This document shows positions 1 to 64,000 of a stretch of 64,000 nucleotides of DNA, in pieces. The stretch lies in NCBI GenBank assembly GCA_026391775.1, contig JAPLDK010000011.1, forward strand, positions 77,066 to 141,065, read 5' to 3'. The translations under genes and the position numbers were made by a program. The stretch comes from Bacteroidota bacterium (GTDB taxonomy: Bacteria > Bacteroidota > Bacteroidia > Bacteroidales > FEN-979). The notes under the pieces were generated by a model. It was not told where the DNA came from. It ran no database searches and saw nothing but the letters and a program-made list of their open reading frames with translations. How positions within the stretch are numbered: position 1 is the first letter of the stretch; each line of letters starts with the position of its first letter.

Positions 1-1
1 A

Positions 2-433
2 ATCGAACCGGTGATAACCCCGAAAGGGTTCTGGGACCCGAACATATTTCCGTTTGACTCAACCCACCGCTGGAATGTCGATAATTTCGGGCCGATCTGG
101 GTCCCTAAAGCAGGTATGACGGTTAAAATAAACAGTACAACCATCATGCTCTACAAAAGGATCATCGATGTATTTGAAGGGAATGACCTGCAAATACATG
201 ATGGGAAGATCTTTATAAATGGAAAGGAATCTGACTCTTATACATTCCGCATGAATTATTACTGGATGATGGGCGACAACCGACATAACTCGATGGACTC
301 CCGGTATTGGGGTTTCGTGCCCGAAGACCATGTTGTGGGAAAGGCATCATTCGTATGGCTCTCAATTGACCCGAATAAGTCCCTTTTCGACGGGAAAATC
401 CGTTGGAGCAAACTTTTTCATTTTGTAAAATAA
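2..433 (+). CDS. lepB: Signal peptidase I, C-terminal fragment (5' end upstream of window)
   Basis: Frame is open from the window edge. Translation contains the S26 peptidase box GDNRHNSMDSRYWGFVPEDHVVGKA. Confidence 0.85.
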   Translation: MEPVITPKGFWDPNIFPFDSTHRWNVDNFGPIWVPKAGMTVKINSTTIMLYKRIIDVFEGNDLQIHDGKIFINGKESDSYTFRMNYYWMMGDNRHNSMDSRYWGFVPEDHVVGKASFVWLSIDPNKSLFDGKIRWSKLFHFVK

Positions 434-457
434 ACTGTAAGAATTCAGTACTGGCTT

Positions 458-1141
458 ATGAATCTCTCCCGAATCCGTTTCATCTTCCTGCTGATCCCCA
501 CCATACTGCCGGGCCCGGTGAACGTTTATGCCGGGCAACCCTTCGAAGGAGTCATTACATTTAAAATCACCTACCCGGGCAATAAGCTTACCAAAAGCCA
601 ACTTACTTTGTTCCCAAAGGCACTTACCGTTATGATAAAAGGAGTAAGGTCAAGGAGCGATATTCTAACTGGCGGCGGAAGCCGGGTTGAGATAACCGAT
701 CACCAGGATAAAACAAAGATCAAACTGCTGAATATGATGGACCAGAAGTATGCTATTAAATATTCTGCAGAAGATATTGCCAAAGAAACGGCAAAAGAGC
801 CACCAGTCAACGTTGAACTGACCAATGAAACCAAAAATATTGCCGGCTATCCTTGTAAAAATGCTGTCATCACAGTAAACGATAAAAACGGGAAATACAC
901 CATAAACGTATACTACACTCCTGAACTCGGAGGGAAACAGGCAAATTTCGACAAAGGTATTTACAAGGACATTGATGGGGTTCTTATGGAATTTTCAATG
1001 AAAACTGCTGAAATGACAATGAGATTTACCGCCAATTCAGTTGAAAAGAAAGCGGTTTCTCTTAAAGAATTTGAGATCCCTCCGGATTATTCTATACTTT
1101 CAAAGGATGAATTGAAAAGCAAAATCGGGGGCAAGGAATAG
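458..1141 (+). CDS. Secreted hypothetical protein (possibly DUF4412-like)
   Basis: 227-aa ORF with an N-terminal hydrophobic signal-like segment (RFIFLLIPTILPGPVNVYA). No catalytic motif recognised. Confidence 0.55.
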   Translation: MNLSRIRFIFLLIPTILPGPVNVYAGQPFEGVITFKITYPGNKLTKSQLTLFPKALTVMIKGVRSRSDILTGGGSRVEITDHQDKTKIKLLNMMDQKYAIKYSAEDIAKETAKEPPVNVELTNETKNIAGYPCKNAVITVNDKNGKYTINVYYTPELGGKQANFDKGIYKDIDGVLMEFSMKTAEMTMRFTANSVEKKAVSLKEFEIPPDYSILSKDELKSKIGGKE

Positions 1142-1146
1142 AAGCA

Positions 1147-3675
1147 ATGGCAAAGCAATACAATCCTTTAAAAGCGAATACATTCCGGGAGGAAGCCGAT
1201 TCCAACCAGGAATTGTCTCAGCCTGACCAGGAAGAAAACCCCAAATCAAAAAAGATCAGGAAGGAGAAACCTAAAAAGGAGAAACCTGCAAAAAAAGAAA
1301 AACCGCCTAAAAAGAAAAAAGAGCTTACCAAAGAGCAGATTGAAAAGAGGGAAAGAAGGCTCAGGGTCTGGGGCCTTGCTTTTGTTCTGCTGGGGATTTA
1401 CCTGCTTTTATCGTTTACTTCCTATTTGCAAACCTGGAAAACAGATTACAGTTATACCGATACAGTTTTTAAACATTTTTCAATTGAGGCTTTCCGTGCC
1501 GGGGACGTGAAATGTGAAAACTGGATGGGTAGAATAGGTGCTCTCGTTTCTTACATGTTCATTTCCAATTGGTTCGGGGTCGCCTCCTTCCTTTTTGCTT
1601 TCATCCTTCTGATCTGGGGTACCAGGTGGCTGATCAGATTTACTATTCTGCAGCCATGGAAAGCCATGGAATATTGTTTCTTTGGCATTATCTGGCTACC
1701 TGTATTTCTTGGGCTTGTGCTTCCCCCCGACCGCGTTGCCACAGGAGTTATATTTACTGGGGTTTACGGATTCCAGATGAACCTGTGGCTGACGGATTTT
1801 CTTGGGACTTCCGGTCTGGGAATAATACTTGCATTTACATTCCTCAGCTTAATGATCCTTTCGTTTAATTTTCCATTCCGCTGGATGAAAACCGGGAAGC
1901 ATAAGGATGAGTATCTTGAAAATATGACTGCGGATGTGGCAGTCCCTGAACCTGGAGCGGTGCAAGATGAACAGGCTGATGTCCCCAACACAAACCTGTT
2001 CAAAGATGAGCCTGCAGAAGAAATACAACAGATTGATCTGGGTGGTCCCTCAGAGGATTTACCTGCCGAACCATCTCCTGCAGGTATTGAGCTTCAGATC
2101 GAGAGGCATGAAGACGAGGCGCATGGAGAGATTAAAGGCCCTATTCCCCGCCAGGGCTTAGATACTTTATATGACCCAACACTTGATCTCCCAAGTTATA
2201 AATTTCCGACACTGGACCTGCTTAGCGATTATGGGGGAGAATCCATCGCAGTCAGGAAAGAAGAACTTGAAGCCAACAAGGACAAAATCGTTCAAACCCT
2301 TTCGCATTATGATATCAAGATCTCCAAGATCAAGGCAACTATAGGCCCGGCAGTTACTCTGTACGAAATTGTTCCTGAAGCCGGAATACGTATTTCCAGG
2401 ATTAAAAATCTGGAGGATGACATTGCCTTAAGCCTTTCGGCATTAGGCATCCGTATCATTGCTCCCATCCCCGGCAAGGGTACCATCGGAATCGAAGTTC
2501 CTAATCAGAACCCTGAGATCGTTTCAATCAAATCATTACTGGGTTCCGAGAAATTTAAAAATACATCGTTTGAACTACCCTTCGTCCTGGGAAAAACAGT
2601 GTCGAATGAGACATTCATAGCCGACCTTGCCAAGATGCCACACCTCCTGATGGCAGGGGCAACCGGACAAGGGAAATCGGTCGGCCTGAACACCATCATC
2701 ACATCGCTTTTGTATAAAAAGCATCCTTCACAGATAAAGTTTGTGATGATAGACCCGAAAAAAGTTGAATTAACGCTGTTTTCAAGGATTGAACGGCATT
2801 TTCTGGCAAAGTTGCCCGACAGCGAGGAAGCCATTATTACCGATACCAAGAAAGTCATCCGTACCCTGAATTCACTAAATATTGAAATGGACAGCAGATA
2901 CGACCTGCTCCGGGATGCACAGGTCAGGAACATCAGGGAATACAATGAGAAATTCTTCAACCGTAAACTGACTCCAACCGAAGGCCACAGGTTTCTGCCT
3001 TATATAGTGCTGGTAATTGACGAGTTTGCCGACCTTATCATGACTGCCGGCAGGGAGATAGAAACCCCGCTCACGCGACTCGCCCAGCTGGCCCGTGCCA
3101 CGGGGATCCATTTGATAATTGCTACACAAAGGCCCTCTGTGAATATCATCACGGGAACAATTAAAGCAAACTTCCCGGCCAGGATCGCATTCAGGGTAAT
3201 TTCCAAAATAGATTCACGTACCATTCTTGACTCTTCAGGTGCCGACCAGCTGATCGGCCGGGGAGACATGCTCCTGTCAACCGGCAGCGACCTGATCAGG
3301 CTGCAATGCGCCTTTGTGGACACACCCGAGATCGAAAGATTGACCGATTTTATAGGATCCCAGAGAGGCTATCCTCAAGCATTCTCATTACCGGAATATT
3401 ACGATGAAGAAACCGGATCGGGCAAGGACTTTGATCCCAACGAAAGGGATGAGTTCTTTACAGAAGCTGCCAGGCTGGTCGTCCAGCACCAGCACGGCTC
3501 CACTTCACTTTTGCAGCGTAAGCTTAAGCTCGGTTATAACAGGGCGGGACGCATCATTGACCAGCTCGAAGCTGCAGGGATCGTGGGCCCGTTTGAAGGC
3601 AGCAAGGCAAGGGAAGTGAGGTTCAAAGATTCATCTGCCCTTGAGTCCTACCTCCGGGAAATGGGAAGTCAATAG
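1147..3675 (+). CDS. ftsK: DNA translocase FtsK/SpoIIIE
   Basis: 842 aa with a Lys-rich N-terminus and TM segments. Walker A is GATGQGKS in LLMAGATGQGKSVGLN, followed by IVLVIDEFADL, ATQRPS and a C-terminal gamma/winged-helix segment (LLQRKLKLGYNRAGRIIDQLE). Confidence 0.95.
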   Translation: MAKQYNPLKANTFREEADSNQELSQPDQEENPKSKKIRKEKPKKEKPAKKEKPPKKKKELTKEQIEKRERRLRVWGLAFVLLGIYLLLSFTSYLQTWKTDYSYTDTVFKHFSIEAFRAGDVKCENWMGRIGALVSYMFISNWFGVASFLFAFILLIWGTRWLIRFTILQPWKAMEYCFFGIIWLPVFLGLVLPPDRVATGVIFTGVYGFQMNLWLTDFLGTSGLGIILAFTFLSLMILSFNFPFRWMKTGKHKDEYLENMTADVAVPEPGAVQDEQADVPNTNLFKDEPAEEIQQIDLGGPSEDLPAEPSPAGIELQIERHEDEAHGEIKGPIPRQGLDTLYDPTLDLPSYKFPTLDLLSDYGGESIAVRKEELEANKDKIVQTLSHYDIKISKIKATIGPAVTLYEIVPEAGIRISRIKNLEDDIALSLSALGIRIIAPIPGKGTIGIEVPNQNPEIVSIKSLLGSEKFKNTSFELPFVLGKTVSNETFIADLAKMPHLLMAGATGQGKSVGLNTIITSLLYKKHPSQIKFVMIDPKKVELTLFSRIERHFLAKLPDSEEAIITDTKKVIRTLNSLNIEMDSRYDLLRDAQVRNIREYNEKFFNRKLTPTEGHRFLPYIVLVIDEFADLIMTAGREIETPLTRLAQLARATGIHLIIATQRPSVNIITGTIKANFPARIAFRVISKIDSRTILDSSGADQLIGRGDMLLSTGSDLIRLQCAFVDTPEIERLTDFIGSQRGYPQAFSLPEYYDEETGSGKDFDPNERDEFFTEAARLVVQHQHGSTSLLQRKLKLGYNRAGRIIDQLEAAGIVGPFEGSKAREVRFKDSSALESYLREMGSQ

Positions 3676-3702
3676 ACCAAAAAGAAAATTAAATCAGGAA
3701 AA

Positions 3703-4335
3703 ATGAAGAAGCTCATCATTTTATTTCTCTCACTGGCTTTTGTGAGTGCATACAGCCAGAAAGACCAGAAAGCGACCGAACTCCTTGACCAGGTAAGCGC
3801 CAAAACAAAAGCATACAAATCGATCAAAGCAGATTTTTCATATAAGATGGAAAACGCCAAAGCCAGGATCAACGAGGAAAAACAGGGCACCCTCCTGCTT
3901 AGCGGAGACAAGTACAGGATGCAGGCCAGCGGCCAGACAGTGATCTGTGACGGGAAAACGATATGGACGTACATGCCGGAATCCAATGAAGTTCAGGTCA
4001 ATTCGCTCGACAATAAAGATGAAGCACTGACCCCATCCAAACTGTTATCGAACTACAATACCAATTTCAAATCAAAAATACTGCCCGATAAAAGTTCCGA
4101 CCCCAATACAGTTAAGGTCGAATTGTTGCCGAATACCATTAAGAATTACAATCGGGCAGTGCTGGCCGTTGACAAGTTGAAGATGCAAGTCAAATCCTTT
4201 GTTATCTATGATAAAAGCGGAAATATCTTCACATACACTATCACCCGTTTCCAGACTGATCTTCCTGTGAATGTCACGGATTTTAATTTTGACCCTAAAA
4301 AATTTCCGGGAGTTGAAGTCATAGATATGCGATAA
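3703..4335 (+). CDS. lolA: Outer-membrane lipoprotein carrier protein LolA family
   Basis: 210 aa with a signal peptide. Length and sequence pattern (FSYKMEN...LLLSGDKYRM...DGKTIWTY) fit LolA-like proteins, and position after ftsK is typical. Confidence 0.75.
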   Translation: MKKLIILFLSLAFVSAYSQKDQKATELLDQVSAKTKAYKSIKADFSYKMENAKARINEEKQGTLLLSGDKYRMQASGQTVICDGKTIWTYMPESNEVQVNSLDNKDEALTPSKLLSNYNTNFKSKILPDKSSDPNTVKVELLPNTIKNYNRAVLAVDKLKMQVKSFVIYDKSGNIFTYTITRFQTDLPVNVTDFNFDPKKFPGVEVIDMR

Positions 4336-4336
4336 T

Positions 4337-5167
4337 ATGGTTTTCCCACTGACAAACGGAATCTCCAGCTTATGCGAACTGGCAAGAGCAATACGGCAAT
4401 CCGTTGTCAGAAGCCTTGCTGAATCAGGTTCCGGTCATCTTGGAGGATCTATGAGTTCGGCCGACATCCTTACCACTTTGTATTTTTCTGTAATGCGGCA
4501 TAAACCCGGAGAGCCATCATGGTCCGAACGCGACAGATTCATACTTTCCATCGGGCATATTGCACCCCTTTTATATGCCACCCTGGCAGAAGCCGGGTAT
4601 TTCCCAAAAGAAGAACTGTTAAGCCTCAGGAAAATGGGCAGCAGGCTGCAGGGGCATCCGGGCAGGGACCATCATCTTCCCGGACTGGAGCTTTCGGCCG
4701 GTTCTCTCGGCCAGGGGCTTTCCGTTGCAGTAGGAATGGCTATTGCAGCCAAAATGGATGGGCATGACAACTGCATTTTTTGCCTTAATGGTGATGGGGA
4801 ATTGCAGGAAGGTTCCATTTGGGAAGCAGCAATGTCGGCAGCACATTACAAACTCAATAATCTCGTCATGATCATCGACAGGAACGGTCTGCAGATCGAC
4901 GGCAGCACCGAAAAGGTGATGGGACTTGAACCCCTTAAAAAGAAATGGGAGGCTTTCGGATGGGATACACTTGAATGTGACGGTCATGATTTCAGGTCCC
5001 TTCTGAGCGCATTTCAAAAGGCTAAAATTGAACAGACAAGGCCTTCGGTCATCATCGCAAAAACTATTATGGGCAAAGGTATAGCAAGTATTGAAGGAGA
5101 CTATCGCTGGCATGGGAAAGCGCCCTCGAGGGAGCAGGCGACAGAATTTATCAATGAATTATCGTGA
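4337..5167 (+). CDS. Transketolase, N-terminal (TPP-binding) subunit
   Basis: GSGHLGGSMSSADILTTLYF plus the TPP motif GDGELQEGSIWEA. It is the first gene of the split-transketolase pair. Confidence 0.9.
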   Translation: MVFPLTNGISSLCELARAIRQSVVRSLAESGSGHLGGSMSSADILTTLYFSVMRHKPGEPSWSERDRFILSIGHIAPLLYATLAEAGYFPKEELLSLRKMGSRLQGHPGRDHHLPGLELSAGSLGQGLSVAVGMAIAAKMDGHDNCIFCLNGDGELQEGSIWEAAMSAAHYKLNNLVMIIDRNGLQIDGSTEKVMGLEPLKKKWEAFGWDTLECDGHDFRSLLSAFQKAKIEQTRPSVIIAKTIMGKGIASIEGDYRWHGKAPSREQATEFINELS

Positions 5168-5194
5168 ATAATTTGAATAGATGAAAAATGATCA

Positions 5195-6184
5195 TTGAAT
5201 ATTCGAAATTCGCTTGTTAATATGGGAACCAGGGTTATCAACAGGGGCAACAAGGCTGCCAGGGCGGGGTTTGGCGAGGGTTTGCTGGAGGCAGGAGGCG
5301 CGAACAGCAGGGTTGTGGCTATTGGTGCAGATATTACTGCCTCTGTTTGTGTTGACCTTTTTGCCTCAAAGTTCCCACAGCGCTTCATTTCGCTGGGAAT
5401 AGCGGAGCAAAACTGTGTTGGCGTGGCGGCGGGTCTCGCATTATCAGGCAAGATCCCGGTATTTGCAACTTACAGTGTTTTCTCGGCCTTACGTACCACC
5501 GACCAGATCAGGGTCTCACTTTGCTATAACAATCTTCATGTGGTCATAGGCGGAGCCCACGCCGGCGTTTCTGTTGGTCCGGACGGTGCAACTCACCAGG
5601 CACTTGAAGATATTGCCATAATGCGTGTTTTGCCTAATATGTGCGTTCTATCTCCCTGCGATGCAACCCAAGCCAGGCTTGCGGTTATTGCGGCCATCGA
5701 GCTTTGCAAAGGGCCTGTATATTTGAGGTTCGGAAGGGAGGCAATGCCTGATTTCACTTCTCATGATCAGGAGTTCATCTTTGGCAAAGCGCAAATCATG
5801 CATGCCGGCAATGACCTGGCAATAATCGCCACCGGGCATTTGACCTGGGAAGCCCTGCAGGCTGCCTATCAGCTTGAAAAGGAAGGCATTTCTGCGAGGG
5901 TCATCAATATACATACTATAAAACCCCTTGATGAAGCCGCTGTCATACTTGCAGCAAAGGAATGCGGGGCCATTGTCACAGCCGAAGAACACCAGGTTTC
6001 CGGCGGACTGGGATCAGCCGTATCAGAAGTCATAAGCAAGAATTATCCTGTGCCGATGGAGTTCGTTGGGATGAATGACCGTTTCGGGGAATCAGGAACT
6101 CCGCTGGAACTCATGCAGAAATTCGGGCTCAATGCAGGCAATATACATAGAAAGTGCAGGGAAGTGTTGATCCGCAATCAATAA
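5195..6184 (+). CDS. Transketolase, C-terminal (pyrimidine-binding) subunit
   Basis: FISLGIAEQNCVGVAAGLA and GPDGATHQALEDIAIMR motifs. Start could instead be the internal ATG at 5222. Confidence 0.9.
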   Translation: MNIRNSLVNMGTRVINRGNKAARAGFGEGLLEAGGANSRVVAIGADITASVCVDLFASKFPQRFISLGIAEQNCVGVAAGLALSGKIPVFATYSVFSALRTTDQIRVSLCYNNLHVVIGGAHAGVSVGPDGATHQALEDIAIMRVLPNMCVLSPCDATQARLAVIAAIELCKGPVYLRFGREAMPDFTSHDQEFIFGKAQIMHAGNDLAIIATGHLTWEALQAAYQLEKEGISARVINIHTIKPLDEAAVILAAKECGAIVTAEEHQVSGGLGSAVSEVISKNYPVPMEFVGMNDRFGESGTPLELMQKFGLNAGNIHRKCREVLIRNQ

Positions 6185-6236
6185 AAAACCAACCTGGCCG
6201 GAATTCAGATCAGTTATTTGTGTCAATAAGGGTATT

Positions 6237-6989
6237 TCACCCTGTTATTTCCTCCGGGTAATTCACATGGTGCAGGAACAACCCGCAAGCAGGCACCGAA
6301 TCCCCTGCATCGGAACGGTTCTTCGCTTCAATCACAAGTTTGAGGTCCCTCAGGCTCATTTTATCTGTTCCCAAATCGAGAAGGGTCCCTACAATTGCCC
6401 TCACCATATTCCTCAGGAACCTGTCGGCCGAAATTGTGAACACAAGCAAGTTCCCACTTCTCTCCCACCCGGCATGGCTGATTTTGCAGATTTTTGTTTT
6501 GGTATCGGAATCAACCTTGGAGAACGAAGTGAAATCGGAATATTTCATGATGAGTTCAGCGCCCCGGTTCATTATATCGATATCGATAGGGCCGTAATGA
6601 TAGAATGATTGATTGACCAGAAAGGGGTCCTTAACAAGGGTAATATGATATTGATATGTGCGAAGAGTTGCGCTGAACCGGGCATGGGCATCAGGTCTTA
6701 CACGAAAAATCTGTCGAATGGCAATATCTTTTCCAAGGTAGGAATTCAGTTTAAAAACCAGTTTGTCCGCCTGAATCCGGGTTAAGTCTTTTTCAAGGTC
6801 CATATGTGCAAAATACTCCCGGGCATGCACACCGGTATCAGTCCGTCCGCAGCCGGCAAGACTTACATTTTCCTTCAGCATCATGCTTAAAGCATCTGAA
6901 ATTACTTTCTGTATGCTGATGGCATTCTTCTGGGCCTGCCATCCATGGTAGCTGGTTCCGTCGTAGGATAATCTGATAAAGTATCTCAT
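6237..6989 (-). CDS. truA: tRNA pseudouridine(38-40) synthase TruA
   Basis: MRYFIRLSYDGTSYHGWQ.Q N-terminus and catalytic-Asp motif GCGRTDTGVHA. Confidence 0.92.
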   Translation of the reverse strand: MRYFIRLSYDGTSYHGWQAQKNAISIQKVISDALSMMLKENVSLAGCGRTDTGVHAREYFAHMDLEKDLTRIQADKLVFKLNSYLGKDIAIRQIFRVRPDAHARFSATLRTYQYHITLVKDPFLVNQSFYHYGPIDIDIMNRGAELIMKYSDFTSFSKVDSDTKTKICKISHAGWERSGNLLVFTISADRFLRNMVRAIVGTLLDLGTDKMSLRDLKLVIEAKNRSDAGDSVPACGLFLHHVNYPEEITG

Positions 6990-7111
6990 CGGTTTTAATA
7001 CTCACCAAAGGTAATTTGTTACTTCAAATATAATGAAGATTATAGTAATATGATAATTATACATAATTTATCTGTTTTTTCACTTAAATTTGTTATTTGA
7101 TAAACAGTACA

Positions 7112-7828
7112 ATGGGGCCCAGGAAAGATAAAGAAACCCAATGTGAACTCTGCCATCAGGCTTATCATAAATTTTTCATATGCCTCGACAGGGCCGACAT
7201 GCAATATCTTAACTCAGAAAGAGAGGTAAGGCTGTACCGTAAAGGGCAATATATTTTCGAAGAAGGTCATAAAACACATGGCATTTTCTGTATAAAAGAA
7301 GGACAGGTCAAACTCTATAAAAACGGTTTTGACGGGAGGGAACATATCACAAGAATAGCGTTCCCTGGTGATTTTATAGGAATGAGAGCGTTGTTAAGCG
7401 GACGTGATTATTCTGTGAATGCCACTGCAATGGAGGATACGACTGCTTGTTTTATCTCAAAGGCGGATTTTTTTCAACTGATGATAAAATATCCCGATTT
7501 TTCAAGGAGATTAATGGTCGTCCTCACTCAACTCCTTGCTGAAGCAGAGGCCCGGCTGATAAGTATCGCCCATCGTCCCTTAAAGGAACGTCTTGCCGAA
7601 TCCCTCCTTTTTTTGCATAATTCATTTCATAACACATCCCCTTCATTTCCAATACCTTACCTTAATTTGACAAGAACCGACCTGGCGAATATCATAGGAA
7701 CAACACCTGAAACAGTCATACGCATGTTATCCGCCCTTAAAGAAGAAAGAGTTATCAGTATCAAAGGCAGGAAGATCTATATTCTTGACCGCCCCAGGCT
7801 TGAATTTATTGCAAACGCGAAGTATTAA
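7112..7828 (+). CDS. Crp/Fnr-family transcription factor with an FNR-like cysteine set
   Basis: cNMP-binding beta-roll and a C-terminal HTH (LTRTDLANIIGTTPETVIRMLS). N-terminal CELCHQAYHKFFIC plus a Cys in AMEDTTACFISKADF, which aligns with E. coli FNR ALETSMVCEIPFETL. ATG at 7112 preferred over the TTG at 7097. Confidence 0.85.
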   Translation: MGPRKDKETQCELCHQAYHKFFICLDRADMQYLNSEREVRLYRKGQYIFEEGHKTHGIFCIKEGQVKLYKNGFDGREHITRIAFPGDFIGMRALLSGRDYSVNATAMEDTTACFISKADFFQLMIKYPDFSRRLMVVLTQLLAEAEARLISIAHRPLKERLAESLLFLHNSFHNTSPSFPIPYLNLTRTDLANIIGTTPETVIRMLSALKEERVISIKGRKIYILDRPRLEFIANAKY

Positions 7829-7879
7829 ACTTATGCGCTTTCCTTCATAAGTTAATATATTTTAAACATCCTGAAAAAC

Positions 7880-7893
7880 ATGATATAAATCAT
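7880..7893. promoter_or_regulatory. FNR/CRP-type inverted repeat ATGAT-N4-ATCAT
   Basis: ATGATATAAATCAT matches the core of the FNR consensus TTGAT-N4-ATCAA. It is centred about 42 nt upstream of the transcription start predicted from the -7-like element TTCATTTG at 7916-7923. Confidence 0.45.
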
Positions 7894-7920
7894 TTTTTTA
7901 CCGGTAATCTTTTACTTCAT

Positions 7921-7938
7921 TTGTTAACAAATTAACAA
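7921..7938. promoter_or_regulatory. Rex operator (perfect match to TTGTTAA-N4-TTAACAA)
   Basis: TTGTTAACAAATTAACAA lies 5 nt upstream of the hdrA-like start codon. A rex gene is present in the same window. Confidence 0.7.
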
Positions 7939-7942
7939 ATAG

Positions 7943-9748
7943 ATGAGAAGCAAAGAGATCACCGGTTTGTTCTTTTACAACCATTCGGGTTTGTATCCGG
8001 ACCCCATCGATTATTCAGAGTTAATCAGGTATTCATATTTATTTGAAAACGTAGCCAAAGCCTATACCTACTCTGATTTCATCTGGAATGAGAAAAACAT
8101 TCTGAAGAAAATCGAGGAGAATAATTTTAAGCGAATCATTATTGCAGGCTTGATTCCAGGGACCGTCAAGGCATTGTTTTCCAAAGCCATGGCGCTTGCA
8201 GGCAAAGATCCGGAGAAAGTCCTTCTTGCAAGTTTCAACGATTACTGTACAGGTACTTTATTCAATCCGGAGCGGCTTAAAATCGTTCTTGCTTCGATCA
8301 TATCAGGTATCCCTTATGAATTCACCGGGATTCCGGATGAACTGCCGGTTAATAATGCAACTCTTGTAGTAGGAGGAGGAATTTCAGGGATACAGGCTGC
8401 CCTGGAAATTGCTTACAGCAACAACCTGGTATACCTGGTGGAAAAAAGCGGTACCATAGGGGGGAAAATGGCCACATTTGACAAAACCTTCCCGACCCTT
8501 GACTGTGCTGCCTGTATACTTACTCCAAAAATGGTAGAGGTAAACCAGCATCCGAACATACGGCTGATGAGCTATTCCGAGATTATTGAAGTTACCGGCA
8601 GACCCGGAAATTTTAATGTCAAAGTGTTAAAAAAAGCCCGGAAGGTAAATGTGCAAACCTGTATCGGATGCGGAACCTGTGCCGAAAAGTGTCCTGCCCA
8701 GGCCCCAAGCGAGTTTGATGCCGGCACCTGCATGAGAAAAGCAATCTATATCCCTTTTCCACAGGCTGTTCCAAACAAATACCTTGTAGATGCGGAAAAC
8801 TGCATTTATCTGAAAAACGGAAAATGCAAAGCCTGTGTGAAAGCCTGTCCTGTCCCCGGCTGCATAGACCTGGATGAACAAGACTCTGAAGTCATTATTA
8901 ATGTCGGAAATATTATTATTGCCACCGGGTATAAGCCTTTCGATGCAGGGCGGATGACACAGTTCGGGTATGGGCAGTTCCCGAATGTCCTAAATTCGCT
9001 GGAGTTTGAAAGACTACTGAATGCTTCCGGCCCAACCAGCGGCAATATCCATTTCAGGAGTCAGGATAAAAAAGGGAATTGGATATTTAATACATCAACC
9101 GGAAAGCCGGAAAAGATCGCAATTATTCATTGTGTAGGCAGCCGTGACAAGAATTTCAATAAATATTGCTCGAGGGTGTGTTGTATGTACTCCCTGAAAT
9201 TCGCCCATCTGATCATGGAGAAACTTCCCGAAGCTGAAATTTTCGAATACTTTATCGACATGCGTTCCTTTGGTAAAGGTTATGAAGAGTTCTATGAGAG
9301 AATAAAGCAGGAGGATGTGTCTATTATCAGGGGTAAAACTGCAAAGGTCGAGCAGCATGGAGAAAAATTGTTTCTTAGGGGAGAAGACATCCTTAAAGGT
9401 GAGATCCTTGAAAACCTTGTGGACATGGTTATTTTATCGGTTGGCCTTGAATCAGGTGAGGATGCAGGGAAGATCAGTGAAATGCTGAACATTGCCACGA
9501 ATACTGACGGATGGTTTGAAGAGGCGCATTACAATCTTGACCCCACAGGAACCTGCCGCGGGGGCATCTTTCTGGCCGGCACATGCCAGGGGCCAAAAGA
9601 CATACCCGATTGTGTAGCCCAGGGATCTGCTGCTGCCGCCAGGGTTATTCAAAGCATTCTGAAAGGCAGGATACGCGACGATTCGATGTCGGTATCACTT
9701 GAACATGTGGAACGCAAAATAGAAGAATTATCTACTGTACCAATTTAA
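7943..9748 (+). CDS. HdrA/QmoA-type FAD and FeS flavoprotein, paralog 1
   Basis: FAD fold VVGGGISGIQAALEIA, HdrA hallmark HCVGSRDKNFNKYCSRVCCMYSLKF, and inserted ferredoxin motifs CIGCGTCAEKCP and CKACVKACP. Confidence 0.88.
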   Translation: MRSKEITGLFFYNHSGLYPDPIDYSELIRYSYLFENVAKAYTYSDFIWNEKNILKKIEENNFKRIIIAGLIPGTVKALFSKAMALAGKDPEKVLLASFNDYCTGTLFNPERLKIVLASIISGIPYEFTGIPDELPVNNATLVVGGGISGIQAALEIAYSNNLVYLVEKSGTIGGKMATFDKTFPTLDCAACILTPKMVEVNQHPNIRLMSYSEIIEVTGRPGNFNVKVLKKARKVNVQTCIGCGTCAEKCPAQAPSEFDAGTCMRKAIYIPFPQAVPNKYLVDAENCIYLKNGKCKACVKACPVPGCIDLDEQDSEVIINVGNIIIATGYKPFDAGRMTQFGYGQFPNVLNSLEFERLLNASGPTSGNIHFRSQDKKGNWIFNTSTGKPEKIAIIHCVGSRDKNFNKYCSRVCCMYSLKFAHLIMEKLPEAEIFEYFIDMRSFGKGYEEFYERIKQEDVSIIRGKTAKVEQHGEKLFLRGEDILKGEILENLVDMVILSVGLESGEDAGKISEMLNIATNTDGWFEEAHYNLDPTGTCRGGIFLAGTCQGPKDIPDCVAQGSAAAARVIQSILKGRIRDDSMSVSLEHVERKIEELSTVPI

Positions 9749-9761
9749 AACCAAGTATACC

Positions 9762-10892
9762 ATGAGTGTACGTGTTCAACCGGAGCTTAGGAACCAATTG
9801 ATTCAATTTGGCATTGGTGACTGGAATGCATGCTATCATTGCGGCACCTGCACTGCCCAATGCCCTCTTTCGGAAGAAGGCTTTCTTTTCCCGAGGAAAA
9901 AGATCCGCCTGATGCAGATGGGCCTGAAAAACGAGCTGGAAGCCAGTGTGGAGCCGTGGCTTTGTTATTATTGCGGCGACTGCTCAACATCCTGCCCCAG
10001 GGATGCCAATCCGGGCGAACTGATGATGTCGCTGAGAAGATATCTCACCTCAATCTATGACTGGACAGGTATGTCAAAGAAATTCTACACTTCTGAATTG
10101 TGGGAACTGGGCTTTATCATAGCGTTTGCCGCACTCGTTGTATTGTCGTTCCTAATCGTGCTTCCTTCTATGGGATATCATTTCACCAGGGAGCTGACAG
10201 CTGAAGGCGGAGTACAGGTCAATGCTTTCGCTCCAATCCATGTTGTCGAGACATTTGACTGGACCATGGCCGCCATAGTGGCATCCCTGCTTATTTCGAA
10301 CATTCTGAGGATGTATTACAAGATCATCTGGAAATATGGCAATATGAAAGTCAGCATATGGGTGCATATCAGGGAATTCTGGCTGCTTATCTTAAATTTC
10401 ACAGTACAACCGAAATTCAATAAATGCGATGACAAACGCTACTGGCTCTCACATTGGTTCCTGATGTCGGGGTACACTATCATGTTCATTGTTATTGTCG
10501 TCTATCTTCCATGGTTCCAAACAGAGAAGATCCTGCCGGTATGGCATCCTCAAAGGCTCCTCGGTTACTATGCAACCTTCGGGCTGCTCTTTGGTTTGTT
10601 CGTGGCTATAATCGGACGTATTCAACGGAAGGACATCAAATTTTTGTTTTCGCATATCAGTGACTGGCTTTTCCTCGCTATGCTAACCCTGACCGCAATT
10701 ACCGGCATACTGATCCATATTTTCAGGATAACCGGGATGCCGGTGGCCACATACATATCATACATTGCCCATATGTCGGTGCTGGTCCCGATGATTCTTA
10801 TCGAAGTGCCATTTTCAAAATGGTCCCATCTTGCCTACCGGCCTTTTGCCGTATATTTTCAACAGCTTAAAAAATATGCAGTTCCAAGGTAA
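9762..10892 (+). CDS. QmoC-like subunit: HdrC-type 2x[4Fe-4S] domain fused to a His-rich polytopic membrane domain
   Basis: N-terminal CYHCGTCTAQCP and CYYCGDCSTSCP are followed by at least five long hydrophobic segments with many His (WLSHWF, LIHIF, YIAHM, KWSHL). Confidence 0.7.
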   Translation: MSVRVQPELRNQLIQFGIGDWNACYHCGTCTAQCPLSEEGFLFPRKKIRLMQMGLKNELEASVEPWLCYYCGDCSTSCPRDANPGELMMSLRRYLTSIYDWTGMSKKFYTSELWELGFIIAFAALVVLSFLIVLPSMGYHFTRELTAEGGVQVNAFAPIHVVETFDWTMAAIVASLLISNILRMYYKIIWKYGNMKVSIWVHIREFWLLILNFTVQPKFNKCDDKRYWLSHWFLMSGYTIMFIVIVVYLPWFQTEKILPVWHPQRLLGYYATFGLLFGLFVAIIGRIQRKDIKFLFSHISDWLFLAMLTLTAITGILIHIFRITGMPVATYISYIAHMSVLVPMILIEVPFSKWSHLAYRPFAVYFQQLKKYAVPR

Positions 10893-10919
10893 TCCGATCA
10901 TCCCTGAAAAACAAAAATT

Positions 10920-12644
10920 ATGGAAGAACCGAGAATAGGGGTTTATGTCTGCTGGTGCGGCACCAATATCTCCAAAATGGTGGATGTGGAAGCTGTGACC
11001 AAGGAAGTCAGCACCCTGCCGAGCGTGGTCCTGTCAAAAAACTACAAATACATGTGTTCCGATCCAGGGCAGGATCTGATCATCAAGGATATCAAATCGC
11101 ATAATCTGAACCGGGTTGTTGTCGCTGCCTGCTCTCCCCGTCTTCACGAACTTACTTTCCGCAATGCCTGCGAGAAGGCAGGTATTAATCCCTACCTTTT
11201 CGAGATGGCAAACATTCGGGAGCAGGATTCCTGGGTACATACCGACCGCACTGAGGCAACCAAAAAAGCCATCGACCTTGTTATCGCAGCCATCAGAAGA
11301 GTAAGATACCACGAATCTTTGCAGAAACGCTCGGTGAATGTTGACCCGTCCACCCTTATCATTGGTGGAGGCATATCAGGAATGACTGCAGCTCTGGAGA
11401 TCGCAAATGCCGGCAAAAAAGTTTTCCTGATTGAAAAGGCCGACCATCTTGGTGGTCAGGTTGCGAGGTTCGACCTCACTTTCCCCCACCTCTCAAGCGC
11501 ACAACAGATGATAGGGCCAATGATACAGCGGGTTGAGAACCATCCCATGATCAATGTGTACCTGAACACTGAACTGAAAGAAGTCAAAGGGTACATAGGG
11601 AACTTCACGGCCAGGCTGCAGTTCATGGGTGTTGAACAGCCTGAGATAACCTTTGGCAATATCATAGCAGCTGTCGGCCTCAAACCGTTTGACCCATCAG
11701 TGATTGAAGAATACAGTTACGGCAAATTCCCGGATGTGATCACATCACTTGAATTCGAGGATAAGCTGAGGGCCGGCAGGATCCTTACAAAGTACGGCAA
11801 AGAGCCAAGGAATGTGGCAATCATACATTGCGTGGGCAGCCGAAACAAGAAATATCATGAGTACTGCTCCAGGGTCTGTTGCATGGTAGCATTGAAATTT
11901 GTCCATGAGATCCGCGCAGCACTGCCCGATGCCAATATTTTTGAGATTTATGCCGACATGAGGGCATATGGCAAAGGGCATGAAGAGTTCTATGCCATGA
12001 CCACGCATAAACAAATCATTTTTCTGATGTACGACCAGCAGAAACGCCTGCCCGTGATAAGTGAAGCTCACCGCGATGATGATTGCAATATGCTGATCGA
12101 AATGAATGAGCTTCTTTCGGGGATTGATATTGAAGTGCCTGTGGATATGGTGATACTGATGGTCAATATGGAGGCCCATGATAATGTCAAGGAAGTGGTC
12201 CGCGCTATTGGGGTGAGTTTATGCGGTAACCAGTTCTTTATTGAGAAACATCCGAAACTGGATCCGGTCGCCACGACTACCGGTGGTGTCTATATTGTCG
12301 GTACATGCCAGGGGCCTAAAGATATCCCGGATTCTGTTGCCCAGGCTAAAGCTGCTGCAGCCAGGATACTTGGGACTATTGCCCAGGGTTCTGTAGCGGT
12401 TGAAGTCACTACGGCCGTCGTTAACGAATCTCTTTGCTGTGGCTGCCAGACCTGCATCAGTGTATGCCCATATACGGCATTATCATATGATGAAATTAAA
12501 AAAGCATCGGTGGTCAATGAAGTATTATGTAAAGGTTGCGGAACCTGCGGAGGGTGTTGTCCGGCCGGGGCCATTACAAGTAAACATTTCACCGACCGCC
12601 AGATCCTTTCAGAGATTGAAGGTATAATGTCCATGTCATATTAA
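10920..12644 (+). CDS. HdrA/QmoB-type FAD and FeS flavoprotein, paralog 2, with C-terminal 2x[4Fe-4S] ferredoxin domain
   Basis: N-terminal IGVYVCWCGTNISK, IIGGGISGMTAALEIA, HCVGSRNKKYHEYCSRVCCMVALKF, and C-terminal CCGCQTCISVCP and CKGCGTCGGCCP. Confidence 0.88.
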   Translation: MEEPRIGVYVCWCGTNISKMVDVEAVTKEVSTLPSVVLSKNYKYMCSDPGQDLIIKDIKSHNLNRVVVAACSPRLHELTFRNACEKAGINPYLFEMANIREQDSWVHTDRTEATKKAIDLVIAAIRRVRYHESLQKRSVNVDPSTLIIGGGISGMTAALEIANAGKKVFLIEKADHLGGQVARFDLTFPHLSSAQQMIGPMIQRVENHPMINVYLNTELKEVKGYIGNFTARLQFMGVEQPEITFGNIIAAVGLKPFDPSVIEEYSYGKFPDVITSLEFEDKLRAGRILTKYGKEPRNVAIIHCVGSRNKKYHEYCSRVCCMVALKFVHEIRAALPDANIFEIYADMRAYGKGHEEFYAMTTHKQIIFLMYDQQKRLPVISEAHRDDDCNMLIEMNELLSGIDIEVPVDMVILMVNMEAHDNVKEVVRAIGVSLCGNQFFIEKHPKLDPVATTTGGVYIVGTCQGPKDIPDSVAQAKAAAARILGTIAQGSVAVEVTTAVVNESLCCGCQTCISVCPYTALSYDEIKKASVVNEVLCKGCGTCGGCCPAGAITSKHFTDRQILSEIEGIMSMSY

Positions 12645-12654
12645 CCGTAACAGT

Positions 12655-13092
12655 ATGAATTTCAGACCCACAATTGTAGCTTTCCTTTGCAACTGGTGCG
12701 CCTATACAGGCGCAGACCTTGCAGGCACATCGAGGCTTCACTATGCGCCGAATGTGCGTATCATCCGGATTATGTGTTCAGGCAGAATTGAACCCACTTT
12801 TATCCTGAAGGCCTTTAAAGAAGGAGCTGATGGTGTTCTTGTCTGTGGATGTCATCCGGGCGACTGCCATTACCAGGAAGGAAATTATAAATGCCTCAGG
12901 CGGTTTAAGCTGCTGGAAAAATTCGTCAGCCAGATGGGCATTGAAAAGGAACGGCTTAAGCTGGAATGGATCAGCGCCAGCGAAGGTAAACAGTTTGCCG
13001 AACTGATAAATGAGATGACAAAGACCATACTTCAGCTTGGTCCTGGCAAAGTGAATAAAACACTGGAATTTGAACATTTTAAAACGAAGTAA
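12655..13092 (+). CDS. mvhD: MvhD/FlpD-type hydrogenase delta subunit ([2Fe-2S])
   Basis: FLCNWCAYTGADLAG...IRIMCSGRIEP...GADGVLVCGCHPGDCHY is the classic MvhD signature. Confidence 0.92.
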   Translation: MNFRPTIVAFLCNWCAYTGADLAGTSRLHYAPNVRIIRIMCSGRIEPTFILKAFKEGADGVLVCGCHPGDCHYQEGNYKCLRRFKLLEKFVSQMGIEKERLKLEWISASEGKQFAELINEMTKTILQLGPGKVNKTLEFEHFKTK

Positions 13093-13094
13093 TC

Positions 13095-14075
13095 ATGGCT
13101 CAGGAATCCACCAAACCAAAACTTAAACTGGCAATATACTGGGGCGCTGCCTGCGGAGGCTGTTGTGTTTCCGTGCTCGACACGCATGAAAAGCTTCTTG
13201 ATATTGTTGCTGCAGCCGATCTTGTATTCTGGCCGATCGCGATGGATATTAAATACAAGGATGTTGAGAATATGCCCGATAAATCGATCGACCTGACACT
13301 TTTCAATGGGGCGGTCCGTAACAGTGAAAATAAACATTTGGCCCAGCTGCTCCGGCAAAAATCAAAAATCCTGGTGGCGTATGGCTCCTGCGCTTATATG
13401 GGGGGGATACCAGGCCTTGCAAACTTCTTCTCTCGCAATGAAATCTTTAAAAGGGCTTACGAGGAAACCGAATCTACCTTAAACCCTGATAAAACCATTC
13501 CTTTGCATAGTTTTAAAGTTAAAGAAGGAATCCTGGAGATCCCTGAAATGTTCAATGATGTTTTTCCCCTGAACCAGATCGTGGATGTGGATTATTATAT
13601 TCCCGGATGTCCTCCTCAGAGTGAGAGGCTGCTGGAAGTATTTTCAGCGATTGTATCCGGGATAGGGCTTCCGCCGGCCGGCTCGGTTGTCGGAGCCAAT
13701 GACAAGACCAACTGTGATGAGTGCAAGCGGAAAAAGTCCGATAAGAAGCAGATCAAAAGATTTTACAGACCCTGGGAGATCCAGGATGATAAAGAAACTT
13801 GTTTTATTGAACAGGGGGTTATCTGCATGGGTCCTGCAACCCGCGGAGGGTGCGGAGTCCGTTGTGTGGAAGGCAACTCTCCATGCCGGGGATGCTACGG
13901 ACCACCTCCCGGAGCAACCGACCCGGGCGCAAAAATGATGGCAGCAATCGGGACCATGATAGCTGCCGACAAACCTGAAGAGATTGATGAAATAATTGAA
14001 ACTATTGTTGACCCGGCCGGACTGTTCTACCGTTTCAGCCTGCCCGGCTCTATCTTGGGGAGGAAGATACTATGA
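13095..14075 (+). CDS. mvhG: [NiFe] hydrogenase small subunit, MvhG-like (group 3 type)
   Basis: No Tat signal. N-terminal WGAACGGCCVS, GCPP, and a C-terminal Cys-rich cluster region (CMGPATRGGCGVRCVEGNSPCRGCYGP). It sits directly upstream of the large subunit. Confidence 0.88.
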   Translation: MAQESTKPKLKLAIYWGAACGGCCVSVLDTHEKLLDIVAAADLVFWPIAMDIKYKDVENMPDKSIDLTLFNGAVRNSENKHLAQLLRQKSKILVAYGSCAYMGGIPGLANFFSRNEIFKRAYEETESTLNPDKTIPLHSFKVKEGILEIPEMFNDVFPLNQIVDVDYYIPGCPPQSERLLEVFSAIVSGIGLPPAGSVVGANDKTNCDECKRKKSDKKQIKRFYRPWEIQDDKETCFIEQGVICMGPATRGGCGVRCVEGNSPCRGCYGPPPGATDPGAKMMAAIGTMIAADKPEEIDEIIETIVDPAGLFYRFSLPGSILGRKIL

Positions 14076-15535
14076 AGCATATAAGCATTGATCCGATTAC
14101 AAGGCTTGAAGGCCATGGGAAGATAGAAATCTACCTCAACAATGAAGGGGAAGTTGAGAATGCCTACTTCCAGGTCCCCGAGCTGAGGGGTTTTGAAAAG
14201 TTTTGTGAAGGCCGGCCGGTTGAAGAACTGCCATCCATCGTCACAAAAATATGTGGTGTTTGTCCTGGCTGCCATCATATGGCTTCAGGCAAAGCCGTTG
14301 ATGGTGTTTTCGGTGTTGAACCACCCCCTACCGCTAAAAAATTAAGAGAACTTTTCTACATGGCTCATTTTGTCCACAGCCATATTGCCCACTTTTATGC
14401 TCTGGCAGCTCCCGACTTCGTTGTAGGCCCTACTGCAAACCCGGCTGAACGGAATATACTCGGGGTCATCGGTAAAGTAGGCCTGCAGATAGGGTCAGAA
14501 GTCATCAAACAGCGCCGAATTGCCCAGGAAATACAAGCACTTATCGGAGGTCACCAAACGCATGTCGTCATGAATACCCCCGGCGGGGTAAAAAAAGGCA
14601 TCACTCCGGAGCAACGGGATGATATTATAAAAAAAGCAGAAGGATTCGTTGAATTTGCAAAATTCTCGATTCAATTGTTCAAGGATGTGGTACTCGGAAA
14701 TAAGGAGTATGTCGAGCTCATCCTGCACGGCCCTTATTCATTGACACTGCATTCCATGGGGCTGGTCGATGAACAGAATAAAGTCAATTTCTATGACGGG
14801 AAAGTAAGGGTCGTAGATACCATTGGTAAAGAACTTTACAAGTATGCGCCAGGGCAGTACCTTGATTTCGTTGAGGAGCGGGTCGAACCATGGACATACC
14901 TGAAATTCCCATACCTTAAAAAGATCGGGTGGAAGGGCTTCACCGACGGCCAGGAATCAGGAGTTTACCAGGCTACACCACTGTCAAGACTGAATGCAGC
15001 TGACGGGATGGCAACGCCTATAGCTCAGCAGGAGTATGATTTTATGTATAAAACCCTTGGTGGGAAGCCGGTCCATGCTACACTTGCTATGCATTGGGCC
15101 AGGCTGATCGAATTGATATACGCAGCTGAACATTGCCTTGAACTCGCATTGGATCCGGAAATAACAGGTAAAGAACTTCGGGCCCCATTGGGGAAAATAG
15201 TCGGCGAAGGAATAGGAATTGTCGAAGCCCAGAGAGGAACACTCACCCATCATTACTGGACTGATGACAGAGGATTGGTCAGAAAAGTCAACCTGATCGT
15301 AGGAACCACCAACAATCATGCAGCGATCTGCATGTCAATTAAAAAAGCTGCCCAGGGCCTTATCAAAAAAGGCAGCGAGATAACGGAAGGGACACTGAAC
15401 ATGATTGAAATGGCCTTCAGGGCCTATGATCCTTGCTTCTCATGTGCCACTCATTCCCTTCCCGGCCAGATGAAGATGGTCCTTAACATCAGGGATATTG
15501 AAGGCAATATCATTGATTCATTCAGTAGAAAATAA
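14072..15535 (+). CDS. mvhA: [NiFe] hydrogenase large subunit, MvhA-like
   Basis: RLEGHGKIEI N-terminus, L1 motif KICGVCPGCHH, and C-terminal DPCFSCATH followed by a 26-aa tail expected to be cleaved. ATGA overlap with mvhG. Confidence 0.93.
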   Translation: MKHISIDPITRLEGHGKIEIYLNNEGEVENAYFQVPELRGFEKFCEGRPVEELPSIVTKICGVCPGCHHMASGKAVDGVFGVEPPPTAKKLRELFYMAHFVHSHIAHFYALAAPDFVVGPTANPAERNILGVIGKVGLQIGSEVIKQRRIAQEIQALIGGHQTHVVMNTPGGVKKGITPEQRDDIIKKAEGFVEFAKFSIQLFKDVVLGNKEYVELILHGPYSLTLHSMGLVDEQNKVNFYDGKVRVVDTIGKELYKYAPGQYLDFVEERVEPWTYLKFPYLKKIGWKGFTDGQESGVYQATPLSRLNAADGMATPIAQQEYDFMYKTLGGKPVHATLAMHWARLIELIYAAEHCLELALDPEITGKELRAPLGKIVGEGIGIVEAQRGTLTHHYWTDDRGLVRKVNLIVGTTNNHAAICMSIKKAAQGLIKKGSEITEGTLNMIEMAFRAYDPCFSCATHSLPGQMKMVLNIRDIEGNIIDSFSRK

Positions 15536-15544
15536 TGTTAAATT

Positions 15545-16036
15545 ATGGAAACAGAAAAAATTCTTGTTCTGGGCATAGGTAATGACATCCTCACGGATGA
15601 TGGTATCGGGCCAAAACTGGTCAGAGACCTAACTAATATGAAGCTGAACGTTGAGATTACATTTGAAACTGCTGCAGTGGGAGGCCTGGAGTTGCTGGAA
15701 ATTGTATCTGGGTATTCCCGCATTTTTATGATAGACGCCATCAGGACTTCAGGAGGGAAACCAGGGAATGTATACTTTCTCTCTCCGGATGATTTCAGGG
15801 AAACCATGCACATTTCAAACCTGCATGACATTAACTTCTTTACGGCACTTGAACTTGGCAACAAACTGAATTACCCTCTCCCCTCTGAGATTATGATAAT
15901 AGCCGTGGAGATAGCGGAAGACCTTGAATTCAGCGAACAACTAAGCCCGGCACTTCAAAAGCGCTATCCTGAAATCCTTTCGAAGGTCTCAAAGTTTCTT
16001 CTTGAGGCTCTGCTATTCCAGAAATTCAAAGCCTGA
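15545..16036 (+). CDS. Hydrogenase maturation endopeptidase (HyaD/HycI/FrhD family)
   Basis: ILVLGIGNDILTDDGIG motif, about 160 aa, immediately downstream of the large subunit. Confidence 0.88.
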   Translation: METEKILVLGIGNDILTDDGIGPKLVRDLTNMKLNVEITFETAAVGGLELLEIVSGYSRIFMIDAIRTSGGKPGNVYFLSPDDFRETMHISNLHDINFFTALELGNKLNYPLPSEIMIIAVEIAEDLEFSEQLSPALQKRYPEILSKVSKFLLEALLFQKFKA

Positions 16037-16051
16037 GACTCCTTCAGGATG

Positions 16052-19000
16052 TTAATAGGTTGTCCGGGCTGTGTAGTGTGTATGCAGCAGGTCTTCTGCC
16101 ACAGGGCCCATTGGATCGAGCAGGAATTCTTCATATGCTGCCAGGGCTTCTGGATTTTCATTAGCCTTCCGCAGATCAAGTCCCATTTCTTCAGCATATA
16201 ATGCCTGAACCCTTTTCAAGCGGATGTCAGGATTGGTGGGTATCGGCTGCCCCCCTCCGCCAAGGCATCCTCCGGGGCAAGCCATGATCTCGATAAAATG
16301 GAATTGGGAATCTCCGTTCCTAATCATTTGCATCAGGGTTTTTGCATGTGCCAGTCCATGAGCAACGGCAACTTTTAATTCCAAACCGTTCATGAAATTC
16401 CATTGTTCAAGACAATCCTGGATAGGCAGAGTGAGTTCCTTAATGCCATCCATACCACGGACCGGCCTGATGATCAGGTTTTCATATGGAACATCCCTGC
16501 CCGTGATCTTGTCATATACTGTGCGCAGTGCCGATTCCATAACACCTCCGGTGGCTCCGTAAATAACGCCTGCTCCGGAAGACCTGCCCATGAGGTCATC
16601 ATAATGGTCATTGGGCAGGGTTTTGAAATCAATGCCTGCCTGTATAATCATAATAGCCAGTTCACGGGTAGTAAGGACGAAGTCGACATCCTTAAACCCG
16701 CTGCCTCTCATCTCGGGGCGGTCAGCCTCAAACTTCTTCGCCGTACAGGGCATAATAGATACAGTGACAATATTTTCAGGCTTGATCTGGCGCTTTTTTG
16801 CATAGTAAGTTTTTGCCAGTACGCCAAACATCTGCTGAGGGGATTTACAGGTGGAAAGATGAGGCAGAAGATCCGGGAAATAATGCTCGCAGTATTTGAT
16901 CCATGCCGGGGAACAGGAAGTGATCATGGGTAGCTTTACAGTGTCATCATGAAAGTCCATTTTCTTTCGGAGCCTGTCGAGCAACTCTGCACTTTCTTCA
17001 ATGGTAGTGATATCGGCTGAAAATGCAGTATCCAGAACAGTATCAAATCCCAGTCTTCTCAGTGCGCTGACAAGCTTTCCTGTCACGCGTTTCCCGGGCT
17101 CGATGCCCAGGTCCTCCCCTATGGCGACCCTGACAGCAGGCGCTGTTTGAACAATCACATGCTTTTCTTTGTTCCATATGGCATGCCAGACTTCTTCAAT
17201 ATAATTCTTTTCAACCAAAGCGCCTGTCGGACAGCGGTCAATGCATTGTCCGCAATTAGTGCAGAATACTTCATACATGGATTTTCCCATATACGTTGAG
17301 ATCTTCATATTACTGCCCTTATGAGCCACCCAAACGGCACTCACACCCTGTATCTCGGAACAAGTGCGCACACAGCGCTGGCACCGCACACATTTACGGT
17401 CATCCTTGACAATTGCAGGAGAGAGTGTATCGAGTGTAATTCTTTCCTCATGGTGAAGAGGGATAAAAGTGGGATTAATAATCTTGAATTCAGATGCCAG
17501 GTTCTGAAGTTCACATTTGCCACTTTTATAGCAATTGGTGCAATCTGTAAAATGTTCCGATAGGAGCAATTCAAGCATTGCTTTCCGGGCGGTCCGAACA
17601 TTCATGCTGTTGGTTAATATGACCATGCCTTCTTCCAGAGGAGTAGAGCAGGAAGTAACCAGGTGTTTCGATTTTTCCAGTTCCACAATGCAGATCCTGC
17701 AATTCCCTGCTATCTTCAGGTCCTTGTGATAGCAAAGGGTCGGAATATGGATATTCATTGATCTGGCGGCATCCAGTATAGATAATCCTTCTTCAACGAA
17801 TACGGTCTGCCCGTCTAAAGTGACTTTGATTTTTTTCTTTAATGTCACTTCTTTTGATAACCCCACATAAAGGTCATACTTCTCGGCAATCTCATCCTGT
17901 GCAAGCTGGAGGGGTATACTTATATGGTCATATAAATCCTGTTTGCTGAAATGATAATCTTTTGACTGAAGGAGGTAATTGTTGATGGACTCGGCGAAAA
18001 TACCGAGCAGGGCGCTGATCTCAGCGCCGGTAAACCCTTCCTCGAAACGAGGCTGGGCAATATCATCCGTATAATTGATGATCAGGCTACGGTCTCCGTT
18101 GAGGATGGTTGAAGCCAGAACATTAAACAGTGTTAAGAGAACCAGATTAAGTTCCTGGATATCCATATGCTGATAATGCGACAGATCGACCGTGCTGCTT
18201 TCGGAATTTACCCTTACAATCATGGTATTGACCAGGTTCTCCTTGTCCCTTAAAAGAATTTCATAGATAAGGAGGTTTGTACGTACGGAAATGTGCCGTA
18301 AAGCAGCTTCATTCTTCACCTGCCATTCCATAGGATTGCTTTTCATCCTGGCAAGGAGGAACATCAGCCTTCTCATGATATGAAGGCGTGCAAGTGGTTC
18401 CCAACCCAGGGCCTGCCTGGTGTAGGAAGCATCCGTATCGAGTTTGAGGTCAAGATATTTCAGCATCCAGAAGCGTTCAAAAGGTACGGGTGTAAGTCTA
18501 AGCTTTCCCATGGCGATCCGGACTGCAATACCCGGATAAGCAAGGAGTCTTGGAATAAAGAATGGCTTTATAGCTTTCCCGAAAAAGTCTTTTGTTGCGA
18601 TCCCGAACAACTCCTTATGCGAAGTGCTCCCGTCGTGGCTGGCTGCATAAATATCAAATTGAGGCAGAAGGTGGCTTTTCTGCAAAACAATCACAATAAG
18701 CCTTGCCAGGTCGTGGATGTGAATATATGGCACGGCAGACTCGCCTTTCCCACCAAGAATCCTTGAGTCATATCCATTTGACAACCATGTCCCGAGAAAT
18801 TTGTACAGGGGTGGGTATTCGCAGAAATCACTGAACACAGCGGCAAAACGGATAACAATGGCGGGAATATCTTTGGAATTGTTCCTCAGCAGTTCTTCCC
18901 CTATTTTCTTGGTTTTGGCATATGCGAAATCTGCATCCGGTGAGGTCTTCTCACTGATAAAGTGGTCCGGGCCAGGGAAATTGCAGGCGGCCAGTGAACT

Positions 19001-19366
19001 GGCGAAAATAAAACGCTTGATTTTAAGCTGCCTTGCCAGGTCAAGGACATTCCTGGTCCCGTCAATATTCGTCCTCTGGTAAGCAATATCATCAGAATAA
19101 CTAAAATCATAAAAAGCAGCCAGATGCAGGAGGAAATCTGCACCCCCATTCAAATGTATCTCCTTGTAAACTTCCCTGATCTGCGCTGAATGAGCAATAT
19201 CCCATTGGATCCAATGGATATTTGGATGCTCGGCAATATTAGCTTCTTTCGCGGACCTTCGAGCAATGGCAAAAACCGTGAATTGTTCCTTGACAAATTC
19301 AAGAAAATACCGGCCTATAAAACCGGATGCGCCTGTGATTATAAGTGAAGGCAGACTGGAGTTCAT
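16052..19366 (-). CDS. Fusion protein: extended-SDR (NAD-dependent epimerase/dehydratase-type) domain, helical linker, then full-length M3-type [FeFe] hydrogenase
   Basis: One uninterrupted 1104-aa ORF. N-terminus has ITGASGFIGRYF (GxxGxxG), FASSLAA and YAKTK (YxxxK). From about residue 515: 2Fe-2S and FeS domains (CYHKDLKIAGNCRICIV, EHFTDCTNCYKSGKCELQ, CVRCQRCVRTC, CTNCGQCIDRCP). H-cluster motifs are TSCSPAW, MPCTAKKFE and EIMACPGGCLGGGGQP. Confidence 0.85.
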   Translation of the reverse strand: MNSSLPSLIITGASGFIGRYFLEFVKEQFTVFAIARRSAKEANIAEHPNIHWIQWDIAHSAQIREVYKEIHLNGGADFLLHLAAFYDFSYSDDIAYQRTNIDGTRNVLDLARQLKIKRFIFASSLAACNFPGPDHFISEKTSPDADFAYAKTKKIGEELLRNNSKDIPAIVIRFAAVFSDFCEYPPLYKFLGTWLSNGYDSRILGGKGESAVPYIHIHDLARLIVIVLQKSHLLPQFDIYAASHDGSTSHKELFGIATKDFFGKAIKPFFIPRLLAYPGIAVRIAMGKLRLTPVPFERFWMLKYLDLKLDTDASYTRQALGWEPLARLHIMRRLMFLLARMKSNPMEWQVKNEAALRHISVRTNLLIYEILLRDKENLVNTMIVRVNSESSTVDLSHYQHMDIQELNLVLLTLFNVLASTILNGDRSLIINYTDDIAQPRFEEGFTGAEISALLGIFAESINNYLLQSKDYHFSKQDLYDHISIPLQLAQDEIAEKYDLYVGLSKEVTLKKKIKVTLDGQTVFVEEGLSILDAARSMNIHIPTLCYHKDLKIAGNCRICIVELEKSKHLVTSCSTPLEEGMVILTNSMNVRTARKAMLELLLSEHFTDCTNCYKSGKCELQNLASEFKIINPTFIPLHHEERITLDTLSPAIVKDDRKCVRCQRCVRTCSEIQGVSAVWVAHKGSNMKISTYMGKSMYEVFCTNCGQCIDRCPTGALVEKNYIEEVWHAIWNKEKHVIVQTAPAVRVAIGEDLGIEPGKRVTGKLVSALRRLGFDTVLDTAFSADITTIEESAELLDRLRKKMDFHDDTVKLPMITSCSPAWIKYCEHYFPDLLPHLSTCKSPQQMFGVLAKTYYAKKRQIKPENIVTVSIMPCTAKKFEADRPEMRGSGFKDVDFVLTTRELAIMIIQAGIDFKTLPNDHYDDLMGRSSGAGVIYGATGGVMESALRTVYDKITGRDVPYENLIIRPVRGMDGIKELTLPIQDCLEQWNFMNGLELKVAVAHGLAHAKTLMQMIRNGDSQFHFIEIMACPGGCLGGGGQPIPTNPDIRLKRVQALYAEEMGLDLRKANENPEALAAYEEFLLDPMGPVAEDLLHTHYTARTTY

Positions 19367-19752
19367 ATTGATCGTATATAAAGCCTGTATGAAATCAAAA
19401 TAGCCAACCCCATCATCAGATCACCAGCTCCCGAAAAGAGTACCATAATTATTGGCCTGTCGAACAGATAATATGAAAACAGGAAGACGGCTGCTGTGAA
19501 TTTGGTCACACATGATAAAATTACCAACTTTTTTGAATTCTCAGGAGCCAGGGCCGCCATAATATAAGCCAGGCTGATGATCAGATGGAAAACACCACCC
19601 TGGTCGGCAAAGAATTTTTCCTGTAACTGAAATCCGAAAAATTCTATCCATCCTGACGGAAAAATTATCAGGGCTAACCCAAAACATATGGAATGAATGG
19701 CGATAAGCCAAAGTACCCATTGCAATAAAAGACGGCTGTTTGACGAGGTCAT
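19363..19752 (-). CDS. Small integral membrane protein (about 4 TM), co-transcribed with the SDR-hydrogenase fusion
   Basis: 129-aa ORF made almost entirely of hydrophobic helices. Its stop overlaps the fusion gene start in an ATGA junction (19363-19366). Confidence 0.6.
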   Translation of the reverse strand: MTSSNSRLLLQWVLWLIAIHSICFGLALIIFPSGWIEFFGFQLQEKFFADQGGVFHLIISLAYIMAALAPENSKKLVILSCVTKFTAAVFLFSYYLFDRPIIMVLFSGAGDLMMGLAILISYRLYIRSI

Positions 19753-19791
19753 TTTGGTTTAATTTTCCGTAAAGTTAAAAAAATATTTTAA

Positions 19792-19809
19792 TTGTTATTT
19801 AATTAACAA
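19792..19809. promoter_or_regulatory. Rex operator between divergent hydrogenase operons
   Basis: TTGTTATTTAATTAACAA has one mismatch to TTGTTAA-N4-TTAACAA. It lies 10 nt upstream of the plus-strand -7 motif TAATTTTG (19820-19827). Confidence 0.65.
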
Positions 19810-19884
19810 AAGAAAGATGTAATTTTGCGCCAGATAGTTTAGTAAAAGTTTTAAAATAGGCAACTTATTAAAAACCAATATACA

Positions 19885-20352
19885 ATGGCTACAAACAACA
19901 ACAATTACATCGGTGAATTAGTCGAGCAGTACGGAAGAACCCGTTCCAGCCTGATGCCAATTCTGCAGGGAGTGATTGAGAAAAAGAACTTTATTTCAGA
20001 CATGGACATGACTGAAATTGCAAAAGAACTCGATCTTTCTGCAGCTCAGGTTTACGGTACTGCAACCTTCTATGCATTTCTTGAAACACAACCACGCGGA
20101 CAATATGTGATCCGTGTCTGCAAAACTATTACCTGCGACATGCATGGCAAAAAAACTATCGTACAGACGATTGAAGACATGCTGAAGATCAAAGCCGGAG
20201 AAACCACCCCGAACAAAAAGTTCACTTTGCTTGAGACCAATTGCCTTGGCTGGTGCCATGAAGGACCGGCCATGCTGATCAATGAGAAACCTTATTCCGG
20301 TCTTACACCCGAGAAGGTCCATGACATTTTAAGTGAGTATATGCATAAATAA
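19885..20352 (+). CDS. NuoE/HydC-like [2Fe-2S] subunit (set 1)
   Basis: Thioredoxin-like ferredoxin pattern CKTITCDMHG ... CLGWCHEGPAMLIN. Confidence 0.88.
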   Translation: MATNNNNYIGELVEQYGRTRSSLMPILQGVIEKKNFISDMDMTEIAKELDLSAAQVYGTATFYAFLETQPRGQYVIRVCKTITCDMHGKKTIVQTIEDMLKIKAGETTPNKKFTLLETNCLGWCHEGPAMLINEKPYSGLTPEKVHDILSEYMHK

Positions 20353-20373
20353 TTTAACATAAGGAGATTGACA

Positions 20374-21540
20374 ATGTCTGATACCAAACTAAAACGAGTT
20401 GACCTTATTTTTGGCGAATATTCCAATGTTAAGTATAAGGTTCTGGAGGATACACTAAAACGTTCTACTGACGAGATCCTTGAAGACCTGCTGGAATCGG
20501 GTTTGCGTGGCCGCGGCGGTGCAGGTTTTCCGACCGCCATGAAATGGAAATATACAGCTCAGGCCCCGGGAGAGGAAAAATATGTTGTTTGTAATGCCGA
20601 CGAAGGTGAACCAGGTACATTTAAAGACCGTGAGATCCTGACCCGTGTTCCAAGGAAAGTATTTTCGGGCATGGCGATCTGCGGTAAGGTGATTGGTGCA
20701 AAGAGAGGCTATATCTATCTCAGAGGAGAATATAAATTCCTATTGCCAGATCTTAATAAAGAACTTACAGATTATCACGAGCATGCTAAGACTATTGGCC
20801 TGGATTTTCTGATCGAGATCAAGCTGGGCAGCGGGGCATATATTTGCGGTGAAGAAAGCGCTCTTTTTGAATCCATGGAAGGGAACCGCGGTGAGCCAAG
20901 AAACAAACCTCCCTACCCCACAACTTATGGATACCTTGGGAAACCCACGGTTATCAATAATGTGGAAACTTTTGTAAATGTGCTGATGATCATGCGTCTC
21001 GGCCCCATACAGTTCAAAATGCTGGGGACTACTGACTCACGTGGATCAAAAGTATTTTCGGTTTCGGGCGATACTCCTATTCCTGGCATTTACGAACTGG
21101 AATTAGGGATGCCCCTCGATCGTTTTGTTGATGAATTCGGCGACGGTGACGCCAAGGCTGTCCAGGTTGGAGGTGCTTCCGGATTCTGTGTACCGCGCAA
21201 AAAATTTAAAGATACAGTTATAGGATTTGAAGGTGTTCCCACCGGAGGCTCCATGATGCTCTTCAACAGCTCCAGATCCATGTTCAATGTTTTACACAAT
21301 TATCTCGAATTCTTTGAAGAAGAATCCTGCGGACAATGTACTCCCTGCCGTGTCGGCTGCCAGCAACTCCGCAAGGGCATTGAAGCAGTGAAGAAAGGTG
21401 ACAAGAAATCTCTTTATCTAGACCAGCTCCTGAAACTTTCCGAAAGCATGAGGCTGACGGCAAAATGCGGTCTCGGCCAGTCAGTCGCCAACTCATTCTC
21501 ATCTATCGTATATAACTTCAAAGAAGAAATGATTTACTAA
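20374..21540 (+). CDS. NuoF/HydB-like FMN/NAD(H)-binding subunit, minimal form without accessory ferredoxin domains (set 1)
   Basis: GLRGRGGAGFPTAMKWK, GSGAYICGEESALFESMEG, ESCGQCTPCR...KCGLGQ. The protein ends directly after the N3-type cluster motif. ATG at 20374 preferred (AAGGAG 7 nt upstream) over the TTG at 20368. Confidence 0.88.
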   Translation: MSDTKLKRVDLIFGEYSNVKYKVLEDTLKRSTDEILEDLLESGLRGRGGAGFPTAMKWKYTAQAPGEEKYVVCNADEGEPGTFKDREILTRVPRKVFSGMAICGKVIGAKRGYIYLRGEYKFLLPDLNKELTDYHEHAKTIGLDFLIEIKLGSGAYICGEESALFESMEGNRGEPRNKPPYPTTYGYLGKPTVINNVETFVNVLMIMRLGPIQFKMLGTTDSRGSKVFSVSGDTPIPGIYELELGMPLDRFVDEFGDGDAKAVQVGGASGFCVPRKKFKDTVIGFEGVPTGGSMMLFNSSRSMFNVLHNYLEFFEEESCGQCTPCRVGCQQLRKGIEAVKKGDKKSLYLDQLLKLSESMRLTAKCGLGQSVANSFSSIVYNFKEEMIY

Positions 21541-21553
21541 AGGAACACTAAGC

Positions 21554-23368
21554 ATGAAAAATACTAAGAACGAAACTATAAAACAGATCAGCCTTACCAT
21601 AGACGGGATTCAGGTAAGTGTTGATGAGGGTAAAACAATACTTGAAGCCGCGCGCCAGCTCAACATACACATCCCGACACTCTGCTTTCATGAAGACCTG
21701 TGTGTTGCAGGTAACTGCCGCGTATGTATCGTGGAACAGGAGAAAGTAAAATCACTTCCTGCTTCCTGTGCCATGCCTGTTTCTGAAGGCATGGTTATTC
21801 ATACCAACAGTATGAAGGTAAGGCTTGCCCGGAAACATATTGTAGAGCTGCTACTGTCGGAACATAACGCGGATTGTACGAAGTGTTATAAGAACGGTAT
21901 TTGCGAGCTTCAGGGACTTGCATCCCAGATGCTCACGGGCGACCATATGTTCCTTGACCTTGTACCGGAACATAAATATTCTATCGACATGTTCAACACT
22001 GCAATTATCAAGGACGACAGCCGTTGTATACGTTGCCAGCGTTGCGTGAGGACATGTGAGGAACTTCAGGGTGTTAGCGCACTCGGGGTAGCATACCGGG
22101 GCAACTACATGAAGATCTCTACCTTCTTTGAACACCCATTGTTCGAAGTTGTTTGCACCAATTGCGGCCAGTGCGTGAACCGTTGTCCGACAGGTGCCCT
22201 TATCGAAAGGAATTACATTGACCAGGTGTGGGATGCCATTTATGACCCTACCAAGCATGTCGTTGTTCAAACTGCTCCTGCAGTACGTATTGCCCTTGGT
22301 GAATCTCTTGGATTGCCACCGGGAAAAATTGTAACAGGTAAAATGGTCGCTGCCTTAAAACGTCTTGGCTTCAGCGCAGTTCTCGACACCGATTTTACAG
22401 CAGACCTTACGATTATCGAAGAAGGCAATGAGCTCCTGACCAGGCTTAAGAAAGCCCTTCTCGACAAGGACCCCAATGTATGCCTGCCCATGGCAACTTC
22501 ATGTTCACCAGGCTGGATTAAATTCATTGAGCACACATTCCCTGAATTTTTGGGAAACCTTTCGACCTGTAAATCGCCTCAGCAGATGTTTGGCGCACTT
22601 GTTAAAACATACTATTGCCAGAAACGCAAGCTGGATGCCAAGAACGTTGTATCAGTTTCAATCATGCCTTGTACTGCAAAGAAATTTGAAGCCAATCGTC
22701 CTGAAATGCGTTCCAGTGGCTATAAAGATGTTGATTATGTTTTGACCACCCGCGAACTGGCCATTATGATCAAACAGGCAGGCCTCGATTTTGAGTCCTT
22801 GCCTGATGAACATTTCGACAGCCTCATGGGAGCTTCGACAGGAGCTGCAGTAATTTTCGGAACCACCGGCGGTGTGATGGAAGCCGCTCTGCGTACTGTA
22901 TATGAAGTTGTCACCGGGCGGGAGATCCCATTCGAAGGCCTTAATATCACTGCTGTGCGTGGAACTGAAGGCGAGGTTCGAGAAGCTTCATTGAAGATTG
23001 AAAAAACCAAACCTGAATGGAAATTCCTTGATGGCGTTGAACTGAAATGCGTTGTTGCCAATGGCCTTGCACATGCCAAAAAAGTCATGCAGGATGTTAA
23101 GGAGGGGAAAGCCCATTATCACTTTATCGAGATCATGGCTTGCCCCGGAGGATGCCTTGGAGGCGGCGGACAGCCGATTCCCACGAACAAGGACATCCGC
23201 ACAAAGAGGAAACAGGCTATTTATGAAGAAGATATGGGAATGTCGATCCGTAAATCTCATGAGAACCCCGAAGTACAACTGATCTACAAAGAATTCCTCG
23301 GACATCCTCTTGGCCATAAATCCCATGAACTATTACATACGCATTACACTCCCAGAAAGAGGTACTAG
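21554..23368 (+). CDS. hydA: [FeFe] hydrogenase catalytic subunit HydA (set 1), TSCSP variant
   Basis: M3 architecture (CFHEDLCVAGNCRVCIV, EHNADCTKCYKNGICELQ, CIRCQRCVRTC, CTNCGQCVNRCP). H-cluster motifs are TSCSPGW, MPCTAKKFE and EIMACPGGCLGGGGQP. Confidence 0.93.
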   Translation: MKNTKNETIKQISLTIDGIQVSVDEGKTILEAARQLNIHIPTLCFHEDLCVAGNCRVCIVEQEKVKSLPASCAMPVSEGMVIHTNSMKVRLARKHIVELLLSEHNADCTKCYKNGICELQGLASQMLTGDHMFLDLVPEHKYSIDMFNTAIIKDDSRCIRCQRCVRTCEELQGVSALGVAYRGNYMKISTFFEHPLFEVVCTNCGQCVNRCPTGALIERNYIDQVWDAIYDPTKHVVVQTAPAVRIALGESLGLPPGKIVTGKMVAALKRLGFSAVLDTDFTADLTIIEEGNELLTRLKKALLDKDPNVCLPMATSCSPGWIKFIEHTFPEFLGNLSTCKSPQQMFGALVKTYYCQKRKLDAKNVVSVSIMPCTAKKFEANRPEMRSSGYKDVDYVLTTRELAIMIKQAGLDFESLPDEHFDSLMGASTGAAVIFGTTGGVMEAALRTVYEVVTGREIPFEGLNITAVRGTEGEVREASLKIEKTKPEWKFLDGVELKCVVANGLAHAKKVMQDVKEGKAHYHFIEIMACPGGCLGGGGQPIPTNKDIRTKRKQAIYEEDMGMSIRKSHENPEVQLIYKEFLGHPLGHKSHELLHTHYTPRKRY

Positions 23369-23384
23369 CTGACTCACTAAAAAA

Positions 23385-23412
23385 GAAGCCGTCCAAACGA
23401 CGGCTTCTTTTT
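23385..23412. terminator. Rho-independent terminator, apparently bidirectional
   Basis: Perfect 9-bp stem GAAGCCGTC / GACGGCTTC with a 5-nt loop. An A-run lies on the left and TTTTT on the right, between convergent genes. Confidence 0.8.
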
Positions 23413-23509
23413 ATTTATAGCTGCCAAATCCCAAAGGCAGCCTTTTACACATCACTAACAACGGTATATTAAGAACGAACTGGAATTAAATCTTTGTTGA
23501 ACGGGATTG

Positions 23510-24358
23510 TTATTTCTTTGGTTCTGCAGGAGGTGCCGGGCTTTCAGGCTGTTCAGCATTATCCTTGTCGTCTTCTGTTTTAATAATTACCTTAATATCT
23601 TTCTGATTCTTCATCCCTCTTGGTGCCCTTACCTGATGTCGGGGTCCGTTGAAATATATGATCCGGTCATTGTGTTCGAAATAAGGACCATCCTCCAAAT
23701 CAATAACGATGCGCTTCCCTCCTTTCTTGTCAATTATTTTATACGATTTTACCCTGCTCATGGGGATATCGCCAAGGACATCCGAAAGAGATTCCCCTCT
23801 TTTTGGCATCGAAAACACCTGGGGGCCGGGAGTCCACTGGTTGAAGAAGTCATTATTAAAATCTTCCGGGCCTTCAGGAGGTTCAGGCACATCGGGCATT
23901 TCAAAGTTATAGTTAAACGCTTGGGGGCATTCCTTTATCCGGATCTTCGGACATCCCGGGGTACCGGGAAATTTGAACATGTATTTATGATGCCCGCTGG
24001 AATCGTTCACTGAGGAATCATTCATGGAACCAATGTATAATTCAATATCTTTCATCTGATCTCCCACCTCTTTCATTTTTGAATTTACTTTTTCCATCAG
24101 TACTTCCAGTTCTTTCCCGTCAATGCCTCCTTTTGACGAGATCACAGTATCGATCTCCGTTTTCTTTCCATTTTCTTCCTTTATAATATGGACATTGATT
24201 TTCCCATCCTTGTCCTTGGAGTCAGATTTTGCAACAACAGTCACTTTCTGCTCTTTTTTATCCTGTGCCTTAGAAGGAGAAGCAACAAAGACAGTAATCA
24301 GTAATGCTGTGACTCCTGTAAGGATCGCAGCCGGCCGGTGGAAATTGTTCATTTTCAT
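23510..24358 (-). CDS. Secreted hypothetical protein, Lys/Asp/Pro-rich
   Basis: 282-aa ORF with a signal peptide (AAILTGVTALLITVFVASPSKAQ). No recognised domain. Divergent from the kinase at 24486. Confidence 0.55.
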   Translation of the reverse strand: MKMNNFHRPAAILTGVTALLITVFVASPSKAQDKKEQKVTVVAKSDSKDKDGKINVHIIKEENGKKTEIDTVISSKGGIDGKELEVLMEKVNSKMKEVGDQMKDIELYIGSMNDSSVNDSSGHHKYMFKFPGTPGCPKIRIKECPQAFNYNFEMPDVPEPPEGPEDFNNDFFNQWTPGPQVFSMPKRGESLSDVLGDIPMSRVKSYKIIDKKGGKRIVIDLEDGPYFEHNDRIIYFNGPRHQVRAPRGMKNQKDIKVIIKTEDDKDNAEQPESPAPPAEPKK

Positions 24359-24485
24359 AGGTTTTTCATTTGACTGTACAAAAATACTCCGGGATTATGG
24401 TGAGAAATGTTAAGGAAGAGTTAAACTTGGTTAATGAAACGTTAATCTGCTGACATATCATGGTTTCTTTATATATTTTTGTACC

Positions 24486-26312
24486 ATGAATAAGCGGATG
24501 CTATATACCCTGATTGTCCTGATTTGTCTTTCATTGTTGGGGATCATTATCGTTCAGCTCTTCTGGATTACGAATGCTATTCAGGTGAAAGAAGCCCAAT
24601 TCAGCCGAAGTGTTAATGACGCCATGGGAGTTGTGGTTAGCAAACTTGAGACAAAGGAGAGCGTGCACCTTCTTATCAGGACGAGTATCAACGATAGTAT
24701 TAATGCCATTCTCAGGGAATACCCAGAGGAAAGTTTTTCTGATTCTCCTCCGCCGAGGGAAAATGTGATCCGTGAAAAAATGTATGTCAATAATGTTAAG
24801 AAGCAAAAGAAAGTAGTTGACAGTATCATGAAACAGTTCCGTCATGTCACCGTCAATGTTAATCCGCTCTTCACAGAAATGCAGTTTGAATGGAATGACA
24901 GCGAGCTGAAGAAGATTGATTCCATTATGCAGCTTCATGCTGAAGCCATGCCGGATCCGCAGTTCGAATACAGGATTGAGGAGGAATGGGACGCCTCACC
25001 TGAAGTGATCTTTAATACCCCTTCCCAGTCCCATACCATTCAATTCTATAATTCAGGTCCCGGACATTCAAACAGGAACGGATATTTAATGAGGCAGTTT
25101 CCTCCTCCCCCGCCGGGTTCTGCCTCTTCGGAGGTGATGGACCGGGTTAAAAGGCTAACTGAAAAGACCCGGAAATTAAAGGATATACTTCAGAAGCTGA
25201 CCGTTGAATCGGAAACCAAACCAAAGCCAATTGCCGACAGGGTCCCAAAAGACACCCTTGAACAGATAATAAGGAAAGCTCTTTCGGATAAAGATATCAG
25301 GATACCTTTTGAATATGCGGTTTATTCGCCCTCTAGTGACTCAAATCATTTTCCCGTCAAATCGGTAAATTTCGGACCTGAAAATCTGAGTACAGAGCAT
25401 AAGGTTACACTTTTCCCAAATGATTTAATCACGAAGCCCAATCAGCTACTACTGTTTTTTCCCAGCCAGAAAGGGCAAATACTCAGTTCATTGTCATTGT
25501 TAATGATCAGTTCGATTATCTTTACCCTGATCATTGTTTTATCTTCGGGCGCAAGTATAGTGGTCATGATACGGCAGAAAAAGATATCCGACATCAAAAC
25601 AGATTTCATTAACAACATGACCCATGAGTTTAAAACACCGATTGCAACAATATCCATCGCTGCCGATTCTATTGTAAATTCAAAGGTGATACTGGAACCA
25701 GAAAAGATCCGTAACTTCACCAGGATCATCAAGGAAGAAAACAACCGGATGAACACCAGGGTTGAACAGGTACTTCAGATGGCTCTGCTCGACAGCCGTG
25801 ATTTCAAACTGAAACCGATACTCACCGAGATGCACAGGATGATACACAGGGCCGTGGACCATTACCGTTTGCAAATCGAAAAGCGTGATGGGATTATTAC
25901 AACCCAGTTTGATGCGGTAAATGCCTTTGTGGAAGTTGATGAGGACCATATTCGGAATGTGCTGATGAACCTTCTCGACAACGCCAATAAATACTCAGGT
26001 TCCAGACCCGAGATCAGGGTTTTCACTTTCAACAGGGGAGAAAAATTTTACTTTGGTGTTGAAGATCACGGGGAGGGAATGAGCCTTGAGACCCAAAGAA
26101 AGGTTTTTGATAAATTCTTCAGGGTGACATCCGGGAACATCCATAATATAAAAGGTTTCGGCCTGGGATTAAGCTATGTAAAGGCCATTGTTCTGGCACA
26201 TCATGGGGAAATCAGCCTGCAGTCGGAAGTCGGTAAAGGAAGCCGTTTTGAGATCAGCCTTGCTTTTATGCCCGGTCAGGGAGACAAGGTTGTGTACGAC
26301 GGACAATTATAA
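24486..26312 (+). CDS. Membrane sensor histidine kinase
   Basis: N-terminal TM, second TM around residue 340, H-box FINNMTHEFKTPIATI, N-box LLDNANKYS, and G-boxes HGEGM and GFGLGLSYV. Confidence 0.9.
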   Translation: MNKRMLYTLIVLICLSLLGIIIVQLFWITNAIQVKEAQFSRSVNDAMGVVVSKLETKESVHLLIRTSINDSINAILREYPEESFSDSPPPRENVIREKMYVNNVKKQKKVVDSIMKQFRHVTVNVNPLFTEMQFEWNDSELKKIDSIMQLHAEAMPDPQFEYRIEEEWDASPEVIFNTPSQSHTIQFYNSGPGHSNRNGYLMRQFPPPPPGSASSEVMDRVKRLTEKTRKLKDILQKLTVESETKPKPIADRVPKDTLEQIIRKALSDKDIRIPFEYAVYSPSSDSNHFPVKSVNFGPENLSTEHKVTLFPNDLITKPNQLLLFFPSQKGQILSSLSLLMISSIIFTLIIVLSSGASIVVMIRQKKISDIKTDFINNMTHEFKTPIATISIAADSIVNSKVILEPEKIRNFTRIIKEENNRMNTRVEQVLQMALLDSRDFKLKPILTEMHRMIHRAVDHYRLQIEKRDGIITTQFDAVNAFVEVDEDHIRNVLMNLLDNANKYSGSRPEIRVFTFNRGEKFYFGVEDHGEGMSLETQRKVFDKFFRVTSGNIHNIKGFGLGLSYVKAIVLAHHGEISLQSEVGKGSRFEISLAFMPGQGDKVVYDGQL

Positions 26313-26322
26313 GGGAAAAATT

Positions 26323-27021
26323 ATGGAAGCGAAGAAAATATTGCTGGTTGAGGATGATCCGAATTTCGGATCAATCATGAAGTCGTATCTTGAGATGAAC
26401 GATTACCAGGTAAGTTTGAAAGTCGAGGGGAAACAGGGATTATCAGCATTCAAAGCACAGAAATTTGATATCTGCATACTGGATGTGATGATGCCCGAGA
26501 TGGACGGTTTTACGCTGGCAAGAGAGATTAAGAAAGTAAACTCCAGGATTCCCTTCATTTTCCTGACAGCAAAATCTTTAAAAAGCGATATGCTTGAGGG
26601 GTTTAAAACAGGGGCCGACGATTATATTACAAAACCATTTGATTCAGAAGTTTTATTGTATAAGATCGCCGCTATCCTGAAACGGAAATCTTCTGCCGAT
26701 CCTGATTCCGAAATAAATGAATACAGGATAGGAAAATTTGTATTTCATTATGTCTTAAGGACGCTTACCATTAATGGGGAAACGCAGCAGATATCACCTA
26801 AAGAAGCAAAGTTGCTGCGTATGCTGTGTACTTCTAAAGATGGCATTCTGATACGAAAGGATGCGCTTGAAACCATCTGGGGAGCCGACAATTATTTCAA
26901 TGGCCGCAGCATGGATGTCTTTATTGCCAAGCTTCGTAAATACCTGAAAGCCGACCCCGGTATTGAGATCGTCAACATTCATGGAAATGGATTCAGGATG
27001 ATTTCTCCAAAGGAAGTGTAA
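26323..27021 (+). CDS. OmpR/PhoB-family response regulator
   Basis: KILLVEDDPNFG, ILDVMMPEMDG, LTAK, and a winged-helix C-terminus (LRKYL...IHGNGFRM). ATG at 26323 preferred; the 26188 extension overlaps the kinase gene. Confidence 0.9.
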   Translation: MEAKKILLVEDDPNFGSIMKSYLEMNDYQVSLKVEGKQGLSAFKAQKFDICILDVMMPEMDGFTLAREIKKVNSRIPFIFLTAKSLKSDMLEGFKTGADDYITKPFDSEVLLYKIAAILKRKSSADPDSEINEYRIGKFVFHYVLRTLTINGETQQISPKEAKLLRMLCTSKDGILIRKDALETIWGADNYFNGRSMDVFIAKLRKYLKADPGIEIVNIHGNGFRMISPKEV

Positions 27022-30000
27022 AATAAAAAGTACTGCCTGCACCTTCTTCGCTGCTAACCCATATTTTTCCATTATTTTTCTCAATAAAGTCTTTGCTTAA
27101 TATCAGACCCAGGCCGGTTCCCATTTCATTATTTGTACCCCTGGTTACCATCCGTTTTTCAATTTTAAACAGGTTAGACAGGATGTTGGGCGACATCCCG
27201 AAACCTGTATCCTTAACTGATACAAGTATCTGACCTGTTTCCTGATGACCGACATTGATAGTAATACTTCCTCCTGGAAAAGTAAATTTAATGGCATTTG
27301 AAATAAGATTTCTGACAATAGTATTGATCATATTGCGATCGGCCATTACTAAAAGATTCTTTTCAACACTTTGTTTGATCAGAATGTCCTTACTATGTGC
27401 GGCCGATTCAAAAAGCATGATATTTTCATGAACGATATCCAGCATATCGAACTTTTCAGGTGAAAAAGGCAATAATCCCTTTTGAACTCTTGCCCAGGTC
27501 AACAAGTTTTCAAGTAAATCGATTGTCCTGGTTGCTGCAGTTTTTAGCCTCATCAACATCACCTGCCGTTCCCTGTCGGAATATTCGGAATAGTCTTTTG
27601 TAAGCAGTTCGAGCATCCCGAGAATAACATTGAATGGGCTTTTCAGGTCATGAGCAATGATTGAGAAGAAATTATCTTTAGCCTGATTGCTTTCTTTCAA
27701 CATCTGCTCGGAATGTTCAAGCTCTTTTGTACGTTCAGAGACCATTTTTTCGAGCCTGACATTATATCTGATGATCAGGACATAACGTCCGGTCAAGAAA
27801 CCGATTACTCCTAAAATAATAATTGCTGTCATCAGGAACCACCAACTGAACCAAAAGGGTTGTTTAACCTTTATTACAGATGAACAAACAGGATCACACC
27901 AGACGCCCAGTGAATTCCTGGCTTTTACACAAAAACGGTAAGTTCCGGGTTTAAGGTTATTGTACCTCACCGAATTATTCAGGTAAAAAACATCATTGGA
28001 CCAGGATGTATCCAGACCATCCAGCTTGTATTTATATACAACCAATTTTTCATCGATAAAGGAGATTGCCCTGAAATGAAAGATCAGATTGTTCATGTTG
28101 GATGGCAATCTAAGTGGAATTGCAGGATTTAGCGTGTCTTTCCCCGACTCTAAATATTGAAGACTCAACAATGGAGGTGAGACTTGCTTAGGATCAAAAT
28201 TTGTTACCGGATCATAAACTGTTAATCCATTATTGGTCCCAAACCAGAGGCGATGCCTGAAATCCATAAAGCCGGCGCTTCGATTGATCTCTTGCCCGGA
28301 AATCCCCTCAGAAGTTGAAAAATGATCCAGGGTCTTCTCATCCCAGCGATAAATGCCATGATCGGTACCAAACCATAATCTTCCAACGTTATCTTCCAGG
28401 ATAAGATAAATAGGACGGTTGATATTCGGGCTGGAAGTTCCTGATCTGACAAGCATTGTATCACTTATAAGATATAATCCAGCCGCTGTTCCCACCCATT
28501 TTCGGCTTTTTGAATCAATGAGGAAAGAAAAAACATTATTGGCAAGGTCGTTTTCGGTCGACCTGTATCTGATCACTTTGTCATTCCTGACTTCCATGAT
28601 TCCCCAACTGATTGTTGAAATAAAAATCGATTTTCCCTTTCCGGGATAAATTTTCCTGATAGCCATATAGCGGGTTTCATGCTCATGAATCTTTACAAAC
28701 CTGTCTCCGGTCAATACGTATAAGCCTGTAGTTGTACCGGCATATAATTTTCCATCTGAACTGGAAAGCACTGAAAACACGATTCCATCCAGGCCCTGCG
28801 CTGACCTGTACCAATATATTTTTCTGTTCAAATCAATCCTGGCCAGTCCTTTCGAGCTTACAGCCGCCCATAGATTTCCCTGAAAATCTTTAGCAATATC
28901 CAGGACCCTGCTTTCATAGTTTCTGTTATACGTGGTATGGTCAAGAATTAATGGACTGAAAGTTCTTCCATCATAGAAAGAAAGCACACCGTCATGTCCG
29001 AAAACATAATTACCGGGCCTGTATTCCAGACCGGAAGCTACCTCATTGCTAAAAAGTCCGTCAATATCGTAAAAACTGGCAAACTGTCTCGACTGTATCT
29101 TTGTGATTCCCCTGTAACCGCTGATCCATGTATTAAACTCACGGTCGACAAGGACCGAACTTCCACCTTCAGATATCAGGCCATTGTTTCGCTTTAAACT
29201 CTCCAGGCTCTCGCTTTCTTGATTATAGCAAAATACTTTGAACATGTTCCCAAAGTATATTCTTCCCTTTCTGTCTGGTTGTATAAAACAATGCCTGCCA
29301 TTTAGCTTTACAGGAAGCAGGAAATTTTCAGATATTAAAGTGAACTTTCCTTCGCATAGGGAAGCAAGCCAGCTTTCCCCCAGTAGATAAAGGACATTTC
29401 CTTCAACCGACATAGCGAGAATGTTTTTTGAAAGATATGGGACGCCCTTGAAGAAGTTTTTCCTGATACCATTGTTTTGCATAACTGATAATCCCTTGTC
29501 AGTTGCCACAAAAACCATCTCTTTAAATTGCAGAATACTATTTACAGTGTTACTGGGCAAACCATCGGTTGTTTGATACTGTGTCCACTGGAAGTTTTGA
29601 AATTTAAACAAACCGTCCTTTTCTGAACCTACCAAAACCACCGGTTCGGCATTCTGGTAATAGACGTTAAAAGCGGTGTAAGTCATGCTGATAATTGATT
29701 TCAGCCCCTGACGGCTGGAGATTGTCTTCCATCGTTTGCCTTCATAAGTAGATATTATAAGATCTCCGCTTTCGACCAGGGCCCATAATTTGTTTTTTGG
29801 ATCTATCTGCAGAAAGGAATAGCTTGTTGACTTCAGTCCGTCGGATACATTGTAATTTTTAAAACTAATCCCGTCATAGGATGAAACTCCTGATCGTCTT
29901 GCAATCCAGATTATTCCCGAGGAATCCTGTTTAAGATCATAGATCATGGAGTTAGCCAGGCCGTCGGCTTCTGTATAGGTTCGCACAGGATACCTCTGGG

Positions 30001-30133
30001 CAGCCACTTGTATTCCAGATAAAAGAAGCAGCATGAATATCAGGCAGAGTGACCTTAAAAGATTCTGAATAGTAAGCACTGGACCTGAAAATTCTGACAG
30101 CCTGCTCACCGTTTTCAGCGTAGAGGACTTCAT
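26993..30133 (-). CDS. Periplasmic beta-propeller (Y_Y_Y-type) sensor histidine kinase
   Basis: 1046 aa with long repeated propeller-like segments (WIGT/WFGT, GL..Y repeats) and one TM. H-box FFSIIAHDLKSPFN and HATPase motifs NAIKFT, DTGFGM and GTGLGL. No receiver or HTH domain. Confidence 0.85.
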   Translation of the reverse strand: MKSSTLKTVSRLSEFSGPVLTIQNLLRSLCLIFMLLLLSGIQVAAQRYPVRTYTEADGLANSMIYDLKQDSSGIIWIARRSGVSSYDGISFKNYNVSDGLKSTSYSFLQIDPKNKLWALVESGDLIISTYEGKRWKTISSRQGLKSIISMTYTAFNVYYQNAEPVVLVGSEKDGLFKFQNFQWTQYQTTDGLPSNTVNSILQFKEMVFVATDKGLSVMQNNGIRKNFFKGVPYLSKNILAMSVEGNVLYLLGESWLASLCEGKFTLISENFLLPVKLNGRHCFIQPDRKGRIYFGNMFKVFCYNQESESLESLKRNNGLISEGGSSVLVDREFNTWISGYRGITKIQSRQFASFYDIDGLFSNEVASGLEYRPGNYVFGHDGVLSFYDGRTFSPLILDHTTYNRNYESRVLDIAKDFQGNLWAAVSSKGLARIDLNRKIYWYRSAQGLDGIVFSVLSSSDGKLYAGTTTGLYVLTGDRFVKIHEHETRYMAIRKIYPGKGKSIFISTISWGIMEVRNDKVIRYRSTENDLANNVFSFLIDSKSRKWVGTAAGLYLISDTMLVRSGTSSPNINRPIYLILEDNVGRLWFGTDHGIYRWDEKTLDHFSTSEGISGQEINRSAGFMDFRHRLWFGTNNGLTVYDPVTNFDPKQVSPPLLSLQYLESGKDTLNPAIPLRLPSNMNNLIFHFRAISFIDEKLVVYKYKLDGLDTSWSNDVFYLNNSVRYNNLKPGTYRFCVKARNSLGVWCDPVCSSVIKVKQPFWFSWWFLMTAIIILGVIGFLTGRYVLIIRYNVRLEKMVSERTKELEHSEQMLKESNQAKDNFFSIIAHDLKSPFNVILGMLELLTKDYSEYSDRERQVMLMRLKTAATRTIDLLENLLTWARVQKGLLPFSPEKFDMLDIVHENIMLFESAAHSKDILIKQSVEKNLLVMADRNMINTIVRNLISNAIKFTFPGGSITINVGHQETGQILVSVKDTGFGMSPNILSNLFKIEKRMVTRGTNNEMGTGLGLILSKDFIEKNNGKIWVSSEEGAGSTFYFTLPLEKSS

Positions 30134-30239
30134 TTTGTAAAAATAATAAAAATATAATTTATTTATACCTGGTTATAAGCATCATTCCGATATAAATATA
30201 CATTTGTATTCGTTAATTTACATATATAGATTATATAAT

Positions 30240-31946
30240 ATGAACAATTTATTAATTATTCCCTGCCTGTTCCTGGTAACACTTTGCCCGGCACAAAATT
30301 TTTTCAGCAAGCTGCAGAAAGGCCTCACCAAATCGATGACGGTAAAAAGCGACAATCTTGCTGAAATAAAAATTGACGCGGGTATGATAGTTAATACTTA
30401 TCCGAAGTCCTTGAACCCTGACGCAGATAATATTTTTCTGCAGCTGAACAGCATCTGGCCCGAAAAACCGGGCAATCTGGTCTATATTTCGCTGATGCAG
30501 CGCACGTCTTTTAAATTTGTCGAACTCACCGGAACAGTTGAGATCGACGGACAGCCCTTGGCAAATCTTGGATCGGGGTATTACGGCAAACAGGTGCAGG
30601 AAATAAGACCTTATAATATTCATATTAAAAGTTCCAGAGGGCAGGAAATTGCTTTTATGGTAAATCCAGTGGAACCCTTTAAAATTAATGAACCGTCCAC
30701 TATAGAATTGCGCGATGGCTTTACCGTCAAACTTGAAAGCACGAATCCCGGCAACCCTTCACAGGTAAGGTTATTTTTATATTCGAAACCCTCCGTAACC
30801 CAGCATGGTTGGTCGGGGATCGACTATTTTTCCTGTATTCAGGAAATCAAAGTACCATCAATTTATTTCGTTGATGACAATAATGACTGGGCATACACCT
30901 ACCACCGTTATCTGGTAAACGGCAAATCCTGGCTGTTGGCTGAACGCTACCGCATCGACATTCCCAGGATAGACTCTTCTGCCTCAGGGCCTGTAAAGAT
31001 CGTTTCGAGATTTATGGATGTTAAGGAGATCAATGTGGAATACCCTCCCGTTTCGGCTAATTTTGCCAGGTCCGACAGGCCTGAAGATGGGGTCAGGATC
31101 AACAACCAGGGCATTGTGGTCGAACAAAAGGATAACAAGAAAAAGAATATACCAGGTTACAAATTCTTTACCTTATTCGGCAACGGCGGAGCTATTGGTA
31201 ATATTAAAAAGGCTGCTATTATATGCTTTAATGTGGATGTTTCCGAGCTTGAACAAACAAAGGAAGAACTTGCCTGGATTGATTATGAGTATGGTGTGCA
31301 CGATGGGCAACTAACCATCGATAAAGTCAAGCATTATGATGAGATTACCCATCGGTTCCCTCATTTGCCCGTCAAGGTTTGGGATGACTACACAAATAAG
31401 ATATATGGCGAGTTTACATCCCTGCTCCACCAGGACTTCGGCATTGAAGTGATCCCTGTTTCGGAAGTAAAATCGGCACTTTCATACAGAAACCTTGCCG
31501 AGTCCCAGAAAGTATACAATTATGAATCCTTTTCCACAACTTATGCTGGATTAAAAAAATACGCATCCAGGAGCCTTTCCCAAGCCTTTACAAACCTTAT
31601 TATTACCCAGGCAAACCTTATCAGCGAGTTAAAGGTGGATGCCCTGATCTTTGTTTATTATGATATTACGATGGATTTCGACTGGTCGCTGAATCCCATT
31701 CTCAGGGTTGAAATCAACGGTGCACCAACGGGTTATGAGACATATGAAACCAAAATGTTTCTGTACGGATCTGCATTAGCGCATTGTCGGCCGCTTTCCA
31801 AAACTGAGCTTGCCAACCCCGGGCCCGACATCCTGAATAATGCCATTGATGATAAAACACTTTTCTCCTCCTTTTCGGAAGCTGTTATTGAATTGAAAAA
31901 AGAAGAAGAAGCTTCAAGGTATTACGAGATTATCAGGCAAAAGTAA
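30240..31946 (+). CDS. Secreted hypothetical protein
   Basis: About 568 aa from the ATG at 30240, with a signal-like N-terminus MNNLLIIPCLFLVTLCPAQ. No recognised motif. Confidence 0.5.
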   Translation: MNNLLIIPCLFLVTLCPAQNFFSKLQKGLTKSMTVKSDNLAEIKIDAGMIVNTYPKSLNPDADNIFLQLNSIWPEKPGNLVYISLMQRTSFKFVELTGTVEIDGQPLANLGSGYYGKQVQEIRPYNIHIKSSRGQEIAFMVNPVEPFKINEPSTIELRDGFTVKLESTNPGNPSQVRLFLYSKPSVTQHGWSGIDYFSCIQEIKVPSIYFVDDNNDWAYTYHRYLVNGKSWLLAERYRIDIPRIDSSASGPVKIVSRFMDVKEINVEYPPVSANFARSDRPEDGVRINNQGIVVEQKDNKKKNIPGYKFFTLFGNGGAIGNIKKAAIICFNVDVSELEQTKEELAWIDYEYGVHDGQLTIDKVKHYDEITHRFPHLPVKVWDDYTNKIYGEFTSLLHQDFGIEVIPVSEVKSALSYRNLAESQKVYNYESFSTTYAGLKKYASRSLSQAFTNLIITQANLISELKVDALIFVYYDITMDFDWSLNPILRVEINGAPTGYETYETKMFLYGSALAHCRPLSKTELANPGPDILNNAIDDKTLFSSFSEAVIELKKEEEASRYYEIIRQK

Positions 31947-32072
31947 ATTTACCCTCTCCCAAGAACTGAACCCAATTCAGGTTTGACTTTTTTTTAACAC
32001 AGCATCATATAATTACTTAGCATCTGTATTACAGCGTGTTAAAATTATTTTTTTAAATATTTCTAATATTTC

Positions 32073-32090
32073 TTGTGATTTTATTAACAA
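32073..32090. promoter_or_regulatory. Rex operator upstream of hydrogenase set 2
   Basis: TTGTGATTTTATTAACAA: left half resembles TTGTGAA, right half is a perfect TTAACAA. It lies 47 nt upstream of the -7 motif TAATTTTG (32138-32145). Confidence 0.6.
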
Positions 32091-32221
32091 TGTGAAAAAA
32101 ATAACACCGAAAGCTTGCACAACATTTATAAAGGTTATAATTTTGCAGCCAGAAACTATGAAAAATAGTTTTAAACAGATTAACAAATTAAGCCGGATCA
32201 CTAATTTTCAACATAATACAT

Positions 32222-32611
32222 ATGACAAAACTGGAATCAAAAAAGTCTTTGATGGACCTCAGAGAGAACCTGAAGGCCAAAAATGCAGCTTTGTCACAAA
32301 AAGACAATCCTCAAAGCATCATTCAGGTCAAGGTGACAATGGCTACATGCGGGATAGCATCCGGATCACGGCCTGTTTATGAATATATGAAAGAGGAGCT
32401 TAGCAAACGGAATATTCCAGCCAGGGTAAGCCAGGTTGGTTGTATGGGTTTCTGCTATGCCGAACCCACAATCGAGATCACCATGCCGGGGAAAGGTCCT
32501 TTGATGTTTGGCTTTGTGAACACTAAGAAGGCCGACGAGATCATTGAGCGCTTTATCCGTAAAAGTGAGGCGATTGAAGGGGTGATTCCAATGAATTACG
32601 AAACAGCATAG
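32222..32611 (+). CDS. Stand-alone thioredoxin-like [2Fe-2S] ferredoxin (HydB N-terminal domain as a separate protein)
   Basis: VKVTMATCGIASGS ... VGCMGFCYAEPTIEI. The same domain is fused to the N-terminus of the set-3 NuoF-like protein. Confidence 0.8.
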   Translation: MTKLESKKSLMDLRENLKAKNAALSQKDNPQSIIQVKVTMATCGIASGSRPVYEYMKEELSKRNIPARVSQVGCMGFCYAEPTIEITMPGKGPLMFGFVNTKKADEIIERFIRKSEAIEGVIPMNYETA

Positions 32612-32613
32612 AT

Positions 32614-34074
32614 ATGGCAAGACAAATCAGGATAGCATTACGTAACTGTGGCGTCATAGACCCTGAGCGGATCGAAGATTATATTGCCCGTGACGGTTAT
32701 ATGGCACTTGCCAAAGTTTTGACCGAGCTTTCACCTGAAGCCGTTATTGAGATTATAAAGAAGTCGGGCCTGCGAGGCCGCGGTGGCGGAGGGTTCCCTG
32801 CCGGCATGAAATGGGAGATCACACGGAAAGTTCAGGCCGACCAGAAATATGTAGTTTGCAATGCCGACGAAGGCGACCCGGGTGCATTTATGGACCGTTC
32901 CATTCTCGAAGGTGACCCCCACGCAGTGCTTGAAGCAATGACCATAAACGGTTACTGCACAGGCGCTTCCAAAGGGCTGATCTATATTCGCGCTGAATAC
33001 CCTCTGGCTGTTGAAAGGTTGAAAACCGCTATGAGCCAGTCACGGGAGACGGGGTTACTCGGAAACGATATCCTTGGAACAGGATTTAACTTTGATATTG
33101 ACATCCGATATGGAGCAGGAGCCTTTGTTTGCGGAGAGGAAACCGCCCTGATCCATTCCATGGAGGGACTTCGCGGTGAACCAACCGTAAAACCCCCCTT
33201 CCCTTCGGTTGAAGGTTATCTTAAAAAACCCACTAACGTAAATAATGTTGAAACTTTTGCCAATGTACCGGTCATTATAAATAAAGGATGGGAATGGTTT
33301 TCCTCCATTGGCACTGAGAGATCAAAAGGCACAAAAGTTTTTGCACTTGCAGGAAAAATCAATAATGTAGGACTTGTTGAAGTACCCATGGGAACAACCC
33401 TTCGCGAAGTTATTTATGAAATCGGCGGAGGCATACAGGGAGGAAAGGAATTTAAGGCAGCACAGACTGGCGGACCCTCGGGTGGTTGCCTTACAAAAAA
33501 ACATCTTGATACGCCTATTGATTACGATAACCTGATAGCTGCAGGATCCATGATGGGATCGGGCGGATTGATCGTAATGGACGAGGATGACTGCATGGTT
33601 GCCATAGCCAAGTTTTATCTTGGCTTTACTGTTGAAGAATCCTGCGGAAAATGTTCTCCCTGCCGCATAGGGAACAAGCGTTTGTTCGAACTTCTTGAAA
33701 AGATCACCCAGGGCAACGGCACGATGGAAGATATAGACAAGCTGCGAAACCTGAGTACTGTGATTAAAGACACTTCGCTCTGCGGGCTGGGACAGTCCTC
33801 CCCCAACCCCGTACTCTCAACCATTGAAAATTTCATGGAAGAGTACCATGAGCATGTGAAAGATAAAAAATGCCGCTCCAAAGTGTGCAAATCACTTATG
33901 CAATATCTGGTCGTACCAGAAAAATGCATAGGATGTACCCTTTGTGCACGTAACTGTCCGGTGAACGCCATCAGCGGTGAACGCAAACAGGCCCATCTGA
34001 TCGATCAGGAAAAGTGCATCAAATGCGGCGCCTGCATGGAAAAGTGCAAATTCAACGCTATCATCATCAATTAA
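32614..34074 (+). CDS. hydB: NuoF/HydB-like FMN/NAD(H) subunit with C-terminal 2x[4Fe-4S] domain (set 2)
   Basis: GLRGRGGGGFPAGMKWE, GAGAFVCGEETALIHSMEG, ESCGKCSPCR, CGLGQ, then CIGCTLCARNCP and CIKCGACMEKC. Confidence 0.92.
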   Translation: MARQIRIALRNCGVIDPERIEDYIARDGYMALAKVLTELSPEAVIEIIKKSGLRGRGGGGFPAGMKWEITRKVQADQKYVVCNADEGDPGAFMDRSILEGDPHAVLEAMTINGYCTGASKGLIYIRAEYPLAVERLKTAMSQSRETGLLGNDILGTGFNFDIDIRYGAGAFVCGEETALIHSMEGLRGEPTVKPPFPSVEGYLKKPTNVNNVETFANVPVIINKGWEWFSSIGTERSKGTKVFALAGKINNVGLVEVPMGTTLREVIYEIGGGIQGGKEFKAAQTGGPSGGCLTKKHLDTPIDYDNLIAAGSMMGSGGLIVMDEDDCMVAIAKFYLGFTVEESCGKCSPCRIGNKRLFELLEKITQGNGTMEDIDKLRNLSTVIKDTSLCGLGQSSPNPVLSTIENFMEEYHEHVKDKKCRSKVCKSLMQYLVVPEKCIGCTLCARNCPVNAISGERKQAHLIDQEKCIKCGACMEKCKFNAIIIN

Positions 34075-34089
34075 GGAAAAAGGAACGTT

Positions 34090-35862
34090 ATGAATAGGAT
34101 TAAGCTTATCATTGACGGAAAGACGACAGAGGTTCCTGAAAATACCACGCTTTTAAAGGCAGCCAAGACCGTTGGCATCGATATACCTACTCTCTGCTAC
34201 TTCGAACTGAAGGACATGAACATTGAAAACCGTCCTGGTGGATGCCGCGTTTGTGTGGTTGAAGTCAAGGGAAGACGGAATCTCGCACCAGCCTGCAATA
34301 CAATGGTGGCAGAGGGTATGGAAGTTTACACACATAACATCAGGGTATTGAATGCACGCAGAACCGTTCTGGAGCTCATACTATCAGATCATCCTGCTGA
34401 ATGTCTTACCTGTGCCAAATCGGGAAGCTGTGAGCTCCAGAGCATGGCACAGCAACTTGGCGTGAGGGAGATACCCTACCAGGGTGAGCAGTCGAAGTAC
34501 CGCAAGGATACTTCGCCTGCAATCATCCGGGATGTGGATAAATGTATCATGTGCCGGCGGTGTGAAATGATGTGTAACGACGTTCAGACGGTGGGCGCGC
34601 TGAGCGCCGTCAACAGAGGCTTCATGGCAGTGGTGGCCCCGGCATTCGAAATGAATCTCGAGAAATCTCCCTGCACTTACTGTGGACAATGTGTATCTGT
34701 TTGCCCCACCGGTGCCCTGACCGAAGTAGACCACTCGCGCAACGTAATTAATGCACTCGCAGACCCTACCAAGACTGTTGTTGTTCAGACAGCGCCTGCC
34801 GTCAGAGCTGCTTTAGGAGAAGAATTTGGCCTAGCGCCAGGCACCCTTGTAACGGGTAAGATGGTCGCCGCACTACGACGACTTGGATTTGACTATGTAT
34901 TCGATACTGACTTCGCCGCTGACCTTACGATCATGGAAGAAGGCACTGAACTACTCGACCGTCTTACCCGTTACCTCAAGGGTGACAAGGATGTGAAACT
35001 TCCTATCCTCACCTCCTGTTGCCCCGGCTGGGTCAACTTCTTCGAACATCATTTCCCCGAAATGCGCGATATTCCTTCAACGGCAAAATCGCCCCAGCAG
35101 ATGTTCGGGCCCATTGCCAAAGAATATTTTGCCAAAAAACTCGGAATCGACCGCCGAAATATGATCGTGGTCTCCATTATGCCCTGCCTTGCCAAGAAAT
35201 ACGAATGCCAGCGCGACGAATTCAAGGTGAACGGCGATCCGGATGTGAATTTTTCACTTTCGACACGCGAACTTGCCCATCTTATCAAAGCTTCAAATAT
35301 TGACTTTAATTCACTGTCTGCGGATGACTTTGATAACCCTCTCGGAGAGTCTACCGGCGCCGCCGTTATTTTCGGCGCAACCGGCGGAGTGATCGAGGCT
35401 GCGTGCCGTACAGCATATGAATTGTATACAGGTAAAAAACTGCTAAAAGTTGATTTTACTGAACTTCGTGGCCTTGAAAACGTCAGGAAAGCCACCCTGG
35501 ACTTTGACGGACTTCCTATCAATATTGGTATCGCCCATGGACTTGGAAATGCCCGCAAATTACTTGAAGATATCCGCGATGGCAAGAGCCAGTTCCACGC
35601 CATTGAGATCATGGCGTGCCCCGGCGGATGCATAGGAGGTGGAGGACAGCCCTTCCATCACGGCGATTCGGAAATTATCAAGCAGAGAGCTTCGGCAATT
35701 TACCGCGAAGATGCCGGAAAGCCTATCAGGAAGTCTCATGAAAACCCATTCATACTTGAATTGTATAAAGACTTTTTGGGAAAACCCTGCGGGGAAAAAT
35801 CATACAACCTGCTGCATACTCATTACTTTGATAAGAGTGCAGGGGTGTTTGTGGAAGAATGA
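34090..35862 (+). CDS. hydA: [FeFe] hydrogenase catalytic subunit HydA (set 2), canonical motifs
   Basis: M3 FeS domains plus TSCCPGW, MPCLAKKYE and EIMACPGGCIGGGGQP. Confidence 0.94.
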   Translation: MNRIKLIIDGKTTEVPENTTLLKAAKTVGIDIPTLCYFELKDMNIENRPGGCRVCVVEVKGRRNLAPACNTMVAEGMEVYTHNIRVLNARRTVLELILSDHPAECLTCAKSGSCELQSMAQQLGVREIPYQGEQSKYRKDTSPAIIRDVDKCIMCRRCEMMCNDVQTVGALSAVNRGFMAVVAPAFEMNLEKSPCTYCGQCVSVCPTGALTEVDHSRNVINALADPTKTVVVQTAPAVRAALGEEFGLAPGTLVTGKMVAALRRLGFDYVFDTDFAADLTIMEEGTELLDRLTRYLKGDKDVKLPILTSCCPGWVNFFEHHFPEMRDIPSTAKSPQQMFGPIAKEYFAKKLGIDRRNMIVVSIMPCLAKKYECQRDEFKVNGDPDVNFSLSTRELAHLIKASNIDFNSLSADDFDNPLGESTGAAVIFGATGGVIEAACRTAYELYTGKKLLKVDFTELRGLENVRKATLDFDGLPINIGIAHGLGNARKLLEDIRDGKSQFHAIEIMACPGGCIGGGGQPFHHGDSEIIKQRASAIYREDAGKPIRKSHENPFILELYKDFLGKPCGEKSYNLLHTHYFDKSAGVFVEE

Positions 35863-35934
35863 TAAACAGTTACTAGGAACTGGGTACTAGGCAACTAGTA
35901 AACCCAAAACCCAGAGCCCAGAAACCAGAAAATT

Positions 35935-36414
35935 ATGGCGAAAATAAAATTATCGGAGAAGAAGATCCAGGAGCTGAAAGATGTTTGCAAAACTTTCCAT
36001 AACGATAAGGGCGAACTGATTAACATACTTCATAAGGCTCAGAGTTTGTTCGGTTATCTTCCAGCTGAGCTGCAGGAAGTAATAGCAAAGGAGCTCAATG
36101 TTTCCGTTGCCCATGTTTACGGTGTGGTCACTTTTTATTCTTTCTTCACCATGCAGCCTAAGGGCAAGCATCCTGTTTCTATCTGTCTTGGAACCGCTTG
36201 CTATGTGCGTGGTTCCGAAAAAGTACTCGAGGAATTCAAACGACAATTAAACATACAGGTTGGCCAGACCACTGCCGACGGCAAGTTTTCCCTCAGCTGT
36301 CTCAGGTGTGTTGGCGCTTGTGGACTGGCTCCGGTTGTACTTGTAGGTGAAAAAGTATATGGACGTGTGGCCCCAGATGGCGTATCCGACATCATCGCGG
36401 AATACAATATTTAA
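35935..36414 (+). CDS. hydC: NuoE/HydC-like [2Fe-2S] subunit (set 2)
   Basis: CLGTACYVRGS ... CLRCVGACGLAPVVLV. Confidence 0.9.
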   Translation: MAKIKLSEKKIQELKDVCKTFHNDKGELINILHKAQSLFGYLPAELQEVIAKELNVSVAHVYGVVTFYSFFTMQPKGKHPVSICLGTACYVRGSEKVLEEFKRQLNIQVGQTTADGKFSLSCLRCVGACGLAPVVLVGEKVYGRVAPDGVSDIIAEYNI

Positions 36415-36445
36415 GATTGGTTTTTTGGTTAATACTTGATGTGAG

Positions 36446-36480
36446 GCCCGCAGTAGATTGATAACTGCGGGCTTTCCCTT
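36446..36480. terminator. Rho-independent terminator between convergent genes
   Basis: Stem GCCCGCAGT / ACTGCGGGC with a 9-nt loop, followed by TTTCCCTTT. Confidence 0.7.
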
Positions 36481-36512
36481 TCCAGGCAGGGATTTTAAAA
36501 GTCCCTGTTTTG

Positions 36513-37697
36513 TCAGAAAAATTTCATCGAAACTTCTTTCATGAACTTTTCATCGAGAGTCCGGGCAATACGGTGAACAACAGTCCGGCGCAACTCAAGC
36601 TCCATGGGCAGGGTCGGATCCTGGTGGGCCACGTTAATGTTTGTACCAACAATAAAATGGATCTCATCGCTTTCAAGAATAGCCTTTACAATAAGGTCAG
36701 CCGGGCCTTTGCCAAGCTCGTAAGCTGAATTATGCTTTTTAAGCAGTTCACTTACCTTACTCAATGTAAGTATCCCTTCGGTGATCAGCTCAACCCCTTC
36801 CATATGAGACACAGGAGGTAGTTCCGGATCGCTCATCACATTCGTATCAACAATTTCTTTACCCCATTCACGGGCAATCATATCGCCGGTTGTGGCTCCC
36901 GAAATAATCTTCCTGCCTTCAAACTGCTGAAGCAGCCCTGCAAACATTTTGTCGTTGGCAGTATCCACTGGCGGACCGCTGCAGATCATCAGTTTCCTGG
37001 GTTGCCGGTAATAAATAACAGCGCAGGAAATATCATCGCGGGGATGGAAACCATCGTTCAGGTTAGCCCTGTCAATAACTTTAGAAGCAAGCCGGTCAGC
37101 CGAAATAGTGTGTTCCTCCTGGATTGCATCGTTTAACATCATTTCCAGGTTTTCCTGTCCGAAACCTAATGGGTATTTATCAGAACCCAGCCCGGATTGT
37201 ACCACCCCATCGGAACAAAAAATAATACGGTCTTCCTTTAAAGGACTGAAACTTGTAGTCAGTACCTCCTTTCCTGCATGCTTCACCCCTTCCAGAACAA
37301 CTACGTTCCATTGGGGCTCAAACAGTCTGACTCCCCTGAAAAACAAGGTCTTCGGATTCTCGTATTCCAGAACCTTCACATCCCCGTCCACATCAATATC
37401 AGCAATTGTAAAGGTTGAATAGTTCATTTCCTTAACACTGTCGACAGGCAGGGTATTCATTATTGTTGCAGCGATTGACTCCACACTCTTATGCTCCTGA
37501 GTGAGATTAAGGGCAAGTGTGGATGTGAGTGTCGCCAGAATATTAGCTTTTATGCCATGCCCCATACCATCGGAAAGTACAGCAATAATGCGGCCTTCCT
37601 CCGATATCCGTTTAGTATAAAAAACATCTCCGCAAACCCTGGCTTCGCCGTGATTCTTCTGTTTGCATACAACTTCGATATAGAATTTTTCGTCCAT
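36513..37697 (-). CDS. PP2C/SpoIIE-family protein Ser/Thr phosphatase with an uncharacterised C-terminal half
   Basis: CGDVFY ... IIAVLSDGMGHGIKANILA ... FCSDGV ... DDISCAVIYY are SpoIIE-type PP2C motifs. It starts 10 nt downstream of the HydS-like gene. Confidence 0.85.
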   Translation of the reverse strand: MDEKFYIEVVCKQKNHGEARVCGDVFYTKRISEEGRIIAVLSDGMGHGIKANILATLTSTLALNLTQEHKSVESIAATIMNTLPVDSVKEMNYSTFTIADIDVDGDVKVLEYENPKTLFFRGVRLFEPQWNVVVLEGVKHAGKEVLTTSFSPLKEDRIIFCSDGVVQSGLGSDKYPLGFGQENLEMMLNDAIQEEHTISADRLASKVIDRANLNDGFHPRDDISCAVIYYRQPRKLMICSGPPVDTANDKMFAGLLQQFEGRKIISGATTGDMIAREWGKEIVDTNVMSDPELPPVSHMEGVELITEGILTLSKVSELLKKHNSAYELGKGPADLIVKAILESDEIHFIVGTNINVAHQDPTLPMELELRRTVVHRIARTLDEKFMKEVSMKFF

Positions 37698-37706
37698 TGG
37701 CCGGAC

Positions 37707-39575
37707 TTACTTTTTATTCTGCGACTGATGGGATTCGATAATGGCATTGAGCATCTGCTCTGTTTTTGCAGCCCCTTCGCCAAGCAGGAAGGCAATCTTC
37801 TGCACCATATCAAAATTCTGGTCTATCACTTCCTTCATGCGTGTGATGATCTGCTCCTTATAGACTTCGGGCATGTACATATCACGGATGATACCCCCGA
37901 CAAACTTTTTGGAACGCAGCGGAAATACCGATACATTCAGGATGCCGCTTCCATACTGTACGTCTTTACGCTCAACACTTTCATCCGAAGAAAGCACAAA
38001 GGAAAATATCTTGTAAAAGTGAATTGGCAGTAAGGACTTAAGATCGGCACCTTCCAGGCCGGGGATTACCTCGTCGACCATAGCAGCTTCTTCTCCCAGG
38101 ATGCGGATAAAAGCTTTATTTGCATGCAGTATCCTGAGGTTTTCGTCAACAATAATAACTCCGGAAACAAGCTGCTGGAGCATGGAAGAAATAAGCCCGG
38201 ATGTTTCTTGCTGGCTTTCCTTCTCATGCTTTGCTTTTTCCTCGGAAATCCTAAGCGCTTCCTGGGTCTTTGCAAGTTTTTCGTTGGTAGTACGAAGAGT
38301 CCTTATATATTCCTGGCGGTTCCTCCCGCTGAAAATATGACACATATCAGTCGTAGCCAGGCCCTGAGCAATGGCAATGGCAAAATCACGACAGTTTGAA
38401 TAACCGCAGGATTCACAGCCAATCTCATTATTTTTCTGATCCTGGCGGTTGATCATTCTGAGTACTTCATCAATTTTTTCTTCGGAAGGCAAAGGGAGAC
38501 GCTGGTCGTCAGCCGAATAAATCCGGTTGAGGTCCAGTCCCGAAAAACCGTCAATATCCCTCTTCCAGGCATCCGGGTCAAGGGTTTTCAGACGTTTATT
38601 GGCATACTCTGTAACGAGTGTATGGCGCAGGAATTTCTCGCCTCCCTGGGAAGTACCTGGCCCCATCAAACATCCGTCATCATAAAAAATATTAAAATGT
38701 CGGCGGATGAGGTCAATGCGGGTATCAAACTCCTTTACCGCGTTCAGCATATTATTGCGGCCCTCGGTTGTGATGATGTTCCCGCTGAGCAGGTGCTCGT
38801 TGATGTCGACGGCCTGCAGGATACCATTGCTTATAGGATATAAAGAGCCCCTATTTCCAAGAGGAGCATCGAATTCAGAGAATTCAAGATGGCTCTCACG
38901 GATGTTGAATTCATTGAAAAGCTGCCTCAACTCAACAAACGTCAAAACCGAATCGATCTTGCCATCTCCCTCAAACCTTAAGGCTTCATCCTTGGCTGCA
39001 ATACAGGGACCAATTGCCACAATTTTAATATCCTGGCCATAACACTGGTGGATTACTTTGGCTGCTGCTACCATGGGTGAAACTAAGGGTGCAAGGTTAC
39101 TGATCAATTCAGGATAATATTTTTCAATAAAAAACACCACGGCCGGGCAATTGGCCATGATATGATATTTACCTTTGAAATCTTCAAGCAACTCCTTATA
39201 TCCCCTGGCGACAAGGTCAACCCCGAACGACACCTCTGTAACATAGGCAAATCCAAGATTTCGGATCATCTGGACAAATTTGCGGTAATCGGTGATGTCG
39301 TGGAATTCACCCGAGATAGCCGGATCACAGATAGCAGCCACTTTTTTCCCTGAAGCGATAAGTTCCCTGGTCTCAGAAATTGAAGACCTGTATGTTATTG
39401 CTGCAGGTGAACAGGCCATGTAACAGCTACCGCAACCAATGCAACGTTCACGTATAATTGAAGGAAATTCCGTATTCACATCAACCTTTATAGCTTTGAC
39501 AGGACATATCCTTACACAGGAGTAACATTTTATGCAGGTTTCGTGATGAATTTCGAATAATGGGGAATCCGTCAT
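37707..39575 (-). CDS. Sensory-type [FeFe] hydrogenase-like protein with C-terminal PAS domain (HydS-like)
   Basis: CIKCYSCVRICP and CIGCGSCYMACS. H-domain-like motifs are MANCPAV, IGPCIAAKDE and DDGCLMGPG. A Cys cluster CESCGYSNC...MC and a PAS-like C-terminus follow. ATG at 39575 preferred over the TTG at 39623. Confidence 0.82.
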   Translation of the reverse strand: MTDSPLFEIHHETCIKCYSCVRICPVKAIKVDVNTEFPSIIRERCIGCGSCYMACSPAAITYRSSISETRELIASGKKVAAICDPAISGEFHDITDYRKFVQMIRNLGFAYVTEVSFGVDLVARGYKELLEDFKGKYHIMANCPAVVFFIEKYYPELISNLAPLVSPMVAAAKVIHQCYGQDIKIVAIGPCIAAKDEALRFEGDGKIDSVLTFVELRQLFNEFNIRESHLEFSEFDAPLGNRGSLYPISNGILQAVDINEHLLSGNIITTEGRNNMLNAVKEFDTRIDLIRRHFNIFYDDGCLMGPGTSQGGEKFLRHTLVTEYANKRLKTLDPDAWKRDIDGFSGLDLNRIYSADDQRLPLPSEEKIDEVLRMINRQDQKNNEIGCESCGYSNCRDFAIAIAQGLATTDMCHIFSGRNRQEYIRTLRTTNEKLAKTQEALRISEEKAKHEKESQQETSGLISSMLQQLVSGVIIVDENLRILHANKAFIRILGEEAAMVDEVIPGLEGADLKSLLPIHFYKIFSFVLSSDESVERKDVQYGSGILNVSVFPLRSKKFVGGIIRDMYMPEVYKEQIITRMKEVIDQNFDMVQKIAFLLGEGAAKTEQMLNAIIESHQSQNKK

Positions 39576-39654
39576 AATGGTCAAAATTACAAATATATCA
39601 GCTCTTTCGACAAGATTCTCCAAATTTTTTCTTCCGAAATACCTAACCCTTTTA

Positions 39655-39672
39655 TTGTTTATTTATTAACAA
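39655..39672. promoter_or_regulatory. Rex operator between the HydS-like gene and hydrogenase set 3
   Basis: TTGTTTATTTATTAACAA has one mismatch to TTGTTAA-N4-TTAACAA. It lies 47 nt upstream of the -7 motif TATTTTTG (39720-39727). Confidence 0.62.
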
Positions 39673-39799
39673 TGATAATTTTTTCACAATAAATATTTTT
39701 ATAATTGAAATTATTACCTTATTTTTGTATATAATTGAAAGAAAGATTTATGGGGATGATAACCATTTAGTGAGGAATTAAAAGCAATATAAATACTGT

Positions 39800-40252
39800 A
39801 TGGATCATATTTTTGAAAAGTACGCCCTGAGGAAACCCGAGAACCTGATCCCTCTTCTCCAGGAACTTCAAAAAGAAAACGGTTATCTTACCGACGAGAT
39901 CGTTGAAAAGGTATCGCTACATTTACATATTCCTACTAATAGGATCTATGGAGTTGCCACTTTTTACGACCAGTTCCGTTTCAGGCAGAGGGGGTTGTAT
40001 CACATTCAGGTTTGCCGGGGGACTTCATGTTATCTATGCAGTTCCGAATCCTATCTGAAAGAAATTGAAAAACTTCTGAAAGTCCAGGCAGGTTCTGTGA
40101 CCAGGGATAAAAGGTTCAGCCTTGAAACAGTAAACTGTATGGGTGGCTGCAGCCAGTCACCGGTCATCAGGATCAACGATACATATTATCACCACTTGAG
40201 TGTGGCCGATCTGTCAGAGGTCCTCCGTATATTTAGAGAAAAAACCGAGTAA
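39800..40252 (+). CDS. NuoE/HydC-like [2Fe-2S] subunit (set 3)
   Basis: VCRGTSCYLCSS ... NCMGGCSQSPVIRIN. Confidence 0.88.
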   Translation: MDHIFEKYALRKPENLIPLLQELQKENGYLTDEIVEKVSLHLHIPTNRIYGVATFYDQFRFRQRGLYHIQVCRGTSCYLCSSESYLKEIEKLLKVQAGSVTRDKRFSLETVNCMGGCSQSPVIRINDTYYHHLSVADLSEVLRIFREKTE

Positions 40253-40253
40253 C

Positions 40254-42203
40254 ATGCCAGCACAAGATTTAACCGACAACAGGGTATTTCTGATCGAGAA
40301 AGTCATTAAGAATTATTCCGGAATATTCGATAAAACGACAACCGACAGGCTGGCAATGCTGAGGCGTGATAAAGTTACACGTCCGGTGATCTATATAGGG
40401 ACAGGGACCTGCGGTATCATATCGGGAGCTAAGTCCACCCTGGGAAAAGTGAGGAATTATCTCTCTGAAAATAATATCATTGCTGATATCATAGAGGTAG
40501 GGTGTAATGGCTTCTGTTCTGCCGAACCCTTGCTTGATATACAGTTGCCCGGCAAGACAAGGTTATCATTCCGGAATGTAACTTGGGACAAAGCCGAGGA
40601 CATTTTGAATTCATCGCTGAACCACACCTTGCTGCCTGATCAGGTCCTTGGGCAGTATCAACAACCAGGACTTGAAGAATGGCCGAATGTGCAATTGCTT
40701 GATCAAATCCCCTGGTTCAGTCTTCAAAGAAGGTGCATACTTAAAAACGCAGGGATTATCTGTCCGGTTTCAATAGAAGACTACATTGTCAGGGGCGGTT
40801 ATAAACCTCTTTACAAGACGGTTTTAAATTACCCGGCCGATAAAATCTGCGAGATTATTGAGCAAAGCGAGTTAAGGGGCCGTGCGGGCGGAGGATTTCC
40901 AACCGGTAAAAAATGGAAGATAGCCCTTGACACTGCAGGTGATCAGAAATATATGATTTGCAATGCAGATGAGAGTGATCCCGGGGCTTTTATGGACAGG
41001 GCAATGATCGAAAGCGACCCTCACCGGGTCCTTGAAGGCATTGCCATCGCCTCATATGCGATCGGTGCGAGCCAGGCAATCATCTATGTCAGGTCAGACT
41101 ATGAAAACTCTCTGAATATTCTTGAGATGGCTATCAGGCAGGCGAAAGACTATGGCCTGTTGGGTGAGAACATCTTTGGAAGCGGGTTTAACCTCTCGGT
41201 AAGCATACGGCAGGGAGCCGGAGCTTTTGTATGCGGTGAGGAAACAGCCTTGGTTTCGAGTCTTGAAGGTCAGAGGGGATTACCGGGATCAAAACCTCCC
41301 TACCCTGCTGAGAAAGGCCTTTGGGGTCAACCAACAGTGATCAATAATGTGGAAACCCTGGCCAATATTCCCGGAATTCTTGAAAACGGTCCGGCATGGT
41401 TCAAAACCCTGGGCACGAAGTCTTCAAAAGGCACCAAATTATTCTCGGTTGCAGGAAAATCTGTCTCGACAGGATTCATCGAAGTACCCATGGGGACAAC
41501 GTTTTCTGCAATTATCAACAATATTGCTGGAGGAGTAAAGGACGGGAAAGCCTTAAAAGCTGTTCAACTTGGTGGACCTTCCGGAGTATGCATTCCTCCG
41601 GCTGATCTTGATACGCCTATTGATTTTGAATCTCTTTCCGAGATAGGGGCTACACTGGGGTTAGGCGGCCTGATCATCCTTGACGAGAAAACATGCATGG
41701 TCAATCTTGCCAGGTATTTCATGAATTTCCTGCAAAATGAGAGTTGCGGAAAATGTATTCCATGCAGGGAAGGCACAAGAATGATGCTGGATATTCTGGA
41801 AGGCATAACAAAGAGGCCGAAGGAGGAAACCACGCATGAGACCCTGGAACGCTTCAAAGGAGTTGTTCAGCTTGAAAGCCTTGCCGAGGTCATCCGTGAC
41901 ACTTCGCTTTGCGGGCTGGGGCAAAATGCGCCTAACCCGGTCCTCAGCTCTTTGAAATGGTTCAGGGAAGAATTTGAAGAACATATTTTCGACCGCCGGT
42001 GTTCGGCAGGTGTCTGCCATGATTTGCGTACGTTTTTTATCGATGTGGAATTTTGCAACGGATGTAATATCTGTCAGAAAAAATGCCCCGAGAACGCAAT
42101 TATAGGTTCTCTTAAACAACCTCATTTCATCATTGAATCCAAGTGTACAGGTTGCGGGATTTGCTTTGATGCCTGTAAATTCAGCGCAATCTATTTTAAA
42201 TAA
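40254..42203 (+). CDS. NuoF/HydB-like subunit with fused N-terminal Trx-like [2Fe-2S] and C-terminal 2x[4Fe-4S] domains (set 3)
   Basis: GTGTCGIISGA...VGCNGFCSAEP, ELRGRAGGGFPTGKKWK, GAGAFVCGEETALVSSLEG, ESCGKCIPCR, CGLGQ, CNGCNICQKKCP, CTGCGICFDAC. The ATG at 40254 follows the upstream stop by 1 nt. Confidence 0.9.
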   Translation: MPAQDLTDNRVFLIEKVIKNYSGIFDKTTTDRLAMLRRDKVTRPVIYIGTGTCGIISGAKSTLGKVRNYLSENNIIADIIEVGCNGFCSAEPLLDIQLPGKTRLSFRNVTWDKAEDILNSSLNHTLLPDQVLGQYQQPGLEEWPNVQLLDQIPWFSLQRRCILKNAGIICPVSIEDYIVRGGYKPLYKTVLNYPADKICEIIEQSELRGRAGGGFPTGKKWKIALDTAGDQKYMICNADESDPGAFMDRAMIESDPHRVLEGIAIASYAIGASQAIIYVRSDYENSLNILEMAIRQAKDYGLLGENIFGSGFNLSVSIRQGAGAFVCGEETALVSSLEGQRGLPGSKPPYPAEKGLWGQPTVINNVETLANIPGILENGPAWFKTLGTKSSKGTKLFSVAGKSVSTGFIEVPMGTTFSAIINNIAGGVKDGKALKAVQLGGPSGVCIPPADLDTPIDFESLSEIGATLGLGGLIILDEKTCMVNLARYFMNFLQNESCGKCIPCREGTRMMLDILEGITKRPKEETTHETLERFKGVVQLESLAEVIRDTSLCGLGQNAPNPVLSSLKWFREEFEEHIFDRRCSAGVCHDLRTFFIDVEFCNGCNICQKKCPENAIIGSLKQPHFIIESKCTGCGICFDACKFSAIYFK

Positions 42204-42211
42204 GGGGAATT

Positions 42212-43924
42212 ATGCTTCTTAATATCGAAATAAACGGTCAGCAGGTCAGTGCCAAACGGGGAGAAACCATACTAACGGTATTGAACCGAATTGGTGTGAA
42301 AGTCCCTACACTCTGTTATCTGAGCAGCCTTTCACCAAGCGGAGCCTGCCGCATGTGCGTTGTTGAAGTTGAGGGCCTGTCCCATCTTGTCCCGGCCTGT
42401 TCCCACCAGGTGGAGGAATGGATGCAGATCCATACTCATTCACCCAGGGTGCTCAAAGCCAGGAAAACCCTTGTTGAACTTCTGCTTGCCAATCATCCTG
42501 ATGACTGCCTTTACTGTGACCGTAACGGTACCTGCGAACTTCAGGGTTTATCGGAGGAACTTCAGGTAAGGGATCGTAAATATATCAGCAGGCATAAACC
42601 GGTCCAGATCGACAAAGCCTGCCCTTCAATCCAGAGGGATCCTGCAAAATGTGTTCTTTGCGGTCGTTGCAGCAGAGTTTGCCGGGAGATCATCGGAGTT
42701 GCTGCCATCGACGCCGTTGGTAGAGGATCGCATACAAGAATCGGGACTTCTTACAACCGGGGTCTTAATTTCAATGCCTGTGTCAAATGCGGGCAATGTA
42801 TCATAGCCTGCCCCACCGGTGCCCTTACTGAAAGAAAGGCACTTCCCATGGTTATAGAAGCCCTGGGGAATCCGGAGCTTTACCCAGTTGTACAGTTTTC
42901 CCCGACTGTTCCTGCCGCCATTGCCGAAGAATTCAGTTTGAAATCCAATAAGGATATCCTCAATCTTCTGCGTTCTGCCCTCAAGAAAATGGGGTTCCGG
43001 CAGAGTTTTGACGTTTCCCTGGCCGCCGACATTAACATTATGGAAGAAGCAGCGATTTTCCTTGAACGCTGGCCCAGGAATAAAATGCTTCCCTTGTTTA
43101 CCAGCTGCTGTCCGGCCTGGGTCAGGTACCTGGAAGTTTTCAGACCTGAATTCCGAGATCATTTATCTCCTGTTAAATCCCCGCAGCAGATCATGGGAAC
43201 GGTAATCAAACAATATATTACAAGCAGTGCCGGCATCAAATCCGATAAAGTATTTGTTGTGTCAGTCATGCCATGTACTGCGAAAAAGGCTGAAGCCGAA
43301 TTCGACAATAACGGGAACAAACCCGTAGATGCGGTCATCACGATCAGGGAGCTGGTGAGGATGATCAGGCTTTTGGGGATCGATTTCAGCAGTTTAGAAC
43401 CCGAGCCTACCGACACAGCTTTCAGCCTGAGCAGTTCAGCAGGAAGATTGTTTGGAATTTCGGGCGGTCATCTTGAAGGGTTGATACGGAGCATTTATTT
43501 CATGAGTACCGGGCAGGATATGAACCCTGCTAAAATTAATGACCTGAGAGGCTTAAAACCCAGGAAAGAAGCCAGGATAAAAATAAACAAACAACCCATA
43601 AATGTTGTTGCTGTGAGCGGTCTGGCAAATGCCATTGCACTTTTAGACGAGATTGAAAACGGCCGCGATGACATTCAGATCGTCGAAGTTATGGCCTGTC
43701 CGAATGGCTGTATCAACGGCGGAGGCCAGAAAATCGGATCTGATGAGAAAAGTCTCAAAGGTAGGATGAAGGCTCTTTACGATGTAGATGAAGAAGAAAT
43801 GGTTAAAATGGCACATAAAAATCCAACCATCACCGACCTTTTCGATAAATTTCTTTCCAAACCAAACAGTACAAGGAACCAGGAGATTTTGCACAAAGAC
43901 CACTCCAAATCATCAGAGGTATGA
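42212..43924 (+). CDS. [FeFe] hydrogenase-type subunit (set 3), divergent second-sphere residues
   Basis: M3 FeS domains (NHPDDCLYCDRNGTCELQ, CVLCGRCSRVC, CVKCGQCIIACP). Motifs are TSCCPAW, MPCTAKKAE and EVMACPNGCINGGGQK. Confidence 0.85.
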   Translation: MLLNIEINGQQVSAKRGETILTVLNRIGVKVPTLCYLSSLSPSGACRMCVVEVEGLSHLVPACSHQVEEWMQIHTHSPRVLKARKTLVELLLANHPDDCLYCDRNGTCELQGLSEELQVRDRKYISRHKPVQIDKACPSIQRDPAKCVLCGRCSRVCREIIGVAAIDAVGRGSHTRIGTSYNRGLNFNACVKCGQCIIACPTGALTERKALPMVIEALGNPELYPVVQFSPTVPAAIAEEFSLKSNKDILNLLRSALKKMGFRQSFDVSLAADINIMEEAAIFLERWPRNKMLPLFTSCCPAWVRYLEVFRPEFRDHLSPVKSPQQIMGTVIKQYITSSAGIKSDKVFVVSVMPCTAKKAEAEFDNNGNKPVDAVITIRELVRMIRLLGIDFSSLEPEPTDTAFSLSSSAGRLFGISGGHLEGLIRSIYFMSTGQDMNPAKINDLRGLKPRKEARIKINKQPINVVAVSGLANAIALLDEIENGRDDIQIVEVMACPNGCINGGGQKIGSDEKSLKGRMKALYDVDEEEMVKMAHKNPTITDLFDKFLSKPNSTRNQEILHKDHSKSSEV

Positions 43925-45900
43925 GCCACGCCTATCACAGGCAACTCGTGTTTACGGTAAAGGATAAATGCCGTGTATGCTATACTTGTGTTCGCGAATG
44001 TCCTGTAAAGGCTATTAAAATCATAAGGACACAGGCAGAAGTGATCAATGAACGATGTATTGGCTGCGGGAACTGTGTTAAGGTTTGCAGCCAGGGAGCA
44101 AAGTATCCGCTGCGTTCAATTGATGAAGTGAATGAGCTTCTGAAATCCGAAAAGAAAATAGCTGCATGCATTGCCCCCAGTTTCCCTGCAGAATTCACCG
44201 AGGTCCCCGATCACCGTATGTTTGTAGGAATGATCCGGGCTTTGGGATTCGATTATGTAGCGGAGGTTGCTTTTGGGGCCGACATGGTGGCCAGGGAATA
44301 CGAAAACAGGATCAAGAGGTCGGAAGGCGATGGTCAGATAAGCTCAGACTGCCCGGCTATTGTCTATTTCATCAGGCATTACCATCCGGAACTTGTGGGC
44401 AACCTTGCCCCTGTCGCTTCACCGATGCTGGCCATGACCCGGATCATGAAAAAGAAATACGGGGAAGATCTGAAGGTGGTCTTTATCGGCCCCTGTTTTG
44501 CAAAGAAAGCCGAGACGGATGAAATTGATGAAGTACTCACTTTCAGAGAGCTAAGAGAGATGTTCCAGGAAAAAGGAATCATCTGGGAAAATTCCAGTCC
44601 GTCAGTTTTTGATCCCCCGGTAAGCGGGAAAGGCGCTATCTTCCCGATCAGCCGCGGCCTGTACTTCACTGCTAATTCCACTGAAACCATTCCGGAAGAA
44701 CAGGTGGTGGTCGCTGAGGGCAGGGTAAATTTCAAGGAAGCCGTCAGGGAATTTGAGGAAGGCCTTATCCGGAATAAACATCTGATGCTGCTCTGTTGCG
44801 AAGGATGCATTATGGGCCCCGGCACTTCTCCCGGGGGCAAACGATTTGCAAGGAGTGCCGCTGTAGGAGAATATGTAAGTAAAAAACTGGCCACTGTCGA
44901 TAAAGAGCAATGGGAAAATCAGGTTGAGGAATTCAGCGGCCTCGATTTTTCCCAGCAATTCAGTCCGGAAGACCGCCGCTTCGAGATCCCGGCCGAAGAT
45001 AAAATTCTTGAAGCACTGCATGCTATGGGTAAGTTCAAACCCGGGGATCACCTCAATTGCGGAACCTGCGGATATGATACTTGTGTGGAACACGCGATTG
45101 CGATCGTAAAAGATCTTGCGGAAACGGAAATGTGTCTGCCCTATACGATTGAGAAACTGCATGACTCGATCAACAACCTGAATGTTTCCAACGACAAGCT
45201 TGCAAAGGCCAAGCAGGCCCTGAAGCAGTCGGAGAAGCTAGCCCATATGGGGCAGCTTTCGGCAGGGATTGCACATGAGCTTAACAACCCCCTGGGGGTC
45301 ATCACGATGTATTCGAATATCCTTATCGATGAATCTCCTGAAAACGATCCCATGCGGGATGACCTGAAACTTATTGCCGAACAGGCCGACCGCTGTAAGA
45401 AGATCGTAAGCGGCCTGTTAAATTTTGCACGAAAGAACCAGGTCACTCTGAGCGAAACTGATATTGTTAAATTCATGAGGCATAGTATTGATTCCATAAT
45501 TAAACCTTCAAACATTGAGATTGCATTCGAACCAAAAATAGCCGATCCTCAAGCCCGGCTTGACATCGATCAGATGATGCAGGTGCTTACGAACCTGGAA
45601 AAAAATGCTGTTGAAGCGATGCCTGACGGCGGAACGCTTACAGTAGGTGTTGAAGGGGACCAGAAAGAGATACGGTTTATTATTGCCGATACCGGAACAG
45701 GGATATCCAAAGAATATATGGATAAAATTTTTACTCCGTTTTTTACAACCAAGGAAATGGGAAAGGGCACGGGACTTGGACTGGCTCTTATCTACGGGAT
45801 TGTCAAGATGCACAAAGGGAAAATACATGTTGAATCGAATGATGATGTTACAAAAGGGAACACAGGAACGACGTTTACGATAACCTTACCAAGAACATGA
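43921..45900 (+). CDS. HydS-like sensory [FeFe] hydrogenase domain fused to a histidine kinase
   Basis: CRVCYTCVRECP and CIGCGNCVKVCS. H-domain-like motifs are SSDCPAIV, IGPCFAKKAE and LLCCEGCIMGPG. Cys cluster CGTCGYDTC...MC. Then H-box SAGIAHELNNPLG, N-box LEKNAVEAM, DTGTGI and GKGTGLGLA. ATGA overlap with the upstream hydrogenase gene. Confidence 0.85.
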   Translation: MSHAYHRQLVFTVKDKCRVCYTCVRECPVKAIKIIRTQAEVINERCIGCGNCVKVCSQGAKYPLRSIDEVNELLKSEKKIAACIAPSFPAEFTEVPDHRMFVGMIRALGFDYVAEVAFGADMVAREYENRIKRSEGDGQISSDCPAIVYFIRHYHPELVGNLAPVASPMLAMTRIMKKKYGEDLKVVFIGPCFAKKAETDEIDEVLTFRELREMFQEKGIIWENSSPSVFDPPVSGKGAIFPISRGLYFTANSTETIPEEQVVVAEGRVNFKEAVREFEEGLIRNKHLMLLCCEGCIMGPGTSPGGKRFARSAAVGEYVSKKLATVDKEQWENQVEEFSGLDFSQQFSPEDRRFEIPAEDKILEALHAMGKFKPGDHLNCGTCGYDTCVEHAIAIVKDLAETEMCLPYTIEKLHDSINNLNVSNDKLAKAKQALKQSEKLAHMGQLSAGIAHELNNPLGVITMYSNILIDESPENDPMRDDLKLIAEQADRCKKIVSGLLNFARKNQVTLSETDIVKFMRHSIDSIIKPSNIEIAFEPKIADPQARLDIDQMMQVLTNLEKNAVEAMPDGGTLTVGVEGDQKEIRFIIADTGTGISKEYMDKIFTPFFTTKEMGKGTGLGLALIYGIVKMHKGKIHVESNDDVTKGNTGTTFTITLPRT

Positions 45901-46301
45901 GCACTAAAAACAAACTGATCCTGATCGTTGATGATGACCAGGATTACCTTTACCAGATGAAAACCAGGGTCGAATCCTTTGGATTTCAGACACTTCTTGC
46001 CGAGAGCCAGAAAGAGGCTGAAGAACTGATTGAAAAAACAAAACCGGATCTTGCCATTGTTGACCTGATGATGGAAAACGAGGATAGCGGCTTTATCCTG
46101 TGTTATAAAATGAAGAAAAAATACCCGGAAGTCCCTATCATTATTGCAACGGGTGTTGCAGCTGAGACCGGGATATCCTTTGACATTAACGATGAGAACA
46201 ACCGGAAATGGATCAAGGCAGATCGTTTCCTTGAGAAAGGAATCCGGAAAGAGAAACTTAAAGAGGAAATAGATAAACTATTGATCAAAATTAACAGCTG
46301 A
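45897..46301 (+). CDS. Single-domain response regulator (receiver only)
   Basis: LILIVDDDQD, AIVDLMM, IIIATG, LEKG. No output domain. ATGA overlap with the kinase gene. Confidence 0.88.
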   Translation: MSTKNKLILIVDDDQDYLYQMKTRVESFGFQTLLAESQKEAEELIEKTKPDLAIVDLMMENEDSGFILCYKMKKKYPEVPIIIATGVAAETGISFDINDENNRKWIKADRFLEKGIRKEKLKEEIDKLLIKINS

Positions 46302-46333
46302 TGTTGAAATACAGGTTTTTTCCCTTATTTTTG

Positions 46334-46351
46334 ATGTGATTATATTAACAT
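46334..46351. promoter_or_regulatory. Weak Rex-box-like inverted repeat overlapping the start of the receiver-kinase gene
   Basis: ATGTGATTATATTAACAT resembles the set-2 box (TTGTGAT-N4-TTAACAA), but both outermost positions are mismatched. Confidence 0.3.
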
Positions 46352-47483
46352 GTCTACTCTAAAGATTCTTGTAATAGATGATGAACCAGGCATCAGGAGC
46401 GGGATAAGCCGTATCCTGCGAAACTTCAGAGTGGACTACCCGTTCATGGAAGAAGCGTTCGATTTTGAGGTTCACGAAGCTTCAACCGGTGAAGCCGGGA
46501 TTGAACTTATCGAAAAAGACAAACCCGACATCCTGCTGCTTGACAATAAACTGCCTGGAATTCAGGGGATTGAGGTGCTGGAATACATCCGTAAAAAACA
46601 GATGAACATCATTGTGGTGATGATCACTTCCTATGCCTCGCTTGAACTTGCAGTGAAGGCCACGAGTGACGGAGCATACGACTTTATCCCCAAACCCTTC
46701 ACTCCTCAGGAACTTAAGTCTTCGATCGAAAATATCACTAAACGGGTATTCCTGAAGAAAATGACCAACAAACTTCAGGAGACTGGCAAACAGATCAGGT
46801 TTCAGTTTCTTTCTGTTCTTTCACATGAGCTCAAGGCGCCTCTTAACTCCATAGAAGGGTATTTGCAAATGATCAAGGAAAGACAGGCAGGTCCACAACT
46901 TGAGAGTTATGATTACATGGTCGACCGCATGCTGGAAAGAATTAAAGGGATGAGGACGCTGATTCTTGATTTACTGGATCTGACAAAAGCTGCCTCAGGA
47001 AAGGGGAAACGGGATATCAGGGAACTTAATCTAGTGGACATTGCTAACACTGCAATCGATACAATGAGGCCGTATTCAATTCAGAAAGATGTAAAGCTGA
47101 ACCTTCACGGGAATGATACGGTCAAAATCATGGCAGATAGCGAGGAGATGGAAATCATCTTTAACAACCTGATCAGCAATGCCATTAAATACAATAAGGA
47201 AGGCGGCACTGTAGATTGTACCATAAGTGAAAACGGAAATTGTGTTGAAATACTTGTGGAAGATTCAGGTATTGGTATGAACCCTGAGGATATTACCAGG
47301 ATTTTCGACGATTTTGTAAGGATTAAAACCGAAAAAACCAGAAATATAACCGGCAGCGGGCTCGGGCTCGCCATTGTAAAAAAGCTAATCGACACTTATA
47401 TGGGGAAAATTGAGGTTACCAGCCAGCCGGATAAGGGCAGTAAATTTAAAGTCAAACTTCCAATTGATAAACCATGTTCATAA
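46350..47483 (+). CDS. Receiver-histidine kinase hybrid (REC-HisKA-HATPase)
   Basis: ILVIDDEPGI, ILLLDNKLPG, MITSY, PKPF, then H-box LSVLSHELKAPLN, N-box LISNAIKYN, DSGIGM and GSGLGLA. Confidence 0.9.
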   Translation: MSTLKILVIDDEPGIRSGISRILRNFRVDYPFMEEAFDFEVHEASTGEAGIELIEKDKPDILLLDNKLPGIQGIEVLEYIRKKQMNIIVVMITSYASLELAVKATSDGAYDFIPKPFTPQELKSSIENITKRVFLKKMTNKLQETGKQIRFQFLSVLSHELKAPLNSIEGYLQMIKERQAGPQLESYDYMVDRMLERIKGMRTLILDLLDLTKAASGKGKRDIRELNLVDIANTAIDTMRPYSIQKDVKLNLHGNDTVKIMADSEEMEIIFNNLISNAIKYNKEGGTVDCTISENGNCVEILVEDSGIGMNPEDITRIFDDFVRIKTEKTRNITGSGLGLAIVKKLIDTYMGKIEVTSQPDKGSKFKVKLPIDKPCS

Positions 47484-48115
47484 AAAACCTACCTCACAAG
47501 ACGGTCGAACGTCTCAGCCAGTATCGTCGTGCTCTTCTGATGATATTATCAAAAGAGAAGACCCATGTATTTTCTCATGAGATTGCCCAGATGCTGCATA
47601 TCACACCCGTTCAGGTCAGACGTGACCTGATGCTTATTGGCTATTCAGGGAACCTGAGAAAAGGCTATGACATCAAGGAGCTGATCGAACTTATCGGAAA
47701 AATTATAGATTCAGAGCGTGGTCAACGGGTTGCCGTAGTCGGATTGGGCAATCTGGGGAAAGCGTTCATCAGCTATTTTAAAGGGAAGCGTTCCAAGCTT
47801 AGTATGATCGCTGCTTTTGACATCAATCCTGAAAAAATCAACAGGGTTTTTGACGGTGTTCCCTGTTACCATATCAACCAACTAACCGATATCATAAAAC
47901 AAAATAATATCTCCATCGGCATCATTACTGTACCCTCGGAACAGGCCCCTGAGATCGCCGAATCTCTTGTTTTATCGGGGATCAAAGGAATACTAAATTA
48001 CACTCCCAAGCCTCTCAATGTCCCGGCTTATGTATACCTCGAAGAATATGACATGATAACATCCCTGGAAAAAGTCGCATTCTTCGCCAAGAAAAACGAC
48101 GAACGATTTAAGTAA
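47474..48115 (+). CDS. rex: Redox-sensing transcriptional repressor Rex
   Basis: RLSQYRRAL, S.E.A......PVQVRRDL...G..GKGY-type winged helix, Rossmann VVGLGNLGKA, and GIKGILNYTPKPLNVP. Collinear with B. subtilis Rex by eye. It overlaps the upstream gene by 10 nt. Confidence 0.9.
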   Translation: MFIKNLPHKTVERLSQYRRALLMILSKEKTHVFSHEIAQMLHITPVQVRRDLMLIGYSGNLRKGYDIKELIELIGKIIDSERGQRVAVVGLGNLGKAFISYFKGKRSKLSMIAAFDINPEKINRVFDGVPCYHINQLTDIIKQNNISIGIITVPSEQAPEIAESLVLSGIKGILNYTPKPLNVPAYVYLEEYDMITSLEKVAFFAKKNDERFK

Positions 48116-48123
48116 AATTTAAA

Positions 48124-49053
48124 GTGAGGATTTTTAGGAATTTTAATGAAGTCGGGGAAATCCGGAATGCTGTTGTAACTACCGGTTCCTTCGACGGAGT
48201 GCATATTGGACACAAAGTAATTTTGCAGCATTTAAGGAATCATGCTGACGAAATAGGCGGTGAGACCGTTCTGATCACTTTTCACCCCCATCCCAGAAAG
48301 GTCCTTTACCCGGAAACTGCAGGGAAAGACCTGTATCTCATCAATTCACAGCGCGAAAAGATATATCTCCTGGAAAAAGCCGGGCTTGACAGCCTGATCA
48401 TTGTTGACTTTACTGTTGAATTCTCAAAGATCACTTCGGTGGAGTTTGTCAGAAACATTCTTTTGAACAAGCTGCATGCCAGGAAGATCATTATCGGTTT
48501 TAACCATCATTTCGGGCATAACCGTGAAGGGGATTACGAAGCCCTGCGCAAACTCGGATATGAAAACGGATTTGAGGTAGAGGAAATCCCTGAGCAGGAC
48601 ATCCAAAACGAATCTGTTAGTTCGACCAAGATCAGGAAGTCGCTTCTCGAAGGGAATATTCAGAAAGCCAACGCCTATCTTGACCATTTTTATATTGTTA
48701 TGGGGCCGGCAAAACCAAGTAACATCATGCTGGCCGAAATAGGATTCCCCAGTTACACGATACAGGTGGAAGAAGACTGCAAGCTTGTACCACCTAACGG
48801 GGTATATGCAGTTACTGTCAACGGTGGTGTAAAGCCGCAGAAAGGCATGTGTTTCATCAGGAAAAACCAGGAATCACCAATAGACACATTGGTTGAGGTA
48901 CATCTTACCGACAGTAATGAGCAGCTGGCCAACAAAGTTCTGTCCCTGTATTTTCACAAACGTCTGAGAGAGGAGAAAACAATGATCTCTATTGAAGATC
49001 TTAGGAAACAACTAATGATCGACAAATCACAGATCGACGAACTGATATTCTGA
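48124..49053 (+). CDS. ribF: Bifunctional riboflavin kinase / FAD synthetase
   Basis: VVTTGSFDGVHIGH, ITFHPHPR, and a C-terminal riboflavin kinase region (SSTKIR). GTG start. Confidence 0.9.
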   Translation: MRIFRNFNEVGEIRNAVVTTGSFDGVHIGHKVILQHLRNHADEIGGETVLITFHPHPRKVLYPETAGKDLYLINSQREKIYLLEKAGLDSLIIVDFTVEFSKITSVEFVRNILLNKLHARKIIIGFNHHFGHNREGDYEALRKLGYENGFEVEEIPEQDIQNESVSSTKIRKSLLEGNIQKANAYLDHFYIVMGPAKPSNIMLAEIGFPSYTIQVEEDCKLVPPNGVYAVTVNGGVKPQKGMCFIRKNQESPIDTLVEVHLTDSNEQLANKVLSLYFHKRLREEKTMISIEDLRKQLMIDKSQIDELIF

Positions 49054-49838
49054 TGAAAACCTCCAGTGACAAACAGATCAAAGTAACCTTTTTAGGCACC
49101 GGCACTTCCATAGGAGTACCTGTAATCACCTGTGATTGCCCGGTATGCCAGTCGGGAGATCCTCATGATAAAAGACTGAGGACATCAGCTATGATAGAGG
49201 TGAACGGCTGCACCTTTGTGATTGACTGCGGACCAGACTTCAGGATTCAGATGCTTAGGGAAAATGTGAACAATCTTGATGCGGTTATTTTTACTCATGA
49301 GCACCGTGATCATATAGCAGGCCTGGATGATATCAGGGCCTTTAATTATGTTTTGAATAAAAAGATCGACATCTACGGCACACGCCAGGTAATGGGAGCT
49401 ATCCAAACTGAATTCCCCTATATTTTTTCGGAAGCGAGGTATTTTGGAGCTCCCCAACTCACCATGCACCACATTGATGAGGCACCGTTTAAAATCCGGG
49501 AAGTGGTTTTCATGCCTGTAAAAGTGCTCCATGAAAAGCTTCCCGTGACAGGTTACCGTATAGGTGATTTTACTTATATCACAGATGCATCCTATATTTC
49601 GGAGAAAGAGCTTGAAAAAATAAAGGGCTCAAAAGTAATCGTTTTAAATGCCCTTCGCAATTCCAAACATGTTTCCCATTTTTCGATAAGAGAAGCAGTG
49701 GATATTCTGACTAAACTCCAGCCCGAGGCTGCATATCTCACACACCTCAGTCATTTTGTTGGCCTCCATGATGAGGTCAACAGCAAACTTCCTGATTTTA
49801 TCAGGCTTGCATATGACGGTTTAATCCTGACTATCTGA
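49053..49838 (+). CDS. MBL-fold metallo-hydrolase (PhnP-like)
   Basis: FLGTGTS.GVP, a CxC..C zinc-ribbon-like insert, and the [13 protein letters not shown] (HxHxDH) motif. Confidence 0.85.
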
Positions 49839-49840
49839 GT

Positions 49841-50518
49841 ATGAAAATCGATATCCTGACTTTGTTTCCCGAAATGTTTGATGGACCTTTTTCGCATTCC
49901 ATCATTAAAAGGGCCATGGACAAAGGCTTGGCCGAGATAGGCCTGTACAATATCAGGGACTGGTCGGCAGGCAAGCATAAAACGGTCGACGATTCCCCGT
50001 TTGGCGGGGGTGCCGGCATGGTAATGATGATAGAACCTATCGCACGCTGCATAGAAGAACTGCGCGAAAAGACAGCATATGACGAAGTGATATACCTAAG
50101 CCCCGATGGGGAAATGCTGGACCAGAAAATGGCGAACCGGCTTTCAATGAGTAAGAACCTCCTTTTGCTCTGCGGCCATTATAAGGGTATTGATGAAAGG
50201 ATACGTGAACATTTTATTACACTTGAAGTATCGGTTGGTGATTATGTATTGTCGGGAGGCGAACTTGCCGCGGCAGTCCTTGCCGACGCAGTAATAAGGC
50301 TGCTGCCGGGTGTCCTCAACGACGAAACCTCCGCTCTTTCCGATTCTTTCCAGGATAACATTCTTTCTCCTCCTGTATACACCCGCCCTTCGGATTTCAG
50401 GGGCTGGAAAGTCCCCGACGTACTGTTATCCGGCAACGATAAAGAAATCACAAAATGGCGCTATGAACAGAGCCTTGAAAGGACACTCAAACGCCGACCG
50501 GGATTATTGGAGAAATGA
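49841..50518 (+). CDS. trmD: tRNA (guanine37-N1)-methyltransferase
   Basis: [49 protein letters not shown]. Confidence 0.95.
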
Positions 50519-50531
50519 TTCCGTGATTTGA

Positions 50532-50561
50532 TTTGTAATTCAGAAAAAAATCCTATATTTG
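50532..50561 (+). promoter_or_regulatory. Bacteroidota-type promoter for rplS
   Basis: TTTG (50532-50535), an 18-nt spacer, then TATATTTG (50554-50561). This matches the -33 TTTG / -7 TAnnTTTG consensus. Confidence 0.6.
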
Positions 50562-50601
50562 CAAACTTTTTGTACAGAACCCCATTAATTATTTTGACGT
50601 C

Positions 50602-50958
50602 ATGAATAAAGCTGAGATCATTAAGTTTGTAGAGGACACAGTAATCGAAAAGAAGGAATATCCCAGGTTTAAAGCTGGTGATACCATTACAGTTCACTAT
50701 AAAATCAAGGAAGGTAATAAAGAACGTATACAGAATTTCCAGGGTGTCGTATTGCAGCGTGCCGGCAAAGGCATTAACGCCACTTTCACTGTGCGCAAGA
50801 TCTCTGGCAATATTGGTGTTGAAAGAATTTTTCCTCTTTCCTCCCCTTTCATCGATAAGATCGATGTAAACAAGCGAGGTGTAGTACGCAGGGCAAGGAT
50901 CTTCTACATGAGGGAACTCAGGGGCAAGAAAGCCCGTATCAAGGAAGAAAGGATTTAA
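50602..50958 (+). CDS. rplS: 50S ribosomal protein L19
   Basis: [28 protein letters not shown]...[17 protein letters not shown]. Confidence 0.96.
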
Positions 50959-50982
50959 TCCTGAAAGTATTAATTAAAAAAA

Positions 50983-51013
50983 AGGCCGTCTCTTTGAGCG
51001 GCCTCTTTTTTTT
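50983..51013 (+). terminator. Rho-independent terminator after rplS
   Basis: AGGCCG ... CGGCCT stem followed by a T-run (CTTTTTTTT). Confidence 0.75.
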
Positions 51014-51289
51014 AGTTCATCACCAGTCTGATGATCCCTGTTTCTTGTGTTTTCAGTATTGCAAGTGCTTGAGAGTAGTTCAGTATATTTCGGATCACCG
51101 AATCGCTGGGAGAAACTTTCTTGCAGGTTTTCCTACATTCAGTGGAAAAACCGTTCTCCTTTGGATTTCTGGAATTCAAAGAATAAATCGTAGCGTGTCT
51201 CTTCATAGGCATTCCGTTGATTTTTAATGACGTTCATAATAAATAAACGGAGATGCCTATGGGGTTATTTTACGCGATGAAAAATAATT

Positions 51290-51871
51290 TTATACAGTAA
51301 GTATGACTTCATTCTCCTTCACCAGCTTGCGAAGGTTGATAAGTGCGTAACGCATACGGCCAAGGGCTGTATTGATGCTGACATTAGTAAGCTCGGCAAT
51401 ATCCTTAAAACTCATATCGGAATAATGCCTTAGTACCAGCACTTCCTTTTGCTCCTTGGGCAGATATTCGATCAGCTTTTTCACATCCTTATGGATCTGT
51501 TCTGTGATAATCATCTCCTCAACCGATTCAACAGGAATGCGCACCTTTTCAAAGATATCGTAATCATTGCTGTTTTCAATGAGAGGGAGGCGGTTTGATT
51601 TCCTGAAATGGTCGATTATCAGATTATGGGCAATCCTCATGACCCATTGAATAAATTTGCCTTCTTCCTTATACTGCCCCGAACGGATAGTATTTATAAC
51701 CTTAATAAAGGTATCCTGGAACAGATCCTCAGCAAGTTCCTTATCCTTGACTACCATAAGGATATAAGCAAATATTCTGCTTTTATGACGGTGGATTAGC
51801 TTTTCGAGGGAAGATTGTTGACCTGCTATATAAGCATTAATCAACTCATGGTCACTGACTTGGGAAATCAT
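51290..51871 (-). CDS. RNA polymerase sigma-70 family factor (ECF-like)
   Basis: Region 2 (DLFQDTFIKV, W...IAHNLIIDHFR) and region 4 (LVLRHYSDMSFKDIAELTNVSINTALGRMRYAL). Confidence 0.88.
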   Translation of the reverse strand: MISQVSDHELINAYIAGQQSSLEKLIHRHKSRIFAYILMVVKDKELAEDLFQDTFIKVINTIRSGQYKEEGKFIQWVMRIAHNLIIDHFRKSNRLPLIENSNDYDIFEKVRIPVESVEEMIITEQIHKDVKKLIEYLPKEQKEVLVLRHYSDMSFKDIAELTNVSINTALGRMRYALINLRKLVKENEVILTV

Positions 51872-52056
51872 GTCACTACGTTTTAAGGTTCAAAGCGTAG
51901 ACTTGTGGCCGATAGAGTCCCTCCTATATTTATGCACTTTTTGTCAGTGCTGGTTATTAATCAGATACGTTTTTTACCTCGAAAGGTTTCGCAAATATAA
52001 GCAAAAAATTAAAAAAGCAAGTTTTATTCATAATTTTGCAGCCGTTTAATCATAAT

Positions 52057-54888
52057 ATGAAAAAATTTAACCCCGATGTACTCGACCCCAAGGACTATAT
52101 AATAATAAAAGGCGCAAGGGTTAACAATCTCAAGAACATCAGCCTTGCCATACCCAGAAATAAATTTATAGTAATTACCGGGCTTTCCGGTTCGGGAAAA
52201 TCTTCACTGGCTTTTAATACACTGTATGCTGATGGCCAGAGAAGGTATGTTGAAAGCCTGAGTGCATATGCAAGGCAGTTTCTTGGCCGGATGAGCAAAC
52301 CCGATGTGGACTATATCAAGGGCATTGCCCCGGCTATTGCAATCGAGCAAAAAGTAAACACACTGAATCCCAGGTCCACTGTAGGCACATCAACCGAGAT
52401 TTATGAATATATAAAATTGCTTTTTGCCCGTATTGGTACAACGTATTCACCTGTTTCAGGGGAAATGGTCAAGCGCGACACGGTTTCGGATGTTGTGGAC
52501 TTTATCTTATCGTTGCCCGGACAAACAAAAGTCAGCATATATGCTCCTGTTTCACTGACTGCATCAAATGGCGACCTGAGATCCAAATGTAATGTCCTTC
52601 TGCAGCAGGGATTTACAAGGATTCTTATTGACGGTGAGATTATCAGGGTTGAAGATGCCATGGAAATGAGCAAAAAGCCTTTTTCTTCCTTATCGGTCCT
52701 CATTGACCGCATCATTGTGAAACATGAAGATCAGGATCTTGCAGGCAGGCTTGCCGACTCGGTACAAACGGCATATTTCGAAAGCCATGGTTACTGCAAC
52801 TTGGAATGGATAAACGGATCAACCTCAAATCGTTCATTTTCCAACAAATTTGAAGCTGACGGCATTGTATTTGAAGCACCATCAGTGAATCTTTTCAGTT
52901 TCAACAACCCATACGGTGCATGTAAAACATGTGAAGGATTCGGAAACATCATTGGTATTGACGAAGACCTGGTTGTCCCAAACAAGAATCTTTCCGTTTT
53001 CGAAGAAGCCATCGCTTGCTGGAGAGGTGAGAAAATGAGTGAATGGAAGAACGAACTTGTGATGAATGCCTACAAATTTGACTTCCCTGTTCACAAGCCC
53101 TTTCATGAGCTGTCCGAAGAGCAGAGAGCCTTGCTTTGGAGCGGCAATGAATATTTTCATGGCCTCAGGGATTTCTTTGATTTCATTGAAAGTCAGAACT
53201 ACAAGGTTCAGTACCGTGTGATGATGTCGAGATACCGTGGTAAAACTGGTTGCCCTGACTGCAAGGGAACAAGGCTCAGGAAAGATGCAGCCTACGTTAA
53301 GATCAACGGGAAGTCGGTACTTGACATGGTTCTGATGCCGGTAACCCGGCTAAGCAGATTCTTCCGTGAGCTCAGGCTTGGTGAGCATGAAAAGACTATC
53401 TCCAAACGCCTTCTCATTGAAATTAATAACCGTCTGGATGTCCTGAACGATGTCGGGCTGGGATACCTGACCCTGAACCGTCTCTCTTCCTCTCTCTCGG
53501 GAGGCGAATCGCAGAGGATAAACCTGTCGACAGCCCTCGGCAGCAGCCTCGTAGGTTCAATGTACATACTGGATGAACCCAGTATCGGGCTGCACCCCAG
53601 GGATACACAAAGGCTTATAAAAGTTCTTATGAGATTAAGGGACCTTGGCAACACGGTTATCGTGGTTGAGCATGACGAAGAGATCATCAGGTCAGCCGAT
53701 GAGATCATCGATATAGGTCCGCTGGCAGGCCGGAATGGCGGAGAAGTCATTTTCCAGGGAAATTTCAAGTCGCTTGTGAAGGATAAAAAAAGCCTCACAG
53801 GCCGTTACCTGAGCCGGGATTTGAAAATTGAAGTACCTCTCAGACGAAGAAAATGGAAAGAATCCATCCTGGTCAGAGGAGCCCGTGAAAACAACCTCAA
53901 GAACATTGATGTAAAAATCCCCCTGCATGTGATCACAGCAATCACAGGAGTGAGTGGAAGTGGCAAGACATCCCTTGTCAAAAGGGTCCTTTATCCCAGC
54001 CTGAAGAAAATTTATGGAGGATATGGGGAAAAGACCGGCAAATTCGACAGGCTGGACGGCGACATCAGCCGCGTAGGCGCAGTTGAGCTTGTAGACCAGA
54101 ATCCTATAGGCCGTTCCTCCCGGTCAAATCCCGCTACTTATATAAAGGCCTTCGATGATATCCGCAGCCTGTTTGCAGATCTACCTCTGGCCAGGGCAAG
54201 GGGATACAAGCCGGGATATTTTTCGTTTAATATTGAAGGGGGAAGGTGCGAGGAATGCGAGGGAGAAGGGGTTGTTAAAATAGAAATGCAATTCATGGCC
54301 GACATCTACCTTACTTGTGAAAGCTGCAAGGGGAAGAGGTTCAGGGAAGAGGTATTGGATGTCAAACTAAAGGAAAAGAACATTGTCGATATCCTTAATA
54401 TGACAGTGGATGAAGCTATTGATTTCTTCGGAAAGGAGAGCAAACATGCCGGAGAGAAACGTATTGCTTCAAGGCTTAAATCACTTCAGGATGTCGGCCT
54501 CGGGTACCTTCATCTGGGGCAGTCTTCTTCAACTTTATCAGGGGGCGAAGCCCAGCGTATTAAACTTGCCTTCTTTTTATCGAAAGGCGCTACCGAAAAG
54601 CCTACCCTCTTTATTTTCGATGAACCCACGACAGGCCTTCACTTTCACGACATCCACAAACTCCTTATATCATTTGAATCACTTATACAGCACGGGCATT
54701 CGGTACTGGTCATAGAACACAATCAGGAAGTCGTCAAATTTGCCGATTGGGTAATCGATCTCGGAAAAGAGGGTGGAGATCCAGGTGGATATATTGTTTT
54801 TGAAGGCACTCCCGAAGGACTTGCGGCATGCAATGACTCCTATACAGGATTCTATCTAAAGGAAAAAATTTATACCGGGCCCAGGTAG
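52057..54888 (+). CDS. uvrA: Excinuclease ABC subunit A
   Basis: [14 protein letters not shown], two Walker A sites ([22 protein letters not shown]), LSGGE signatures and zinc-finger Cys pairs. The upstream TTG start at 52036 lies inside the -7 motif TAATTTTG (52031-52038), so the ATG at 52057 is preferred. Confidence 0.95.
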
Positions 54889-54949
54889 CGAGCCGTTTTT
54901 TTTCCGAAAATTCTTCCTATGTTTGCGCCCAAATTAAAAACAAAAAAAC

Positions 54950-55684
54950 ATGAAGAGAACTGTATTCATTACAATTTGTTTACTGTTTGCCGGCATTTTG
55001 AATGTTTCGGCACAGAAAGGACTTTCGATAGGCGTAGGAGGTAATGTCAATGCCATTTTTATCCTGAACCAGAATGCTTACGGAATGGAAGAACTGGATT
55101 ACAAGCAATCCATCGGAGGTGCTGTCAACCTCGGAATTGGTTATAATTTCACTAACTGGCTGGGGCTTAAAACCGAAATCGGTTATACCCGAATGGGCCA
55201 GCAATACTACGACAACAAAGACAATCCTGTTGTTACAAGAAATGTAAAACTAAACTATATTACTGTTCCTCTTCTTCTCAGGTTAAGTGTTGGTGGTAAA
55301 GTTCTTCGCTTCTATATGGCAGCCGGTCCCCAATTTGCCTTCCTCACATCGGCAACGCAGGATTATCTGAAAAACGGGACTCCCCTTACAAGGTTTTACA
55401 ATCCTGAGCTTAAAGATTCTATCAATATTTCCCAGAATGATATCAAGGATAGATACCAGAGTATGGATGTCATGGCCAGGGTTGACTTTGGTCTTGATAT
55501 TATCCTTCTCCGGCATCTTGCGATTAATTTTGGTCTCTCGTCAGCTTATGGCCTCACCGACATCAATGCTTCCGCATGGAGATTAAAGAACGGCAAGGGA
55601 GAATACAAGCCCTCACACAATATGTATGCAGGTTTTAATTTTGGCATAAGATATTGTTTCGGCAGTTTTGGTAAAAAAGATTAA
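54950..55684 (+). CDS. Outer-membrane beta-barrel protein (porin / PorT-like family)
   Basis: Signal peptide, alternating-hydrophobicity strands and a C-terminal aromatic (FGIRYCF). The -7 motif TATGTTTG lies at 54918-54925. Confidence 0.7.
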   Translation: MKRTVFITICLLFAGILNVSAQKGLSIGVGGNVNAIFILNQNAYGMEELDYKQSIGGAVNLGIGYNFTNWLGLKTEIGYTRMGQQYYDNKDNPVVTRNVKLNYITVPLLLRLSVGGKVLRFYMAAGPQFAFLTSATQDYLKNGTPLTRFYNPELKDSINISQNDIKDRYQSMDVMARVDFGLDIILLRHLAINFGLSSAYGLTDINASAWRLKNGKGEYKPSHNMYAGFNFGIRYCFGSFGKKD

Positions 55685-55692
55685 ACGTTTCT

Positions 55693-57051
55693 ATGAAAAG
55701 CATTAACCCTGCTCTGAATCAGCTGATCAGGGAATATCCCGAACACAGCCAAGAAGAAGTTGCGGCCATTGTTGAAAGGACGTCCCGGTCCGGGATTTCA
55801 TGGAGGAAAACATCGTTTGCATACCGGGGAGAACTGTTCCGCAGGCTCGCCGGTATGCTTCGTTCGGATAAAGAGCGGCTCTCAAGACTGATGACGGAAG
55901 AAATGGGAAAAATCATCATGGAATCCCATGCTGAAATTGAGAAATGCGCCCTTGCCTGCGACTTTTATGCTGAACATGCCGGAAGCATGTTACAAGACGA
56001 AATTGTTGAAACGGAGGCCAGCAGGAGCCTTGTTGTTTTCCAGCCCCTGGGCGTAATATTTGCTGTAATGCCATGGAACTTCCCGTTTTGGCAGGTGTTC
56101 CGTTTTGCAGTTCCGTCCCTGATGGCAGGAAATGTTGGTTTGCTGAAGCATGCTTCCAATGTTCCCGGCTGTGCCCTGGCTATTGAAGACCTCTTCATTA
56201 AGGCAGGTTTCCCCGATAATGTGTTCAGTACCCTGATGATCCCTTCCTCGATGGTGGAAGAGGTCATTGCAAATCCTCTGGTACATGCTGTAACCCTAAC
56301 AGGCAGCGGACCGGCAGGCAGCAGTGTTGCATCCTTTGCAGCCAGATATATTAAAAAGGCTGTACTTGAACTTGGGGGCAGCGATGCCTATATCGTACTG
56401 GAAGATGCCGACCTTGAAAAAGCTGTTCGTGTGGCCGTGAACGCCCGTATGATCAACCAGGGTCAAAGCTGTATTGCAGCAAAACGGTTTATTGTTATTG
56501 AAACCCTTGTTGAAGAATTTACTTCAGGATTGGAAAAAATTGTTTCTGAATTAAAAACCGGCAACCCATTTGATCCCTCAATACAGATAGGCCCCCTGGC
56601 CCGTCCCGATCTTGTGGACGATATTGACAGACAGGTCAGGGAATCCCTTGATGCAGGCGCAAAACTGGTATGCGGAGGCAAACGCCCTAAGATGACCGGA
56701 TGCTATTATGCTCCGACCATACTCGGAAATGTAAAAAAAGGGATGCCTGCATACCATGAAGAGACCTTTGGCCCGGTATTCAGTATTATTTCTGTGACAT
56801 CAGAGGAGGAAGCTATTTCAGTCGCCAACGACAGCCAATTCGGGCTTGGTGGCAGCATCTGGACAAGGGACCTGGAGCGGGGTGAAAAACTTGCCAGACA
56901 AATCGATACAGGAGCCGTATTTGTCAACGGGATGACGAAATCGGATCCCCGCCTTCCTTTCGGGGGCGTTAAAAAATCAGGGTATGGACGTGAACTCGCG
57001 GCATACGGGATCAAAGAGTTCGTCAATATCAAGACGATCTGGATCGGATAA
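55693..57051 (+). CDS. NAD(P)-dependent aldehyde dehydrogenase (succinate-semialdehyde dehydrogenase-like)
   Basis: PWNFPFWQ, LELGGSDA and the catalytic-Cys region NQGQSCIAAKRF, plus EETFGPV and PFGGVKKSGYGRE. Confidence 0.88.
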   Translation: MKSINPALNQLIREYPEHSQEEVAAIVERTSRSGISWRKTSFAYRGELFRRLAGMLRSDKERLSRLMTEEMGKIIMESHAEIEKCALACDFYAEHAGSMLQDEIVETEASRSLVVFQPLGVIFAVMPWNFPFWQVFRFAVPSLMAGNVGLLKHASNVPGCALAIEDLFIKAGFPDNVFSTLMIPSSMVEEVIANPLVHAVTLTGSGPAGSSVASFAARYIKKAVLELGGSDAYIVLEDADLEKAVRVAVNARMINQGQSCIAAKRFIVIETLVEEFTSGLEKIVSELKTGNPFDPSIQIGPLARPDLVDDIDRQVRESLDAGAKLVCGGKRPKMTGCYYAPTILGNVKKGMPAYHEETFGPVFSIISVTSEEEAISVANDSQFGLGGSIWTRDLERGEKLARQIDTGAVFVNGMTKSDPRLPFGGVKKSGYGRELAAYGIKEFVNIKTIWIG

Positions 57052-57058
57052 AATTTTC

Positions 57059-57089
57059 TTTGCCGGTTTGCCTGGAATTAATACCTTTG
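57059..57089 (+). promoter_or_regulatory. Bacteroidota-type promoter for the tRNA gene
   Basis: TTTG (57059-57062), a 19-nt spacer, then TACCTTTG (57082-57089). The tRNA begins 16 nt downstream. Confidence 0.6.
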
Positions 57090-57104
57090 CACCCTTAAAA
57101 AAAT

Positions 57105-57178
57105 GGCGCGGTAGCTCAGCTGGTTAGAGCGTCGGATTCATAACCCGGAGGTCACGAGTTCAACTCTCGTCCGCGCTA
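57105..57178 (+). tRNA. tRNA with CAT anticodon (Met; a lysidine-modified Ile2 cannot be excluded)
   Basis: Manual cloverleaf. Acceptor GGCGCGG/CCGCGCT, D arm GCTC-AGCTGGTTA-GAGC, anticodon loop TTCATAA, variable AGGTC, T arm ACGAG-TTCAACT-CTCGT, discriminator A. CCA is not encoded. Confidence 0.88.
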
Positions 57179-57185
57179 CTAAACG

Positions 57186-57216
57186 GGCCGCCTATTAGCA
57201 AGGGCGGCCTTTTTTT
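57186..57216. terminator. Rho-independent terminator shared by the tRNA and the convergent glycosyltransferase gene
   Basis: GGCCGCC / GGCGGCC 7-bp stem with a 10-nt loop, followed by TTTTTTT. Confidence 0.8.
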
Positions 57217-57218
57217 GA

Positions 57219-58370
57219 TTACCCGCCCGCTACCTGATCGTATAGTTTCTCAAGTTCGGCCTCTTTTTTCCTGATATCCAGGGTTCCCAATGCATATTCC
57301 CGGGCCGCAATGCCAACTTTTTTGCGCAAGGATGCATCCCCGGCCAGGATGATTATAGCCCGGGTAAGTTCTTCAATATTGTTTTCCCGGATCAGCAGAC
57401 CTGTTTCATTATTCTTAATTATATAGGGGATGCCGGCATGAAAAGTGGTTATTACGGGCAGCCCCGAAGCCATAGCCTCAACAACAGCACCGGGAATCCC
57501 TTCCTTCTCGCCATTTGCCGATTGCCGGCTGGGGTGGACAAAGACATCCGCAGTCATTAATGAAGAAAAATGTTCATCAGAGCCGAACTGAACGGACCCG
57601 CAAAACTGTATACGGTCCGTTCCGGTTTCAGCAATCCGGGAACGTAATTCACCTTCAAGCTCACCTTTACCATAAATTTTCAGCCTGATTGGAACTGATG
57701 TCTGAGCGATGGCATTTACAAACGCTTTAATGAGCACATCATGACCTTTTTTCGGATCAAGCATGCTGATCATAAGGAAAGTCAGTTCACCGCTCTCCCT
57801 GTATTCACGCAAACGGTTGAACCGCAAAGTGTCAATACCGTGATAATATATCCTGATTTTACCGGCGGGACAACCCAAGGCCAGAAGGTCATTTTCCATA
57901 TCGGGCGACATAGCAGTGATCGCTTTGACCATTGGGTTATTGAAAACATTTTTCCTGAGCAGATAGCCTCCAATACCGAAGGCACGCGAAGGAAAAGCTG
58001 TACAATCATGGCCATAGAAAGAAACGAGGGAGGGAATATTCACCGATTTGAGCACCGTTGCGAAAAGGGCAGCTTCAACTCCATAGTGAATATGAGCAAG
58101 ACCGGGTTTCGTTTCCGAAAGCCTTTTAACAAGCCGATGCCTGTCAGCGGGTGCAAACAACAGCATATGATCACACAGCCATTGCCCATGCTTGGAACCA
58201 ATAGGGGACCATGTGGAATATTTTGAGGAGATCTCATTGAAAAAAGGACTCTCATTCCGCTCAGTATAGACCACGGAGGGTTCATAACGGATATGATTCA
58301 TGATCTGGTTCCTGACAAAGGATGTCATAGGAGGAAGAAAATTCCGGATCAGGTGAACAACTGATGGCAT
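57219..58370 (-). CDS. Glycosyltransferase, GT4/GT-B family
   Basis: C-terminal GT1/GT4 signature ADVFVHPS...EGIPGAVVEAMASGLPVITT. Confidence 0.88.
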   Translation of the reverse strand: MPSVVHLIRNFLPPMTSFVRNQIMNHIRYEPSVVYTERNESPFFNEISSKYSTWSPIGSKHGQWLCDHMLLFAPADRHRLVKRLSETKPGLAHIHYGVEAALFATVLKSVNIPSLVSFYGHDCTAFPSRAFGIGGYLLRKNVFNNPMVKAITAMSPDMENDLLALGCPAGKIRIYYHGIDTLRFNRLREYRESGELTFLMISMLDPKKGHDVLIKAFVNAIAQTSVPIRLKIYGKGELEGELRSRIAETGTDRIQFCGSVQFGSDEHFSSLMTADVFVHPSRQSANGEKEGIPGAVVEAMASGLPVITTFHAGIPYIIKNNETGLLIRENNIEELTRAIIILAGDASLRKKVGIAAREYALGTLDIRKKEAELEKLYDQVAGG

Positions 58371-58392
58371 ATTTGAACTATGGAGTTTTCAA

Positions 58393-59907
58393 ATGTATAG
58401 AAATTTCATTAATCTTGCATTACCGAAAAGAATGTATATGAAAGAGGAATCTTCATTTCGCAAGAGCCTGAACCTGTTTGACTCCACTGCAATTGTCATG
58501 GGATCCATGATAGGCTCCGGGGTATTCATTGTGGGTGCCGACATTGCAAGGCAGGTTGGTTCGCCGGGCTGGCTTATCATGACCTGGGTCATCACCGGCT
58601 TTCTTACTGTTTTTGCAGCCCTTAGCTATGGTGAACTCGCCGGAATGTTTCCTCATGCAGGCGGCCAATATGTTTACCTTCGTAAAGCATATAATCCTTT
58701 AACTGGTTTTCTTTACGGATGGACACTTTTCCTGGTCATTCAGACCGGTACCATTGCCGCAGTAGGCATGGCATTTGCAAAATTCACCGGCGTTCTTTTT
58801 CCCTGGGTGTCGGAAAATGTCATATGGTATAAGGCCGAATTTTTCACATACGTTTTCAAATTCGGTCCTGTTCAGATTGTGGCGATACTCTCTATTTGCA
58901 TCCTGACCTGGATCAACCTTAAAGGTGTACGGGAAGGGAAAAGAGTTCAGAACATTTTCACTTCCGGAAAATTCCTGCTCGTTCTCGGTTTTATCCTTGT
59001 GGGATTTCTCTTCGCTGCAAATTCCGGTTCCATTGCTAAAAACATGGCTATTTTCTGGGAACCTGCCGTGAAAAATTCCAGCGGACAATGGATCCCACTT
59101 ACCGGCATGACCCTTATTGCTGCTCTGGGCATGGCACAGGTTGGGAGCCTGTTTTCCTCAGATGCCTGGAATAATATAACGTTCACAGCCGCTGAGGTAA
59201 TCAACCCGAAGAAAAATATCCCTATGAGCCTGTTCCTGGGGACCTTTATTGTGACCATTCTTTTCATTCTCACCAATATGGTTTATATCACTGTTCTTCC
59301 GCTAAGGGGAGACCCGGCAGGGGTTAATGTAATTGACAAGGGAATTCAGTATGCCCTTAACGACAGGCTTGCCACAGCTGCAGTTCATAATGTTTTCGGA
59401 GTTTATGCCGCTTCCGTCATGGCCCTGTTTATCATGATCTCCACTTTCGGATGCAATAACGGACTGATACTTTCAGGAGCCAGGGTGTATTATGCCATGG
59501 CTGCCGACGGGCTGTTTTTTAAGAAAGTCGGGATACTGAATTCAAAAGGGGTTCCTGCGCTGGGGCTCGTATTGCAGGCGACATGGGCCTCTATGCTTTG
59601 TATTTCAGGGACTTACGGCCAGCTTCTCGATTACGTGGTATTTGCAGTCCTGATCTTTTATGTACTTACGATTGCCGGCATCTTCATTCTCAGGAAAAAG
59701 ATGCCTGATGCGGAAAGGCCTTACAGGGCTTTTGGGTACCCCGTAATCCCTGCAGCATATATTATCCTGGCAACGATAATTATGCTGATCCTTCTTATTT
59801 ACAAACCAGATTATACCTGGCCTGGCCTGACCATCGTTATTCTGGGGATACCAGTGTACTTTTTCTGGAAAAAAAACCCGCCTAAGCTAAGGGATCATGA
59901 TTTTTAA
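58393..59907 (+). CDS. APC-superfamily amino-acid permease
   Basis: About 12 TM segments and the N-terminal motif STAIVMGSMIGSGVF. Alternative in-frame ATGs lie a few codons downstream. Confidence 0.88.
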   Translation: MYRNFINLALPKRMYMKEESSFRKSLNLFDSTAIVMGSMIGSGVFIVGADIARQVGSPGWLIMTWVITGFLTVFAALSYGELAGMFPHAGGQYVYLRKAYNPLTGFLYGWTLFLVIQTGTIAAVGMAFAKFTGVLFPWVSENVIWYKAEFFTYVFKFGPVQIVAILSICILTWINLKGVREGKRVQNIFTSGKFLLVLGFILVGFLFAANSGSIAKNMAIFWEPAVKNSSGQWIPLTGMTLIAALGMAQVGSLFSSDAWNNITFTAAEVINPKKNIPMSLFLGTFIVTILFILTNMVYITVLPLRGDPAGVNVIDKGIQYALNDRLATAAVHNVFGVYAASVMALFIMISTFGCNNGLILSGARVYYAMAADGLFFKKVGILNSKGVPALGLVLQATWASMLCISGTYGQLLDYVVFAVLIFYVLTIAGIFILRKKMPDAERPYRAFGYPVIPAAYIILATIIMLILLIYKPDYTWPGLTIVILGIPVYFFWKKNPPKLRDHDF

Positions 59908-60718
59908 GCTGTTTCAAAAGGCCGCAACCATTCTTTTCATATTGTCACCTTTCCTGATGAAAGCACAGTGTTACCAAGGTAATACGGTTTTCGGTGACGG
60001 TGAGGATATCAGCTACACTATTCACTATAACTGGGGGCCTATATGGGTTGATGCAGGAGTGGTCACCTTTAAAGCAAAACTTGAGAAAAAGGGAGAAAAA
60101 CAGGTGTGGCATTTAACAAGCACAGGAAAGACTTTTCCCTCCTATGATGCATTGTTCAAGGTAAGGGACTATTATGATACCTGGGTGGATCCTGAAACAT
60201 TTCATACCATAAACTTCAAAAGGTACATTTACGAAGGAGGTTACACCCTCGTTAACACCCTGAATTTCGATCACGAAAAGAAAAAAATCTACTCATCCAC
60301 CAAAAGCAACAATAATCCGGTCAGATTCGACACCATTTCAATTCAGGCCTGCTCGTTTGATATGCTCGCTGCCGTATATTTTACGAGGACTATTGATATG
60401 GGACATATCCCTATGTACCAGAAAAGGCAGGTTTCGGTTGTAATTGATGACCAGGTCTACAATATATATATCAGGCCGCTTGCAAAAGAGGTGGTTGAAA
60501 ATAATGATGGGAAAAAGTACAATTGTATAAAAATGTCGGCCAAGATGGTGGAAGGGACGATTTTTAAAGGAGATGAGGACGTGCTTGTTTGGATAACCGA
60601 TGATGATAACCGTATTCCGGTATACATAGAAGCCAAGATCCTTGTTGGCACCGTTAAAGCATACCTCCATGAAGCAAAGGGCTTAAGAAATCCAATGAAA
60701 GCCCTGATCAAAAAATAA
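59897..60718 (+). CDS. Secreted protein, probably DUF3108 family
   Basis: Signal peptide and a beta-rich sequence with the pattern YTIHYNWGPIWVDAGVVTF. Assignment is from memory of the family pattern only. Confidence 0.55.
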   Translation: MIFKLFQKAATILFILSPFLMKAQCYQGNTVFGDGEDISYTIHYNWGPIWVDAGVVTFKAKLEKKGEKQVWHLTSTGKTFPSYDALFKVRDYYDTWVDPETFHTINFKRYIYEGGYTLVNTLNFDHEKKKIYSSTKSNNNPVRFDTISIQACSFDMLAAVYFTRTIDMGHIPMYQKRQVSVVIDDQVYNIYIRPLAKEVVENNDGKKYNCIKMSAKMVEGTIFKGDEDVLVWITDDDNRIPVYIEAKILVGTVKAYLHEAKGLRNPMKALIKK

Positions 60719-60731
60719 ACACTAATCTCGT

Positions 60732-61571
60732 ATGAAACTCATCGTCGACAGCGGTTCAACCAAAGCAAGCTGGGGATTGCTTGAAGGGAAAGAGCATAAA
60801 ACAACCATACATACGGCCGGGCTCAACCCATACTTCCATACCTCTGAGAGCATCACTGCTATCCTCAAAGCAGAACTTCTCCCATTCATAGTAACGGACC
60901 ATATAAGGGAAATTCATTTCTACGGAGCGGGATGCAGCACCGAAAATAATGATGAGCTGATCAGGGAAGCCTTGTTAAGCTTTTTTCATCATGCAAGGGT
61001 ATATGTATATCACGATATCCTCGGGGCTGCGAGAGCCCTGTTCGGCAACACATGCGGGATATCATGTATCCTGGGCACAGGTTGCAATTGCTGTTATTAT
61101 GATGGGAAAGAAATCAATTCCAAAGTTGATTCACTTGGATATTTGTTTGGTGATGAGGGAGCGGGTTCTTACCTGGGGAAAAAACTGATTGCCGACTACC
61201 TCAGGAAGACATTGCCCGGGGACCTTATGGAGGAATTTAACAGGATTTACAGGTTCTCACTCGAAGATATTCTGAATTCTTTATACAACCTCCCCTATCC
61301 TAACCGTTTTCTTGCCTCTTTCAGCGATTTTATGGCTCCCCGGCAGGAACATCCGTATATTCACAAACTGGTCAAAGATTCATTTCTGGCATTTTTTGAT
61401 GCACAGGTCAGACATTATGAGGGTTACCGCACACTGCCGGTGAGTTTTGTGGGTTCAATTGCCCATTATTATCATAGGATTCTTGAAGAAGCAGCATCCG
61501 GAGAAGGGATTCATATCGGATCCGTCATAAAAGCCCCGATGGAGGGTTTGCTGAGGTTTCATTCATCCTGA
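60732..61571 (+). CDS. BadF/BadG/BcrA/BcrD-type ATPase (N-acetylglucosamine kinase-like)
   Basis: MKLIVDSGSTKASW, YGAGC, ILGTGCNC and GYLFGDEGAGSYLG are ASKHA-fold phosphate motifs. Confidence 0.8.
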   Translation: MKLIVDSGSTKASWGLLEGKEHKTTIHTAGLNPYFHTSESITAILKAELLPFIVTDHIREIHFYGAGCSTENNDELIREALLSFFHHARVYVYHDILGAARALFGNTCGISCILGTGCNCCYYDGKEINSKVDSLGYLFGDEGAGSYLGKKLIADYLRKTLPGDLMEEFNRIYRFSLEDILNSLYNLPYPNRFLASFSDFMAPRQEHPYIHKLVKDSFLAFFDAQVRHYEGYRTLPVSFVGSIAHYYHRILEEAASGEGIHIGSVIKAPMEGLLRFHSS

Positions 61572-62482
61572 TCTGGCATTTCGTTGAGGATCAGATCGAG
61601 TATGGGCTTGATGTCATCAGGTCTGAACCAATGGATCTCTTTATCCTTTCTGAACCAAGTCATCTGTCGCTTGGCATACCTCCGGGTATTAGTCTTTATT
61701 TTCTCAACCGCTTCACTGTACCTCATCTTTTCGGCAAAATGATCGAATATTTCTTTATATCCCAAGGTGTTCAATGCATTGCAATCGCGGAATTTATAAA
61801 GGTCCCTGGCTTCGTCAAGCCAGCCGCTTGCAAGCATAAGGTCAACCCGTTCATTAATCCTTTTATTCAATTCTTCCCTGGGGAGTTCCAGGCCGATCTT
61901 CAGTACTTTGAAAGGACGGAGGCGGGGTTTCTGGCTGCGCAGTGAAGAATAGGGTAATCCGGTCGAAATACACACCTCGAGGGCCCTGATCAGCCGTGAA
62001 GCATTATTCAAGTCGACAGTTCCATGATAAATCGGATCCAGGTTGAGCAGCTTTTCCTGCAAAGCCTGAATGCCTTTCTCAGCCAGCAATTCCTTTAATT
62101 CAGTTCTAAGCTGTGGTTCAGGGTCGGGAAGTACATCAATACCATGACAAACCGCATGAATATATAAGCCAGAGCCCCCGGTCATTATAATTACAGGGTA
62201 GGTATTAAAAAGCACGTCGAGACGGTCAAGTGCATCTTTTTCAAACCGTGATACATTATAGGAATCTGTTACAAGTAAATGGCCCACGAAATGATGAGGT
62301 ATCCCGGCAAGCTGGTCCTCTGAGGGGTAAGCCGTCCCGATCTTCATTTCTTCGTAAAACTGTCTGGAGTCTGCCGAAATGATCTCCGTTTTCAGGAATT
62401 TTGCAAGCTCAATGGCAAGGGCTGTCTTCCCTGAAGCGGTCGGACCGCAAATTACAATAAGAAGTTTTTTCTCAATAGTCAT
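61559..62482 (-). CDS. miaA: tRNA dimethylallyltransferase
   Basis: P-loop ICGPTASGKTALAIELA, ISADSRQFY, and MTGGSGLY. ATG at 62482 preferred over the upstream ATG at 62545. Confidence 0.92.
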   Translation of the reverse strand: MTIEKKLLIVICGPTASGKTALAIELAKFLKTEIISADSRQFYEEMKIGTAYPSEDQLAGIPHHFVGHLLVTDSYNVSRFEKDALDRLDVLFNTYPVIIMTGGSGLYIHAVCHGIDVLPDPEPQLRTELKELLAEKGIQALQEKLLNLDPIYHGTVDLNNASRLIRALEVCISTGLPYSSLRSQKPRLRPFKVLKIGLELPREELNKRINERVDLMLASGWLDEARDLYKFRDCNALNTLGYKEIFDHFAEKMRYSEAVEKIKTNTRRYAKRQMTWFRKDKEIHWFRPDDIKPILDLILNEMPDQDE

Positions 62483-63266
62483 CCGAGCCTTCCCGGTAAT
62501 TGGAATACCTTTCATCGATCTGGTCCAAATCTCCGAATTCCTCAATATGCTCTATCTTCTCATCCTCTCCATATCCGGATTCCTCTCCGTCTTCGGTAGT
62601 TGCGACCTGGCTTTCAACTTCAAATTTTTGAGGAGCTTCTTCCTCAAGAATATCAGCAAGTTCAGCATCAATGGTTTTGATCTCATCGAGATCTTCTTCT
62701 ATCGCATCCAGTTTTGAAGTTTCAACCGGTTTAGGCAAAGGGCCGGGTTTCACCTTAAGGGGTTTGACCAAAGGCGGAATGTCATCGGCATCAGGAATGT
62801 GATGAACGGATGGCAGCTCTGCAATCTTTCTCAATTCACCGGTCTTTCTTGCAAGCCTGGGATAGGAGATCATGTTTTCGGATTGCAATATTTTAAACAG
62901 TTCTATATGCATGGTAAAAGTTTCTTTACCATGGAATTCATAGTTCATTGTCTGGTGAGGATCTTCAATGTAGTTTTTAAGTTTGGAATTTTTCATCAGT
63001 GGCATAGTCACCGTTTCAATGACAACTTCCCCAAGATCATCGTCAAACCTGCGTACCTGCTTTTTTGTTGTTTTGTGAGTGATCTCATGCCTGACCTTAT
63101 TTTTCTTATCCGTCATAAAGAAAATCGCCCCAATGCTGTTCCTGAGCTCAGCTGTTTCAACAAGGAGATGATGAAAATCGAGAAAAGTCTGGTTGGGCTG
63201 GATCTCAATCTCCCTTAAAAAATCGTCATGGTCATTAGCAGTAACTCTGAAACGGTATATCAGCAT
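62472..63266 (-). CDS. Hypothetical protein with a strongly acidic C-terminal tail
   Basis: 264-aa ORF. The N-terminal about 130 aa look globular. The C-terminus is Asp/Glu-rich (EEDLDEIKTIDAELADILEEE...GEESGYGEDEKIEHIEEFGDLD). Overlaps the miaA start by 11 nt. Confidence 0.55.
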   Translation of the reverse strand: MLIYRFRVTANDHDDFLREIEIQPNQTFLDFHHLLVETAELRNSIGAIFFMTDKKNKVRHEITHKTTKKQVRRFDDDLGEVVIETVTMPLMKNSKLKNYIEDPHQTMNYEFHGKETFTMHIELFKILQSENMISYPRLARKTGELRKIAELPSVHHIPDADDIPPLVKPLKVKPGPLPKPVETSKLDAIEEDLDEIKTIDAELADILEEEAPQKFEVESQVATTEDGEESGYGEDEKIEHIEEFGDLDQIDERYSNYREGSDDY

Positions 63267-63305
63267 TGTTGTGTATTCTATTGACGGGGTAAAAATAAAG
63301 AAAAC

Positions 63306-64000
63306 TTAAGTACGAATAGGTTTCAATCCCTGTTTTTTCCCTTCCTCGATCATCAGCCTGAATGCGGCTTCATAATCATTGGGGATCTGGCCTTCAAGGA
63401 TGGCTTCGGTGATCACATCCTTAATTTCACCGACCAGCCTGGAAGGTGGGATTCCGAAGGTTCTCATAATCAGGTCGCCTGAAATTGGCGGTTGCCAGTT
63501 TCTCATCTTGTCCTTCTCTTCAATCTCAACAAGTTTTCGTCTCACAATCTCAAAATTCTCAAGAAAGTTCTTCACTTTGACCTGGTTTTTAGAAGTAATA
63601 TCAGCCTCACACAGCAACATGAGTTCATCCACATCGTCGCCGGCTTCAAACAGAAGCCTTCTCACAGCTGAGTCGGTCACCGATTCCTCGGCAAGTACGA
63701 TCGGCCTGAGATGAAGAAGAACCATTTTTTCCACGAACTTCATCTTCTCATTCATGGGAAGTTTCAGCCTGCGGAAAATCTTTGAAACCATTTTCGAACC
63801 CTTGAAATCATGGGCATGGAATGTCCAGCCTGTGCCCTGAACAAATTTTTTAGTAGCAGGTTTTGCTATGTCGTGCAAAAGAGCCGACCATCTCAGCCAG
63901 AGGTTTTCGGAAGTTAGGGCAACATTATCAAGTACGGCAAGGGTATGGTAGAAATTATCCTTATGACCTTTTCCGTCAATAGTCTCGACTCCTTTCAGTT
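63306..64000 (-). CDS. HD-domain tRNA nucleotidyltransferase/poly(A) polymerase family protein, C-terminal part (5' end beyond window)
   Basis: Frame stays open to the window edge (my translation: ...[20 protein letters not shown]...). It contains the HD motif LLHDIAKP and a C-terminal tRNA-binding-like region. Confidence 0.8.

Follow-up and report, generated by a model that had tools for sequence, protein, structure and literature searches.

A putative H2-sensing histidine kinase in a HydABC-type hydrogenase operon belongs to a recurrent cassette with receiver proteins and Rex

A histidine kinase that carries a hydrogenase-like domain, and that is encoded inside a structural hydrogenase operon together with receiver proteins and the repressor gene rex, raises the question of where its signal is sent and whether that signal joins the one read by Rex. 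The initial annotation of this locus, which lies in a 64,000-nucleotide stretch of DNA from a Bacteroidota bacterium (the window), had proposed a multi-step relay from H2 that might converge with NADH/NAD+ sensing. The genes concerned are the following:

36513-37697, minus strand: PP2C/SpoIIE-type phosphatase, downstream of HydS-PAS (Pfam SpoIIE, E = 3.6e-15)
37707-39623, minus strand: HydS-PAS, a second putative sensor of the group C type (Pfam Fe_hyd_lg_C, FeS and PAS_8)
39800-40252, plus strand: HydC/NuoE-like [2Fe-2S] subunit of the set-3 HydABC-type hydrogenase (Pfam 2Fe-2S_thioredx, E = 1.7e-45)
40254-42203, plus strand: HydB/NuoF-like flavoprotein subunit (Pfam Complex1_51K, NADH_4Fe-4S and Fer4)
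42212-43924, plus strand: HydA, the catalytic [FeFe] hydrogenase (canonical TSCCP, MPCxxKK and MACPxGC motifs by alignment)
43921-45900, plus strand: HydS-HK, 659 aa, putative H2-sensing [FeFe]-hydrogenase domain with HisKA and HATPase
45897-46301, plus strand: REC1, single-domain receiver (Pfam Response_reg only)
46350-47483, plus strand: REC-HK, REC-HisKA-HATPase hybrid kinase (Pfam Response_reg, HisKA and HATPase_c)
47474-48115, plus strand: Rex, NADH/NAD+-sensing repressor (Pfam Put_DNA-bind_N and CoA_binding)

The mechanically called HydB ORF begins at a GTG (40200), while the ATG at 40254 yields a protein of 649 aa that matches the lengths of its orthologues. HydA scored 652 bits against the NCBIfam FeFe_hydrog_A6 model, which is under the cut-off of that model, and hydE, hydF and hydG are absent from the window.

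The direct fusion of a HydS-type domain to HisKA and HATPase domains, as originally described, was borne out by both Pfam and the motif positions. Residues 13-60 of HydS-HK contain two N-terminal 4Fe-4S motifs (Fer4), followed by Fe_hyd_lg_C (residues 78-300, E = 4e-47), the FeS family PF04060 (378-407), HisKA (443-506) and HATPase_c (548-658). The motifs SSDCPAIV, GPCFAKKAE and LLCCEGCIMGPG are found at positions 141, 190 and 290, respectively, while CGTCGYDTC...C spans positions 380-405 as an exact Cx2Cx4Cx16C cluster motif. Residue conservation was scored across 34 diverse relatives, of which 33 to 34 retained the putative H-cluster ligands Cys144/192/293/296, all 34 retained Cys380/383/388/405 and 32 retained His452; the N and G boxes did not vary, and K195 (K358) and E198 were kept across phyla. 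Position 143, corresponding to the proton-relay position C299, was variable (T, P, A, D, S and others), whereas position 190 (M353) was Gly in 30 of the 34 and position 291 (M497) was Leu in 25. The AF2 model (pLDDT 88) contains a single helix (residues 406-471) that runs from Cys405 through His452, and Foldseek matched the protein to HydA of HydABC and to CpI over ~430 columns and its kinase part to ZraS. Overall, the sequence supports reading HydS-HK as a class-I histidine kinase to which a sensory [FeFe]-hydrogenase domain of the HydS type (group C-like) is directly fused. Its embedding in the HydABC-type operon and its translational coupling are likewise supported, as the HydA stop and HydS-HK start share an ATGA (43921-43924), as do the HydS-HK stop and REC1 start (45897-45900).

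The 3' end of REC-HK overlaps rex by 10 nt (47474-47483), again in agreement with the earlier description, and no HTH, other output domain or Hpt domain scored above the Pfam threshold in HydS-HK, REC1 or REC-HK. The residues D56, T85 and K114 of REC1 were retained in 62 to 63 of 63 orthologues. The alpha4-beta5 face of REC1 is divergent, and its PDB matches end near residue 90. For REC-HK, D65, T93, K115, H159, N277 and the G1 and G2 boxes were conserved in 63/63, indicating that it is a complete and catalytically intact kinase. Both proteins share 42-57% identity with their counterparts in other phyla and are therefore orthologues rather than generic receivers. Covariation among the kinase and receiver specificity positions gave no signal because these positions are nearly invariant. 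The proposed multi-step relay stands insofar as it describes a chain of sensor kinase, REC and REC-HK devoid of output domains, but not as a strict His-Asp-His-Asp phosphorelay, since there is no Hpt domain and the second His resides in an intact kinase. Judged from sequence, a two-kinase cascade or branched two-component network would be the better description.

Conservation of the gene block in related genomes, a check that the initial annotation had suggested, proved to be strongly positive. Relatives of HydS-HK are encoded in at least 544 species-level genomes, and synteny was sampled from 80 loci in at least 15 phyla, with denominators that differ by feature. REC-HK followed the sensor kinase in 69/73 loci and a single receiver adjoined HydS-HK in 62/73, while the other 11 kept REC-HK in the absence of REC1. 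Thus, REC1 cannot be the sole output, and REC-HK must have a partner outside of the cassette in those 11 genomes. HydA was directly upstream of the sensor kinase in 53 of 62 loci, and rex resided within the operon in 37 of 57, with the relay being intact in the 20 loci lacking it there. The gap between REC-HK and rex was ≤10 nt in 22 of 29 loci, and in 16 loci rex was instead found at the far upstream end of the operon, distant from REC and REC-HK. Median intergenic distances within the cassette were 14, 28, 2 and 5 nt among the related loci. Since the same gene order occurs in dozens of phylogenetically distant genomes, it is beyond what chance would produce.

Rex itself scored 200 bits against the NCBIfam Rex subfamily model (cut-off 126) and has the GLGNLG Rossmann motif. 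The window also contains the following Rex-like sites:

7921-7938: perfect Rex-like palindrome (14/14, no mismatches), just upstream of the Hdr/Mvh-type [NiFe] hydrogenase operon
19792-19809: Rex-like box between the SDR-fused hydrogenase (minus strand) and the set-1 hydrogenase operon (plus strand)
32073-32090: Rex-like box ~130 nt upstream of the set-2 hydrogenase operon
32169-32186: weaker second Rex-like box of the set-2 operon
39655-39689: tandem Rex-like operators TTGTTTATTTATTAACAA and ATGATAATTTTTTCACAA, offset by 17 nt, in the divergent intergenic region of HydS-PAS and the set-3 operon (13/14 and 12/14 consensus positions)

Against an expectation of 1.4, the window has seven operator-like sites, and six of these immediately precede hydrogenase units. 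No hydrogenase transcription unit in the window lacks such a site upstream, and the sites are often in tandem. Among 41 related operons, 27 had single or tandem Rex-like sites within 300 nt of the first gene, whereas a background density of 0.021 per kb predicts ~0.3; the remaining 14 had none within that distance. Rex boxes were also present upstream of 4 or 5 of the 8 related Bacteroidota operons without rex, but were not found at most Rex-less loci outside of this phylum. In Caldicellulosiruptor bescii, Rex was found by EMSA to repress [FeFe] and [NiFe] hydrogenase operons as well as itself (PMC6391272), and a Rex site has been predicted upstream of a sensor-containing hfsABCD operon (PMC5886521). 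The suggested convergence of H2 and NADH signals holds to the extent that both meet at this locus, while there was no sign that the relay proteins bind Rex or exchange phosphoryl groups with it. The evidence from these sequences places the likely meeting point at the promoter level, since Rex operators precede all of the hydrogenase units and persist in rex-less Bacteroidota operons, and the relay genes persist without rex.

It should be noted that the tandem-box intergenic region is common to the set-3 operon and a divergent second sensor pair overlooked in the initial annotation, HydS-PAS and the PP2C phosphatase. Motif alignment places an Asp in HydS-PAS where the H-cluster ligand C499 is expected, and the phosphatase is syntenic in 15/57 related loci, all from Bacteroidota.

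We consider it probable, albeit with considerable room for doubt, that this locus is one instance of a regulatory cassette that is widespread, vertically conserved and attached to an electron-bifurcating-type HydABC [FeFe] hydrogenase (rex, hydC, hydB, hydA, hydS-HK, REC and REC-HK, with rex at either operon end), in which Rex is an NADH-responsive operon repressor and HydS-HK drives a two-kinase cascade whose final target would be encoded outside of the cassette. Rex would bind the single or tandem operators of the set-3 operon and those in front of all remaining hydrogenase units of the island, and operator enrichment together with published Rex biology suggests that it represses these units at low NADH/NAD+; because rex lies in the operon, it would also regulate itself. 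HydS-HK would bind an H-cluster in a site with the sensory-type substitutions (variable C299, M353 to Gly and M497 to Leu), and H2 occupancy or H-cluster reduction may then be relayed via the C-terminal cluster domain, whose last cysteine, Cys405, is predicted to cap the continuous helix that becomes the DHp helix with His452. The homologous C-terminal cluster of TamHydS, a group D enzyme, requires strong reductants for its reduction and is not reduced under 1 atm H2 (PMC13104023), so that a redox switch at the HydS-HK cluster is doubtful and a conformational route has to be assumed. The signal would shift the autokinase/phosphatase balance, with phosphoryl groups probably passing to the N-terminal receiver of REC-HK, gating the second kinase, and also to REC1, which could act as a terminal effector by protein-protein contact or as a phosphate sink. 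Such a cascade would supply the information that H2 is high, which Rex alone cannot.

Whether that target is simply a conventional DNA-binding response regulator encoded elsewhere (e.g. NtrC-, NarL- or OmpR-type), leaving the cassette as just the upstream section of an ordinary two-component pathway that controls transcription, is a possibility that we regard as real but doubtful. The HydS-HK kinase core is closest to ZraS, AtoS and NtrB-type kinases, which partner NtrC-family regulators, and the 11 loci without REC1 fit such an arrangement, as do nearby regulators at some loci (a divergent NtrC-type protein at locus L048 and an OmpR-type regulator at 26188-27021 of the window). However, no DNA-binding regulator was consistently linked to the cassette in any sampled phylum, the OmpR-type regulator follows its own kinase, and the NarL-type regulator in the vicinity of the Bacteroidota operons without rex comes with a Cache-PAS-HisKA_3 kinase of its own. 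It seems quite improbable that the relay acts directly on Rex, for instance by phosphorylated REC1 binding Rex and altering its DNA binding or NADH sensitivity, such that H2 and NADH would be integrated in one protein complex. The translational coupling of rex to REC-HK, its frequent presence in the operon and the divergent REC1 face, which is compatible with an unusual protein partner, would all suit this idea, and Rex identity to the window protein tracks signaling-protein identity (Spearman 0.86-0.89) more closely than HydA identity does, although shared phylogeny confounds this correlation. Nevertheless, the relay is intact where rex is missing from the operon, rex can lie far from REC and REC-HK, autoregulation via the upstream Rex boxes alone explains the linkage, and Rex passes the curated canonical model with nothing unusual noticed.

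We judge it unlikely that HydS-HK is a stoichiometric extra HydABC subunit ('BfuT') reporting the ferredoxin/NADH redox state (electron load) rather than dissolved H2, or that the cascade regulates the enzyme post-translationally. The overlap and adjacency with HydA are suggestive, a Hydrogenedentota study takes PAS- or kinase-bearing group C proteins as the T subunit of BfuABC (PMC11406978), and the TamHydS cluster mentioned above responds to strong reductants but not to H2. On the other hand, a pure electron sensor would not need the four conserved H-cluster ligands, isolated TmHydS and TamHydS react with H2 (PMC8163306, PMC10055695), and in 9/62 loci the cassette has no HydA next to it. Least probable of all is that the hydrogenase-like domain is a degenerate pseudo-enzyme lacking the [2Fe] subcluster, with a kinase that answers to the integrity of FeS clusters (under O2, iron or redox stress) rather than to H2. 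The Asp in the neighboring HydS-PAS is in keeping with this scenario, and the canonical P1-P3 motifs were not found in Hydrogenedentota group C1 proteins by the authors of that study (PMC11406978), yet the four ligand cysteines, K195 and E198 of HydS-HK are conserved across phyla, and TmHydS has a spectroscopically normal H-cluster despite the same kind of non-canonical motifs (PMC10055695).

Although the cassette is genuine and turns up in at least 15 bacterial phyla, earlier work had already pointed out its main features, and the novelty initially attached to it was overstated. Rex and HydS co-regulation was proposed for Ruminococcus albus (summarized in PMC10084766). TmHydS and further sensory enzymes have been described with the same pattern that HydS-HK shows at C299, M353 and M497 (PMC10055695, PMC8163306). 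As in the window, kinase-fused group C hydrogenases are found next to HydABC and Rex in both Elusimicrobia, where one adjoins a trimeric group A hydrogenase and Rex is close by (bioRxiv 10.1101/765248), and Hydrogenedentota, from which kinase-bearing 'BfuT' subunits were reported (PMC11406978).

The cassette comprises five consecutive genes.

42212-43924, + strand, HydA, from the ORF call
43921-45900, + strand, HydS-HK (659 aa), a putative H2-sensing hydrogenase domain fused to a histidine kinase; Pfam matches are two Fer4 domains, Fe_hyd_lg_C (E 4e-47), the FeS domain PF04060, HisKA, and HATPase_c
45897-46301, + strand, REC1 (134 aa), a receiver alone in Pfam
46350-47483, + strand, REC-HK (377 aa), a receiver followed by HisKA and HATPase_c in Pfam
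47474-48115, + strand, Rex (213 aa), NF003995 at 200.1 bits against a curated cut-off of 126

Reading of the sequence placed ATGA junctions at 43921 and 45897 and a 10-nt overlap between REC-HK and rex. Since the ORFs, these junctions, and the Pfam content all agree with the initial annotation, every element of its description of the cassette was confirmed, including the lack of an output: no HTH, Hpt, or other output domain scored above the Pfam threshold in HydS-HK, REC1, or REC-HK. HydS-HK is a class I kinase (HisKA 53.5 bits, cut-off 26.9; HATPase_c 87.3 bits, cut-off 26.4), and the alignment of its relatives indicated that it retains the kinase residues H452, N562, D590, G592, G594, and G618-L621. 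For REC-HK, the NCBIfam LvrB model gave a partial, sub-threshold match of 109 bits (cut-off 500), and the list of homologues was filled by close orthologues. Rex has a winged-helix N-terminal domain and a Rossmann NAD(H) domain (Pfam Put_DNA-bind_N and CoA_binding), with a GLGNLG motif in its sequence.

We aligned HydS-HK with the window's three catalytic HydA paralogues and, separately, with 34 full-length relatives that are 29-75% identical to it. Its cysteines C144, C192, C293, and C296 align with C300, C355, C499, and C503 of the catalytic paralogues, and the H-cluster ligand cysteines are kept in 33-34 of the 34 relatives. The L1 motif reads SSDCP where the catalytic enzymes have TSCCP, which places Asp at the position of the proton-relay Cys299 and retains the ligand Cys300; L2 (GPCFAKKAE) has Gly at the Met353 position, while L3 (LLCCEGC) has Leu at the Met497 position and retains both ligand cysteines. 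Among these non-canonical positions (D143, G190, and L291), Gly190 recurs in 30 of the 34 relatives and Leu291 in 25, while position 143, the equivalent of C299, varies freely (T, P, A, D, S, F, H, and others). Non-canonical residues at C299, M353, and M497 combined with intact ligands constitute the published pattern of sensory enzymes such as TmHydS (PMC10055695, PMC8163306), and the residue pattern of HydS-HK matches that of a putative sensory [FeFe] hydrogenase (group C/D, HydS type). The N-terminal Fer4 matches fall at residues 13-60, while PF04060 at 378-407 corresponds to the C-terminal cluster, whose Cx2Cx4Cx16C cysteines (C380, C383, C388, and C405) are present in all 34 relatives. 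His452 is kept in 32 of the 34, and none of the ATP-binding residues of N, G1, and G2 varies. In the AlphaFold2 model (mean pLDDT 88), a single unbroken helix (406-471) begins just past C405, bears His452, and enters the DHp domain directly; Pfam found no PAS domain in HydS-HK. A PAS domain past the C-terminal cluster defines the M2f subclass, and this feature is lacking in HydS-HK but present in the neighboring second putative sensor, HydS-PAS. With Foldseek, the first ~430 residues of HydS-HK resembled HydA of HydABC complexes and CpI, while the C-terminal part resembled the cytoplasmic domain of ZraS; these catalytic HydA, CpI, and ZraS structures were the best PDB matches, and no solved structure of a sensory HydS was found among them.

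A word-indexed search returned >7000 homologues; its best 120 clusters all share one architecture and carry the names of MAG proteins from Bacteroidota or Bacteroidales, while an exhaustive search yielded ~45 full-length representatives (50% clustering level) among its best 150 matches. Scanning one genome per species with the motif NC[GR][ATS]CGYx[TS]C identified at least 544 genomes with a relative. We kept 80 loci from at least 15 phyla (Bacteroidota, Hydrogenedentota, Planctomycetota, Myxococcota, Desulfobacterota, Calditrichota, Acidobacteriota, Verrucomicrobiota, Fibrobacterota, Elusimicrobiota, Thermoleophilia, Melainabacteria, Spirochaetota, Anaerolineae, and Ignavibacteria), the nearest relative among them being that of an uncultured Bacteroidales MAG at 89% identity. 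ORFs were called in all loci and classed by phmmer against the window proteins, with only loci having enough flank counted in each denominator. The five-gene block, whose conservation the initial annotation had proposed to check, proved to be widely kept: REC-HK lies 3' of the sensor kinase in 69 of 73 loci, a single receiver adjoins the sensor kinase in 62 of 73 (mostly between both kinases, at times just upstream), both are present in 60 of 73, HydA is directly 5' of the sensor kinase in 53 of 62, and rex is inside the operon in 37 of 57. In 21 of these loci, all from Bacteroidota, rex is downstream, while it is the first gene in the 16 from other phyla. The gaps between successive genes have medians of 14, 28, 2, and 5 nt. 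REC1 and REC-HK of other phyla are 42-57% identical to the window proteins and are therefore dedicated orthologues. Moreover, D56, T85, and K114 of REC1 and D65, T93, K115, H159, N277, G1, and G2 of REC-HK are kept in 62-63 of 63 triads; thus, both kinases are genuine enzymes and the module has been selected as a unit. REC1 and its orthologues (L006-L085) form a distinct receiver subfamily in which the phospho-Asp is followed by a near-invariant D-[LV]-M-M and the alpha4-beta5 region is divergent, and six of the sampled loci (L013, L045, L067, L068, L070, and L074) carry further copies of it. In one Rex-less Bacteroidales locus (L013, 13692-17744), hydG, hydF, and hydE stand directly 3' of REC-HK, where the window has rex-ribF.

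The cassette belongs to set 3, one of three HydABC-type [FeFe] hydrogenase gene sets in a hydrogenase island.

7097-7828, Crp/Fnr regulator
7943-16036, Hdr/Mvh-type [NiFe] cluster
16052-19366, - strand, SDR-fused [FeFe] hydrogenase
19885-23368, set 1, HydABC-type
24486-27021, classical kinase/OmpR-type pair
32222-36414, set 2, HydABC-type
36513-37697, - strand, PP2C phosphatase, paired with HydS-PAS
37707-39623, - strand, HydS-PAS, divergent from set 3
39800-43924, set 3, HydABC-type

The HydS-PAS and PP2C sensor pair was absent from the initial annotation. HydS-PAS has Asp at the position of the H-cluster ligand Cys499 (FYDDGC), its nearest orthologues have D or N there, and remoter ones have Cys (FFCxGC); judging by this residue, HydS-PAS may bind an altered H-cluster or none. 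The 1104-aa product of 16052-19366 is of unusual architecture: its NAD-dependent epimerase/SDR domain, at the N terminus (9-234), is fused to an entire [FeFe] hydrogenase of group-A type with 2Fe-2S, NuoG-like, Fer4, H-domain, and small-subunit domains. In set-1 HydA (21554-23368), L1 is TSCSPGW instead of TSCCPxW, so that the proton-relay Cys is retained and Ser occupies the usual [4Fe-4S]H ligand position Cys300. Set 2 opens with a separate 129-aa gene (32222-32611) resembling a split-off thioredoxin-like N-terminal HydB domain. In set 3, the mechanically called HydB ORF, with GTG 40200 as its start codon, shares 53 nt with hydC; since the HydB orthologues are 649 aa long, the true start is probably the ATG at 40254. 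No hydE, hydF, or hydG was found within the window. The genes 3' of rex are ribF, an MBL-fold gene, trmD, and rplS, and the sole convincing plus-strand terminator in a terminator scan lies past rplS (50983-51004). A sigma-70 scan gave 29 promoter-like sites versus 24 expected and was dropped as uninformative; Bacteroidota promoters deviate from that consensus.

Rex operators were searched for both as the palindrome TTGTTAA-N4-TTAACAA with up to 2 mismatches and with a K/M-tolerant score. The window has five sites versus 0.45 expected by the former and seven versus 1.4 expected by the latter, and six of the seven are directly upstream of hydrogenase units, namely the [NiFe] operon, set 1 with the SDR-hydrogenase, set 2, and set 3 with HydS-PAS.

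7921-7938, perfect Rex-like box upstream of the Hdr/Mvh-type [NiFe] operon, ending 5 nt short of the annotated start
19792-19809, Rex-like box in the intergenic region common to the SDR-fused hydrogenase and set 1
32073-32090 and 32169-32186, Rex-like boxes upstream of set 2
39655-39672 and 39672-39689, tandem Rex-like pair upstream of set 3 and HydS-PAS

Rex-like palindromes stand before every hydrogenase transcription unit of the island. Among 41 related loci with a definable operon start, 27 have a site of at least 12/14 within 300 nt of the first gene, compared to ~0.3 loci expected from a background density of 0.021 sites per kb, and tandem boxes with the same 17-nt offset recur in related genomes. 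In the operons that begin with rex, a box lies 30-50 nt ahead of the gene, which is indicative of autoregulation. Rex-like boxes also remain upstream of four or five of eight Bacteroidota operons that do not include rex. This enrichment argues for the predicted sites as cognate 18-bp palindromic operators upstream of the target operons. In C. bescii, Rex represses [FeFe] and [NiFe] hydrogenase operons as well as rex itself, as validated by EMSA (PMC6391272), and a Rex site is likewise predicted upstream of the sensor-containing hfsABCD operon (PMC5886521). Overall, we consider it very likely that Rex controls the operon.

Sequence and comparison show the architecture, the operon organization, the conservation of all functional residues, and the enrichment of predicted Rex operators, and we regard the architecture of the cassette and its conservation as near certain. 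As an overall picture, a Rex-repressed operon encoding a two-kinase cascade driven by HydS-HK is reasonably probable. Rex would hold the operon, and indeed the whole island, repressed until NADH/NAD+ rises. HydS-HK would bind an H-cluster, and its H2 occupancy or redox state would shift the balance between kinase and phosphatase activities via the helix joining the C-terminal cluster domain to the DHp domain. The equivalent C-terminal cluster of TamHydS stays unreduced under 1 atm H2 (PMC13104023), so the signal is more likely to be conformational than a redox flip of this cluster. We somewhat favor H2 as the signal for HydS-HK, although it is doubtful but conceivable that the protein is instead a subunit reporting the redox load of HydABC rather than free H2. 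It is highly improbable that the sensor, with its ligand cysteines conserved, is a degenerate pseudo-hydrogenase. Phosphoryl groups would then reach both REC1 and the receiver of REC-HK, in the latter case gating the second kinase; for this direction of transfer we see an even chance. Across the 63 triads, there was no kinase-receiver specificity or covariation signal to exploit, because alpha1 is nearly invariant in the DHp domains of both kinases and in the receiver of REC-HK; alpha1 varies in REC1 alone. The multi-step phosphorelay originally proposed for the cassette does not hold in its canonical His-Asp-His-Asp form: none of the three proteins has an Hpt above threshold (the nearest hint is PF10090 at 18.7 bits, cut-off 22.9, over the ATPase domain), and the second His sits in a complete kinase.

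The cascade would act through REC1, by contact with another protein, or else through an unlinked regulator. It is possible, though a minority prospect, that the real output is an unlinked DNA-binding regulator, which would be compatible with the main picture; no consistently linked DNA-binding receiver was found in the sampled loci. One candidate for this output, a NarL-type regulator 5' of the Rex-less Bacteroidota operons, was rejected because it is placed behind its own Cache-PAS-HisKA_3 kinase. It is rather unlikely that HydS-HK, the receiver, and REC-HK form a self-contained, non-transcriptional H2 module in which the terminal receiver acts on a protein of the same operon, either Rex or HydABC. 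If so, the NADH threshold or DNA affinity of Rex would be reset in the former case, while in the latter the complex would switch between H2 production and uptake, and many anaerobic phyla would combine H2 partial pressure with NADH/NAD+ at the post-translational level. The direct coupling of the relay to Rex suggested by the initial annotation, according to which the two signals may converge here, is less likely still: the relay persists without rex in 20 of 57 loci, rex can occupy the opposite end of the operon, and autoregulation accounts for the linkage of rex, all of which weaken this proposal.

The cassette is real, well conserved, and not unique to the window, whose locus is an ordinary family member, and it offers a good experimental handle on the role of putatively sensory [FeFe] hydrogenases. 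To our knowledge, TmHydS and TamHydS are the only ones characterized, both as isolated enzymes, and a signaling output has been traced for none; our search of the available literature likewise found no experiments on any HydS-linked kinase. The kinase-fused form would provide the simplest read-out, namely autophosphorylation with and without H2, and in at least 15 phyla it is accompanied by two conserved, dedicated partners and a predicted Rex-controlled promoter, so any tractable host could serve as a model. In practical terms, it bears upon how H2 production versus other electron sinks is controlled in the fermenters of anoxic sediments, digesters, and guts.

Like the group C (M2f) proteins T. 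maritima HydS, Ruminococcus albus HydS, and T. saccharolyticum HfsB, HydS-HK has two N-terminal 4Fe-4S motifs, an H-domain with four Cys ligands and changed C299, M353, and M497 positions, a C-terminal Cx2Cx4Cx16C, and a gene beside a group A (HydABC) hydrogenase (PMC8163306, PMC10055695). Its Asp at the C299 position is the only substitution reported to preserve proton transfer in prototypical enzymes (PMC10055695). Unlike those proteins, it proceeds from the cluster domain through one helix to HisKA/HATPase without PAS, and its partners are receivers rather than Ser/Thr kinase or PP2C modules. The [NiFe] systems HoxBC-HoxJ-HoxA and HupUV-HupT-HupR resemble the proposed working of HydS-HK in that a low-activity hydrogenase senses H2 and steers a histidine kinase governing hydrogenase expression (summarized in PMC5707799 and PMC5665086). 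However, the metal centers are unrelated, sensor and kinase are separate there and joined via a PAS-like domain, and a linked NtrC-type DNA-binding regulator serves as output, whereas the cassette has an [FeFe]-type sensor fused to its kinase and no linked DNA-binding receiver; the likeness is thus one of functional analogy, not family membership. As in the Rex regulons of Caldicellulosiruptor, Thermoanaerobacterium, and Thermotogales, 18-bp TTGTKAA-N4-TTMACAA palindromes precede [FeFe] and [NiFe] operons, a predicted Rex site stands before a sensory-hydrogenase operon, and Rex of the cassette, too, would regulate itself (PMC6391272, PMC5886521). Unlike in those regulons, rex lies within the hydrogenase/sensor operon, the host is of Bacteroidota type, and the predicted operators are often tandem (17-nt offset).

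Multi-kinase networks with output-less receivers include Leptospira LvrA/LvrB and Caulobacter DivJ/PleC-DivK-DivL. The cassette shares with them a ~377-aa output-less REC-HisKA-HATPase protein and a single-domain receiver probably acting by protein contact, while its hydrogenase-domain input sets it apart; the likeness is one of architecture and serves as a lead. Closer precedents exist for the fusion itself. HydDB (2016) set putative sensory group C subtypes and labeled C1 as histidine kinase-linked (PMC5037454). Later accounts type kinase-bearing relatives beside A3 enzymes as C3 (PMC11406978, PMC9324843). In lineage V Elusimicrobia, a kinase ATPase domain is joined to a group C hydrogenase beside a trimeric group A enzyme, with Rex in the neighborhood and an arrangement related to those of Ignavibacterium and Caldithrix (bioRxiv 10.1101/765248). 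Group C3 proteins of Hydrogenedentota that bear a PAS or kinase domain are called the "T subunit" of BfuABC, "BfuT" (PMC11406978), Ca. Lernaella has a kinase-fused group C hydrogenase too (PMC9324843), and joint Rex and HydS control is proposed for R. albus (summarized in PMC10084766). HydS-HK is like the Elusimicrobia, Hydrogenedentota, and Ca. Lernaella fusions in lying beside a trimeric A3-type hydrogenase with Rex near, and relatives from these phyla are 44-53% identical with gene order kept (L040, L054, L066, L078, and L084). The window copy differs from all three in being Bacteroidales-like, with rex downstream and fused into a ribF-trmD-rplS string, and in being flanked by the HydS-PAS and PP2C pair. 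Given these precedents, including R. albus, the cassette is a Bacteroidales-type case of a recognized kind whose headline features are already in the literature. The conserved REC and REC-HK pair and the Rex operators are undescribed in the available portions of the Elusimicrobia, Hydrogenedentota, and Ca. Lernaella accounts, and what our analysis adds is the phylum-wide conservation of this pair, the absence of an Hpt or linked output, and the Rex operators.
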